Source of the DNA: Promethearchaeota archaeon
Lineage (GTDB): Archaea > Asgardarchaeota > Lokiarchaeia > Sigyniarchaeales > SOKP01
Assembly (NCBI GenBank): GCA_016930515.1
Contig: JAFGGO010000186.1
Location: 1-35,910, forward strand
Length of the DNA: 35,910 nt
Reading direction: 5' to 3'
Position numbers and translations under genes: made by a program. The notes below the pieces were generated by a model that saw nothing but the letters and a program-made list of their open reading frames with translations, searched no databases and had not been told where the DNA came from. Below, one piece after another: positions 1 to 35,910 of this stretch. How positions within the stretch are numbered: position 1 is the stretch's first letter; each line of letters opens with the position of its first letter.

Positions 1-39
1 CTTTTTATTATTTTCAGTTTCAAGTTCCATTGAAGTCAT
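1..39 (-). CDS. Partial CDS (5' end, MTSMELETENNKK...) running off the window; possibly the permease that follows the binding protein
   Basis: ATG at 39 on the minus strand with an open frame to position 1 and a GGTA-like element just upstream. Same orientation as, and directly downstream of, the SBP gene. Product inferred from context only. Confidence 0.4.
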   Translation of the reverse strand, partial: MTSMELETENNKK

Positions 40-83
40 TTATACCATTTATTATATTATACTTATTATTATTAAAAATAAAT

Positions 84-93
84 AAAAAAAAAA
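84..93 (-). terminator. Oligo-T terminator after the binding-protein gene
   Basis: A10 run on + (U10 in the transcript) about 20 nt past the stop codon at 112. Confidence 0.4.
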
Positions 94-111
94 GTAATTG
101 AATTTGTTAAA

Positions 112-2139
112 TTACGCGGCTTTTCTTCTTCTAAGGAAAAGGTATGCTCCTGCTGCAGCAATAACCACGGCAAGCGTCACACCAACACCAATTATGATCC
201 AAAGACCAGTTTCTCCAGCAGGGGGTACTGTAACGCCAGTTGCCCTGAGATTCAAGTATAACCTTGCCTTTATGGCCATTTCGTTCACGATAAAGACGGA
301 AGTCATTTGATTATACATGTTATCTTCGGATAGGAATCCGTTCCAGAATTTGTCGCTATACAAGTACCAATAACCATTATTGTGCGAGGGGATTTCTGGA
401 AATTCTGTTGCCAAGATTTTTTGCATCTCAGAGGCAATAGCTTTTTGCGTGTTTACATCAGTCTCTGTTTCTAAGGCTTCATAAAGCGCTTCGTATGCAG
501 TGCTTTGCCAATTACTGGAGTTCTGGTTCCAGAGGGACGTTCCTCGGAGAGATCCAAGTAATCTGAATGTAGTATCGGTTTGTTTCGGTCCAGCAGTTTG
601 CATTGCCATGAAAAAGTCGTCAGCTTCGATGTCTGGAATATAATCGTTGCCAAAATTGACATCAAGGTGCGTGATGGAAACATCTAACAGTGCAGAAATG
701 TCTTCGGCCCAGTAATCGCACGTGAGTGCCGTATCCGTCCAGCCAGAGGGATTGATGATTGTGAGTTCCAAAGTCGGATCGCCATTAGCCGTTCTTAAGC
801 CAGCTTGACTAATTTCAACACCAGTTGCGTCAATAGTCCATGGATCGGTTATAGATGCTCTTGAGCAATATTGATCCATAATCCATTCAGCATGACTTAG
901 GTTGTAGTCGATACCATACATATCCTGAACGGTTTGGTTGTAGAGTATCTCCTGTGATGGACTTGCGCCGTCAATAAATCCTTGCTTTGCCCTTCTCGTA
1001 TAATTGCTTGCAGCGTGGCTTGGAATTCTATCGTAGTTAATACAATACGCAATTGCTTCTCTAAACCAAATCTCGTTTAACGGATAGATCAAGTGGTTTG
1101 GAGAGATGGTAAGAACCGAGCTCAAGGCAAGGAAATACTCGCCAGCTTCGCCTTGTGAATGATCCTTTCCAAAGAATGTACCTATATTATCGTTTTCGGC
1201 CATTAATTCCCAAACATTTGCGTAATATCCTGAGAAACAATCAATAGTTCCAGATTTTAAAGCCGCATCTTGTGCGTTATTATCCGAGTATTCAATCTTT
1301 CCGACAAACTTGGGTGGTTTTGTTGTGTCATTTTCCGCAAGAGCAGGAAGATCCAAGTAGATTTCGCCCGCACCCCACCAATCGTCTCTGTACATATAAA
1401 CCTCTTGATTTCCCGTGGGATTTACATAGTGAGGAGCATAAGGTCCAGAACAGACCATCCAATCGATAGGAAAGTCCGAATCAAACCAATAGTTCGTAAA
1501 GGTTGATAAATCTCTATCATCCTCTTGTTCAACAATTTGTCTCCACACGTGTTCGGGTACGACGGGAATGTCTTGAGTTATGAATTCCTCCATTCTCGTG
1601 CTATATTCGTATCCAGCAACCATGTGGAACGAAACACGGTAGTCAGAATCTTCCGTTATGTAATCGATTCTTGCATCCATATCGTCTTCCCAGCGTGGTT
1701 GATCCGCAGCAAGTTCGAAACTATATTTAACATCAGAAGAAGTTATATGCACTCCATCGGACCATCGTGCCTTTGGATTAATATCAACAGTGAGCATATC
1801 TCCAGAAGCACTCCAGCTCATATTCGTTCCAATGCATGGGATCATCGTTTTATTTATTTGATCGTATCCAAAGAGCGTTTCATAAATTAGAGCGATACCA
1901 AATGCAGCATTAGCATCCCATGGTTTCAATCCACTCGTTATTGTTTGCCAATATCCCGTGTTCCAAACGATTTCGTGTCTAGCCCAATCAGGTGAGGAAA
2001 CAATCTTAATTGACGGAGAAGCAGAAGTTTGAAGTTGTTTATCAGAAGTATCGGCCACGGCTACCGCAATACTAGGTAGCATTGATGCCAGAAAAATCAG
2101 TACAAATAAAGATCCTATTACTTTTTTGTTTAATCTCAT
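112..2139 (-). CDS. ABC transporter substrate-binding protein, family 5 (oligosaccharide/cellobiose-binding type), C-terminally membrane anchored
   Basis: Signal peptide. Family-5 motifs LIYETLFGYD, ARWSDGVHITSSDVKYSF, VCSGPY, FREAIAYCIN. PSGWTD and Trp/Asn-rich segments recall Thermotoga-type cellobiose-binding proteins. C-terminal TM plus RRRK. Adjacent to a GH94 gene. Confidence 0.85.
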   Translation of the reverse strand: MRLNKKVIGSLFVLIFLASMLPSIAVAVADTSDKQLQTSASPSIKIVSSPDWARHEIVWNTGYWQTITSGLKPWDANAAFGIALIYETLFGYDQINKTMIPCIGTNMSWSASGDMLTVDINPKARWSDGVHITSSDVKYSFELAADQPRWEDDMDARIDYITEDSDYRVSFHMVAGYEYSTRMEEFITQDIPVVPEHVWRQIVEQEDDRDLSTFTNYWFDSDFPIDWMVCSGPYAPHYVNPTGNQEVYMYRDDWWGAGEIYLDLPALAENDTTKPPKFVGKIEYSDNNAQDAALKSGTIDCFSGYYANVWELMAENDNIGTFFGKDHSQGEAGEYFLALSSVLTISPNHLIYPLNEIWFREAIAYCINYDRIPSHAASNYTRRAKQGFIDGASPSQEILYNQTVQDMYGIDYNLSHAEWIMDQYCSRASITDPWTIDATGVEISQAGLRTANGDPTLELTIINPSGWTDTALTCDYWAEDISALLDVSITHLDVNFGNDYIPDIEADDFFMAMQTAGPKQTDTTFRLLGSLRGTSLWNQNSSNWQSTAYEALYEALETETDVNTQKAIASEMQKILATEFPEIPSHNNGYWYLYSDKFWNGFLSEDNMYNQMTSVFIVNEMAIKARLYLNLRATGVTVPPAGETGLWIIIGVGVTLAVVIAAAGAYLFLRRRKAA

Positions 2140-2165
2140 TTTTATTCCATTTTAAAAGTTTGTTG

Positions 2166-2187
2166 ATGTACTACAAATTTAGTACAT
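2166..2187. promoter_or_regulatory. Palindromic operator ATGTACTA-N6-TAGTACAT
   Basis: Perfect 8-bp inverted repeat between the minus-strand TATA box (TTTATATA, about 2212-2219) and the SBP start, i.e. at or just after the expected transcription start. Confidence 0.7.
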
Positions 2188-2320
2188 TATGTCTAATATT
2201 TTCTTTATTTATATATAAAGTTTTCTTTTTTCTCTATATATAATATAATGAGTTATGTTGATATACAAAATCGTAAGTATTAGGGGGCTGATAGTAGTAA
2301 ATTATATTAATATAAAATTA

Positions 2321-2336
2321 TACTATTATCGTAGTC
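2321..2336. promoter_or_regulatory. Operator copy TACTA-N6-TAGTC (autoregulatory site)
   Basis: TACTA TTATCG TAGTC immediately downstream of an AT-rich TATA-like stretch and upstream of the regulator gene. Confidence 0.6.
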
Positions 2337-2378
2337 ATTTAAAAAGTCGAAGAAAATATTATAAATTCTTGAAAAGCA

Positions 2379-3788
2379 ATGTCTAATAATAAATCGACGC
2401 CGAAAGCCGACGATGTTTCGGATTTAATCTTGAATTCAACTGAAGATATATCCAACTTGTTGAAAGCTACGGGAAGTCCAAATAGATTAAAAATATTGGG
2501 GTATCTCCTCAAGGAGTCCCGGAATTTTGCATTCATGTTAAGTCGATTGAAAATTAAGCGAACAACGCTAAATCACCATCTTGACCTGCTCATAGAAACG
2601 AACTTGATTGAAAAAGAAGAATGGGGAAGGTATAAAATTTCCGATTTTGGAACTAAATTTTTAGAAATACTTGCGGAATCTTTTAAACAAATTGACTCTG
2701 AGGAGCAGAAGGCCCATCGAGACTTAATAAAGGAATACAATCAATGGCCCTCGTTTTACCGTGAACCAAGAATGGTAACGGAAAACACTATCACATCAAA
2801 GGCTTTATATCAAGGAGGTTGGAATTCTTATATATCCAGCATATCGGGCGCGTTGATCTCATTAAATGTACCATACGATTATATCTATATAAGCGGAATG
2901 ACTGGTTATTGCTTTATTGTTAACACGACAGGAATGATCAAAACATCCTCAATAAAAGAAATCATACCAAAAAGCGCTTGGGAAGAAATAAGAAAGGGAA
3001 CGGAAAGTTTTGGCTGGAAATTACATTATTGGGAGCAAAAAAGAAAGTATCCTGGAAAATGGAACTTGACTGAGGAAGATTTCAAAACATCTCTCGATGT
3101 GTTCAATAATATCGTAAAAATTATTGACGATTACGACACCCCCGTCATGCTTTTTGGAATACACCATACGGGTTTTGGGATAGTAAACGGATATCGCAAT
3201 GATAGTTATTTAGTTAGTTCTTTCTTGCGAATGGAAGGTCGAGAGGAGATCCCCGTTCATTTCGATCAATTAAAACTATTAGATAAATTCTCCTATTTTT
3301 ATTTTAAAAACCACATTGAGAGAAACGACATAGATTTTGAGGAAAGACAATCGATCAATCGAGCAATTAAATTTTCAGAAGGAAGCAATTATTCTCACGA
3401 GGGATATTTTTTTGGGTCTGAGGCATATGAAGACTGGATTGATTCCCTTAAAAATAACGATCCCGAGATAATCGATATATACGGAAATAGCGTCTTAGGA
3501 CAGTATTATTACGATGGGAAATCTGTTGCCGCAGAATACATTGATCGATTAGCGAGAAAATATAAAGGCAAACCTCAAGGAATACACTTAAAGAACGCCT
3601 TTCAAGAATATAGGGACGCCAAAAGGCATTTAGAAAAATTTACTTTCTTATTCCCCTACTTTGAACCAGAAAAAAGCATTTTATCTGTTGAAAATAGAAA
3701 AAAAGGAATTGATATCCTTTCTGATGTCAAAAATTCTGAGATAAGGGCACTTGATTTCTTAGAAAGAGCCTATAACAGTTGGCAATAA
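2379..3788 (+). CDS. ArsR-type winged-helix regulator fused to a ~330-aa C-terminal domain (BtrH-N/papain-like fold suspected)
   Basis: N-terminal LLKATGSPNRLKIL...TTLNHHLDLLIETNLIEK...GRYKIS is an ArsR wHTH. The C-terminal YIYISGMTGYCF ... PVMLFGIH...FGIVNGYRNDSYLVS pattern resembles BtrH-N/C39-like domains, but no catalytic Cys is evident. Confidence 0.7.
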   Translation: MSNNKSTPKADDVSDLILNSTEDISNLLKATGSPNRLKILGYLLKESRNFAFMLSRLKIKRTTLNHHLDLLIETNLIEKEEWGRYKISDFGTKFLEILAESFKQIDSEEQKAHRDLIKEYNQWPSFYREPRMVTENTITSKALYQGGWNSYISSISGALISLNVPYDYIYISGMTGYCFIVNTTGMIKTSSIKEIIPKSAWEEIRKGTESFGWKLHYWEQKRKYPGKWNLTEEDFKTSLDVFNNIVKIIDDYDTPVMLFGIHHTGFGIVNGYRNDSYLVSSFLRMEGREEIPVHFDQLKLLDKFSYFYFKNHIERNDIDFEERQSINRAIKFSEGSNYSHEGYFFGSEAYEDWIDSLKNNDPEIIDIYGNSVLGQYYYDGKSVAAEYIDRLARKYKGKPQGIHLKNAFQEYRDAKRHLEKFTFLFPYFEPEKSILSVENRKKGIDILSDVKNSEIRALDFLERAYNSWQ

Positions 3789-3915
3789 TAAATTTAACAA
3801 AAGTAGTTATCTATATTCAATATTTAATGTATCCCCATACATAATATTTTAGAAAATATGGATAACACCTATCAATTCAACCTTTAGATACATTTTTAAA
3901 TCATTAAGTTTAATA

Positions 3916-3954
3916 ATACTAAAAATATAGTATAATTATACTAAAGTTTTAGGC
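3916..3954. promoter_or_regulatory. Two tandem operator copies: ATACTA-N6-TAGTAT (3916-3933) and TACTA-N6-TAGgc (3939-3954)
   Basis: Same core and 6-bp spacer as the sites at 2166 and 2321. They lie between TTTTTAAA (3893-3900) and the GH94 ATG. Confidence 0.7.
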
Positions 3955-3964
3955 AAGTTTTAGA

Positions 3965-6469
3965 ATGCAATTTGGATACTTTGACGACGATAAGAAGGAA
4001 TATGTGATAACAAGACCCGACACGCCTCTTCCGTGGATAAATTATCTAGGGTGCCAGAATTATTACGGCATAATCTCCAACACCGGGGGAGGATATTCCT
4101 TTTACAAGGACGCAAGGTTCCGAAGAATCACGAGATATCGATATAATAATGTTCCTAAGGACTTCGGAGGTCGCTACATCTATGTACGCGATAACAACAA
4201 TTCCGAATTTTGGTCACCCATGTGGCAACCAACTCGCAAGACTTTAGATCAATACAAATGCAGGCACGGTCTTAATTATTCAATCATTAGTTCCCAATAC
4301 AAAAATATTGAAATCAAAATCAAATATTTTGTTCCCTTAGGGGATGATCTCGAAATTTGGCAAGTAAAAATAAAAAATTTGAGAACTAAAAAATTTGAGT
4401 GTTCCTTATTTTCCTGTGTTGAATTTTGCTTGTGGGACGCCTACGACGATGCCATAAACTTTCAAAGGAATTTCAACACTTGCGAAATGGAAGTATCTAA
4501 CAACACAATCTACCATAAAACTGAATATAGAGAAAGAAGAAATCATTTTGCATTTTTTTCCTGTTCTGCACCAATCTCTGGTTTCGACACCAACCGGGAT
4601 TCGTTTTTAGGCCACTATAGGAGCTGGCAAGCTCCTATAGTGGTTGAAAATGGAAAATCATGCAATTCAATAGCTCACGGATGGTCTCCAATTGGTTCAC
4701 ATCATATAGAACTATCGTTAGATCCAAACGAAACAAAAGTGGTGATTTTTCTTCTTGGATATCACGAAAATAAACCCACTGAGAAATTTGAATCCCCTAA
4801 TTCTCAAGTGATTAATAAAAAATCGGTTCAAAAGGTAATTTCAAAATATCTAGACCCGATAAAAATAAAAACTGCATTTAAAGAACTTAAATCCTATTGG
4901 GCAACCTTACTTGAAACATTTACATTGGACTGTCCAAGCATTCACACAAATAGGATGGTAAATATTTGGAATCCATATCAATGCATGATAACATATAATT
5001 TGTCAAGATCGGCCTCGTTCTTTGAATCTGGAGTCTCAAGAGGTTTTGGGTTTCGAGATTCAAATCAAGATATATTGGGATTCGTACATTTAGATCCTCA
5101 AAGAACCAGGGCGAGAATTATAGATCTTGCTTCTACCCAACTCGAAAATGGTGGTGCGTATCATCAATACCAACCACTCACCAAGCGAGGCAATCACGAC
5201 ATTGGAAGCAATTTTAACGACGATCCACTTTGGTTAATTCTAAGCGTAGCCGCATACATTAAGGAGACGGGAGACTTGACCATTTTAAATGAACAAGTAC
5301 CATTTGAGAACAAACAAGGATCGGAAACTTCTCTTTTTGAACATTTAAAAAAAAGCGTGAAATATATCGACGAAAGGGTAGGTCCTCATGGATTGCCTCT
5401 CATTGGAAGAGCAGATTGGAACGATTGTCTCAATTTAAATTCTTACTCAACTGATCCCAACGAATCGTTCCAAACTGGAAAAACACTTTATGGTAACAAA
5501 GCAGAATCCGTTTTTATTGCTGCTTTATACATGATTGCAGCTCGAGAATTGAGTCAAATTTGTTCCTATATGGGATTGCACGAGCAAGTCAAGAACTATT
5601 GCGATAAAGCAGATAAGATGAATGGCGTTATCATGGATCACGGTTGGGATGGAGAATGGTTTCTTCGAGCTTACGACAACGAGGGAAAGAAAATTGGTTC
5701 TCAAAAATGCGAGGAAGGAAGAATATACATAGAGCCTCAAGGATTTTGCATCATGGCAGGTGTAGGTGTTGAAAACGGGCGCGCTATAAAAGCCTTAGAA
5801 GCAGTAAAAAAGAAATTGGCTTCAAAACACGGAATTATGCTACTTGATCCACCATATTCGCGCTATTATTTAAATTTAGGAGAAATATCATCATATCCTC
5901 CAGGATATAAGGAAAACGGTAGCATTTTTTGTCATACAAATCCTTGGATCATGATCGCTGAATCCATATTAGGAAATGGAGGTCGCGCTTTTGATTATTA
6001 TCTGCGAATAAATCCTTCTTATAGAGAAAATATAAGCGAAATACACCGATGTGAACCTTATATTTACGCGCAAACGATCGCAGGAGAAAGCGCAGCTACA
6101 TTTGGGGAGGCTAAAAATTCCTGGTTAACGGGAACTGCTGCTTGGAATTATGTGGCAATCGTGAATTGGATTCTTGGAATCCGTCCAACAAACAATGGCT
6201 TAAAGATTTATCCCGTTATTCCAAACGAGTGGAAGGGTTTCAAAGCTACTCGAATATTCCGGGGAGTGAAATATAACATTATTGTTGAACGAATTACACG
6301 AGGAAACCAAACAGAAATTTGCGTGAACGATTGTCCAATTGAAGGCAATATTATCCCTCTTCCAGAGAAGGGTGTTCAAGAAGTTCAAGTTATCGTAAAG
6401 CTATCAGAAAATTATAGTAACCAAGATTCAGTAAATTCCAAGAACGATTTAAAGCAATTTTCATTTTAA
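3965..6469 (+). CDS. cbpA: Cellobiose phosphorylase (GH94)
   Basis: MQFGYFDDDKKEYVITRPDTPLPWINYLG, GFRDSNQD, FNDDPLWLI, RADWNDCLNL (catalytic Asp, residue 487), YPPGYKENGSIFCH, EPYIYAQ, GEAKNSWLTGTAAW. Confidence 0.92.
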   Translation: MQFGYFDDDKKEYVITRPDTPLPWINYLGCQNYYGIISNTGGGYSFYKDARFRRITRYRYNNVPKDFGGRYIYVRDNNNSEFWSPMWQPTRKTLDQYKCRHGLNYSIISSQYKNIEIKIKYFVPLGDDLEIWQVKIKNLRTKKFECSLFSCVEFCLWDAYDDAINFQRNFNTCEMEVSNNTIYHKTEYRERRNHFAFFSCSAPISGFDTNRDSFLGHYRSWQAPIVVENGKSCNSIAHGWSPIGSHHIELSLDPNETKVVIFLLGYHENKPTEKFESPNSQVINKKSVQKVISKYLDPIKIKTAFKELKSYWATLLETFTLDCPSIHTNRMVNIWNPYQCMITYNLSRSASFFESGVSRGFGFRDSNQDILGFVHLDPQRTRARIIDLASTQLENGGAYHQYQPLTKRGNHDIGSNFNDDPLWLILSVAAYIKETGDLTILNEQVPFENKQGSETSLFEHLKKSVKYIDERVGPHGLPLIGRADWNDCLNLNSYSTDPNESFQTGKTLYGNKAESVFIAALYMIAARELSQICSYMGLHEQVKNYCDKADKMNGVIMDHGWDGEWFLRAYDNEGKKIGSQKCEEGRIYIEPQGFCIMAGVGVENGRAIKALEAVKKKLASKHGIMLLDPPYSRYYLNLGEISSYPPGYKENGSIFCHTNPWIMIAESILGNGGRAFDYYLRINPSYRENISEIHRCEPYIYAQTIAGESAATFGEAKNSWLTGTAAWNYVAIVNWILGIRPTNNGLKIYPVIPNEWKGFKATRIFRGVKYNIIVERITRGNQTEICVNDCPIEGNIIPLPEKGVQEVQVIVKLSENYSNQDSVNSKNDLKQFSF

Positions 6470-6616
6470 GATAATATTTAACCCATTATTCTTTTCAACC
6501 CTCACAGAGTCTAGTTTTATTTATCAGACAATATAGAAATGTTGATAAAAAAGCAATCCTTTGTGATTATTAAAACATTTTTTATCACGAAAATACATTA
6601 TTAAGGGTAGTAAAAA

Positions 6617-8593
6617 GTGAGCGAATCTTACGAAGTAGATGAGAATCAGACGAGATTTTTAAAAGATTTGGAAACATTATTTGGGAAGAGGATTCCCGTT
6701 AAAGACAAGATCTATTCCATCACTTTCGGCGTTCGAATTAAGGACGGAAATATAGTAGGATTGGGGTTGTATCGCACGGGTTTGAAGAGTCTTCCCGAAT
6801 CAATTTGTAGTTTGGAATATTTGGAAGAATTAGCTCTTGCTTATAATAAGCTAGAGGAATTACCAGAATGCATAGGAAATCTCAAAAATCTTGACGCCCT
6901 TGATCTGAACAAGAACAACCTATCCAAATTACCAGAATCGTTTGGACAGCTAATTAAATTAGACGAGTTGAAAATAGGAGACAACAATCTTGTTTCCCTT
7001 CCCGAATCGTTTGGAAATCTACATAATTTAAGGGAGTTGAATATAAGCGGAAATAAGTTAAATTCTCTTCCAAGTAGTTTTGGTTACCTTAAACGCCTGG
7101 AAAAGCTAAATCTAAGCGGAAATCCCCTCAAGAGCCTCCCCGAATCTCTTGGGAACCTTACTTCTTTAACAAAACTCAATATATCTGGACACCAACTAAA
7201 ACAAATTCCCGAGTCTCTTGTAAATCTAGTTTCTCTTGTGAAGCTAAATATGGACGGAAATACTAGCAAAATTGGTGGTTTAAAAAACCTTCCCGATTCA
7301 TTTGGAAACTTGAAAAGCACTCAAGAATTAAGCTTGCGACTGAATAATTTAACCCGATTACCCGAATCTTTCGGCAATCTCACTAATTTGCAGTCGCTTG
7401 ACCTCGAGGACAATTACATCGGAGCGCTTCCAGATTCGTTTGGAAATTTAAATTCACTTCAACAATTGAACTTGAATTACAACAGGTTATCGACCCTTCC
7501 TGAATCGTTTGGAACGCTTGAATCGCTCCAAGTTCTAAAAATAGACAAAAACACATTAATTTCCCTTCCGGAATCTTTTGGGAATTTATCGACTTTAATT
7601 TCTTTATCGTTAGGAGGAAACCAAATCACAACCCTACCCGAATCGTTTGGAAATTTAAACTCTCTCGAAGACGCTGATCTAAGTTGGAATTGGTTAGAGT
7701 ACCTCCCTGAATCGTTTGGAACCTTAAGAACCCTTAAAAGACTTAATCTGAGAACGAATCACTTGCTAGCTCTCCCAGATGCATTTCGAAACCTTGAAAC
7801 ATTAATAGAACTAGACTTGAGACACAACAAGTTCAACTCAATTCCCGAATCTTTATGGACATTGAATAATCTAAAAGAACTCGAACTTTACGGGAATCCT
7901 TGGATCGGGGAATCAAAAGAGATGGCTTCGAACTCCATGAGCGCAATTTTAGATTTTTGCCGTCAAAGAGCCTCAATTAACGCGTTTATTAGTCACGCAA
8001 TGGCAGACTTCGAAAGATTTCGGATAAAAGATATTTCAGATTATTTAGAAAAACAGGACGAGGTCTATCAAGCTTTTTATTGCGAGGCGGACTTAAAGGG
8101 CAACATCGACGCTTTCATGGAAGAGACAATCCCTAAATGCAAATTATTGTTATTTTTTGCGTCAAGAAAATCTTTATACGATTCCGAGGATTGCTCCCAC
8201 GAATTAGTTCTTGCTCGAAGCCACGACATCCAAATTGTTCCTATTAAGGGAAAAGATGTTGAATGGGAAGAACTATCGTCTGTTGGATTGAAAAGAGAGC
8301 TCGGATTTGAGTTTGACGAATTAAATTTCAACGAATTTTGCGTTCGATTATACGATTACATCAAGAAATTCAAGCGAGAAATCAATTTATTTGACAAGGA
8401 ACAAGCCGAATTGGACAGGCACGGGTTGAATATCAAGAACACCGTCTTGACCTTATTAGAATCGCAAGAGTTTAAAATTAGCGTCAAGAATAACCTCGAG
8501 CGATACAAAGAATTATTTAACCAACTGAATAGAAACGAGATCTCTCAATCGGAGTACTTTCGTAAGTTAGCAGGGATATTTTCAAATAAATAA
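6617..8593 (+). CDS. Leucine-rich repeat protein with C-terminal TIR domain
   Basis: GTG start. About 17 LRRs of 23 aa (LPESFGNLxxLxxLxLxxNxL) capped by GNPW, then AFISHA...LLLFFASRKSLYDSEDCSHEL...IQIVPI (TIR betaA, betaC, alphaC, betaD). No signal peptide, TM or P-loop. Confidence 0.88.
   Translation: MSESYEVDENQTRFLKDLETLFGKRIPVKDKIYSITFGVRIKDGNIVGLGLYRTGLKSLPESICSLEYLEELALAYNKLEELPECIGNLKNLDALDLNKNNLSKLPESFGQLIKLDELKIGDNNLVSLPESFGNLHNLRELNISGNKLNSLPSSFGYLKRLEKLNLSGNPLKSLPESLGNLTSLTKLNISGHQLKQIPESLVNLVSLVKLNMDGNTSKIGGLKNLPDSFGNLKSTQELSLRLNNLTRLPESFGNLTNLQSLDLEDNYIGALPDSFGNLNSLQQLNLNYNRLSTLPESFGTLESLQVLKIDKNTLISLPESFGNLSTLISLSLGGNQITTLPESFGNLNSLEDADLSWNWLEYLPESFGTLRTLKRLNLRTNHLLALPDAFRNLETLIELDLRHNKFNSIPESLWTLNNLKELELYGNPWIGESKEMASNSMSAILDFCRQRASINAFISHAMADFERFRIKDISDYLEKQDEVYQAFYCEADLKGNIDAFMEETIPKCKLLLFFASRKSLYDSEDCSHELVLARSHDIQIVPIKGKDVEWEELSSVGLKRELGFEFDELNFNEFCVRLYDYIKKFKREINLFDKEQAELDRHGLNIKNTVLTLLESQEFKISVKNNLERYKELFNQLNRNEISQSEYFRKLAGIFSNK
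6782..7903 (+). repeat. 69-bp period coding tandem repeat (LRR array)
   Basis: Recurrent CC(C/T/A)GAATCGTTTGGAA-type units. 16 (L/I)Pxx boxes, with one unit lengthened by about 5 aa (DGNTSKIGGL). Confidence 0.85.
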
Positions 8594-8793
8594 CAATGGT
8601 TCCCTATATTAATGAAGTTAAAAAACTTATAGAAGACACTAAAATACCAGAAATGCAATCTCAAAGAAAAAATAATCCTTATTCGTATTTATTTTCTTAT
8701 TGGTAATACCCGCTTCTCTTTTCGGGCAATTTGCTTCCTTTTGCGGATCGAACGATTTCTATAACATCTAAAACAATTGAAGATTAATGCACT

Positions 8794-8893
8794 GGGGGTT
8801 AATTTTATACCACCCGGCGCCAACCAGCGGACCTGTCTTGTATATCACTTGCATGATTATTACAAGAACGCTTCCTAATTTAAATTAACCCCC
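8794..8893. repeat. 100-bp element bounded by a perfect 12-bp inverted repeat (GGGGGTTAATTT ... AAATTAACCCCC) with an internal hairpin; structured RNA or MITE-like
   Basis: IR arms at 8794-8805 and 8882-8893. Inner stem TCTTGTA (8837-8843)/TACAAGA (8861-8867). No target-site duplication found. Confidence 0.5.
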
Positions 8894-9075
8894 GCCTTAA
8901 CCTCTTTCTCGAGACCTGAAGATTATTGGTCTTGTATAGCCGATTAATCAAAAAAAAGGTAGAAACGCCGATTAGGAGGTTTCTAAAGGCAAAATAAGCC
9001 AATTACATGGATAATATTAAAAAAAATTTAAAGAAATAAATGGAACTAAACATCTTTTATAAAAAATTTATGAAT

Positions 9076-9618
9076 TTAGAAATTGATTTTGATCTTTGTA
9101 TTTTTTTTTCCTTCCCAAGATTTTTCTAGGAAACTCGAACCAACTGTTTTTTTGTCCGTACAAATTTCAAAAAATCTTTCGTTCCACCCCTTTATTAAAT
9201 AGTAGTAGTTTTCAAAATCGGGTTCTGAATCCGTATATGTTATAACAATCTCGTTGTCTGAAACGAAATTATAATCCATTTGGCTAAAGTTGAAAATCAT
9301 ATTATGAAAGCGTTTATATCTTTCCATTGCCAATTTAACATTTCCCTCAGCAACTATCTGTTTATAAAGGCTTTTCATCATTCCATCACAGAACTGTTTT
9401 CCCCATTTTACAACTATTTCTTTTTTACCTCTTGCTACCACATTAACAATGGCGTTCAAACCCTCTTTATAAGCCGCCAGAGGATACCATGCTGAACTTA
9501 ATATCCTTTGTTGTAAAAATTTTTTTGTTTCATCGGAAAGATTATCATAAGCTCCAGTCTTATTTGCTTTTATTACCTTGACAACTTCTTTAAACATTGA
9601 CCCTTTTACTTGTTTCAT
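9076..9618 (-). CDS. V4R/H-NOX-like small ligand-binding protein (DUF2378-like)
   Basis: VKGSMF...ILSSAWYP...WGKQF...YYLIKGWNERFFEI pattern of H-NOX/V4R-fold proteins. Divergent from the acyl-CoA ligase. GGGAG upstream of the ATG. Confidence 0.55.
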   Translation of the reverse strand: MKQVKGSMFKEVVKVIKANKTGAYDNLSDETKKFLQQRILSSAWYPLAAYKEGLNAIVNVVARGKKEIVVKWGKQFCDGMMKSLYKQIVAEGNVKLAMERYKRFHNMIFNFSQMDYNFVSDNEIVITYTDSEPDFENYYYLIKGWNERFFEICTDKKTVGSSFLEKSWEGKKNTKIKINF

Positions 9619-9676
9619 TCGACTCTATCTCCCTAATTTTTAAAAGAATTACCGTAAACCATTTAATTTATATTTG

Positions 9677-9778
9677 AAAAACTATAAATATATGAACATC
9701 ATTCATTTATACAAACTTAAGTAAATGATTTGTTGTTCATTTATACCAATCTAAGTATATGAATGGTAGTTCATTTAT
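9677..9778. promoter_or_regulatory. Three phased 34-bp units, each with an ATGA(A/T)-N5/6-TTCAT palindrome followed by TTAT; candidate TetR-family operator array
   Basis: TTCATTTAT occurs at 9702, 9736 and 9770 (exact 34-bp period). Units 2 and 3 are 27/34 identical. Confidence 0.7.
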
Positions 9779-10006
9779 TTAAAGATTGACTTATCAATAA
9801 AAAAGCTTAAGAACGATGAAACTTCATAGAAGCAATATTGAATGCGTATCTCGTTATAAAAACATTGAATTACCCAACACATCTAAAACCTATATTCAGT
9901 ACTACTATTCTAATACACTCTTAAATCTATATTCGAGATACGATTGAATTTACATATAAATCTAATAAATGAATATAATTTAAAAAAAATGAGGTAATGA
10001 AATAAC

Positions 10007-11794
10007 ATGAAAGAAGAATGGTTCAAACACCCAACGAATCTTGTCGATCTTCTTGAAGATTCTGTGAAAAAATTTGGAAAACGTAACTACTTTGGCACAA
10101 AAAATCCCAACGGTGATTACGAGTGGGTCACCTACGAACAGGTAGGTGCTCGCGTTGATAATCTCCGTGGAGGTTTAGCAAAGATTGGTTTGAAAAAGGG
10201 TGATACTGTAGGAGTTATAATAGATAATAGCGTGGAATGGGCGGTTATCGCATTTGCTACATATGGCATAAACGCTCGATTTGTTCCAATGTATGAAAAA
10301 GAATTAACAAAAGTTTGGCAATACATCGTTAAAGATAGCGGATTGCGATTCTTGTTTGTAGCGGATAATGAGATTTATGAGAAAATAAAAGGATTTAAGG
10401 AAGAAATAGGCACATTAGAAAAGATCTTCCTTATTCGAGGCGAAGGAGAAAGTAGCATGGCAGCTTTGGAAAAATTAGGAGAACAAAATCCAATTCCTTC
10501 GGTGAAACCCCATTGGAGCGATATTGCTGCAATCATTTATACTTCGGGAACCACGGGAGATCCAAAGGGAGTGCTCTTGAGTCACGGGAATTTCACATCC
10601 AATTTCCTATCCTCATATAAATTATTCCCAAATTTTGACGAAAACGATGTTACCTTCGGGATTTTGCCCTGGGCACACGTATTCGGTCAAACATCAGAAT
10701 TGTACTTGAATACGTATCGAGGCATGTCGTGTGGTTTGATGGATACTACCTTAACTTTAATGGAAGACATTGTAAAAGTGAAACCGACAGTATTAATGTC
10801 AGTTCCGAGAGTCTTTAATAACATCTACAACGGCATTCATTTAAAAATGAAGGCTGCGGGTCCTGCCGTGGAAGGTGCGTTTAATAAGGCAAAAGAAACT
10901 GCCAGGATATTAAGAGAAGGAGGAACTGTATCCGAGGAAGATAAAAAAGCAATGGAAGGCATGTTTCAAAACTTGCGCGGAATGTTCGGAGGTCGGCTTA
11001 GATTATCGTCGACGGGAGGTGCCACCATGAATCAGGAAATCGCACAATTTTTCATAGACCTTGGAATTCCTACTTACGATGGATACGGAATGACTGAAAC
11101 TTCTCCTGGTATCACGGCGAATTATCCCTCAGCAAATAAATTAGGTACAGTCGGACGGCCCTACGAAAATGTCACTGTTATCATTGACAAGTCACTCGTA
11201 GGCGAGGATAGCCAAGACGGCGAGATCATCTGTTATGGTCCAGGTGTGATGCAAGGATATCATAACAAGCCAAAAGAAACCGCAGAAGCCATGGTAGAAG
11301 ACCCGGTGTTAGGAAAGGGCGTTCGAACGGGTGATAGAGGATGGATCGATGAGGAAGGATTTTTACACATTACGGGCAGGTTTAAAGAGGAATACAAGCT
11401 CGAAAACGGAAAGTACGTACACCCCGCTTCCATCGAAGAAGCAATCAAGTTAAGCCCGCTCATAGCGAACGTGATGATCTATGGAGACGGTAAGCCTTTT
11501 AATGTCGGCCTCGTGGTTCCAGATCCCGTGATGTTGCCAATATTTGCTAATAAAATAGGAATCACTGAAAAGGATCTTTCAAAGCTGGTGGGAGATCCAA
11601 ATATTCAAAAACTCCTTGAAAATACAATCATGAACCAGTTGAAAGATGGTTTTGGAGGATATGAGATTCCTAAGAAACTCGTATTTACAGCAGAGGACTT
11701 TACTGTTGAAAATGGACTTCTCACGCAAACGATGAAATTAAAACGAAGAAATGTTCTCCAGAAATACGGGGATAAATTGAATGCTCTTTTTTAA
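10007..11794 (+). CDS. fadD: Long-chain fatty acid-CoA ligase (AMP-forming)
   Basis: IIYTSGTTGDPKG, LPWAHVF, SVPRVF, GYGMTETSP, RTGDRG, ITGRFKE, and FTVENGLLTQTMKLKR (C-terminus typical of long-chain ligases). GAGGT SD. Confidence 0.92.
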   Translation: MKEEWFKHPTNLVDLLEDSVKKFGKRNYFGTKNPNGDYEWVTYEQVGARVDNLRGGLAKIGLKKGDTVGVIIDNSVEWAVIAFATYGINARFVPMYEKELTKVWQYIVKDSGLRFLFVADNEIYEKIKGFKEEIGTLEKIFLIRGEGESSMAALEKLGEQNPIPSVKPHWSDIAAIIYTSGTTGDPKGVLLSHGNFTSNFLSSYKLFPNFDENDVTFGILPWAHVFGQTSELYLNTYRGMSCGLMDTTLTLMEDIVKVKPTVLMSVPRVFNNIYNGIHLKMKAAGPAVEGAFNKAKETARILREGGTVSEEDKKAMEGMFQNLRGMFGGRLRLSSTGGATMNQEIAQFFIDLGIPTYDGYGMTETSPGITANYPSANKLGTVGRPYENVTVIIDKSLVGEDSQDGEIICYGPGVMQGYHNKPKETAEAMVEDPVLGKGVRTGDRGWIDEEGFLHITGRFKEEYKLENGKYVHPASIEEAIKLSPLIANVMIYGDGKPFNVGLVVPDPVMLPIFANKIGITEKDLSKLVGDPNIQKLLENTIMNQLKDGFGGYEIPKKLVFTAEDFTVENGLLTQTMKLKRRNVLQKYGDKLNALF

Positions 11795-11845
11795 ATAATC
11801 CTTTTTTTTATATATTTTTAACATTAATTAAAATGGTGATATATT

Positions 11846-13174
11846 ATAGAATCGAAACAAAAAGGTTTAATATTTAAGATCCAAAGAACTGCTACTGACG
11901 ATGGCCCAGGCGTTCGCACGACGATCTTTTTTAATAAATGTCCTCTACATTGTGCATGGTGTGCTAATCCAGAATCAATTCCGAAAACACCTCAGTTACA
12001 ATGGTTGGATCATAAATGCATTGCTTGCAAGAGTTGTATCGATGCTTGCACTCAAGGAGCTTTGTTTTTTGAAGATGATGGCTTGCACATAATAAGGGAA
12101 AAATGCAATAGTTGTGGTGATTGCGAAGAAGCTTGCCCGAGTACGGCATTAACCTTAGTAGGCAAGTGGTGGAGCTCAGAAGATCTCTTTCACGATGTTG
12201 AGAAGGAAAAGATTTTTTTTGATAAGACGAAAGGAGGTATTACCGTTTCTGGGGGCGAACCCACCTTACAATCCGAATTTTTACTGGACTTTTTAAAATT
12301 GTGCAAGGAAAACGGCATTTCTACTGCACTAGACACTTGTGGATACGCTAGCCAACAAATCTATGAAAAATTAATGCCGTATGTTGACATTGTTCTCTTA
12401 GATTTAAAAGTGTTTGATTCTGATAAACACGAACAATTTACGGGCGTCCCTAATCAAACTATTTTGCGAAACGCAGAATGGATTTCGGATTACGTGAATC
12501 AACACGGAAAAAAGATATGGATTAGAACGCCCTTAATACCGAATTATACCGCCACGGACGATAATGTAAGAAAGATTGGAGAATTTATCGTCAATAATTT
12601 AAAAAACATACCAGAACAATGGGATTTACTAAGCTTTAATAAAATGTGTGAAGCTTCGTATTTTAGATTAGGTATATCGTGGATTCTTAAAGACGAACCA
12701 TTAATGACGAAAGAACAAATGGAACATTTTCAGGAAGTTGCCCAGAGCACTGGAGCTAAAAATGTAAAATGGTCTGGTTTAACTAAAAAAGAAGGAACGT
12801 CTCTAGATGAGGTAGAAAAAGAGGAAAAAAGATTATCCGCACAAGACGCTTTCGATCACATGGCAAAGGTGTTTAAAAAGGACGAGGCTTTAAAGTTGGA
12901 AGAAAAAGTCGTCATGCAATACAATGTTAGCGGCCCGGGAGGAGGCACCTGGCAACTTGTCCTCGAAAACGGGGAATATAAGATATCCAAAGGGGAATCA
13001 ATCAAGGAAGTCTCCTGTACGATGAGTTACGACAGTTTAGAGAGTTTCGTGGGGCTCAGGAATGGGACACTTGAGCCCATACAAGCCTTCATGTCAGGCA
13101 AGGTGAAATTCTCCGGAAATCAGGCAATTATTCAAGAAATAGGCAAGATTTTTCCACTTGGTAAGGGAAATTAA
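11846..13174 (+). CDS. Glycyl-radical enzyme activating enzyme (radical SAM, with ferredoxin insert) fused to a C-terminal SCP2 lipid-binding domain; 442 aa from a non-canonical ATA start
   Basis: The frame upstream of the track's start (12005) reads ESKQKGLIFKIQRTATDDGPGVRTTIFFNKCPLHCAWCANPES (CxxxCxxC). Two CxxCxxCxxxC motifs, GGITVSGGEP and LDTCG follow. From about 12833, MQYNVSGPGGGTWQL...GTLEPIQAFMSGKVKFSGN is SCP2. SD GGTGAT at 11835-11840. Confidence 0.9.
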   Translation: MESKQKGLIFKIQRTATDDGPGVRTTIFFNKCPLHCAWCANPESIPKTPQLQWLDHKCIACKSCIDACTQGALFFEDDGLHIIREKCNSCGDCEEACPSTALTLVGKWWSSEDLFHDVEKEKIFFDKTKGGITVSGGEPTLQSEFLLDFLKLCKENGISTALDTCGYASQQIYEKLMPYVDIVLLDLKVFDSDKHEQFTGVPNQTILRNAEWISDYVNQHGKKIWIRTPLIPNYTATDDNVRKIGEFIVNNLKNIPEQWDLLSFNKMCEASYFRLGISWILKDEPLMTKEQMEHFQEVAQSTGAKNVKWSGLTKKEGTSLDEVEKEEKRLSAQDAFDHMAKVFKKDEALKLEEKVVMQYNVSGPGGGTWQLVLENGEYKISKGESIKEVSCTMSYDSLESFVGLRNGTLEPIQAFMSGKVKFSGNQAIIQEIGKIFPLGKGN

Positions 13175-13180
13175 TAATTC

Positions 13181-13196
13181 TTTTCTTTTTTTTCTT
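13181..13196 (+). terminator. Oligo-T terminator after the activase gene
   Basis: TTTTCTTTTTTTTCTT directly after the stop codon, in a convergent intergenic region. Confidence 0.45.
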
Positions 13197-13435
13197 AATT
13201 TTTAAGCTTATCTGAGAATATTTAATAAAAATATTTGTGTTTGTAAATTAGTCGTAATATTTTATAGATGTTGTCTCTATAATCAAGGCGTCAATAGTAT
13301 AATTTATAATGTTTTCCTGATTGATTTTTTCTATATCAAACATATTCTATTTTCTAAAATAATATATAATAAAGTTAAAAAATAAAGATTAAAAAAAAAG
13401 AGTATATTTCCCGTTTTAAGGAAAAAAATACTCAC

Positions 13436-15898
13436 TTATATTTTATTAAATTCCGTTCGAGCAATGATATCGTCTTGAAGTTCTTTTCGAAGGTCAATGA
13501 AACGAGCAGAATACCCCGAAACCTTTACTGAGAGATCGGGATATTTTTCAGGATGAGCTTGGGCATCCTTTAAGGTTTCCGTGCCTACGGGGTTTATCTG
13601 AAGATTTCTACCACCTAACTCAAAAAAGGCTTCAACCATCGAAGCCATCTGATCTAATCCTTCTTCGGTTGATATCGTGCTAGGAGAGATTCTAACATTA
13701 AACGTGACTCCATTTGTCAAAAGAGCGTCCTTAGTGGCGTACGCCGCTGAACGGAAAGTCATTGTAAGACCGTTTTTTTCCGTTCCATTGACCGGAGAGG
13801 TTCCATTTGCCACGGGCTCACCATATACCCTTCCATCTGGCGTTGCACCTAACATTTTTCCTTCCATTGTATGCGTTCCAGAAGATACGCAACAAGGGTG
13901 ATAAATTCCATCACCGCCTCTTGCCTTGTATTGTCTCGTGATATCACACACTGTTTCTGCAACCCATTTTGCAAGCGCGTCAACCTTTTCATCGCCATTA
14001 CCGTATTTAGGTGCCTTGTTTTTAAGCATTTCTCGGATTTTTTCAGCGCCCTTAAAATTATTGCGAAGATGATTAACCAGTTCCCCCATTGTAAGTATTT
14101 TCTCTTCGAAGACTGCCCATTGTATCGCTGCTAAGGAATTGGCCACCGTAGCGATGCCTTGTGTACCCATTGGATTGTTGTTATAAATCGCTCCATTTCG
14201 AGTGCAGTCCAATCCTTTCTCTAAACAACCTTCAATGGTAGAAGAAAGCAGCGGTGACGGAAAGTAATCCGCAAACGCTTTATCCTTGAGTTCTGCTTTC
14301 TTCACGGTCAAATCTATCGCGTATTTCAATTGTTCTACAAAGGCATTCTTCACGTCCTCAAGAGAGGTAAAAGTGCTTGGATCGGGAGTTTTAAGGCCGA
14401 TAGATTTCCCTTTTGACATGAGGGTTCTTCCTTCATTTAGCGCCGTCATGAAAACAACTGAGAGCCAGATACCATTTCCTGCCGTATAAGAGAAGTCGTT
14501 TCCAGTACCATGAGGTTCCACGCATCCAACGATCGAATAATTCCTGGCATCTTCTAACGAATATCCCGTTTTATGAAGCTGCGGAATTAATATCTCGTCG
14601 TTATGGAACGCCATTCCCGAGGTATGTCTGAACGCTTCAACTGCTCTTTTAACGAAATCATGGGATGATTTTGAAGATATTCGTATGGATATGGTATTTA
14701 ACAAGCTTTTCACGTTTGATACTGCTTCTAAAAACAAGTAGGACACCTCGTTCGTTGCGTCCATCCCTTGTTTATCCACACCACCTATGGTCACATTGTT
14801 TTGTCCCGCAATGACGACGGTTGAGAGTTTCACCAAATACTCTTCAATTGCCTCGACTGCTTCTGCGTGAGTTAAACGCCCTTCTGCGATATCAGCCCGG
14901 TAGAAGGGAATGAGATATTGGTCCACGCGTCCTTGAGAGAAGATATTACCCTCACCATAGCTCATTTCCATCACGACATTAGTCATCCAAATCGCTTGAA
15001 TTGCTTCCATAAAGGTTCGTGGAGGAAGCGCTGGCACTCTCCTGGCGCGTTGGGCAATATCAATGAGATCCGACCTTCTTTCTTCTGATGCGGTCTTTGA
15101 CATTTCCATTGCCAAGTCTGCGTAGCGATTTGAATAATCGCAAACAGCTTTTGCGGTAATCTGAGCGGATTCAAGAAAATCCTTCCTGTATTCATAGTTC
15201 TCGTCGGTCTCCTTGAGTTTTGAAAGCTGTTCTACGGCCATCTTTTCAATACCCTTGAATCCCATTTGCAAGACACGCGGATATCCTGGAATTGTATGTC
15301 CTTGCATTCCCGCAAATGCTATAGAATTGGATCCCCCTACGGAGAACATGGGAATTTCAGGCACATCATCGTCTTTTTCGTCGATTAATCCTGCTTGTTT
15401 AAAATATTCGTTTTTTCTGGCATCTAAAGTCTTTCCCTTCCAGAAAGGAACGATTTCCTCTTTCATTTCCCTGAGTTCTTCTTCTGAAAGCGGTTTGTAC
15501 CTATCAAAAAGAGAATACATGGTGCGGAAGTACGCCTTGAGCTTTGGATCGATAGTATCATCAAGGAGAAAACCAAATACTCCGACTTTTCTTCCTTGTT
15601 CAATTTCCATGGGATCCGCTCTCACTCGACTCGATTTCTTACCCACGAGTAACTCGGCATCATCGATTCTGATAGGGATGCATCGCAAATATTCCTCCAA
15701 CGATTTAGCTTTTTTCATGCCGGGAGGTGCGTTTTCCATCTGCTTGTATATTCTGGTATAGCATCGTGCTCGTTCAAGATCGTACTCGAAAGGATGAGAT
15801 AGCATCTCGTCTCTAATCTTTCCAACCCTCTCAGAGGGGTTTCCTCGAAGAGGGGCTGCATTAAAATTTTGAACTACCATATGATAATAAACGACCAT
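13436..15898 (-). CDS. Glycyl radical enzyme, PFL2/eliminase-like, substrate unknown
   Basis: Cys loop YSIVGCVEPHG (C459) and Gly loop LSVKVSGYSARF (G795), plus SQGRVDQYL, APKYGN, GATPDGR and LQDDIIART. The true start may be the second ATG at 15880. Confidence 0.92.
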   Translation of the reverse strand: MVVYYHMVVQNFNAAPLRGNPSERVGKIRDEMLSHPFEYDLERARCYTRIYKQMENAPPGMKKAKSLEEYLRCIPIRIDDAELLVGKKSSRVRADPMEIEQGRKVGVFGFLLDDTIDPKLKAYFRTMYSLFDRYKPLSEEELREMKEEIVPFWKGKTLDARKNEYFKQAGLIDEKDDDVPEIPMFSVGGSNSIAFAGMQGHTIPGYPRVLQMGFKGIEKMAVEQLSKLKETDENYEYRKDFLESAQITAKAVCDYSNRYADLAMEMSKTASEERRSDLIDIAQRARRVPALPPRTFMEAIQAIWMTNVVMEMSYGEGNIFSQGRVDQYLIPFYRADIAEGRLTHAEAVEAIEEYLVKLSTVVIAGQNNVTIGGVDKQGMDATNEVSYLFLEAVSNVKSLLNTISIRISSKSSHDFVKRAVEAFRHTSGMAFHNDEILIPQLHKTGYSLEDARNYSIVGCVEPHGTGNDFSYTAGNGIWLSVVFMTALNEGRTLMSKGKSIGLKTPDPSTFTSLEDVKNAFVEQLKYAIDLTVKKAELKDKAFADYFPSPLLSSTIEGCLEKGLDCTRNGAIYNNNPMGTQGIATVANSLAAIQWAVFEEKILTMGELVNHLRNNFKGAEKIREMLKNKAPKYGNGDEKVDALAKWVAETVCDITRQYKARGGDGIYHPCCVSSGTHTMEGKMLGATPDGRVYGEPVANGTSPVNGTEKNGLTMTFRSAAYATKDALLTNGVTFNVRISPSTISTEEGLDQMASMVEAFFELGGRNLQINPVGTETLKDAQAHPEKYPDLSVKVSGYSARFIDLRKELQDDIIARTEFNKI

Positions 15899-16086
15899 CG
15901 TACATTTAAATTTTTGCTTCTTGTTTCATAAGTATTTTAATAATTCTTCTACCATTTCATATTTCTTATATTTTTAAAGGAAGAAGAAAAATTGAAAAAA
16001 GGAAGGAAACACGAATTTTCGACATTTTTAGTATATTCACATAATAATAAAAATAAGAAAAGATATGGAAAATTCAAACCTTACTT

Positions 16087-17769
16087 TTAAACGCTTTTAT
16101 CCAAAGAACGAGGGGGATTAACGCACCATATAGAATGTCCTTCTTCTATTTTGATCTCATGGGGCATTTCTATTTCGCATTCTTTTGTACGCGCATCTGA
16201 AGAGCAACGTGGATTAAAAGCGCACCCTGACGGAGGATTTAAAGGACTGGGAATTTCTCCTTTAATCACATACTTTATTTCTTGGTCGTTCGGATCAATT
16301 TCTGAGCGCGAAGTAAAGAGTGCAATACTATAAGGGTGAGATAGGTTATTAAAGACTTGCTCTGTACTTCCAATTTCTACGAACTTGCCAAGATACATGA
16401 CTGCCACGCGATCTGCGATGTGATTCACAACGGCTAAATTATGAGTGATAAATAAAAATCCATACCCAAATTCCGCTTGTAAATCTTTTAGAAGATTGAG
16501 AATTTGTGCTTGAACGGAAACATCGAGCGCAGATGTGGGCTCGTCTAGAATGATTAAATCGGGATTACAAGCCAACGCTCTTGCTATGACTATTCTCTGC
16601 TTTTGACCACCAGAAAATTCGTGTGCATATCGATCCAGATGTTCGCGCTTCAAAGAGACTTTATCCAACAATCTTAACACGTACTTTCTTATTTCTGCTG
16701 TATTCGTGATACCAAGAAGATTTTTTAGTGGTTCGCCAATAATGTCAACTATTTTCATACGAGGATTCAACGAGGCGTCTGGATCTTGAAATACCATCTG
16801 AATTTTTTGTCTTAAATCACTCGGATATTCTTGAGGAACAGGATCACCCTTGAATAAGATTCCACCGCTTGTTTTTTCTATTAATCCTAAAATGGATTTA
16901 GCGATGGTAGTTTTTCCACATCCGCTTTCTCCTACCAATCCAACCGTTTCTCCCGTTCGAACGCTAAAAGATACGCCGTTTACTGCTTTTATAGCGCCAA
17001 CTTGTCTTTTTAGAACTCCTTTAAAGAGGGGATAATGGATGTGAAGATCTCTTACTTCAAGCAAGGTTTTACCTTTCTCGTGAACGGTTAAATCTCTTAA
17101 TTCTTGGAATTTTATTGTTTTATAAAAAATTTGTTTGATCAATTTTATGGAAACAATCGCAATAATTAAGCTAGTGATGGTATAAAGAAAAACATCATTC
17201 TCGAAAGATTTAGGGTTATAAATAAAAAGATACAATAACACCAAAATCGCTGGGGAAATACTGCTGAATGCGAATGTTCTTCTGAATTTAATTAATTGAA
17301 CTTTATCGCCCCAGTATACTAAAAAAACCGAAAGTCCTAAAAGAAAAATAAATGCAGCAAGAAATTGAAGCTTTATAATGTTTAAATCCGCATCTTCCGT
17401 AATCATTAATATGCTAAAAAGGCCCTGAATTGCGCTTAGAAATAACCAAATCACTAAAAGCACAACTTGGATCGAGCTAAAATACTTAAGCGAATCTAAC
17501 AGGTCTTGTTTGAAAATACTCCAAGAGATCGCAATGGCGGCAATTAAATTCAATGCACAAGGGATTACTTTAAAAAATAATTGGTCGCTAAAATTCAACA
17601 AAAGAATATATATCAAGATTGTATTTAAAAAAAACCATATGATATTGATTACTAACGAAATGACAAATGATCGTTCCCATTTCCTATAAACCAAGTATTT
17701 TTTCGTCATCACGAAACCAACAATGAATAAAATCGCGTTTACAATGATAATTTCAATTATATCAGTCAA
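16087..17769 (-). CDS. oppF: Opp/Dpp-type ABC ATPase (OppF-like) with an N-terminal multi-pass membrane domain
   Basis: GESGCGKT, QMVFQDP, FSGGQKQR, LIILDEPTSALD, FITH, and the C-terminal HPY/Cys motif (GCAFNPRC). The first ~215 aa are about 7 hydrophobic helices. TTG start with GGTGAT SD. Confidence 0.9.
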   Translation of the reverse strand: MTDIIEIIIVNAILFIVGFVMTKKYLVYRKWERSFVISLVINIIWFFLNTILIYILLLNFSDQLFFKVIPCALNLIAAIAISWSIFKQDLLDSLKYFSSIQVVLLVIWLFLSAIQGLFSILMITEDADLNIIKLQFLAAFIFLLGLSVFLVYWGDKVQLIKFRRTFAFSSISPAILVLLYLFIYNPKSFENDVFLYTITSLIIAIVSIKLIKQIFYKTIKFQELRDLTVHEKGKTLLEVRDLHIHYPLFKGVLKRQVGAIKAVNGVSFSVRTGETVGLVGESGCGKTTIAKSILGLIEKTSGGILFKGDPVPQEYPSDLRQKIQMVFQDPDASLNPRMKIVDIIGEPLKNLLGITNTAEIRKYVLRLLDKVSLKREHLDRYAHEFSGGQKQRIVIARALACNPDLIILDEPTSALDVSVQAQILNLLKDLQAEFGYGFLFITHNLAVVNHIADRVAVMYLGKFVEIGSTEQVFNNLSHPYSIALFTSRSEIDPNDQEIKYVIKGEIPSPLNPPSGCAFNPRCSSDARTKECEIEMPHEIKIEEGHSIWCVNPPRSLDKSV

Positions 17770-17797
17770 GATTACAGTATCACCTTTTATTTTGTTA

Positions 17798-19681
17798 TTA
17801 TTTCATATTTTCTGCTTTTTTCTTTGAAATTTCCGCCTGCTCTTTATATTGAGGATCGTATAGGTGGCAAGCCACTACATGTTGTTGATCGATGTGAATC
17901 CTTTTTGGATCAATTGAATCACAAGGTTCGAAACAATATTGACACCTTGGATGAAATCTACAACCTGAAGGAGGATAAATTAGGTTTGGTACCGTTCCAG
18001 GTATCACGGTAAGCTTGTCTTGTTTTTTCCCTACAACTGGAATTGAATTTATCAAGCCTTTTGTGTAGGGATGATATGAATGAGAAAATATTTCTTGAAT
18101 TTTACCATATTCAACAACAGAACCGCTGTACATTACCGCAACATGATCGCACATCTTTGAAATAATTCCGAGATCGTGAGAAATGAACAATATAGTTGTC
18201 TTGTATTTCTGATGGAGCTCTTTCATAAGTTTTAAGATCTGGTTTTGAATCGTAACATCTAAAGCGGTGGTAGGCTCGTCTGCTATCAAGAGTATAGGCC
18301 TACATGCCAAACCCATCGCTATTTGTACCCTTTGTCTCATTCCACCACTTAATTCGTGCGGATATCTTTCAATGATCACTTCGGGATGGGGGATATTTAA
18401 ATCTTTCAACAACTTGATACTCCACTCTCGAGCTATACTATAAATACTTTTATCATCATGTTTGGATGCTTCGACAAGTAGTTCGTCTTGCATGTGCAAC
18501 AAAAAGACTTCAGATATTTGATTGCCAATTTTAAAGACAGGATTCAGTGAATTAAGAGGATCTTGAAAAATCATGGTGATGTCTTTTCCTCGGTATTGTA
18601 ACATTTCCCTTTCCGTCTTTTTTAGCAGATCTTCTCCATTAAAAACAACGCTCCCTTTTTCTATCACACCCGGAGGGCGAATTAATCGAAGAACTGACAA
18701 GGCGCTCACGGATTTTCCACAACCCGTTTCACCTACCAAACCAAGAACTTCCCCTTCACGAATATCAAAAGAAACGCCTTCCAAGGCACGAACAACGCCT
18801 TCTTCCGTGTAAAAGTATGTCGTGAGATCCTGTACATCAAGAATTACTTGTTTATCTTCCGTTGTCATGTTGAACTTGCTCTCGCGTGAGGTTTGCTGTT
18901 GTTCCAAGAAAGATATTGATTGTTGGATCCTTTGGTTGCTTTTTGTTCTAGCTTTAGGCAAAAATATTTTCTTTAAAGATACGATTAACACGGTGGTGTA
19001 GATAACTGCTACAACGCAAAGTAAAACTCGAATGTCTTGTTGAAAGAGAACAATATTAAAGAGTCGTTTTAAATATAATTCAAAAACGATGAGTTGAATA
19101 GCCCAAATTCCATAAGAAACCATCCCTCCTGAATACATTGCGTATTTAAGGGGTTGTTTAGGAATCCGTTTTTCAATTGGAAAAAATTTATTAATCAAGA
19201 TAGTCAATAAAATATTAAATCCAACCGCAAAAGCAGCCCAATAAAGACCTAGCTCGAAAAGGTCGTATTCGTACATGGGAATCCCAAAGAGAGGAATCGT
19301 CAAGAATATACCCGCAATTATCCAAACTATGATTATGAAAAATTTTATTATTCTAAGAAAAGGACTGTTATAAAATTGTTCCTTGGTAATGGAACCAAAT
19401 TTAAAAACGAGTTTCTTATATAGAAAATAGAAGATGGTCAACATGACACCAAACACCAAAAAATCATTAACAAAAAGCACGAAAAAGTAGACATATCCCC
19501 ATAAAGTCTCGAACAAAAACCTAAATTCAATGCTTATTTGTAACAAGATGATTGAACATGCTGCCGAGCATCTTCTGTGCGGAATTTTCGGAATTTGCTT
19601 GTTTTCTGGAATTTGATTGTTGATGATTAACGAAACAATGTATAAAATGAACGCTGCAATTATTGAATCAATAATTGCCAT
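17798..19681 (-). CDS. oppD: Opp/Dpp-type ABC ATPase (OppD-like) with an N-terminal multi-pass membrane domain
   Basis: GETGCGKS, MIFQDP, YPHELSGGMRQR, LLIADEPTTALD, HPYT, GCRFHPRC. The first ~235 aa are about 7 hydrophobic helices. Confidence 0.9.
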   Translation of the reverse strand: MAIIDSIIAAFILYIVSLIINNQIPENKQIPKIPHRRCSAACSIILLQISIEFRFLFETLWGYVYFFVLFVNDFLVFGVMLTIFYFLYKKLVFKFGSITKEQFYNSPFLRIIKFFIIIVWIIAGIFLTIPLFGIPMYEYDLFELGLYWAAFAVGFNILLTILINKFFPIEKRIPKQPLKYAMYSGGMVSYGIWAIQLIVFELYLKRLFNIVLFQQDIRVLLCVVAVIYTTVLIVSLKKIFLPKARTKSNQRIQQSISFLEQQQTSRESKFNMTTEDKQVILDVQDLTTYFYTEEGVVRALEGVSFDIREGEVLGLVGETGCGKSVSALSVLRLIRPPGVIEKGSVVFNGEDLLKKTEREMLQYRGKDITMIFQDPLNSLNPVFKIGNQISEVFLLHMQDELLVEASKHDDKSIYSIAREWSIKLLKDLNIPHPEVIIERYPHELSGGMRQRVQIAMGLACRPILLIADEPTTALDVTIQNQILKLMKELHQKYKTTILFISHDLGIISKMCDHVAVMYSGSVVEYGKIQEIFSHSYHPYTKGLINSIPVVGKKQDKLTVIPGTVPNLIYPPSGCRFHPRCQYCFEPCDSIDPKRIHIDQQHVVACHLYDPQYKEQAEISKKKAENMK

Positions 19682-19745
19682 TCCGTAATTGAATGGATCG
19701 CCAATATAAAATAAAAATGAATTTGAAATTTTAATATCCCTCTTT

Positions 19746-20747
19746 TTATAATTTTAGTCGCGGATCTAAAGCGTCCCGCAAACCATCTCCTAATAATATA
19801 AATCCAATGGCCGTAATCGCAATAAACATTCCTGGAGCGATGGTAGCCATCAAGTTAGTGTAATTTAAATATTTAATTGTAGCAACATATATATCAGTCC
19901 CCCAACTCATAATAGTTGGGTCCGAAAAGCCTATAAATGCAATACCAGCCAGCCCAATTATAGCAACAGCTGCTCCACCAAAAAAAGCGATTAACATTGG
20001 TGAAAGAGTGTTTGGTACGATATGCTTGAACATTAGCTTGAATTTTTTCGCACCACCAACTTTTGCTGCTTGAATGAATTCAAGCTGTTTTACTTGCAAA
20101 ACAAGCGATCGCATTAATCTAATGTTGAACGGAATAAATAATATTCCAAAAATAATTAGTGTTGTAATTAAATCACCACTAATCATTGGCGCAAGAATAA
20201 TGATCAAGATCAAGGTGGGAAAAGCATACATCACATCAACAAAACGCATCATCAAGTAGTCAACAATTTTCCCAAAATAGGCAGAAATCGTTCCCAATAT
20301 GAGTCCCCCTCCAATTGAAATCGTGACGGGAATTATTGCTGTATAAAGGGTTGTTCGTGCGCCCCAAATGATTTTTGCTAACACATCATAACCCTCCTCT
20401 GCCGTTCCGAATGGATGTTCTAACGATGACGGGCTAAATGCTAATTCATATGATGGAAAAGGCGGAAATAGGTCCTGTAATGGATACTTAGTCAACCAAG
20501 GGGCAAAAATTCCCATGTAAACTATAAATAATATCATTATAATCCCAAGAATCGTTAAAGGCTTGAGAAGATGACGGAATAATCGCCTCTTTGATTTTAC
20601 CTTGTCTATTTCCCGTTCCCGTTTGGAAAATTCTGGATCCCGCCATCCAGGGATCAAATAAAACTTTAAAAATCGCAATACTTGGTTTTTCTTTTGATCT
20701 TGGGATTTATTTTTCTCCTCCACTTGTTGTGTAATTTCACTCATCAT
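19746..20747 (-). CDS. oppC: Opp/Dpp-type ABC permease (OppC-like)
   Basis: HPFGTAEEGYDV, EFIQAAKVGGA (EAA loop), KHIVPN, GDGLRDALDPR. Confidence 0.92.
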   Translation of the reverse strand: MMSEITQQVEEKNKSQDQKKNQVLRFLKFYLIPGWRDPEFSKREREIDKVKSKRRLFRHLLKPLTILGIIMILFIVYMGIFAPWLTKYPLQDLFPPFPSYELAFSPSSLEHPFGTAEEGYDVLAKIIWGARTTLYTAIIPVTISIGGGLILGTISAYFGKIVDYLMMRFVDVMYAFPTLILIIILAPMISGDLITTLIIFGILFIPFNIRLMRSLVLQVKQLEFIQAAKVGGAKKFKLMFKHIVPNTLSPMLIAFFGGAAVAIIGLAGIAFIGFSDPTIMSWGTDIYVATIKYLNYTNLMATIAPGMFIAITAIGFILLGDGLRDALDPRLKL

Positions 20748-20779
20748 TTTCGTTCGAATTCATTTTTTTTATTTTTAAT

Positions 20780-21844
20780 TTATTTGTAAGTAATCCTTGG
20801 ATCTATGATTGTATACATGACATCTGTAACTAAATTTCCAATGAGTATTATTATTGTACCAATAACTAAAAGACCATTAATTAGCAAATAATCCCCACCT
20901 AATATTGCCCATACCATAGTACGACCAAATCCATTGTACACAAATGTGACTTCAATGAAGAAAGAACCGAGCAAGGTCGTGGTGGTCCCTCCAATAATAA
21001 CATTGCTAACAGGAAGTAACGCATTGCGAAGAGCATGTTTATTAATGACATCACTTTCTTTAACACCTTTTGCCCGCGCAGTCCTTATATAGTCTTGATC
21101 TAGCACATCGAGCATGCTCGAGCGGGTTTGTCTTGCAATTGTGGCAAGCGAAACGAAAGTAACACACAATGCTGGAAGAATTAAATGCAATATTGTATCC
21201 CATAAAAATATTTGATCGTTATAGATAATACAGTCGATGAGGCGAAATCCAGTTGTAGGTGCGCCATCAGGAATGTTTAGTGCAAATCCTACAGAATTTG
21301 CTTTTTGTGTGGGGAAGTCCAAACTTTCTAGAGTAAAAAGAGGTAAAAGAAAGCCAAAAATAATTTTTACTATCGAACCAATCCAAAAAACTGGAAATCC
21401 TGCACCTAAAATGGCCACTGTCCTAATAGCTATATCTTTTCTAGTATCCTTATGGGTTGACGAAATGAGCCCCAATTTAACCGCAATGATTGGACTGAGA
21501 ATAAGGGGGATGATCATTAATTCTACGGTTCTTGGAAAGACTTGTGAGACAATCTGAAGAACTGGTGTTCCCGTAGTATCGATACCATTGGATATTCCCC
21601 AGTTTCCAGTAAAAAAATCTAAAAAATAATTTCCTAATTGTAGATACCATGGTGTATAATATCCAATCCGTTCTAATTCCATTTCGAGAAGATCAGGATA
21701 ATCCGCAAGGTTATTTGTAAAAGGATTAATAACCATGGCACGCGATAAGAAAAATGTCAATGTTAAGACGATCATTAACATTGGAAGCATCATCAATACT
21801 CTTTTTACGATGTATTTTATCATATTCGTTTGTTTCTTAGCCAA
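20780..21844 (-). CDS. oppB: Opp/Dpp-type ABC permease (OppB-like)
   Basis: YIVKRVL, HLILPAL, TRSSMLDVLDQDYIRTARAKG, KHALRNAL, DVMYTIIDPRI. Confidence 0.92.
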   Translation of the reverse strand: MAKKQTNMIKYIVKRVLMMLPMLMIVLTLTFFLSRAMVINPFTNNLADYPDLLEMELERIGYYTPWYLQLGNYFLDFFTGNWGISNGIDTTGTPVLQIVSQVFPRTVELMIIPLILSPIIAVKLGLISSTHKDTRKDIAIRTVAILGAGFPVFWIGSIVKIIFGFLLPLFTLESLDFPTQKANSVGFALNIPDGAPTTGFRLIDCIIYNDQIFLWDTILHLILPALCVTFVSLATIARQTRSSMLDVLDQDYIRTARAKGVKESDVINKHALRNALLPVSNVIIGGTTTTLLGSFFIEVTFVYNGFGRTMVWAILGGDYLLINGLLVIGTIIILIGNLVTDVMYTIIDPRITYK

Positions 21845-22418
21845 AGATCTTTCCCCGATTTTTTTTATTGTTACTGCAAAATGTTATATTCGTTAGTTTT
21901 CTTTTTTTTTTTAAATTGATGAGTTGTTTGACCTTCATTCCCATTATGGCTCCCGAGAGAGTCGTGATAAATAAAATAAACATGTGCAAATACCCCCTCC
22001 CGTCACCAAATAGATATATCAAGGGTTCAAGAGTAAAGCCAAACATGAGCGAATATAAGATACACGCTTCAACAACAAGAGAAGGAACTAGCCAGATTGA
22101 CGCTTTAATTCCGTAATGCGGAATGTCTTCTTTATAGGTGAGAAAAAAGCATACTACAAATACTAAAAGAATTGGTAAAAAAAACGCTTGTTCATACGCA
22201 TTGTACGTCCAAAACAATATAGTTCTATCCATTTCGGTAAAAGACAAATACTCGTCATTGCCGAGATACATCACCACGTTTGCAACGATTCCATAATAAC
22301 CTAATAATACGATCACATAAGCTAGGAATACGCCTCCTTGTCTTCCCCAATCTATTTTAACGCGCTTGATATCTTGTGCTTCTTTTTGGTGGTTTTTATT
22401 TTTTAATATCTTACCCAT
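21837..22418 (-). CDS. Uncharacterised membrane protein (~4 TM), first gene of the transporter operon
   Basis: Four hydrophobic segments. Overlaps the predicted oppB start by 8 nt, suggesting translational coupling. Confidence 0.7.
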   Translation of the reverse strand: MGKILKNKNHQKEAQDIKRVKIDWGRQGGVFLAYVIVLLGYYGIVANVVMYLGNDEYLSFTEMDRTILFWTYNAYEQAFFLPILLVFVVCFFLTYKEDIPHYGIKASIWLVPSLVVEACILYSLMFGFTLEPLIYLFGDGRGYLHMFILFITTLSGAIMGMKVKQLINLKKKRKLTNITFCSNNKKNRGKIFG

Positions 22419-22570
22419 ATGATCGATCCCAGACCCTTCTTTTCAATTAGTTGAGCAATATTGTATTATATGTATTTGTTGATTTTTATAGATATTTTTT
22501 TATAAAAATTCTTTGCAATACAATAATTTATATACAAAAAATTCTATCTATCATGTCAACCTTTAAATAC

Positions 22571-22631
22571 ATGTTTATCATTCGTTAATATTAAACTTTA
22601 GTAAATATGAACGTCATTCATTTATTTAAAG
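22571..22631. promoter_or_regulatory. Operator copy ATGAACGTCATTCATTTAT (22607-22625) plus a degenerate upstream copy (22571-22589)
   Basis: 22605-22625 matches 9690-9710 at 20/21 positions. TTCATTTATTTAAAG is identical at 9770-9784 and 22617-22631. Confidence 0.7.
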
Positions 22632-22682
22632 TTATAACTTTTCAACCAAACTAAAGTAAAATATATAGGAGTTTAATTAAAA

Positions 22683-24974
22683 ATGAAAAAAATGTCAAAA
22701 ACACTAGTAGCAATACTAGCCTTGTCTTCTCTCATGCTCACTGCAATTCCAATAGCACCCGTGAAAGCTCAAGGAACAGGGCATATTTTTACCGTAGGTT
22801 CTTGCGGACCAACAACTTATTATTATTGGGATATGGTAAACTACCTTGCAGGACGCGGGGATTATTACAGGTATAACGCCCTTGAAAGTATATATATTTG
22901 GCCTTACGACACACCAGATGGGAGCTTGGACAATTTAATTCCAGTACTCGCAACCGATTGGGATCCTCACTATAGGGCTAATGAAACGACGGACGCAGGG
23001 TTCATGGCGTACGAAGGAATTGACTACATTGACATCGTACTTCGAGAAAACGTGAAGTTCCACGATGGATCAGACTGGAACGCAAGTGTATTCAAATGGA
23101 ACATTGACCGGCTTTTCTATATTTTAGGAGATTTCGACGACTGCCTCCCTGACATACCAACAAGCTATTTGGACCCGAATTATGTAAACAGACTTGTGGT
23201 GGACGCCCAGAAGAATGTTTATTGGTTAGACATTGACGAATGGGTTAAATATGCAACAGCTAGTTGGAATGTATCTGATTATACACCTGGAGAATACGCT
23301 GACTTTGGGATATCCCAAGATTCGGATTTGAATGGGACCAACGGTAACTACTTTCCTCGCATTCGAAACGTTACGATAACTGATGACGCAGCATCGGGAG
23401 GAGAAGTTAGAGTGTATTTCAACGATTGGGGCGCAGGTCCAAATTCCCTTGCAAGTATATTGATGATTTCGCAAGCAGCCTACAAAGATAAGTTTGATGA
23501 GCCAATCAATGGTTACCACGCAGGAGATTTAATTGGCACGGGACCGTATGTTTTTGTGGACCACGACATGTTTCAGAATGAAGGGACGATGACGAGGTTC
23601 GCTGATTGGTGGAACTCAACAGCTCAGCAAGCCGATGGTTGGCATCAGATTGAAACCGTTGCGGTACGAACCTATGGTCACGACGAAACGGGATACGCAG
23701 CAAGAGCGGAAGCCTTGCTTGAAGGTGAGATCGATTACTTAGTTGATCGTGAATGGGAACCAATCCCAAGTTATTCCACCATCGCAACCGCGCCAGGAGT
23801 AAGCTATGTTGATATGGGAGTTGAACCGTACGGTGAACAACTGGTTTTAAATTGCGTGAACGAAACATATCTAAGGTATTGGTATGAACTTGGAATGAAT
23901 TGTTCAGGTATGGAAATGCCTAGTTCGATTGTTAACACAAACGGCTTATTAAAAGAATGCAACGGCCTGAACCGCGCTCTTAGAAAAGCCATTTCTTACG
24001 CATACGATTACGACTATTACGTAACATACGGCAAGCTTGATCGTGTAGTGCGCTCTGGAGGTCTTTTAGGAGTATCGAACGAGTTTTACGACGAAACCAT
24101 ACCACTCGCTTATCAGAACCTTACCATCGCAAGACAAGCGCTTCTCGATGATCCATACTGGGGCGCTCTATGTGCTGATAGACTTTTAGATATAAATAAT
24201 GATACCAGCGACTGGGAAGCTGTTGCTGCCGACAATCCACTGTATACATTACAATACACATACGACGCAGCTCATACGGCATCCTATACTACATTTGCTA
24301 ATTCTCTTCCACTCATAGGAATTGCTATCTCGGCAGTAAATTCCGCTCCGTCTAACGTATTTACCCTGGTTTCTCAGGGAGTTTTTGAATTTCTAAAGAA
24401 CGATGCCTTTCCAATTGCATCTTACCACTCAAAAATTAACGATATTGGGTACATCGAAGCGTATTTAAAAAGTCCTGAAATTATAGAACGACATCCATTA
24501 AACGATAGCAGTTATGCTTTTATCGCAGATTACCCTTATGACGACCCCGATGGACCTTACAATTACTCGTTGATACCAAGCACGACATTTAACTCTGTAG
24601 CAAGAAGTAACTATGGCTTCTCCTACAACAAGACTTCTAACGATCTAATCGCACAAATATACTTCCAAAACGAGACTGGAAGGGAAACATTATATCATGA
24701 ATTAGCAGAATGGGTACAGGATTATCAATATCCTGCCCTCTACTTAGGGAACGGAAAGACCGGTTTCGCCATTTCCGATGATTATGAATCTGAGTGGCTA
24801 TCTTGGTTATTCATATTCTCGTTTAGTCAAGTGAAATATATTGGGGGCGGTTCGGTCACAACTCCAGCTATCATTCCAGGATTCGAATTAGGCGTGTTAT
24901 TACCCGTTATGTTGTTAAGTCTTGCTGGAATTGCCTTCATTCTCTTGAAGAGAAAGAGAATGGCATTCAACTAA
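22683..24974 (+). CDS. ABC transporter substrate-binding protein, family 5, divergent, with a PGF/Loki-CTERM-like anchor
   Basis: Signal peptide, LRENVKFHDGSDWNASVFKWNIDR, IGTGPY, LRKAISYAYDY. C-terminal IPGF + TM + KRKR. 14 N-x-S/T sequons counted. GGAG SD. Confidence 0.88.
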   Translation: MKKMSKTLVAILALSSLMLTAIPIAPVKAQGTGHIFTVGSCGPTTYYYWDMVNYLAGRGDYYRYNALESIYIWPYDTPDGSLDNLIPVLATDWDPHYRANETTDAGFMAYEGIDYIDIVLRENVKFHDGSDWNASVFKWNIDRLFYILGDFDDCLPDIPTSYLDPNYVNRLVVDAQKNVYWLDIDEWVKYATASWNVSDYTPGEYADFGISQDSDLNGTNGNYFPRIRNVTITDDAASGGEVRVYFNDWGAGPNSLASILMISQAAYKDKFDEPINGYHAGDLIGTGPYVFVDHDMFQNEGTMTRFADWWNSTAQQADGWHQIETVAVRTYGHDETGYAARAEALLEGEIDYLVDREWEPIPSYSTIATAPGVSYVDMGVEPYGEQLVLNCVNETYLRYWYELGMNCSGMEMPSSIVNTNGLLKECNGLNRALRKAISYAYDYDYYVTYGKLDRVVRSGGLLGVSNEFYDETIPLAYQNLTIARQALLDDPYWGALCADRLLDINNDTSDWEAVAADNPLYTLQYTYDAAHTASYTTFANSLPLIGIAISAVNSAPSNVFTLVSQGVFEFLKNDAFPIASYHSKINDIGYIEAYLKSPEIIERHPLNDSSYAFIADYPYDDPDGPYNYSLIPSTTFNSVARSNYGFSYNKTSNDLIAQIYFQNETGRETLYHELAEWVQDYQYPALYLGNGKTGFAISDDYESEWLSWLFIFSFSQVKYIGGGSVTTPAIIPGFELGVLLPVMLLSLAGIAFILLKRKRMAFN

Positions 24975-24980
24975 TCCTTC

Positions 24981-24992
24981 TTTTTTTTTTTT
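24981..24992 (+). terminator. Oligo-T terminator
   Basis: T12 run starting 7 nt after the stop codon. Confidence 0.55.
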
Positions 24993-25119
24993 ATTATTAT
25001 TTTATTTTATTTCTGTATTTAAAAGTTAATCAATAGAATCATATTTTGCGAGAAGATATGAGATAATTATAGAGCACTAAACTTCTTTTAGGTAGTTTTA
25101 GCGTTACTTTTTAGGCTTT

Positions 25120-26169
25120 TTAACGAAAATCCCGGTGAAATTTATTTAAAGAAGAGGTCAAGGACTCAAATCCCGATGTAATGTCCAGTTTGTTCAATGT
25201 ATTTAGCCAAGAATATTTTTCTTTCGATTCGAAATCGTGTAATTCATCGTGATTTTTTATTAATATTGCTTTCGAGTCTATTAATATTGATGGTTCAAGT
25301 AATTTGCTCATACCATTTTCGAGCAACTTCATATTTTGTATCATGCATTCCTGCAGGTCGTCGTAAAACAAGAGTGGAATGTAACTCAACTCGCGCCTGT
25401 TGCAAGAGATTCGATTATCAATTATTTCTGCCTTTGAGGGCGTTTTATTTAGAAAACGCTCTTGTGACAGGTTAAAAACTTCAATATCAACGAGCTCGGG
25501 GAGATAATCAATTTTCTGCTGCACTTTTAACTTTTCTCGATACTTGCTTGATTTTACATTATACATTTTAACCTGTTTGTGCTTTTTATCAATTTCGATC
25601 GATACAACATTCCTTAACATCCTTTCCTTGCAAATGTCGTTAATAATCGAGCAATATTGCGTAGCGGCGCCAATCATATCGCTTCCGTCAAGCCAAGTTC
25701 TTAATACCGTGTGCAAGTATGCCTTCAAGAAAGCTGAAAAGTCCTCTTCAAGTTGGGGCAGATTTCCGTAAATATCCTTAGTAAAGCTCCACCATTGCTC
25801 AACGGCTTTTTGTTTTAAGGAATAATAAAGCGTTTCTTGAGATCTAATTTCCGTGAAATACAACAATTTTTCAAAACCTAATTGCACGAATGGAACGGGA
25901 TTGATGATGGCAATATCAGAATCATTAATGGGAAAATTAATTGGCTCGTTAGGACGAATAATAACAGTAGATTCGCCGTTAAAAACCTTATCAACTCTCA
26001 TCGGCAAGGGCATTATGGGATTGAATTGAACTTGTTTGGCTAAAAACGAGGATAGGGGTTTATTAAAGCTGTTTGGATCAAGAGGAATAATATCAATGAA
26101 GAAAAAGAACGGAGCAGCGTCAGATTTATACGTTTTAAACTTAAATTGCGTTTTTCCCTTGCGAAACAA
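25120..26169 (-). CDS. Hypothetical soluble protein, 349 aa
   Basis: Long ORF with normal composition and a TTG start. No motif recognised. Confidence 0.7.
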   Translation of the reverse strand: MFRKGKTQFKFKTYKSDAAPFFFFIDIIPLDPNSFNKPLSSFLAKQVQFNPIMPLPMRVDKVFNGESTVIIRPNEPINFPINDSDIAIINPVPFVQLGFEKLLYFTEIRSQETLYYSLKQKAVEQWWSFTKDIYGNLPQLEEDFSAFLKAYLHTVLRTWLDGSDMIGAATQYCSIINDICKERMLRNVVSIEIDKKHKQVKMYNVKSSKYREKLKVQQKIDYLPELVDIEVFNLSQERFLNKTPSKAEIIDNRISCNRRELSYIPLLFYDDLQECMIQNMKLLENGMSKLLEPSILIDSKAILIKNHDELHDFESKEKYSWLNTLNKLDITSGFESLTSSLNKFHRDFR

Positions 26170-26213
26170 TGAATCCTTACCTTGAGAATATGTTTCAAAT
26201 TAATTATTAATAA

Positions 26214-27275
26214 TCATATCGTAATTAAAAATCCTATGATGAATATAAAAAATCCAATTATCAAATCAAGGAATATACGAAAGTTTTTATCACTCTTTAT
26301 CTCCTTTTCTTTCTGGTCGTTTTTAATGTATTCTTTTAACATTTTCAGACCGGTTAAAACACCTTCCTTTATCCGATCGTATTGAAATATCAATATAATT
26401 AATCCAATTCCTATTAATGGAAAAAATATCACGAGTAATATTTCGATTTGATCCCATCCATTTAAGAAGCACCAAACGATAAGAAGCATTACGATATTGC
26501 TAACAGAGTGAGATAATATGGCAGGAAAGAGCCATTTTTTTCTCAGTGTAAAAAGCGAGAGAATCAATCCGATAATAAATAAAAGAAAGAACCAAATAAG
26601 CGGATAGAAGGGACTAAACCCTATTTGGATGAAATTAATTCGATAATAAAGGACTGAAAAACAAAAAAAATAGCTAGAAATGAAGACGGCGGAAATTTGA
26701 TTAAATTGTTCGCTCCCTCTTTTTACTACGAATCCTCTATAAATTGATTCTTCCGCAAACACGATAGATGCTTGTACGATTATTAATAAAACAAAAAAAA
26801 ATACAAAATTAGTGATAAAGAAATAAGAATTCAATACATTGAAGTTAATTAAAAAATAATGATAAATAAACATATCAGGGAAAAAAATATACATCAAAAA
26901 ATTTAATGGAATAAAAACCAAAAATAACAATAGCATTCCATATAAGAGCTGGTATTTATAATTGCTCTTAGAAAGTTTATAGAGCATAATGTGACTTTTA
27001 AAAGCAGGTATTTTTGGTTTCTTTTTAAATTTCTCTTTATATGAGCTGACATATCTATCTAACAAATAGATCGTTAAAGGTATAACTAAAAACACAATTA
27101 TTGCTCGAAGTGTATAAAATAAAGTTCCAAATATCTCTGGATTTAAAGAAATTGGAATGATTAGCCATTGAAGAATTGATATTATGAAAATTAAGAAAAA
27201 ACAGACGCATATCTCGTATAATAAAAATCTAAACCTGTCTTTACCGAGTTTTCGCTTGGTTTGATTCAGAATCAT
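26214..27275 (-). CDS. CPBP (CAAX protease/Abi) family intramembrane glutamic protease-like protein
   Basis: About 9 TM. Motif 1 FAEESIYRG and motif 3 AILSHSVSN are present, but the FxxxH motif is not. Confidence 0.75.
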   Translation of the reverse strand: MILNQTKRKLGKDRFRFLLYEICVCFFLIFIISILQWLIIPISLNPEIFGTLFYTLRAIIVFLVIPLTIYLLDRYVSSYKEKFKKKPKIPAFKSHIMLYKLSKSNYKYQLLYGMLLLFLVFIPLNFLMYIFFPDMFIYHYFLINFNVLNSYFFITNFVFFFVLLIIVQASIVFAEESIYRGFVVKRGSEQFNQISAVFISSYFFCFSVLYYRINFIQIGFSPFYPLIWFFLLFIIGLILSLFTLRKKWLFPAILSHSVSNIVMLLIVWCFLNGWDQIEILLVIFFPLIGIGLIILIFQYDRIKEGVLTGLKMLKEYIKNDQKEKEIKSDKNFRIFLDLIIGFFIFIIGFLITI

Positions 27276-27483
27276 ATATAATTTTGTTTTTTATTTGTTC
27301 TTTAAATTATATTTGCATATATTGTTTAATTTATTAATTTATTGTTCCCTCTTTAATCAAGAATATTTTTCTTAACTATCAAAATAATGCTAAAATTTTT
27401 TATAAAACATTTTTAACCAAAATTCAATTGTCAATACTTTATTATGAAATGATTTTTATTCAAGCACAATCATTCACTATATA

Positions 27484-28155
27484 ATGATTGAAAGAAAAAA
27501 AAATACACGGGCGAGAGCTCCCGAAAAAAAGAAGAAACAACTCGATAATATATTAGAAGTAGGTAAAGATCTTTTTATTAGATACGGCGCTCAAGGGTTT
27601 AGCTTGAGACAATTAGCGGATAAATTAAACATGGCTAAATCAAACTTATACAATTACGTGGAGTCTAAAAGAGAATTGTGGTTCGCAATCAGATCTAGAT
27701 ATTTTTTTGAATACGAAAAAGGATTTGCGGATATTTTAAAGACTCATGACAGTGATTATGTGGATTTGGGAGTAAAATGGGCGCAATACTTCCTCGATTT
27801 TGCGGCTGCAGATAGAAAACGATTTGAAATGATGTTTTTCATTCGGGCACCATCGTCAAACAAGACAGGGGCCTACGAAAAAAAATACCGCCCGCTCGAT
27901 CCGATAATAAAAGGAATTAACATAACGCTTCGAGCAGTCGAAGAAGGAAAAAATAAAGAAAAAGATCCCGTTGGGCTTTATTATTACATGTATGCGACCT
28001 GTCTAGGTGCGGCTAAAGTCGAAGCTGACCTAAAATTAACATATAAAATCTTGGATCCCTCGATGATCGAAAAAACTGTTCTAAGTAATAAGCATTTTCG
28101 AGATTTTTTTTTAAAAGAATTCAGAACGCGATTAGAAAAAGCGTATATAACATGA
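27484..28155 (+). CDS. TetR/AcrR family transcriptional regulator
   Basis: ILEVGKDLFIRYGAQGFSLRQLADKLNMAKSNLYNYVESKRELW is a TetR HTH. The C-terminal domain is helical. Confidence 0.92.
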   Translation: MIERKKNTRARAPEKKKKQLDNILEVGKDLFIRYGAQGFSLRQLADKLNMAKSNLYNYVESKRELWFAIRSRYFFEYEKGFADILKTHDSDYVDLGVKWAQYFLDFAAADRKRFEMMFFIRAPSSNKTGAYEKKYRPLDPIIKGINITLRAVEEGKNKEKDPVGLYYYMYATCLGAAKVEADLKLTYKILDPSMIEKTVLSNKHFRDFFLKEFRTRLEKAYIT

Positions 28156-28335
28156 TTTTAAGCGTATTAAAGTTAATGAAATTTTCTATTTTCGTCACTT
28201 AATGATAGGTCACGATCATTTAAAGATTAGATTTGATCGAAATAGATAAGAAAGATTTAAATATTTTTTTCAGATAATAGTTTTGAGAAAATTAGATTTT
28301 TTTTTCTTCATCAAAAATGAAAGGAGGAAAGAAAA

Positions 28336-28512
28336 ATGAATAATAAATCAGATAATGGTCCGAGAAGGAATAAAAGATTAATGCTCGTGGATGACGAGGA
28401 CGAATACGACGATATTTATAATTACGACGATGAGGACGAATATATAGACTATCACGAGGATTACGAAGACGATTATTACTATTCGCAAGATATACACGAA
28501 GATAGATATTGA
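28336..28512 (+). CDS. Small Asp/Glu/Tyr-rich protein, 58 aa (not in the ORF track)
   Basis: GGAGG SD at 28323-28327 and ATG at 28336. MNNKSDNGPRRNKRLMLVDDEDEYDDIYNYDDEDEYIDYHEDYEDDYYYSQDIHEDRY*. Confidence 0.7.
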   Translation: MNNKSDNGPRRNKRLMLVDDEDEYDDIYNYDDEDEYIDYHEDYEDDYYYSQDIHEDRY

Positions 28513-28610
28513 TGAACTATTTAATATAAGTTGATTGGATGTTCTCATTGATGATCAAGAGAGAGAAATCAATATTCTATTTATTTATAAAATTAAATTC
28601 TTTGTAAGAG

Positions 28611-28832
28611 TTAAATAAGTAATAAATACGAATATTTTGTAAGGTCAAATTTTTCTATTTTAACATCTCTCTTGTTGCTATTCTTATCTATTGAAGCTAA
28701 GTGAGTCTTCAGAACATAGTTACAGCTTGGAAAATAAATATTCATGTAAAAGATCTTTTCAATCTTGTCGTAATCCACATGCATCGTGATTTCGCATAAT
28801 TCGGTTCGTGTTTGGGAAACTTTGAAAAACAT
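28611..28832 (-). CDS. Possible small hypothetical protein, 73 aa
   Basis: ATG-initiated ORF in otherwise empty space. No motif. Confidence 0.3.
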   Translation of the reverse strand: MFFKVSQTRTELCEITMHVDYDKIEKIFYMNIYFPSCNYVLKTHLASIDKNSNKRDVKIEKFDLTKYSYLLLI

Positions 28833-29266
28833 AACTCGTCGAACAACAAAAATTTGTTTATAATAAAGATCAAATTAATAACAAGACTTCATATTTTTAA
28901 ACCTAGTTATTACCTGCAATTAGAGCAATTATTTAAGTGAGGAAAGAATTGGGTGAAATTTCGATATTATATTAACCTAGATCCTCTAAATCTACGATAA
29001 AAGTATTGCAAACTTCAAATGAAATCATTTCATTAGGGAAAGCTTTCTAATCAACCTATTAGTCGATAATAAAAAGTATACTTGTTGTAGATAATAATCA
29101 TTCTATTAATACTTGAAAAATTCTTGTTGATGATTTTTGGATCGAATACTTAAAAGAGAGCAAAATAATTGAGCAAATCGTCAAGAGGAGATGTAATTGT
29201 TTAATGTTCCTTGAGCTTCTGGTAAAATTAAGATAAATTTACTTCCCATAGCATGGTATCCTTTTA

Positions 29267-30288
29267 CTATAAGGATTCGCTTACATCTATTACCGATATA
29301 ATGGCCTGTAATATATTAGTTATATCGTGTGCGAATAAGTCCTTGTAAAATTCAGCTCTTTCATATGCCTCCATGTATTTCTTCTCTGATTTTTTTAATT
29401 GTTGTTCCATTTTTTTATACTTGGTAATGTCTTGAACCGTCCCCACCATACGCACTGGTATACCAATCTCGTCATAGGTAACTTCCGCTTGTTCATAAAC
29501 GATACGAATTTTCCCATCCCATATTATTATTTGGTGATCAATACTATAAGGTTTTTTTTGTATAAAGCGTGTTCAACCGATTTTTTTACGAAGTCACGAT
29601 CATCAGGATGCACAAAACTCAAAAAAGCGTCATAGCTTTCTACAAATTCTTGTTTGGGTACATTGAAAATGCGATATATTTCATCGGACCATAATAATTC
29701 GTTTTTAATGATGTCCCAATCCCAATTCCCGATATGGGCAATTCGTTGGGCGTCCGCAAGGCTAGCTTGGCTTTTTTTGAGCACCCGCTCTGCTTTTTTT
29801 GAGCACCGCTCTGCTTTTTTTTCGCTCGCGATATCTCTAAAGATTAAAACAACCCCCATAACATTGTCTATATCATCTATTATGGGGGCTGCGTTGTACG
29901 CCACTGGAATTTAGCGCTTGTCTTTGGTTAGTAAAATCAAGTGGTTGGATTTTCTCAAAATCTTTTTTTCGCGAACAATTCTTGAGATTGAATCTTTTAT
30001 CTGATTTCGAGAGCCCTTCTTAATCACGTTAAAAACTTCTATTGCTGACCTTCCCGTGGCTTCATCTTTTTCCCAACAAGTTAATTTTCCTGCCAAGGGA
30101 TTAATAAATCTGATAATACCATTATTATTTGTAGTTATAACTGCATCACCAATGCTATTGAGCGTGGTGAGCGTGGTGGATAATAGCTCCTTGGATTCTC
30201 TCAATTCAATTGCATATTTTCTAATTGTCGTACTATATTGTTCAAACCATTTTTTCCCCTCAGATATGAATTGCTTCAGATCGTCCAT
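29267..30288 (-). pseudogene. Disrupted PAS-PAS histidine kinase
   Basis: The three track ORFs join into one protein. There is an in-frame TAA at 29911-29913 (KDKR*IPV in the PAC motif) and a frameshift in an A8 run (29552-29559; the shifted frame reads PYSIDHQIIIWDGKIRIVYEQAEV...RMVGTVQDIT). It ends shortly after the H-box FAHDITNILQ with no HATPase domain. Confidence 0.85.
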
Positions 30289-30544
30289 GAATAATCCTAT
30301 AAGTCAAAATTTTTCTTATTAAAAAAGAAACGATTATTTAAACCTTTATAATCACTAAACAAATATTATTTCGCTTATAAATGTCTCTCTGAGGATGAAA
30401 AGGGACATGAATTTAAGCACGAAATTGAATATGGAAGATTGGTTCTTTTATTACTTTTATTTAGATATTACTTTTCGAATAAAAGGTTTAATTAAGGATT
30501 TAATCGTAAATAAAAAATATACCTTTTAATATGATATTTAGTTA

Positions 30545-31029
30545 TCAACTTTTTTTTATAAAATTCTTTTTGCACTTAATTGATACGATTTTGCTTTCAA
30601 TTACAACGGGATTTTTGGATAAAAAAAATGCAGTATCTTAATATGGCAGTTTTGAATTTGATCTTTTTGAGATTTGGAAAGTTTTAGCCGTTTTAAGGCG
30701 CAATCTTTAAGGATCAAATTATTTTCTCAGATTACAAGGGATTTAAAGGTACAATTTTTGAAGGAAATGTTTTTTATTTTAAAAATAATTATATAACGGA
30801 TTCTTGCGCTAAGATTTCTAAATATTACAGTTTTATTCATGCTATTTGAATAAAAATCTCTCGGTAATTGAGCATTGGAGTCTATTACTAGTGGAATTTT
30901 TGATCCTTTCTTCAAGTTGGAATACAGGGTGGTAATTACATCTCCGCTACCATTTTCTAATGGTAATTTTTTTATAATTGAAGAAAATGAAGATGTTCGT
31001 GAAACTGCCCTTTTACGATCTTTCATCAA
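30545..31029 (-). pseudogene. Disrupted beta-helix-like repeat protein
   Basis: 17-19 aa units (KNISFKNCTF / NLILKDCAL / DQIQNCHI) continue across an in-frame TGA at 30727-30729. A likely frameshift lies in a T8 run at 30621-30628. Confidence 0.5.
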
Positions 31030-31297
31030 TACAAGAATAGTATAGAGATATTTCCGATGTATTATCTCATCCTATCTTTTATAAACCTTTTTTTAAAGTT
31101 TTAAATCTCTAATAAATTGATATTTTATTGAAATTTTTGGTTATTTTGAAAAATTGATTTTTGATATCCGTTATCCTTTTAAAAAAAAAGATTATGACTG
31201 AAATAGCAAAAAAAAAGTAAAATTTTAAAAAAAATCAATAATGTCTATTAAAAATTTCATTTAATTAAACTGAATGAAAAAAAAATAATTATTAATC

Positions 31298-31620
31298 ATG
31301 ATAGAAGCATTACGATTTAAACCTATAACTGATTTTGACAGGGGAACGCTTAATGATCTATTAATTCGAAGTTATAGAGTTTTTTATACGAAAATGACGA
31401 AAATGAACGCCATAAATGGGCAAATTATGATAAGGACGCTTATGATAATCTTGAAACTTAACTAATAGTAAGTACTGAGGACCATCCGTTTTTCATTTCT
31501 GCTCAGAAGATGTATTTATCTTGTGGATTCAAAGAAGTTAGAAGAGGACCGAATCAAAATACGGGCGATCCTTATCCAGAAGAATTGGAAAAAAGAACAA
31601 GGATTATTAAATTAAAAGAA
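31298..31620 (+). pseudogene. Disrupted GNAT acetyltransferase (not in the ORF track)
   Basis: MIEALRFKPITDFDRGTLNDLLIRSY, then a frameshift at T6 (31380-31385) to YENDENERHKWANYDKDAYDNLET*, then LIVSTEDHPFFISAQKMYLSCGFKEVRR (GNAT motif B). The central motif A region is missing. Confidence 0.65.
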
Positions 31621-31626
31621 AAAGAT

Positions 31627-32997
31627 TTAAGATTTAGAATTTCGATTTTTTTTTTTTCTTATCTCTATTATCAGTAATAGGATTGCTAAACCACTGGTAA
31701 CGAATGCCAGCACATATAGAATTACAAACAAAGCATCTTGAAGATCTTCTCCGACTCCAAGAATTTCTTGCTCGTAGCCGAAGAGAAATGCGGAATAGAT
31801 GCAAATTATAGCTGTGAGCACGACAAGTGTGATAAGAATAATTTTTCCAAATGCATCTTGGAAGAACCCTCCAGTTTCGTCGAGTTTCTCTGGATGCTTC
31901 ATATATTTCAAATTAGTTATATCGGGTTTTTTGATTTGTAAGGTGCCCAGATCCATGAATTCGCTCGCTTTTATGCGCGTATTATTCACCCAACGTTCGT
32001 GATATATCCCCAGATACAAGAGCGAGATCATGAACGGTACCGCAGCAGACATCCCGAGAATGATGCCGAACCAGAGAAAGGTCGAACCAAACACGTTAGC
32101 TGCGGCAAGTGGATTTTTCATCAATTCCCCAATGCTAGGTGCTTCAGTACTATTCAAGACGAGACATGCCGCAAATTGGTTAGCAAGGTTATAGACTAAG
32201 ACAATCCCAAAAAAGCCCAAGATTTTACTCAGGATTCCGGACCTCAAGTAATACCCCAAGCGAATGGTGTCCTGAAGCTCGTTAATTCGATACGCTTGGG
32301 TGTCTTCTGCAACCCAAAACGTTGGCATGACATATGTCAAGATCAATAACGAGAAGGGACCAATGTATATGGTCATATCAACCATTAATTCTTGTATAAC
32401 CGAATAATAATCTGAAACATACTCCCAGATATATGGGGCAGCGAATTGAGAAATTAAAACGCTCATGCCAATAGAAATAGATAATACTTCCACGACCCTC
32501 TTGACGAATACTTTAATGCTTCTAATCTCGCTTCCAAGGTCCAAATCCATGGGATACGCTTCAAGGTAATAGATATCCTTGGTTCGCAACGGGTATCCAA
32601 GGAGAAACTGTCCGGGTCCAGGCCTTTTTCTCGAAACGGTTTTTCTCAAATATTTTACCATGCTTTTTGAGGCAAACCGTGATCCAATCTCGCCCCACGC
32701 CAATAATGGCACGATCGAAATGGCGAGAAAGAGCAAGGGAACATACCAATAGGGCCATATTGGAAAGTCATCGATACTATACAATTCCGTGCCTAACATT
32801 GAATCATACAGTTTCAAATAGAGTCCAGAGAAATATATAAATTGGATCAAAAAGAGTATCGCGAAAATCGAAAGAAGGACTGCGATGTATTTCTTTGGCA
32901 ATATTACATCAAACTTATCGTCAGCGCTACCCTCACCTAAATGTTTTGGTTTCCTTGTATAAAGGAATTCTATTTTTTCAGAGTTGTTATTAGACAT
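31627..32997 (-). CDS. Uncharacterised multi-pass membrane protein, 456 aa
   Basis: About 8 hydrophobic helices with charged loops and a basic C-terminal tail. No family recognised. Confidence 0.75.
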   Translation of the reverse strand: MSNNNSEKIEFLYTRKPKHLGEGSADDKFDVILPKKYIAVLLSIFAILFLIQFIYFSGLYLKLYDSMLGTELYSIDDFPIWPYWYVPLLFLAISIVPLLAWGEIGSRFASKSMVKYLRKTVSRKRPGPGQFLLGYPLRTKDIYYLEAYPMDLDLGSEIRSIKVFVKRVVEVLSISIGMSVLISQFAAPYIWEYVSDYYSVIQELMVDMTIYIGPFSLLILTYVMPTFWVAEDTQAYRINELQDTIRLGYYLRSGILSKILGFFGIVLVYNLANQFAACLVLNSTEAPSIGELMKNPLAAANVFGSTFLWFGIILGMSAAVPFMISLLYLGIYHERWVNNTRIKASEFMDLGTLQIKKPDITNLKYMKHPEKLDETGGFFQDAFGKIILITLVVLTAIICIYSAFLFGYEQEILGVGEDLQDALFVILYVLAFVTSGLAILLLIIEIRKKKNRNSKS

Positions 32998-33345
32998 GAT
33001 AAAACCTAATGTTGTTTTTGATGTGACATATATAGCAAAAGTTAGTATTTTAATTTATTCCGTGTTAAAATTTTTTTGCTATCAAAATAGAATTGGAATA
33101 AATTATGTCTATTAATTATTAGGTTTAAATCCTATCGTAACTAAATAACCATGATATTTTAAAAATTGAATATCGCTAATCCCGTGTGGTTCTAATATGT
33201 TTCTAATCTCTTCTTCCGTGAAAATTAATTTTTTTAACCTAATTTGAAGATTTTTTTAATATAAAAATCCTTATTGTTAACCCTTAAATTTATATCTCTC
33301 GTTTTCATTCTATTTTCCAATATATGTTTAAAATAGGTTATTATA

Positions 33346-33810
33346 ATGAAGATTGCAATTTTATATGATAGTAAGTATGGAAATACAAAAAAAATAGCGG
33401 AATTCTTGACTGAGAAAATACATGAAAGTGGAAATGATGTGCAATTATTTAAAACAAAGGAGACAAAACCATCGCAATTATTTACTTATCAACCAGTAGC
33501 ATTACTGGTAGGAGGACCAACGCATTTTGGAAAACCTACTCGTAATCTTACGAAATATTTAAAGAAACTTGGTAAACTTAATTCACCAATCCTCAAAGCT
33601 GCAGTATTTAATTGTTATACGGGTGATAATGTGTGTAAAAATATCAAGGAAATTATCTCCATTAATTTACCCAAAATAGAACTATTAGAAAAATCTCTTC
33701 CAATCTGCACTTCGGCAGATGGAAACGATTGGAAAAAAATTGCGTTACCGAATAATTGGAAAGATGATGCGAGCGCCTTCCTCTCCGAGTTTATGAATTT
33801 TTTATCATAA
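33346..33810 (+). CDS. Flavodoxin-like protein
   Basis: ILYDSKYGNTKKIAE (FMN phosphate loop), LLVGGPTH, AAVFNC. Confidence 0.85.
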   Translation: MKIAILYDSKYGNTKKIAEFLTEKIHESGNDVQLFKTKETKPSQLFTYQPVALLVGGPTHFGKPTRNLTKYLKKLGKLNSPILKAAVFNCYTGDNVCKNIKEIISINLPKIELLEKSLPICTSADGNDWKKIALPNNWKDDASAFLSEFMNFLS

Positions 33811-33847
33811 AACCAAGATTTTTAAGTGATTTTCTTTTTTTTTGATT

Positions 33848-34315
33848 TTATAATTTAAAGCTTTTCTCTTTTACATCTCTATTAGTCAATACAAGTTCTG
33901 CGATATCTGGATGTAAATGTTCGTTTTGCCATTCTCTCTCTGCTTGAACGGATTTAGCCGCATTTTTCACTGCTTTCAAGGCGTATAAAGCAGCTCCTAA
34001 CGAATGGTCAGCCATGTGAGCTGTAGCAACGGCGTGACCAATAGCACGAGCAATAGCAACCATAATTGGATTGATGGTTTCTCTTGCCACGGTATGGGCT
34101 TCTATCGATGCCTTCCGTGCGTCTCCTACTGAAGCCTTTCCTTTCTCCCATGCTTTGGCGATTGTTAGGGCATTAGCGAGACGATCGTCTATATTATCTT
34201 TTAAGAGAGGAAGTACGTGTTCGGTACATTGAATGGCCCACCTCATGAGTTGGTGATGTTGTTCCAGCTTCAATGATCCCTCCCGATGGTCTCGAACAAA
34301 TCGTTTATCGCGCAA
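33848..34315 (-). CDS. Imm5-like (putative immunity family) all-helical protein
   Basis: WAIQCTEHVL, ARKASIEAHTVARE, ARAIGHAVATAHMADHSLGAALYA, EREWQ. The start is more plausibly TTG at 34315 (MRDKRF) than 34399. Confidence 0.75.
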   Translation of the reverse strand: MRDKRFVRDHREGSLKLEQHHQLMRWAIQCTEHVLPLLKDNIDDRLANALTIAKAWEKGKASVGDARKASIEAHTVARETINPIMVAIARAIGHAVATAHMADHSLGAALYALKAVKNAAKSVQAEREWQNEHLHPDIAELVLTNRDVKEKSFKL

Positions 34316-34729
34316 TTTGTTTCCAATAATAATTTTATACCAAGTCTTATATGATAAATAGATTTTATTTTCAAAAAATTTCTTTTTTCTAAATTTCAAG
34401 AACGAATAACAAAAAATTTATAAAAAAGTAAGAAATTTAAAAATATGAAGGAAAACTCTAGTGTTATCTGTTGATAACACTTCTAATTTATCTCCTTCTT
34501 CTTGTACTACTATTTTATTAAGATTTAGAGGCGTAATTAAATCACCTCATACGATTATATTTTTGTCACCATAATAGTATATATCTCTTACATATCAATT
34601 CAAATACATGAACCAATCAAATAATTTAACTTTTAAAAACATGAATTTGAGGACTATAAAGATAATGGCATAACTTTTTAAACGAAGAAAAGACCATTAA
34701 TACAAATTAACTTATCTAATAAGAGAAAT

Positions 34730-35716
34730 ATGAAACAGAGAGTATTATTAACTGGAGCTTTTGGTAACGTGGGACAGAATACATTGAAACAATTATTGAT
34801 ACGCGACCACGAGGTTACTTGTTTTGATCTACCAAATCCCCAAAATAAAAAAATACATGAAAAATTATCAAAAAAGCTGAAATTTAAAACAGTTTGGGGT
34901 AATATTCTGAGTAAAGAGGAATTAAATAAAGCCGTAAGTGGAATTGAATGCATTATCCATCTTGCTGCCATAATTCCTCCCATGAGTGAAAAAAATCCAG
35001 ATTTAGCCCGCAAAGTAAATATCGAGGGTACTAGAAATCTATTAGAGGCCGCAAAAAAGTTACCTAATAAACCCAGATTCATTATTGCAAGTTCTGCGAG
35101 CGTTCATGGAGTTACAATGCATTTAGAACCTCCCGTAACATCCAATACTCCCTTGAATCCTTCTGATGTTTATTCTCAAACAAAAGTGGAATGCGAACAA
35201 ATGTTGAAAAATAGCGGCCTTCCCTGGATGATCTTACGATTAGCAGCGGTATCTGTCGAAAACATGCCTTTTAAATTGGAAGACGTCGCATCTATCTTAT
35301 TTGACGTGCCACTTGATCAACGAATTGAATTCATATCGTCAAATGATTGTGGAATTGCTTTTGCAAACGCAGTAACAGTTGATAGAACAAATAATGTATT
35401 TTTGATTGGTGGTGGTGAAGAAAGTCAATTATTAGAAAGAGATTTCATAAAGGGATTCTTTTATGGTTTTGGATTGAAAATGCTACCCGAGAAAGCATTT
35501 AAACCAGTAAAGACAAACGAAGATTGGTTATATATCGATTGGATGGACACGAGGGAATCCCAAGAAGCGCTTCACTTTCAGACAATTTCATTTCCTCAAT
35601 ACGTTGATAACTTGAAAAAAAACCATAAACTGAGAAGGGCTGCAATCAAAATATGTTCTCCTCTCGCTAAAATTATTTTACTCAGAATGTCTCCTTATTA
35701 TAAAATGTCCCAATAA
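34730..35716 (+). CDS. Extended SDR, NAD(P)-dependent epimerase/dehydratase or 3-beta-HSD-like oxidoreductase
   Basis: TGAFGNVG, IIHLAA, VNIEGT, ASSASVHG, YSQTK (YxxxK). Confidence 0.88.
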   Translation: MKQRVLLTGAFGNVGQNTLKQLLIRDHEVTCFDLPNPQNKKIHEKLSKKLKFKTVWGNILSKEELNKAVSGIECIIHLAAIIPPMSEKNPDLARKVNIEGTRNLLEAAKKLPNKPRFIIASSASVHGVTMHLEPPVTSNTPLNPSDVYSQTKVECEQMLKNSGLPWMILRLAAVSVENMPFKLEDVASILFDVPLDQRIEFISSNDCGIAFANAVTVDRTNNVFLIGGGEESQLLERDFIKGFFYGFGLKMLPEKAFKPVKTNEDWLYIDWMDTRESQEALHFQTISFPQYVDNLKKNHKLRRAAIKICSPLAKIILLRMSPYYKMSQ

Positions 35717-35910
35717 CAGTAATATTGGAATCATTAATGTTTTTTAAAGTGCTTAGAATATAATTTTATTTTGGATTATCATTAAATTGAAAAAAGATAG
35801 AATAATTGTATTTTAGAATTCATACAGTTACATAAAATCTGGACATCTGCGGATATCCTCTTTTTGGCCTGTAACTGACGGTCGTGACCACTCCTTATAG
35901 AAGAGGTCAA

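Follow-up and report, generated by a model that had tools for sequence, protein, structure and literature searches.

An SCP2-bearing activase and a putative shared operator around an eliminase-type glycyl radical enzyme of a Promethearchaeota genome

What does a glycyl radical enzyme (GRE) act on when its activase carries an SCP2 domain and an acyl-CoA ligase gene lies beside it? This question is raised by a stretch of 35,910 nucleotides (contig JAFGGO010000186.1, hereafter the window) from an Asgard/Promethearchaeota MAG. GRE eliminases are a major source of newly discovered anaerobic chemistry, and those characterised so far all, to our knowledge, have small polar molecules as substrates. 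Knowing the substrate would tell what these archaea, as relatives of eukaryotes, feed on in sediments. An earlier note, made from the sequence alone, had proposed radical chemistry on a lipid, and the four genes that it described were all found in place and in the orientations that it gave. A gene for a 180-residue protein with an H-NOX/V4R fold (9076-9618, minus strand) diverges from an AMP-forming acyl-CoA ligase gene of the FadD/ACSL-like class (10007-11794, plus strand, 595 residues), which is followed in the same direction by the gene of a radical-SAM GRE activase with a C-terminal SCP2 domain (11843-13174, plus strand, about 443 residues). Both converge on the gene of a PFL2/eliminase-type GRE (13436-15898, minus strand, 820 residues), one of five GREs in this genome.

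The placement of the GRE relative to characterised GREs was based on NCBIfam and PDB bit scores, and a tree of its family was built with FastTree. Pfam assigned a PFL-like domain (522 bits) and a C-terminal Gly_radical domain (84.3 bits, cut-off 22.2). The top NCBIfam model was TIGR01774 (PFL2-3), with 548.1 bits, under the subfamily cut-off of 678.2. The characterised eliminases considered were the glycerol and propanediol dehydratases, HypD, CutC, HpsG/HpfG and IslA; their equivalog models scored 425-481 bits against cut-offs of 1000-1100, and the best of them (HypD, HpsG and CutC, 442-481 bits) stayed under half of those values. In phmmer searches, the eliminases of the PDB reached 339-406 bits. 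These scores agree with the earlier view of an eliminase-type enzyme with no characterised match. A function as PFL was ruled out by the presence of just one Cys in the Cys loop and by the low score of PFL (106 bits). On sequence evidence the enzyme falls within a clade of PFL2/eliminase-type GREs that is widespread across the Asgard archaea and includes up to four tandem copies in one locus. The glycerol/1,2-propanediol dehydratases (1r8w, 5i2a) share with it the fold, the length, the GCVEP loop, an equivalent of His164 and the C-terminal Gly-radical domain, and their systems also have an activase with a ferredoxin-like insert. However, they score just 375-399 bits and have an RVAG Gly loop instead of KVSG, and the locus described here lacks microcompartment and dha/pdu genes, having an ABC importer, a TetR regulator, the ligase and SCP2 in their place. 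The Archaeoglobus fulgidus PflD (2f3o) scored 365 bits.

The key residues of the enzyme are H201, N318-I319-F320, Q366-N367-N368, C459, E461, T472-A473, V671, K792 and G795. The Cys loop GCVEP contains C459 (codon 14522-14524) and E461, the Gly loop KVSG (KVSGYS) contains G795 (codon 13514-13516), and an activase with the CxxxCxxC motif is encoded nearby. Glu461 lies two residues past Cys459, as in the GCVE pattern of 1,2-eliminases. C459, E461 and H201 are retained in 70-71 of the 71 family members (C459 in all, E461 in 70), and G795 is conserved in 70; the preceding loop residue is K in 67 of the 71 and R in other GREs. The pocket was judged from alignment positions. N, I, A and V stand where glycerol dehydratase has H281, S282, D447 and Y640, which we take to be the glycerol-binding residues, and the counterpart of the loop with Y339 is three residues shorter. 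D278 of HypD aligns with an Asn, and a His occupies the position of D216 of CutC. At these positions the pocket is less polar than that of glycerol dehydratase, and the clade has, as judged from the alignment, a pocket signature of its own. The tight grouping with HypD, CutC or diol dehydratases and the intact substrate residues that would have spoken against the earlier proposal were not found, the scores being under the cut-offs and the residues replaced.

The earlier description of an activase bearing an SCP2 domain was borne out by the scores of TIGR02494 (302.6 bits, cut-off 174, NCBIfam) and PF02036 (48.8 bits, cut-off 21.3, profile positions 13-100 of 101; about 12878-13153), the latter confirmed by a genome scan. 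A mechanically called open reading frame from TTG 12005 would miss the CxxxCxxC motif (CPLHCAWC, 11939-11962), and the open frame from 11840 has no ATG, GTG or TTG ahead of it. The same non-canonical layout is found in a related locus (L022), and an orthologue (L020) has an ATG start where ATT 11843 stands here. On these grounds the gene is assigned to 11843-13174, with an ATT or ATA start that is probably ATT 11843. A search of 5.8 billion proteins yielded only three activase-SCP2 fusions. The same SCP2 subtype occurs in the nearest GRE clade in three architectures, which are the activase fusion, a stand-alone gene and a tandem SCP2-SCP2-AOR protein, AOR being aldehyde:ferredoxin oxidoreductase. 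A further putative SCP2 protein (L024) was discarded, being in fact a split activase. The nearest outside relatives of the domain are fused to acyl-CoA ligase, to thiolase-like/ChsH2 proteins and to SDR-MaoC (MFE-2-like) enzymes. In MFE-2/HSD17B4-like proteins, SCPx thiolase and the C-terminal domain of alkyl sulfatase, SCP2 is carried by lipid-metabolising enzymes, whereas here it is carried by a GRE activase or, in sister genomes, by AOR. A literature search combining glycyl radical with SCP2 gave no relevant paper, and the activase-SCP2 and SCP2-SCP2-AOR architectures were found in no paper.

The ligase was assigned by Pfam AMP-binding (E 3.7e-75). Its best NCBIfam models are FadD-type, with 160-220 bits against cut-offs of 476-950 (FadD11, 220 against 950), and its best PDB match, A. 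fulgidus FadD-1 (3g7s), reached just 140 bits. The intergenic region between this gene and the divergent 180-residue gene contains two plus-strand copies (9692-9710 and 9759-9778) of a putative operator of 19-20 nucleotides, ATGAA-N5/6-TTCATTTAT, the second of which continues into a TATA-like TTTATTTAAA. A third copy (22607-22625, plus strand) lies between an ABC transporter operon and a binding-protein gene, overlapping a TATA-like box about 55 nucleotides upstream of the start codon of the latter. The sequence TATGAACRTCATTCATTTAT is seen twice in the window (0.05 expected), and the core motif has three copies in the 4-Mb genome, all within this locus. In the related locus L022 the operator is found at the same two promoters, with two copies at the position orthologous to 22607-22625. 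The promoter of the TetR gene has no clear copy. Through the putative operator the promoter of the ligase/activase unit is linked to that of the transporter, and the GRE locus appears to be co-regulated, which provides a concrete candidate regulon.

The transporter genes form an Opp-type ABC importer. Two ATPases of 560 and 627 residues (16087-19681, minus strand) carry ABC_tran followed by oligo_HPY, with ABC_tran starting at residues 264 and 300, after a hydrophobic N-terminal extension of about 230-300 residues. Two permeases (333 and 354 residues, recognised through BPD_transp_1 on orthologues) and a 193-residue multi-span membrane protein, whose gene opens the operon, are encoded at 19746-22418 (minus strand). 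The family-5 (Opp/Dpp-type) solute-binding protein (22683-24974, plus strand, 763 residues) is very divergent (SBP_bac_5, E 5e-20), has no relative in the PDB and is conserved in 14 loci. A TetR-family regulator (TetR_N; 27484-28155, plus strand) belongs to a cluster that occurs beside the GRE or the activase in 19 loci. The operon (16087-22418), the binding-protein gene and the TetR gene had not been included in the earlier note.

The neighbourhood was compared across 58 related loci. In the window the GRE gene comes after the importer genes on one strand; importer and GRE are likewise adjacent and on the same strand in about 20 of the loci, usually with a TetR gene, and this linkage is distributed over several GRE subclades of the tree. 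The Opp-type importer is, from these gene neighbourhoods, the strongest and family-wide partner of the GRE, unlike the ligase and SCP2. Only three closely related MAGs combine the ligase with the activase-SCP2 fusion and the H-NOX-like gene, which amounts to one evolutionary event and makes this part of the lipid proposal weaker than first claimed. With a distribution limited to so few close relatives, ligase and SCP2 fusion may be a lineage-specific add-on rather than part of the core chemistry of the family. Elsewhere, AOR adjoins the activase (L020/L023, L073, L030, L036 and L038), with Fe-ADH and thiolase also present in the last three loci; Thor/Hermod loci have carboxylesterase, alpha/beta hydrolases and Zn-ADHs, and two bacterial loci (L066 and L074) have acyl-CoA dehydrogenases, enoyl-CoA hydratase and NMO, although hydrolases and dehydrogenases of these kinds are common genes and the neighbour list is a raw tally without background control.

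We favour, with a probability of about 0.5, the reading of a catabolic regulon centred on a GRE 1,2-eliminase that acts on a probably amphipathic hydroxylated substrate and forms an aldehyde, with SCP2 holding the substrate or an intermediate. The substrate would enter through the unusual Opp-type ABC system, and the radical-SAM activase would install the glycyl radical on G795. C459 would then take a hydrogen atom, E461 and H201 would serve as base and acid, and the neighbouring hydroxyl or another O-linked group would leave. As with the glycerol/propanediol dehydratases, the product is likely to be an aldehyde, since AOR and ADH genes are neighbours of the system in relatives. In sister genomes the AOR or Fe-alcohol dehydrogenase encoded beside the activase would take this aldehyde further, and in the present lineage the co-regulated ligase would capture the resulting acid as a CoA thioester. 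The SCP2 domain, fused here to the activase, would retain a poorly soluble substrate or intermediate. The genes present, their family placement, the pocket signature, the conservation of the neighbourhood and the operator common to the two promoters are shown; we infer the dehydratase chemistry, the aldehyde, that the substrate is hydrophobic and what SCP2 does. A hydrophobic substrate is plausible in view of the SCP2 fusion on the activase and the apparent co-regulation with the acyl-CoA ligase and the ABC importer. On this reading the substrate would probably be an amphipathic hydroxylated compound other than glycerol, choline or hydroxyproline, either an alcohol that derives from lipids or esters or one that is aromatic and hydrophobic. 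A lipid or amphiphile as substrate would represent new chemistry for the GRE family and a first way for such compounds to be processed anaerobically.

The GRE family, which the earlier note presented within a candidate new system, had been seen before, as such Asgard enzymes are already published as putative alkyl- or benzylsuccinate synthases (Ass/Bss). Zhang et al. 2021 (PMC8163825) made this proposal for Hermodarchaeota and so annotated Asgard GREs whose identity to A. fulgidus PflD is 33-38%. They are probably of the same family as the present enzyme, to which a Hermodarchaeota homologue is 65% identical, and both combine a single loop Cys with an activase that has two additional Cys-rich regions; the ABC importer link, SCP2 fusion and operator present here do not appear in the accessible part of that paper. 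Under this label the enzyme would activate hydrocarbons by addition to fumarate, the ligase having the role of AssK and SCP2 binding the alkane, and alkane activation would fit a ligase plus a lipid-binding domain. The label, the only one published for the clade, is not supported by the scores, in which X-succinate synthases proper rank far below the eliminases (BSS-alpha 221 and MasD 212 bits). Among activase models the HypD- and HpsH-types scored highest (270-289 bits), whereas BssD activase reached 167 bits against a cut-off of 496. The GCVEP loop with the eliminase Glu in 70 of the 71 members, the lack of a credible beta or gamma subunit ORF in the 260- and 188-nucleotide gaps flanking the GRE gene, and ass/bss operons that differ from the importer, AOR and ADH context make fumarate addition highly improbable. 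Somewhat less remote, but still improbable, is a hydrophobic substrate that is aromatic and not a lipid, namely an ester or aryl-glycerol ether from plant polyphenols or lignin. Esterases would free an alcohol for C-O elimination by the GRE, and the ligase would behave as a feruloyl- or coumaroyl-CoA ligase. Feruloyl- and coumarate-CoA ligases are among the PDB matches of the ligase (about 78-99 bits), a URO-D and corrinoid-protein pair follows the GREs of one locus (L072), and a conserved protein of about 800 residues with a GGSGG motif (U800) lies beside the GRE in 12 loci, its language-model neighbours having PKD and partly Tannase domains in 16-30% of members, which is a lead only. U800, however, has no Pfam match, none in the PDB by sequence or profile, and an AlphaFold model too poor for a fold search (pLDDT 53.5); these genes are all outside the window, and the SCP2 relatives associate with beta-oxidation enzymes.

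A less likely but serious competitor of the favoured amphipathic substrate is a small polar solute supplied by the importer, such as an alcohol derived from peptides, amino acids or sugars, with the ligase, SCP2 and the H-NOX-like gene as recent additions of this lineage that are irrelevant to the GRE substrate; SCP2 might, for example, just serve to regulate the activase or to anchor it. Peptides or oligosaccharides are the usual cargo of Opp/Dpp-type importers, which counts against an amphipathic substrate. The importer is family-wide while the ligase or SCP2 is found in 3-6 of the 58 loci, the characterised eliminases all use small polar substrates, H201 and N318 align with H160 and D278 of HypD, and the ligase has a paralogue with 75% identity elsewhere in the genome (C76). 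Against a small solute stand the conserved operator common to the ligase/activase and transporter promoters, at least three separate modes of SCP2 recruitment in the GRE clade, the loss of polar glycerol- and Hyp-binding positions, and AOR, ADH, thiolase, acyl-CoA dehydrogenase and esterase neighbours that suit an aldehyde or acyl pathway. The narrower lipid version of the favoured reading, in which the eliminase acts on a lipid-derived amphipathic alcohol, obtained through the activase- or AOR-borne SCP2, and the product passes from aldehyde to acid to acyl-CoA, seems rather unlikely; the candidates here are monoalkylglycerols, monoacylglycerols, long-chain 1,2-diols and hydroxy-acyl compounds. 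The less polar pocket, the shared operator and SCP2 in three architectures speak for the lipid idea of the earlier note, and the linkage in three MAGs and the importer as family-wide partner speak against it, which leaves the idea partly supported. If the lipid version is correct, the enzyme would be the first GRE eliminase for an amphipathic lipid-derived alcohol and would imply O2-independent breakdown of ether or ester lipids by Asgard archaea in sediments. The surroundings of the C76 ligase paralogue (enoyl-CoA hydratase, DNA methylase, acyltransferase and a BKACE gene) were uninformative.

The 180-residue protein had been labelled V4R/H-NOX-like. It has no significant Pfam match (HNOB, E 0.06, 13.7 bits, cut-off 25.5), and its AlphaFold model (pLDDT 87.7) gave H-NOX 2o09 as the best Foldseek match (TM 0.70, E 3e-6), with a weaker resemblance to Bet3 and V4R-type domains. 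The fold part of the label therefore stands, but its weight for this locus is less than claimed, the gene belonging to a set of at least 13 paralogues in this genome, others of which are located on contigs C85, C159 and C101. The heme-binding YxSxR motif is absent from the conserved columns of the paralogues, and of the 13 that were aligned only about 9 have His105. The H-NOX-like gene adjoins the ligase gene, as it does here, in two related loci (L022 and L065).

The window corresponds to contig C64 of a 4.0-Mb Asgard MAG, with homologues labelled as Promethearchaeota/Lokiarchaeota. The four genes from which a lipid-directed glycyl-radical system had been proposed in the earlier note were all found: a 180-aa gene with an H-NOX-like predicted fold (9076-9618, minus strand), an AMP-binding acyl-CoA ligase (10007-11794, plus strand), a glycyl radical enzyme (GRE) activase with a C-terminal SCP2 domain (plus strand) and a GRE of 820 aa (13436-15898, minus strand). 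The best profile model for this GRE was the PFL2/glycerol-dehydratase subfamily (548 bits, cut-off 678), and further models were HypD (481 bits, cut-off 1100), HpsG (473, cut-off 1000) and CutC (442, cut-off 1050). Among solved structures, CutC, glycerol dehydratase, HypD, propanediol dehydratase and A. fulgidus PFL2 gave 365-406 bits, with lower scores for BSS-alpha (221), MasD (212) and PFL (106 bits). The GRE has GCVEP as its Cys loop and VKVSGYS as its Gly loop. Across 71 aligned family members, H201, C459, E461 and G795 were essentially invariant, and so were the family-specific residues N318-I319-F320, Q366-N367-N368, T472-A473, V671 and K792.

The GRE was mapped onto glycerol dehydratase (1r8w), the numbering being verified because C433 and E435 land on GCVEP. 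The equivalent of H164 is retained, whereas N, I, A and V stand in place of H281, S282, D447 and Y640; in the window GRE the loop bearing Y339 (F395 in CutC) is shorter by three residues. The mapped residues presumably have the roles described in the literature. On the basis of the scores, the Cys loop, the conserved residues and this mapping, the enzyme is classed as eliminase-type and has a His/Glu pair like the dehydratases. The eliminase assignment of the earlier note is thus supported by the structure and model scores and the GCVEP loop, and the predicted pocket is less polar and unlike that of every characterised member. In PMC8163825, Asgard GREs are labelled Ass/Bss on the basis of a single Cys and about 30% identity, both of which are common to all eliminases. 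An Ass/Bss identity was considered for the window GRE, and this label is not supported for it. All five GREs of the window's genome are PFL2-type and unassigned to any characterised equivalog. Three of them share a cluster with a single activase and a TetR gene on another contig (C161:51700-59400), one being 66% identical to the window GRE and the other two about 30%; these two did not match a characterised equivalog either.

A total of 58 loci was compared, including 49 from species-representative genomes, further contigs and the other GRE loci of the window's genome; their ORFs were clustered and the cluster representatives annotated. The recurrent Asgard order is a divergent binding protein, a small membrane protein, two permeases, two ATPases, 1-4 tandem GREs, a convergent activase and TetR. 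The activase was present in 39 of these loci, ABC ATPases in 20 and a TetR gene in 19; many contigs end too soon for a gene's absence to be judged. In the window, the second of two Opp-type ATPases (16087-19681) is followed by the GRE after 188 nt on the same strand. Since the adjacency of GRE and ABC operon is scattered over several subclades of the FastTree phylogeny, it is ancestral to the Asgard family. Each ATPase carries a hydrophobic-helix-rich N-terminal extension of ~230-300 aa before ABC_tran, the orthologues in three relatives (L020, L022, L073) are likewise long (566-645 aa), and the first gene of the operon encodes a 193-aa multi-span membrane protein, an unusual architecture when compared to Opp/Dpp systems.

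The sequence TATGAACRTCATTCATTTAT occurs exactly twice in the window (0.05 expected), between the 180-aa gene and the ligase and between the ABC operon and the gene of the 763-aa binding protein, and the core ATGAA-N5/6-TTCATTTAT has three copies genome-wide, all in this locus (from 9692, 9759 and 22607). A related AAATGAA-N5-GTTCAT is located at the same two promoters in L022, and it also lies between the ligase and the H-NOX-fold gene in L065 and immediately upstream of the GRE in L025. On the plus strand, the motif and a TATA-like box overlap at 9770-9789 and 22618-22637, which fits a candidate repressor site for joint control of the ligase-activase unit and the binding-protein gene. No clear copy was found at the promoter of the TetR gene itself (27484-28155). 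This putative operator is the best evidence tying the ligase/activase-SCP2 unit functionally to the transporter and the GRE.

The reading frame of the activase, open from position 11840, contains no ATG, GTG or TTG upstream of CPLHCAWC; the called start, TTG 12005, would remove the radical-SAM cluster. In the sequence ATGGTGATATATTATAG at 11833-11848, an ATG lies out of frame, and an in-frame TGA precedes ATT ATA. The TGA-TAT-ATT-ATA layout is shared with L022 (14400-14425, minus strand), also with no canonical start codon, and the L020 orthologue has Met (ATG) at the position of ATT 11843. Given the missing canonical start, this shared layout and the Met position, translation most likely starts at ATT 11843 or ATA 11846.

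Ligase, H-NOX-fold gene and activase-SCP2 fusion co-occur only in the window, L022 and L065, and just three such fusions were found among 5.8 billion proteins, so that the trio, taken alone, is a single event. The SCP2 domain is not a one-off, because an HMM built from these domains detected the same subtype as a stand-alone gene directly behind a second GRE in L022 and as a tandem N-terminal pair on the aldehyde:ferredoxin oxidoreductase (AOR) of L020, L023 and L073. All these loci belong to the GRE clade closest to the window's in the FastTree phylogeny, and one MAG holds both L023 and L065, that is, an AOR-type and a ligase-type locus. The linkage of orthologues to ligase and SCP2 genes is narrow for the trio but recurrent for the SCP2 subtype. 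Outside the locus, the best relatives of the domain are stand-alone SCP2 proteins and multi-SCP2 fusions with acyl-CoA ligase, thiolase-like/ChsH2 proteins or SDR-MaoC (MFE-2-like) enzymes. The SCP2-SCP2-AOR proteins have 889-893 aa (L020 15594-18263, minus strand; L073 1580-4261, plus strand) and are followed by ThiS-like and rSAM-SPASM genes; no description of this tandem architecture was found.

AOR adjoins the activase in six loci, accompanied by Fe-ADH and thiolase in L030, L036 and L038 and by the ThiS-like and rSAM-SPASM genes in L020, L023 and L073. Thor/Hermod loci contain a carboxylesterase, alpha/beta hydrolases, several Zn-ADHs and a conserved protein of ~800 aa, and bacterial homologues of ~50% identity (L066, L074) are surrounded by acyl-CoA dehydrogenases, enoyl-CoA hydratase, an NMO-type flavoprotein and alpha/beta hydrolases. 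Taken as a list with no background control, these neighbours suggest an elimination that forms an aldehyde, with oxidation or reduction and acyl-CoA chemistry as the later steps.

The system is most likely an importer-fed GRE dehydratase-type eliminase. The GRE would produce an aldehyde, to be oxidised (by AOR in sister genomes), and the acid would be activated by the ligase in the window's lineage, with SCP2 handling a compound of low solubility. The recurrence and the relatives of SCP2, the altered, less polar pocket positions and the acyl-/ester-type neighbours favour a hydrophobic or amphipathic substrate. The lipid-directed reading of the earlier note is partly supported: it gains from the same observations, but it is weakened by the single-event origin of the trio and by the Opp-type importer, which is a reason for caution on a hydrophobic substrate. 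The system should be redrawn with the ABC importer, the operator and the TetR gene added. Literature searches that paired 'glycyl radical' with SCP2, or GREs with ether lipids or alkylglycerols, returned nothing relevant. This is a GRE eliminase clade with novel accessory fusions, and an attractive enzymology target.

The 180-aa protein had no significant Pfam match. Its confident predicted model (pLDDT 87.7) resembles an H-NOX-like domain (TM 0.70) and, more weakly, Bet3 and the phenol-sensing V4R-type domain of PoxR. At least 13 paralogues (36-48% identity to the window copy) form tandem arrays in the same genome (C85:3885-8018, C159:18415-19717, C101:18014-21537), with G6, W44, Y45, Y50, W72, G73, Y101, R103, F104, E151, K166 and S167 invariant. 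Next to a GH94 phosphorylase (3965-6469) lies a 658-aa LRR protein that weakly matches TIR_2 (6617-8593); an LRR homologue also flanks the H-NOX-fold gene in L022, so this neighbour reflects local synteny. The conserved ~800-aa neighbour of the GRE (~740-806 aa; L069 6476-8896 and L073 6642-9050, both minus strand, and 10 other loci) contains a GGSGG motif and is PKD-like in its C-terminal part; it had no Pfam or PDB match and a poor predicted model, and may be a serine hydrolase. In the close relative L072 (8722-10546), genes for a URO-D-type methyltransferase and a corrinoid (B12-binding) protein come after the tandem GREs, and this pair resembles an O-demethylase module.

Follow-up and report, generated by a model that had tools for sequence, protein, structure and literature searches.

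A rare palindrome shared by the promoters of a glycyl radical enzyme gene cluster in an Asgard archaeon: putative operator of a TetR-family repressor

The FadR protein of Sulfolobus acidocaldarius has only four genomic sites, and its operators overlap promoters (PMC6449355). It is a precedent for the model favoured for the locus presented here, a local TetR repressor with its operator on the core promoter. As to the enzymes, glycyl radical enzymes (GREs) of the “Ass/Bss” type have been reported from Asgard archaea, in a paper on Hermodarchaeota that describes neither a regulator nor an operator (PMC8163825). A search of the literature yielded no description of the operator or of the TetR protein discussed below. 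The window, i.e., the whole stretch of DNA that was analysed, comprises 35,910 nucleotides of a Promethearchaeota genome of 4.0 Mb.

The gene cluster is composed as follows. A 180-aa protein (9076..9618, minus strand) is DUF2378/H-NOX-like, though without a firm Pfam family, and has at least 17 paralogues in the genome. Divergently to it run the genes of an AMP-forming acyl-CoA ligase (10007..11794, plus strand; PF00501, E 3.7e-75), which scores under every NCBIfam equivalog cut-off, and of a GRE activating enzyme (11840..13174, plus strand), a radical SAM protein with two ferredoxin clusters and a C-terminal SCP2 domain, which passes TIGR02494 with 218.8 bits. Its CPLHCAWC motif is inside the frame open from 11840, and its start codon is uncertain. 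The GRE itself is encoded on the minus strand (13436..15898); from the sequence its true start is probably 15880 (ATG 15880-15878). On the same strand lies an operon for an Opp-type ABC importer (16087..22418) with a 193-aa membrane protein, two permeases and two ATPases with N-terminal extensions; many Asgard loci have it in synteny with the GRE. A family-5 solute-binding protein (SBP) of 763 aa (22683..24974; PF00496) and a TetR-family regulator of 223 aa (27484..28155; PF00440, 30.0 bits, cut-off 24), the candidate repressor, are encoded on the plus strand.

The original prediction had noticed a repeat in two promoters of this cluster, and both copies are there: ATGAAC(A/G)TCATTCATTTAT occupies 9692-9710 and 22607-22625. 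With up to three mismatches the window holds 2 matches (0.10 expected), and across the genome no further copy of the 19-mer turns up within two mismatches. The other shared word, TTCATTTATTTAAAG, is indeed present at 9770 and 22617, and nowhere else in the genome. Both repeat sites are, as claimed, inside intergenic regions with divergent neighbours: the 180-aa gene (minus) and the ligase (plus) flank 9619-10006, and the 193-aa/ABC operon (minus) and the binding-protein gene (plus) flank 22419-22682. The predicted palindrome ATGAA-N5-TTCAT turned out to be the centre of a longer one. The full element is a palindrome of 21 bp, TAAATGAMC-N3-GKTCATTTA, with a core of 15 bp; its outer arms are A/T-rich and resemble archaeal TATA boxes.

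In the intergenic region shared by the ligase and the 180-aa gene, operator O1 (9689..9709; TATATGAAC-ATC-ATTCATTTA) scores 23.7 bits with a matrix from other genomes and is kept in the closest relative (locus L043:7795). Beside it are two variant palindromes with a spacer of 4 nt, O2 (9722..9743; TAAATGATT-TGTT-GTTCATTTA), which is unit 2 of a 34-bp tandem array, and O3 (9756..9777; TATATGAAT-GGTA-GTTCATTTA). When the genome is scanned with an arms-only matrix and a 4-nt spacer, O3 ranks best (21.8 bits) and O2 second (19.1 bits). O3 continues into the TATA-like TTTATTTAAAG (to 9784), a 15-mer that recurs in the second promoter (22617-22631). There, in the gap that separates the 193-aa/ABC operon from the binding-protein gene, lies O-SBP (22604..22624; AATATGAAC-GTC-ATTCATTTA; 20.5 bits), followed by the TATA-like TTTATTTAAA and, 58 nt downstream of the site, by ATG 22683. 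A weak, decayed unit (22568..22588; only 3.9 bits) is found 36 bp upstream of O-SBP; in L047 the equivalent intergenic region contains two full palindromes, 27 bp apart. The third full palindrome of the window, O-GRE (15888..15908; TAAACGACC-ATC-GTACATTTA; 23.1 bits), had been overlooked. The “weaker half-matches” proposed earlier had to be given up: the best scores are -3.4 bits before the TetR gene (27468-27477), where the scan of the upstream region revealed no operator, and 0.7 bits before the SDR gene (34608-34619).

The site is rare. A matrix built solely from sites in other genomes finds it five times in the 4.0-Mb genome, with scores of 20.2-24.5 bits, the next best matches reaching 16-17.5. 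Ten Markov-simulated genomes contain on average 0.1 sites at 20 bits or more, a threshold chosen after the score gap was visible (5 found versus 0.1 expected). Apart from O1, O-SBP and O-GRE, the sites precede a paralogous GRE (contig C161) and an operon for a Liv-type ABC transporter and a CoA ligase. The genes behind the five sites, i.e., GRE, activase, two CoA ligases and two ABC importers, are functionally linked. The core of the original prediction, one shared operator that joins the ligase/activase promoter to that of the ABC transporter, therefore stands.

Matches below the threshold (up to 17.5 bits) were discarded, being no higher than the maxima of the simulated genomes; they fall within ORFs (C89, C129, C139, C186) or precede an aminotransferase, a DUF362 gene or a response regulator, which are unrelated. 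Only C94:39741, which precedes an aldehyde:ferredoxin oxidoreductase gene, might be a further site. The short 12-position core with two mismatches was too degenerate to be of use (about 1300 matches, whatever the spacer). A site was looked for at the C76 ligase paralogue (75%) and not found there, the leaders of about 300 nt of the ligase and the Liv operon have no conserved block in common, and an Rfam search of the window gave nothing.

The site is also conserved. The original prediction had proposed to look for the footprint in related genomes, and palindrome variants indeed occur at matching places in dozens of Asgard GRE clusters, one such place being 26-27 bp ahead of the GRE start codons. 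TAAATnnAC-N3-GTnnATTTA is found 62 times in 49 Asgard GRE loci, against 8-17 times in simulations. In these loci about 20 copies end 25-29 bp upstream of the GRE start codon; they are not fully independent, because they occupy homologous positions of paralogous genes. The geometry of O-GRE is repeated at the C161 paralogue and in L001, L002, L003 and L047. Other copies reside in the gap between activase and syntenic TetR or, as O-SBP does, between the SBP gene and the ABC operon (L006, L008, L009, L014, L016, L021, L023, L024, L027, L047). Bacterial GRE loci (among L044-L048) have neither TetR nor palindrome. The inner bases are lineage-specific (TGAMC, TTTAC/TTAAC or TCTAC), and within one genome they shift jointly at GRE sites and TetR-upstream sites; in the TetR tree the TCTAC loci form one clade. 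This covariation by lineage is inseparable from shared descent.

The regulator at 27484 had been named as the plausible partner, and this remains a reasonable choice, since at least 17 of the 49 GRE loci have a homologue of it in synteny, and these homologues often have a palindrome in their own upstream region. A further 79 TetR loci were analysed; a GRE is present in 18 of them, and 17 of these contain a palindrome, while in other TetR paralogue subfamilies the TetR gene is preceded by palindromes of their own, with no GRE nearby. In L047, where the ortholog is 75% identical, a site of 27 bits lies 161 nt ahead of the start of the ortholog. The AF2 model of the protein (pLDDT 88.2) consists of 11 helices in an all-helical two-domain TetR fold; it has at least 229 PDB matches at E ≤0.001, and the top-ranked among the matches listed are TetR-family structures. 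The palindrome is probably bound by a TetR-type repressor from a nearby gene. More specifically, we consider it fairly probable that it is the operator of a small dedicated GRE regulon, which would most likely be bound by the dimer of an Asgard-specific TetR, here the product of 27484-28155, and would thereby have its core promoters repressed.

Of course, a real operator could have another binder, either the TetR paralogue (38%) that contig C176 encodes or an archaeal regulator from outside the TetR family. We assign this a small, but not negligible, probability. TetR 27484 is 4.9 kb away from the nearest site and has no operator upstream of its gene, yet its 75-76% orthologs in L047 and L002 adjoin the GRE and have TGACC-type sites in their own control region, and palindromes of the same architecture precede TetR genes across the family. 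The C176 paralogue shares the conserved DNA-binding motifs but is located among unrelated genes (YdjM, Na/H exchanger) without a site. Several GRE loci with long flanks lack a TetR (L007, L009, L031, L040), which again would favour a different binder. TetR 27484 shares 35-47% identity with the activase-adjacent TetRs, and the recognition helix hardly differs between the operator classes.

The proposed regulon centres on the GRE. By its active-site loops and profile scores, the GRE is eliminase-type. It has the Gly radical loop KVSGYSARF, a Cys loop IVGCVEPHG, in which GCVE provides the catalytic Glu of the GCxE motif, and a cognate activase, the features of the eliminase/dehydratase class. CutC, glycerol dehydratase and HypD match it with E 1e-111 to 1e-120 (CutC 3e-120), benzyl- and alkylsuccinate synthases with 1e-61 to 1e-64 (TutD 2e-64, MasD 2e-61). 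It scores under all equivalog cut-offs (TIGR01774: 548 bits, cut-off 678). An identity as X-succinate synthase (Ass/Bss) was rejected, because CutC is nearer than TutD and MasD and the GCVE loop is present.

The original prediction had gone further and seen in the shared operator a FadR-like regulon for fatty acids (beta-oxidation) that long-chain acyl-CoA would release, with a likeness to the Bacillus FadR box and with the Opp-type transporter in the service of lipid metabolism. We regard this as unlikely. The expected enrichment before beta-oxidation genes is absent: for 19 genes of acyl-CoA dehydrogenases, enoyl-CoA hydratases and 3-hydroxyacyl-CoA dehydrogenases, the best score within 3 kb has a median of 5.5 bits, versus 6.1 in random windows, and none has a site nearby. 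Two AMP-forming CoA ligases belong to the regulon and the activase carries an SCP2 lipid-carrier domain, but no lipid enzyme is as near to the central GRE, with its GCVE loop, as CutC, glycerol dehydratase and HypD are. The half-site TCATTCAT also appears in the FadR operator of Bacillus halodurans; the arms of that box are, however, N10 apart and here N5, and the host is an archaeon with another promoter logic. The nearest solved TetR relatives include the acyl-CoA sensors FasR, AibR and PvrA, with weak similarity (E about 1e-5, TM 0.55-0.65), while TetR 27484 matches no FadR model. A general fatty-acid regulon is not supported, nor can a role of the transporter in lipid metabolism be concluded.

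Since the genome is that of an Asgard (Loki-type) archaeon, its promoters follow a BRE/TATA and not a sigma-70 logic. O-GRE ends 7 nt before the likely ATG of the GRE, and its upstream arm with TTTAAAT (15910-15904) is about 28 nt before it. More generally, TATA-like arms are located about 28 nt upstream of GRE ATGs without a Shine-Dalgarno sequence, in agreement with the genome-wide TATA peak at -30 to -26. An overlap of the sites with BRE/TATA, or a location between TATA and start, would fit this geometry if GRE mRNAs are leaderless. In the RNA-library assembly X2, the GRE and SBP genes are the only parts of region 9000-25200 to be represented, 100% identical and possibly DNA-derived, a weak hint that both are expressed; as X2 yields contigs only, it gives neither starts nor strands. 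The runs X4 and X5 have no coverage. It is very improbable that there is no dedicated regulator and that the palindrome is just a duplicated core-promoter module (back-to-back BRE/TATA) spread with the genes: the TATA-like outer arms, the proper distance of GTAAAT+TTTAAA as BRE+TATA from the GRE starts and the origin of O1-O3 by tandem duplication would suit it, but the full dyad is kept between co-directional tandem GRE genes (L010, L023, L024), where a leftward promoter is unneeded, the non-TATA inner AC-N3-GT is most conserved and lineage-variable, and there are five copies only per genome.

The binder, the repression, the effector and the transcription starts that we infer would combine as follows. 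A dimer of the Asgard-specific TetR would sit on the 21-bp palindrome, cover TATA/BRE or the stretch from TATA to the start and so keep TBP, TFB and RNA polymerase off. Release would come from a small effector molecule, either the substrate that is imported or a CoA thioester formed by the ligases. Under its control would be ligase and activase with the divergent 180-aa gene, the Opp-type ABC operon with the divergent SBP gene, the GRE, its paralogue elsewhere and the operon of Liv-type transporter and CoA ligase. Rather doubtful, albeit conceivable, is a wider reading: the single element would be core promoter by its TATA-like arms and operator by its centre, switching an Asgard-wide catabolic module of Opp-like importer, eliminase GRE, possibly aldehyde oxidation and CoA ligase, with a substrate perhaps derived from lipids or polyols and sensed as CoA thioester by an Asgard-specific TetR clade.

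Asgard archaea are the closest prokaryotic relatives of the eukaryotes, and nearly all their lineages are uncultivated. To our knowledge, their gene regulation is almost unexplored. If the dual reading as promoter and operator were true, this would be their first defined transcription-factor regulon, and enzymes labelled alkyl- or benzylsuccinate synthases would have to be re-assigned. For an abundant family of Asgard GREs the regulon names the partners, an activase with two importers and two CoA ligases; the active site of this family, so far read as hydrocarbon-activating Ass/Bss, is that of an eliminase. From the TetR effector one would gain a direct pointer to the GRE substrate, and a conserved operator with a small soluble TetR is a pair accessible wholly in vitro.

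How does this locus compare with known systems? The Hermodarchaeota enzymes (PMC8163825) belong to the same broad Asgard GRE group and have adjacent activases; the window GRE differs by its eliminase loop and far better CutC-type scores. FasR of Mycobacterium tuberculosis (PDB 6O6N/6O6O/6O6P; PMC7382501) is, of the solved structures, the best match of TetR 27484 in sequence (E 8e-6, residues 19-118) and also belongs to its top fold matches, yet with about 16% identity the likeness is that of the general TetR fold, and FasR is an activator of fatty-acid synthesis. Bacillus FadR/YsiA (structure from B. halodurans, PMC5397183) is a TetR repressor with an operator of the type ATGAA...TCATTCAT, but it is bacterial, binds GATGAATGAATACTCATTCAT as a dimer of dimers, with arms 10 instead of 5 nt apart, and its beta-oxidation targets are absent here. 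From FadR of S. acidocaldarius (PMC6449355) our system differs in the operator (21 bp with a 15-bp core versus a 16-bp motif) and in the regulon, a predicted one of a GRE system with ABC importers versus lipases and beta-oxidation; a specific sequence relation to TetR 27484 is not detectable. In its logic, FadR is nevertheless alike: a local archaeal TetR-type regulator with a dyad operator, few genomic sites, operators that overlap the core promoter, an autoregulatory site in many relatives and a contiguous catabolic cluster.

The original prediction described two shared sites in the window and read them as one operator. The repeat is borne out: ATGAAC(A/G)TCATTCATTTAT lies at 9692-9710 and 22607-22625, and TTCATTTATTTAAAG, a 15-mer with no further place in the genome, at 9770 and 22617. 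At up to three mismatches the window yields 2 matches against 0.10 expected; a third copy within two mismatches is absent from the whole 4.0-Mb genome (35% G+C, 190 contigs, the window being contig C64 in full). Alignment with related loci reveals the repeat as the centre of a 21-bp palindrome, TAAATGAMC-N3-GKTCATTTA. A symmetrised matrix, trained on sites of other genomes only, finds five matches in the whole genome at 20.5-24.5 bits, the next best scoring 16.1. The same five are returned, at 20.2-23.9 bits (next best 17.5), by a matrix for which only seven non-coding foreign sites were used, and ten first-order Markov genomes contain a mean of 0.1 matches at ≥20 bits. Two of the five are the predicted sites (9689-9709 and 22604-22624). 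The third, 15888-15908, lies immediately upstream of the glycyl radical enzyme (GRE) gene, the fourth (C161:59332) immediately upstream of a 66%-identical GRE paralogue, and the fifth (C48:12917) 305 nt upstream of a Liv-type operon for a binding protein, two permeases, two ATPases, a HEAT-repeat protein and a second CoA ligase. Linking both promoters by a shared operator was, in short, right; the half-sites claimed upstream of the TetR and SDR genes do not qualify as sites by matrix scoring.

When the arms of the matrix are set 4 nt apart, the two best matches of the genome are units 3 (9756-9777, 21.8 bits) and 2 (9722-9743, 19.1 bits) of a 34-bp tandem array. The first intergenic region thus has three palindromes in all: a canonical one and two whose spacer is a base longer. 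L043, the closest relative, lacks the array. At 22568-22588 of the window a second palindrome has decayed to 3.9 bits; the related locus L047 keeps both, 27 bp apart and in full, between binding-protein gene and ABC operon (18401-18448).

Along the window, a 180-aa DUF2378/H-NOX-like protein of no firm family (9076-9618, minus strand) is followed by an AMP-forming CoA ligase (10007-11794, plus), a GRE activase with a C-terminal SCP2 domain (about 11840-13174, plus), the 820-aa GRE (13436-15898, minus), an Opp-type ABC operon of two ATPases, two permeases and a 193-aa membrane protein (16087-22418, minus), a family-5 binding protein (22683-24974, plus), a 349-aa protein plus a CAAX protease (25120-27275, minus) and the TetR-family regulator (27484-28155, plus). 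On this map the two promoters tie the activase to the GRE, which closes the ABC operon, a link that was hinted at in the title of the original prediction but not used in its interpretation.

Some details of these genes deserve mention. The radical-SAM motif of the activase, CPLHCAWC, belongs to a frame open from 11840 without ATG, GTG or TTG before 12005; an out-of-frame ATG at 11833 opens a 14-codon ORF, and a run of five A occupies 11860-11864. A frameshift, an assembly error or an ATA/ATT start could account for the missing start. The 180-aa protein has at least 17 paralogues in the genome (36-48% identity), many of them in tandem arrays (six on C85, four on C101), with further copies on C159 and other contigs. 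The ligase leader contains a perfect 9-bp inverted repeat, CGTATCTCG / CGAGATACG (9845-9853 and 9934-9942), with an 80-nt loop and ATTGAAT adjoining each arm; Rfam has no match there.

The host is an Asgard archaeon. Close relatives of the GRE (63-88% identity, 43 loci) all stem from MAGs of Promethearchaeota (Loki), Hel-, Hermod-, Hod-, Thor- and Odinarchaeota, bacterial matches reach 47-51% identity at most, and the TetR homologues are Asgard for every source name given. The bacterial framing of the sites was therefore mistaken, and archaeal BRE/TATA logic applies instead of that of sigma-70 promoters.

A tblastn search with the window's proteins against 49 GRE loci disclosed a recurrent order: binding protein (minus), 193-aa protein, permeases, ATPases and one to four GREs (plus), activase (minus) and TetR (plus). 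The conservation in relatives by which the prediction was to be checked is evident: these loci contain 62 palindromes of the form TAAATnnAC-N3-GTnnATTTA versus 8-17 in simulations, nearly all within control regions of the clusters. About 20 end 25-29 bp upstream of a GRE start codon, about ten lie between binding-protein gene and ABC operon, and about ten between activase and TetR genes, 48-60 nt upstream of the TetR start. The inner bases vary by lineage, changing jointly at GRE and TetR sites within one genome: TGAMC in the window's lineage (the window, L001-L003, L043 and L047), TTTAC or TTAAC in most loci, TCTAC in L004, L034 and L049. The three TCTAC loci form one clade of the TetR tree. 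Their TetRs carry His at the variable x of a conserved N-terminal arm, K-T-R-x-R-(S/A)-P-E, where those of the other two classes carry Ser or Ala. That the arm residue tracks the operator is suggestive only, being inseparable from shared descent.

The window's TetR genuinely belongs to the family (PF00440; AF2 model with pLDDT 88, Foldseek list headed by TetR-family structures), and its family appears to be confined to Asgard archaea. Starting from the TetR side, we found a palindrome in 17 of the 18 GRE-holding loci among 79 newly fetched TetR loci. Other paralogue subfamilies have their own palindrome variant upstream of the TetR gene with no GRE nearby, so this palindrome architecture goes with the TetR family as such. 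One such subfamily (L109, L111, L116, L121, L124, L125) shares a near-identical TCAATATAC-ATA-TTATATTTA about 135 nt upstream of its TetR gene (about 7866-7886 in most loci). The orthologs in L047 and L002 (75-76%) adjoin a GRE, and the control regions of their own genes contain sites of 27-29 bits. Upstream of the window's TetR gene, however, the best score is -3.4 bits and no site is present, a 38% paralogue resides among unrelated genes on C176, and a third TetR, next to two distant GREs on C161, shares only the fold with the window's protein; all this counts against the assignment. As candidate regulator the TetR is nevertheless plausible in view of synteny and ortholog sites.

In many Asgard loci without GRE (L071, L073, L082, L097, L107, L108, L126; about 8001-9800 each) a TetR gene has directly after it a homologue of the 349-aa protein, which has no assigned family; the window has the pair at 25120-28155, and it may be the ancestral TetR target pair. 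The second GRE cluster (C161:49800-59350; L051:3896-13367) comprises the unrelated TetR, an activase, the two distant GREs (30-32%) and the 66% paralogue with its operator; mevalonate-pathway genes and a squalene/phytoene synthase are neighbours.

The lipid regulon proposed originally draws thin support from the CoA ligases, the SCP2 domain and a weak resemblance between the TetR and the acyl-CoA sensors FasR, AibR and PvrA, yet it is not supported overall. Seven genes for acyl-CoA dehydrogenase, seven or eight for enoyl-CoA hydratase and about five for 3-hydroxyacyl-CoA dehydrogenase are present in the genome; within 3 kb of 19 of these beta-oxidation genes the median best score is 5.5 bits versus 6.1 in random windows, hence the predicted enrichment is lacking. 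The likeness to the Bacillus FadR operator, GATGAATGAATACTCATTCAT (PMC5397183), extends to the common TCATTCAT but not to the arms, which are 10 nt apart there and 5 in the window.

The GRE itself has the signature of an eliminase (Cys loop IVGCVEPHG, Gly loop KVSGYSARF). It stays below every NCBIfam equivalog cut-off, matches choline lyase, glycerol/diol dehydratases and hydroxyproline dehydratase with E values of 1e-111 to 1e-120, and is much more distant from benzyl-/alkylsuccinate synthases (1e-61 to 1e-64). The label 'Ass/Bss' given to Asgard GREs (PMC8163825) therefore does not fit it. The presence of two importers and two CoA ligases suggests a pathway in which a polar substrate is imported, undergoes radical elimination and yields an acid that is then activated. 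A borderline match, TAAATGAACAATGTTCTCATA (C94:39741-39761; L133:2741-2761), scores 16-17.5 bits, not above chance; lying 163 nt upstream of an aldehyde:ferredoxin oxidoreductase gene, after a 2-hydroxyacyl-CoA dehydratase component, this chance-level site would fit a route from an aldehyde product of the eliminase to an acid.

The annotated GRE start, 15898 (longest ORF), falls within the palindrome. Alignments with homologues begin no earlier than residue 7, and in L047 an in-frame stop codon interrupts the extension; the true start is thus probably ATG 15880 (MVVQNF...), which has no Shine-Dalgarno sequence upstream. The palindrome ends 7 nt before it, its upstream arm with TTTAAAT being centred about 28 nt before the ATG and preceded by a BRE-like GCAAAAA; the C161 paralogue has the same spacing. 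In other lineages 26-27 nt separate the palindrome from the GRE ATG, and the palindrome's downstream arm, GTAAAT+TTTAAA, occupies the BRE/TATA position expected of a leaderless mRNA. Over the whole genome, TATA-like 8-mers are most frequent at -30 to -26 relative to the start codon, and a second class, with leaders, stands out by SD-like motifs at -15 to -10. Ahead of the binding-protein, ligase and 180-aa genes there are SD sequences and longer leaders; the ligase leader would measure 200-300 nt, all these transcription starts being predicted. In either geometry, TATA/BRE or the DNA between TATA and start would lie beneath a bound dimer.

An RNA-library assembly (2019 rhizosphere metatranscriptome) contains contigs 100% identical to parts of the GRE gene (13588-15844) and of the binding-protein gene (23014-24757) and to no other part of 9000-25200, a weak hint that both genes are expressed. 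The same or a near-identical strain was therefore present, and perhaps active, in that study's rhizosphere sample.

Our literature search retrieved no paper on an Asgard TetR clade, its operator code or a GRE-centred regulon. The Asgard-specific clade, the code with its lineage variants and the regulon would be new; binding, repression and effector we infer throughout. Local repressors of TetR type whose palindromic operators overlap promoters are a known kind, with an archaeal precedent in Sulfolobus FadR. For that protein, covering of TATA/BRE or of the stretch to the start, the usual mode of archaeal repression, was shown (PMC6449355); here it is predicted from sequence.

Follow-up and report, generated by a model that had tools for sequence, protein, structure and literature searches.

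Why would an enzyme that installs a glycyl radical on another protein carry a lipid-carrier domain at its C-terminus? SCP2 modules are best known from eukaryotic peroxisomal enzymes, and their appearance on a radical-SAM protein of a Loki-type Asgard archaeon poses this question directly. In the window, i.e., the whole 35,910-nt stretch of Promethearchaeota DNA that was analysed, a single open frame joins the activating enzyme (activase) of a glycyl radical enzyme (GRE) to such a module. A sequence-only reading of the window had drawn attention to this fusion and had stated that activases normally carry at most a ferredoxin domain. This agrees with a 2026 review of GREs, in which activases consist of a radical-SAM domain, to which a ferredoxin-like domain may be added, and no further domains are named (PMC13450708).

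An activase core followed by a complete SCP2 domain

The features of the fused gene are as follows:

11840..13174, + strand: GRE activase-SCP2 fusion gene, an open frame that probably starts with the conserved ATA 11846 and whose automatic call runs from TTG 12005
11939..11962, + strand: radical-SAM cluster motif CPLHCAWC (CX3CX2C), which follows the DGPG strand (DDGPGVRT); read from the sequence
12011..12151, + strand: ferredoxin-like insert with two CX2CX2CX3C motifs (auxiliary [4Fe-4S] clusters); Fer4/Fer4_7 matches at aa 58-104
12782..12835, + strand: charged flexible linker (TKKEGTSLDEVEKEEKRL); 48% identity, dN/dS 0.73, pLDDT <50 at aa 322-329
12836..13171, + strand: complete SCP2 domain; Pfam envelope 12878-13153

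The frame 11840-13174 is uninterrupted, with zero stops between the activase and SCP2 domains. It reads from KGLIFKIQR and the DDGPG strand through CPLHCAWC, the two motifs of the eight-Cys ferredoxin-like insert (CIACKSCIDAC and CNSCGDCEEAC) and SGGEP to the end of the core near GAKNVKWSG, and continues through a linker of roughly 20 charged residues into SCP2. The motifs quoted in the sequence-only reading (GAKNVKWSG, QYNVSGPGGGTW and AFMSGKVKFSGN) are present as written, and the SCP2, Radical_SAM and Fer4 families, for which it had suggested a profile scan, all match.

That the host is a GRE activase, as had been proposed, is borne out by the CX3CX2C motif, the Fer4 insert and the profile searches: Radical_SAM matches the core at 2.9e-15 (Pfam), and TIGR02494 (GRE activating protein, PFLE_PFLC; NCBIfam) scores 302.6 bits against a cut-off of 174.35 over aa 11-304. 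The substrate-specific activase equivalogs (HypD, CutC, HPAD, indoleacetate, sulfopropanediol, BSS) all remain below their cut-offs, the best reaching 289 bits vs 425 (NF043069). In a phmmer search against PDB sequences the core matches PFL-AE at 1.4e-32, and its model superposes on PFL-AE with a TMt of 0.90. The full-length AF2 model, whose pTM of only 0.67 does not fix the arrangement of the two domains, is confident in the core and the tail; pLDDT falls below 50 only at aa 1-3, at aa 49-62 and 93-104 (ferredoxin insert), and at aa 322-329 (linker).

The claim that an SCP2 domain follows the radical-SAM core holds by profile, fold and model alike. PF02036 (SCP2) matches the tail at 1.3e-12, with 48.4 bits against a cut-off of 21.3, over aa 347-438 (nt 12878-13153; Pfam), and the SCP2 part scores 50.8 bits in a PF02036 genome scan. 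Searched against PDB sequences, the tail finds mammalian SCP2 and MFE-2 SCP2 domains at 1e-5 to 4e-4 (phmmer). Modelled alone (AF2), it forms 5 strands and 5 helices at a pLDDT of 92.7, and all Foldseek matches of this model listed down to E 1.4e-4 are SCP2 folds (TM 0.65-0.79). The best of these are the C-domains of alkylsulfatases (TMq 0.72-0.79), followed by rabbit and human SCP2, MFE-2 SCP2L, UbiJ and the archaeal AF1534. The domain of about 112 residues begins near S333 (nt 12836), which is also where stand-alone homologues begin after their Met (MVTAQD... vs ...LSAQD...), so that the fused segment is full length and the interval 12833-13174 previously assigned to it is right.

The beginning of the gene is less conventional. 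A search for ATG, GTG or TTG upstream of the essential N-terminal motifs found none, and automatic gene calls therefore truncate the fusion gene. The orthologue in G003, an independent genome with the same architecture, likewise has no canonical start. From the shared ATA onwards, the N-terminal codons are 95% identical as protein between the window and G003 while dS is saturated, and the NCBI model of the orthologue P0156 begins at exactly this ATA codon. An alternative start by frameshift, in which the out-of-frame ATG 11833 would be joined by dropping one A from the five-A run 11859-11863, was rejected as the main reading: an ATG at the corresponding place is lacking in G003, and conservation of the frame begins at the ATA that both sequences share. 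From this conservation we infer that the fusion gene is expressed.

Selection, rarity and origin of the fusion

The activase-SCP2 architecture occurs in three species-level lineages, namely the window, G003:C357 (NCBI P0005/P0156) from the same genus, which is 81% identical to the window fusion, and P0004, which is 84% identical; the fusion is not unique to this genome. When the window is compared with G003, the core has a dN/dS of 0.042, SCP2 one of 0.043 and the linker one of 0.73, with dS saturated at about 2. Since the values of the two domains are alike and low, selection maintains both of them in the fused state, with the linker as a spacer. Judged by these comparisons, the fusion is genuine, recent (genus-level) and selectively maintained.

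Beyond these lineages the architecture is hard to find. A query spanning the junction matched across it in two of 400 Asgard genomes (G000 and G003), and all other activases end with the core. Among the best 120 of 2186 activase relatives, drawn from 5.8 billion proteins, PF02036 is present in 3, which are the three fused forms, and the nearest Atlas clusters all consist of activases of 303-345 aa without SCP2. Exhaustive HMMER searching for relatives of the SCP2 part yielded 576 matches, the best of which are stand-alone proteins of 112-124 aa. In the 81 multidomain matches, the partners include SDR, MaoC hydratase, thiolase, ChsH2/DUF35 and AMP-binding enzymes; a radical-SAM partner was sought and found in 0/81. 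These partners belong to lipid beta-oxidation, AMP-binding ligases among them, and the earlier statement that SCP2 fusions are familiar on thiolases, multifunctional beta-oxidation enzymes and alkyl sulfatases holds. A metagenome contig scan with the SCP2 part gave no matches, and a literature search combining SCP2 with glycyl radical found nothing relevant. The activase-SCP2 architecture is undescribed, rare, young and confined to one genus. A 361-aa frame with SCP2 (G001:C160), which resembled P0004, was rejected as an FMN-reductase/flavodoxin-like SCP2 fusion that is unrelated to the activase.

In a maximum-likelihood tree, the three fused SCP2 domains group with P0006, the nearest stand-alone SCP2 protein (support 95/92). 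This group is nested among stand-alone copies found in G026 and G158, in a clade supported at 100/98; the SCP2 domains of aldehyde oxidoreductase and those of methyltransferase cassettes fall outside. On this topology the fused domain derives from an Asgard clade of stand-alone SCP2 proteins, one of which appears to have been joined as a whole to the C-terminus of a three-cluster activase that is ordinary in other respects. In G026, one SCP2 of the clade adjoins a ligase orthologue (51% identical to the ligase of the window) and another adjoins a glycerophosphodiester phosphodiesterase (GDPD). Two stand-alone copies that had looked closest, G026:C66 (71%) and G158:C154 (67%), were rejected as donors: each having an in-frame TAG and no start codon, they are probable gene fragments. 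A genome contig scan with P0006 returned only one match, 30% identical, from Anaerolineae, and a search across the phylum did not recover the genome of P0006. The records of P0006 and of the GRE P0337 both give a 5,740-nt contig, which is the sole basis for their co-location.

The partner GRE and its locus

The surroundings of the fusion gene comprise the following features:

9076..9618, - strand: conserved 180-aa protein without an assigned family, divergent from the ligase; a 79% identical copy lies in the same place in G003
9690..9710, + strand: operator-like 21-mer in the ligase/activase divergent promoter
10007..11794, + strand: long-chain acyl-CoA ligase (AMP-binding; FadD11/PRK06187-like), ending 45-51 nt before the activase frame
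13436..15898, - strand: 820-aa GRE, convergent with the activase; Cys loop GCVE, Gly loop VKVSGYS; member of an Asgard-wide family
16087..22418, - strand: Opp/Dpp-type ABC transporter genes (two ATPases, two permeases, one small ORF), upstream of the GRE on the same strand; syntenic in G026
22605..22625, + strand: second copy of the 21-mer (20/21 identical) in the ABC-transporter/binding-protein divergent promoter
27484..28155, + strand: TetR-family regulator, candidate binder of the palindromic operator; a 38% identical TetR flanks a GRE/activase pair in G013

The GRE (PFL-like plus Gly_radical) lies 261 nt from the activase in convergent orientation. This pairing is repeated in G003, where the small ORF, the ligase (in duplicate), activase-SCP2 and the GRE follow one another in unchanged order on contig C357. 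For the third lineage, the records of the fused protein P0004 and of the GRE P0280 both give a 21,012-nt contig, and their co-location is based solely on this. In G000 the fused protein is the sole activase of its clade, and since the remaining two activases are only 33-35% identical, it presumably serves as the functional activase for the neighbouring GRE.

Two signatures point to the 1,2-eliminase/dehydratase class for this GRE: VGCVEP aligns to C433/E435 of GDH and QGH to H164 of GDH, both being invariant in 55 family members, and the Cys loop GCVE is of the eliminase type with a catalytic Glu. The position of GDH D447 is Ala in the GRE and those of H281/S282 are Asn/Ile; like the Gly loop, these features are invariant or nearly so across the same 55 members. 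Every score against the GRE equivalog profiles is below cut-off. In the Asgard literature, an identity as alkyl- or benzylsuccinate synthase has been proposed (PMC8163825). This identity was rejected for the GRE of the window on account of its GCVE loop and of its sequence matches to proteins of known structure, the best of which are CutC, GDH and HypD at 1e-111 to 1e-120 vs 1e-62 to 1e-64 for BSS/MAS. According to the 2026 review, no archaeal PFL-like GRE has an assigned function (PMC13450708).

Relatives of the GRE (63-88% identical), annotated as 'PFL family', are found in Loki-, Thor-, Odin-, Hermod- and Hodarchaeota records. Most of them have neither SCP2 nor ligase nearby, and in G013 and G026 they lie near sugar-type or Opp-type transporters, so that a lipid substrate is not indicated for the family as a whole. 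The pointer to lipids is limited to the loci of this GRE subclade.

Within the locus, the 21-mer ATATGAAC(A/G)TCATTCATTTAT is expected 0 times by chance in the window, and a scan of the 4-Mb genome for further mismatch-free copies found none beyond the two promoters. Its presence in both the ligase and the transporter promoter argues for one putative regulon comprising ligase/activase and transporter/GRE.

Two related loci show the same enzymes without the fusion. A paralogous locus in G003 encodes a GRE (85% identical) and an unfused activase (82%), followed by a radical-SAM/SPASM protein, a ThiS-like protein and an 889-aa aldehyde:ferredoxin oxidoreductase with two N-terminal SCP2 domains. 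In G026, a GRE (76% identical) and an unfused activase (75%) accompany the same transporter cluster. The existence of such close unfused activases beside such close GREs implies that SCP2 is probably not needed for radical installation, and it would be an accessory that activation can, in principle, probably do without. The sequence-only reading had linked the domain to lipids, and a connection with hydrophobic metabolism fits this context, given the upstream long-chain acyl-CoA ligase, the common 21-mer and the aldehyde oxidoreductase with its two SCP2 domains in the paralogous GRE locus of the sister species.

Possible roles of the SCP2 domain

With about equal measures of confidence and doubt, we favour the explanation that SCP2 is a tethered hydrophobic-ligand carrier for the co-regulated acyl-CoA-ligase/GRE locus and stands outside the activation chemistry. 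The activase core would carry out normal SAM-dependent glycyl-radical installation on the convergent 820-aa GRE, while the SCP2 module would carry or solubilise a hydrophobic ligand, such as a fatty acid, an acyl-CoA, or a greasy substrate or product of the GRE. The fusion would be co-produced with the upstream long-chain acyl-CoA ligase and would serve the ligase/GRE/transporter locus as a whole; ligand class, carrier role and co-transcription are what we infer here. A linker that is flexible and unconserved suggests that the module acts on its own, as a tethered carrier would. The lipid enzymes encoded next to other members of the SCP2 clade, the close unfused activases beside the same GRE subfamily and the recurrence of SCP2 modules around GRE loci support this reading as well.

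We see a modest chance that the fusion merely reflects gene order, in which case SCP2 would have the acyl-CoA ligase as its sole partner or would buffer lipids in general, like its stand-alone relatives, with no consequence for the GRE system. Such an origin would suit a fusion that is narrow and young, in a genus with very numerous SCP2 genes (5-14 per genome), and it has a counterpart in the same-clade stand-alone SCP2 next to the ligase orthologue in G026, as well as in the AMP-binding-SCP2 fusions that make up 2/81 of the multidomain relatives. However, the fusion has been kept through divergence to 81% amino acid identity and saturated dS without decay of either part, and SCP2 modules recur around GRE loci in differing configurations.

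It is unlikely that SCP2 binds the GRE or the membrane and hands over a hydrophobic substrate at the active-site channel of the GRE. A 994-aa GRE of the same genus is indeed extended at its N-terminus by a stretch that weakly matches the SCP2 profile (hhalign probability 69%, E 4e-5), and SCP2 domains sit on the aldehyde oxidoreductase beside the paralogous GRE. However, the GRE of the window is only 26% identical to this extended GRE, and activases act on GREs catalytically and transiently, which makes them a poor site for a stoichiometric substrate feeder.

A more far-reaching scheme, which we consider distinctly unlikely, is a glycyl-radical pathway that is specific to Asgard archaea and directed at lipids. 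In it, the SCP2 domain of the activase would either load a greasy substrate or make radical installation depend on the presence of that substrate. By C-O cleavage, the GRE, being of the eliminase type, would convert a lipid-like diol or ether to an aldehyde or alcohol; oxidation of this product (the sister locus has an SCP2-aldehyde oxidoreductase) would be followed by its activation through the adjacent long-chain acyl-CoA ligase. If true, this would give an archaeal GRE an assigned function for the first time, and no GRE before it would have been known to use a lipid as substrate.

Lipid-gated activation, which the sequence-only reading had suggested alongside delivery to the GRE and in which SCP2 would sense a hydrophobic ligand and permit radical installation only when ligand-bound, is highly doubtful. 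The activation of PFL is stimulated by pyruvate or oxamate, which provides a precedent for substrate-dependent activation; in addition, SCP2 sits on the activase rather than on the GRE or the ligase and is under strong purifying selection when fused. A linker that is unconserved, relaxed (dN/dS 0.73) and predicted to be disordered is, however, ill-suited to a fixed allosteric interface, activases that are 75-82% identical accompany the same GRE subfamily without SCP2, and no core residues were identified as specific to the fused forms. Finally, the reading that the fusion arose in assembly, or that the gene lacks a start codon and is dead, as the lack of ATG/GTG/TTG before the essential motifs and the ATG 11833 one A away from the frame might suggest, is hardly credible and already largely refuted by G003, an independent genome with the same architecture, the same missing canonical start and no upstream ATG to frameshift from, by the conservation of the N-terminal codons from ATA (95% as protein at saturated dS) and by the ATA start of the P0156 model.

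Although confined to one genus and predicted in its function from sequence and models, the conserved activase-carrier fusion offers a 'Rosetta stone' clue that ties one Asgard GRE subfamily to the metabolism of hydrophobic molecules. It also provides small soluble reagents for ligand finding, namely the isolated SCP2 domain and natural pairs of fused and unfused activases that are 82% identical, and it adds to the evidence that Asgard archaea place SCP2 modules on many anaerobic enzymes.

Among known systems, the closest to the N-terminal part are the GRE activases with a ferredoxin-like insert (TIGR02494), such as CutD and the activases of HypD and glycerol dehydratase, which share the DGPG strand, the CX3CX2C motif, the two CX2CX2CX3C motifs, GGEP and the adjacency to a GRE. 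In contrast to these, the fused protein has about 130 added C-terminal residues (linker and SCP2), falls below every equivalog cut-off, is archaeal and uses a non-canonical start.

For the C-terminal part, the C-domain of the alkylsulfatases SdsA1/YjcS, the SCP2L domain of MFE-2 (HSD17B4) and SCPx thiolase provide the same fold (TMq 0.65-0.79), likewise appended to the C-terminus of a catalytic protein. In these enzymes the SCP2 domain recruits hydrophobic substrates, whereas here the domain is attached to an activase of the radical-SAM type, which itself acts on SAM, a reductant and the Gly loop of a protein, none of them a hydrophobic small molecule. Among the 81 multidomain relatives, SCP2 has no such partner. 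UbiJ and UbiT of ubiquinone biosynthesis share the SCP2 fold as well (6h6o/6h6p, TM ~0.65) and use it as a non-catalytic carrier that holds the lipid for partner enzymes, UbiT doing so in an O2-independent pathway; unlike the fused domain, they are separate proteins in a quinone metabolon, and quinone genes are absent here. Closest to home are the Asgard aldehyde:ferredoxin oxidoreductases with two SCP2 domains (G003:C161 and G125:C75), which come from the same phylum, have SCP2 domains 37-42% identical to the fused one and are encoded beside a paralogous GRE/activase pair. There, SCP2 is placed on a redox enzyme, which touches the small-molecule substrate, whereas in the window it is placed on the activase.

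Initiation of the fused activase

The fusion of GRE activase and SCP2 (window 11840-13174, +) carries no ATG, GTG or TTG upstream of the activase's essential motifs (window 11833-11870), and neither does the fused orthologue from the same genus (L009 1483-1540). At the position where the unfused paralogue starts with ATG, the window reads TAT and G003, the genome of the orthologue, reads TTT. Two codons 3' of this position, both fused genes have an ATA (window 11846; L009 1501), preceded in each by GGTG at 6-7 nt and by a TATA-like box at about 30 nt, and the NCBI gene model of the orthologue (P0156, N-terminus MESKKKGLIFK) begins at the same codon. Because a canonical start is lacking, and given the common ATA with its upstream spacing and the P0156 model, AUA initiation or a leaderless transcript is probable for the fused activase.

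SCP2 domains in other contexts

SCP2 genes are abundant in the genus (5-14 Pfam matches per genome). The two copies closest to the fused domain, 71% (L032 1501-1830, -) and 67% (L031 1501-1854, -) identical, lack a start codon, and the reading frame of each contains a single TAG, located at a conserved position; they may be fragments of genes, or the TAG may be recoded. In G001, another Asgard genome, SCP2 forms the C-terminus of a 361-aa flavodoxin-like/FMN-reductase-type protein (L074 5172-6257). Two kinds of cassette also include the domain:

L020 5491-11876 (G003) and L051 2244-7446 (G125): 2xSCP2-aldehyde:ferredoxin oxidoreductase cassette
L064 4153-7521 and 9640-13059, L063 4903-8303, L065 4460-7804, L022 3661-9917: repeated methyltransferase-SCP2 cassette

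The former comprises the 889-aa oxidoreductase, a ThiS/MoaD-like protein, a radical-SAM/SPASM protein and an SDR. In G003 this cassette adjoins a GRE/activase pair; in another family it occurs by itself. The latter combines an HTH_10 regulator, an MttB-family methyltransferase and a corrinoid (B12-binding) protein with an SCP2 protein of 110 aa. In G026, it further includes a RACo activase and an FAD amine-oxidoreductase fused to SCP2. As a whole, the cassette suggests that a hydrophobic methylated substrate is demethylated by a corrinoid-dependent route.

Promoters and neighbouring genes

An operator-like 21-mer occurs twice in the window, 13 kb apart, with 20/21 positions identical:

9690-9710: first copy, in a divergent promoter
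22605-22625: second copy, in a divergent promoter

Both contain the palindrome ATGAA-N5-TTCAT, and units recur with a 34-nt period at window 9702 and 9736; elsewhere in the 4-Mb genome, no further mismatch-free copy was found. The C-terminal region of a soluble LRR protein (6617-8593, +) resembles TIR_2 (Pfam 4.5e-5, under the gathering cut-off).

The single acyl-CoA ligase of the window corresponds in G003 to a tandem duplication 5' of the fused activase (L039 1376-5201; copies 83% and 84% identical to it). Both Opp-type ATPases (16087-19681, -) bear N-terminal extensions of 260-300 aa, their ABC_tran domains beginning at aa 264 and aa 300. In the GRE (13436-15898, -), the Gly loop reads VKVSGYS, with Lys where Arg is usual; over 55 homologues from Asgard archaea and bacteria, the family consensus is the same.
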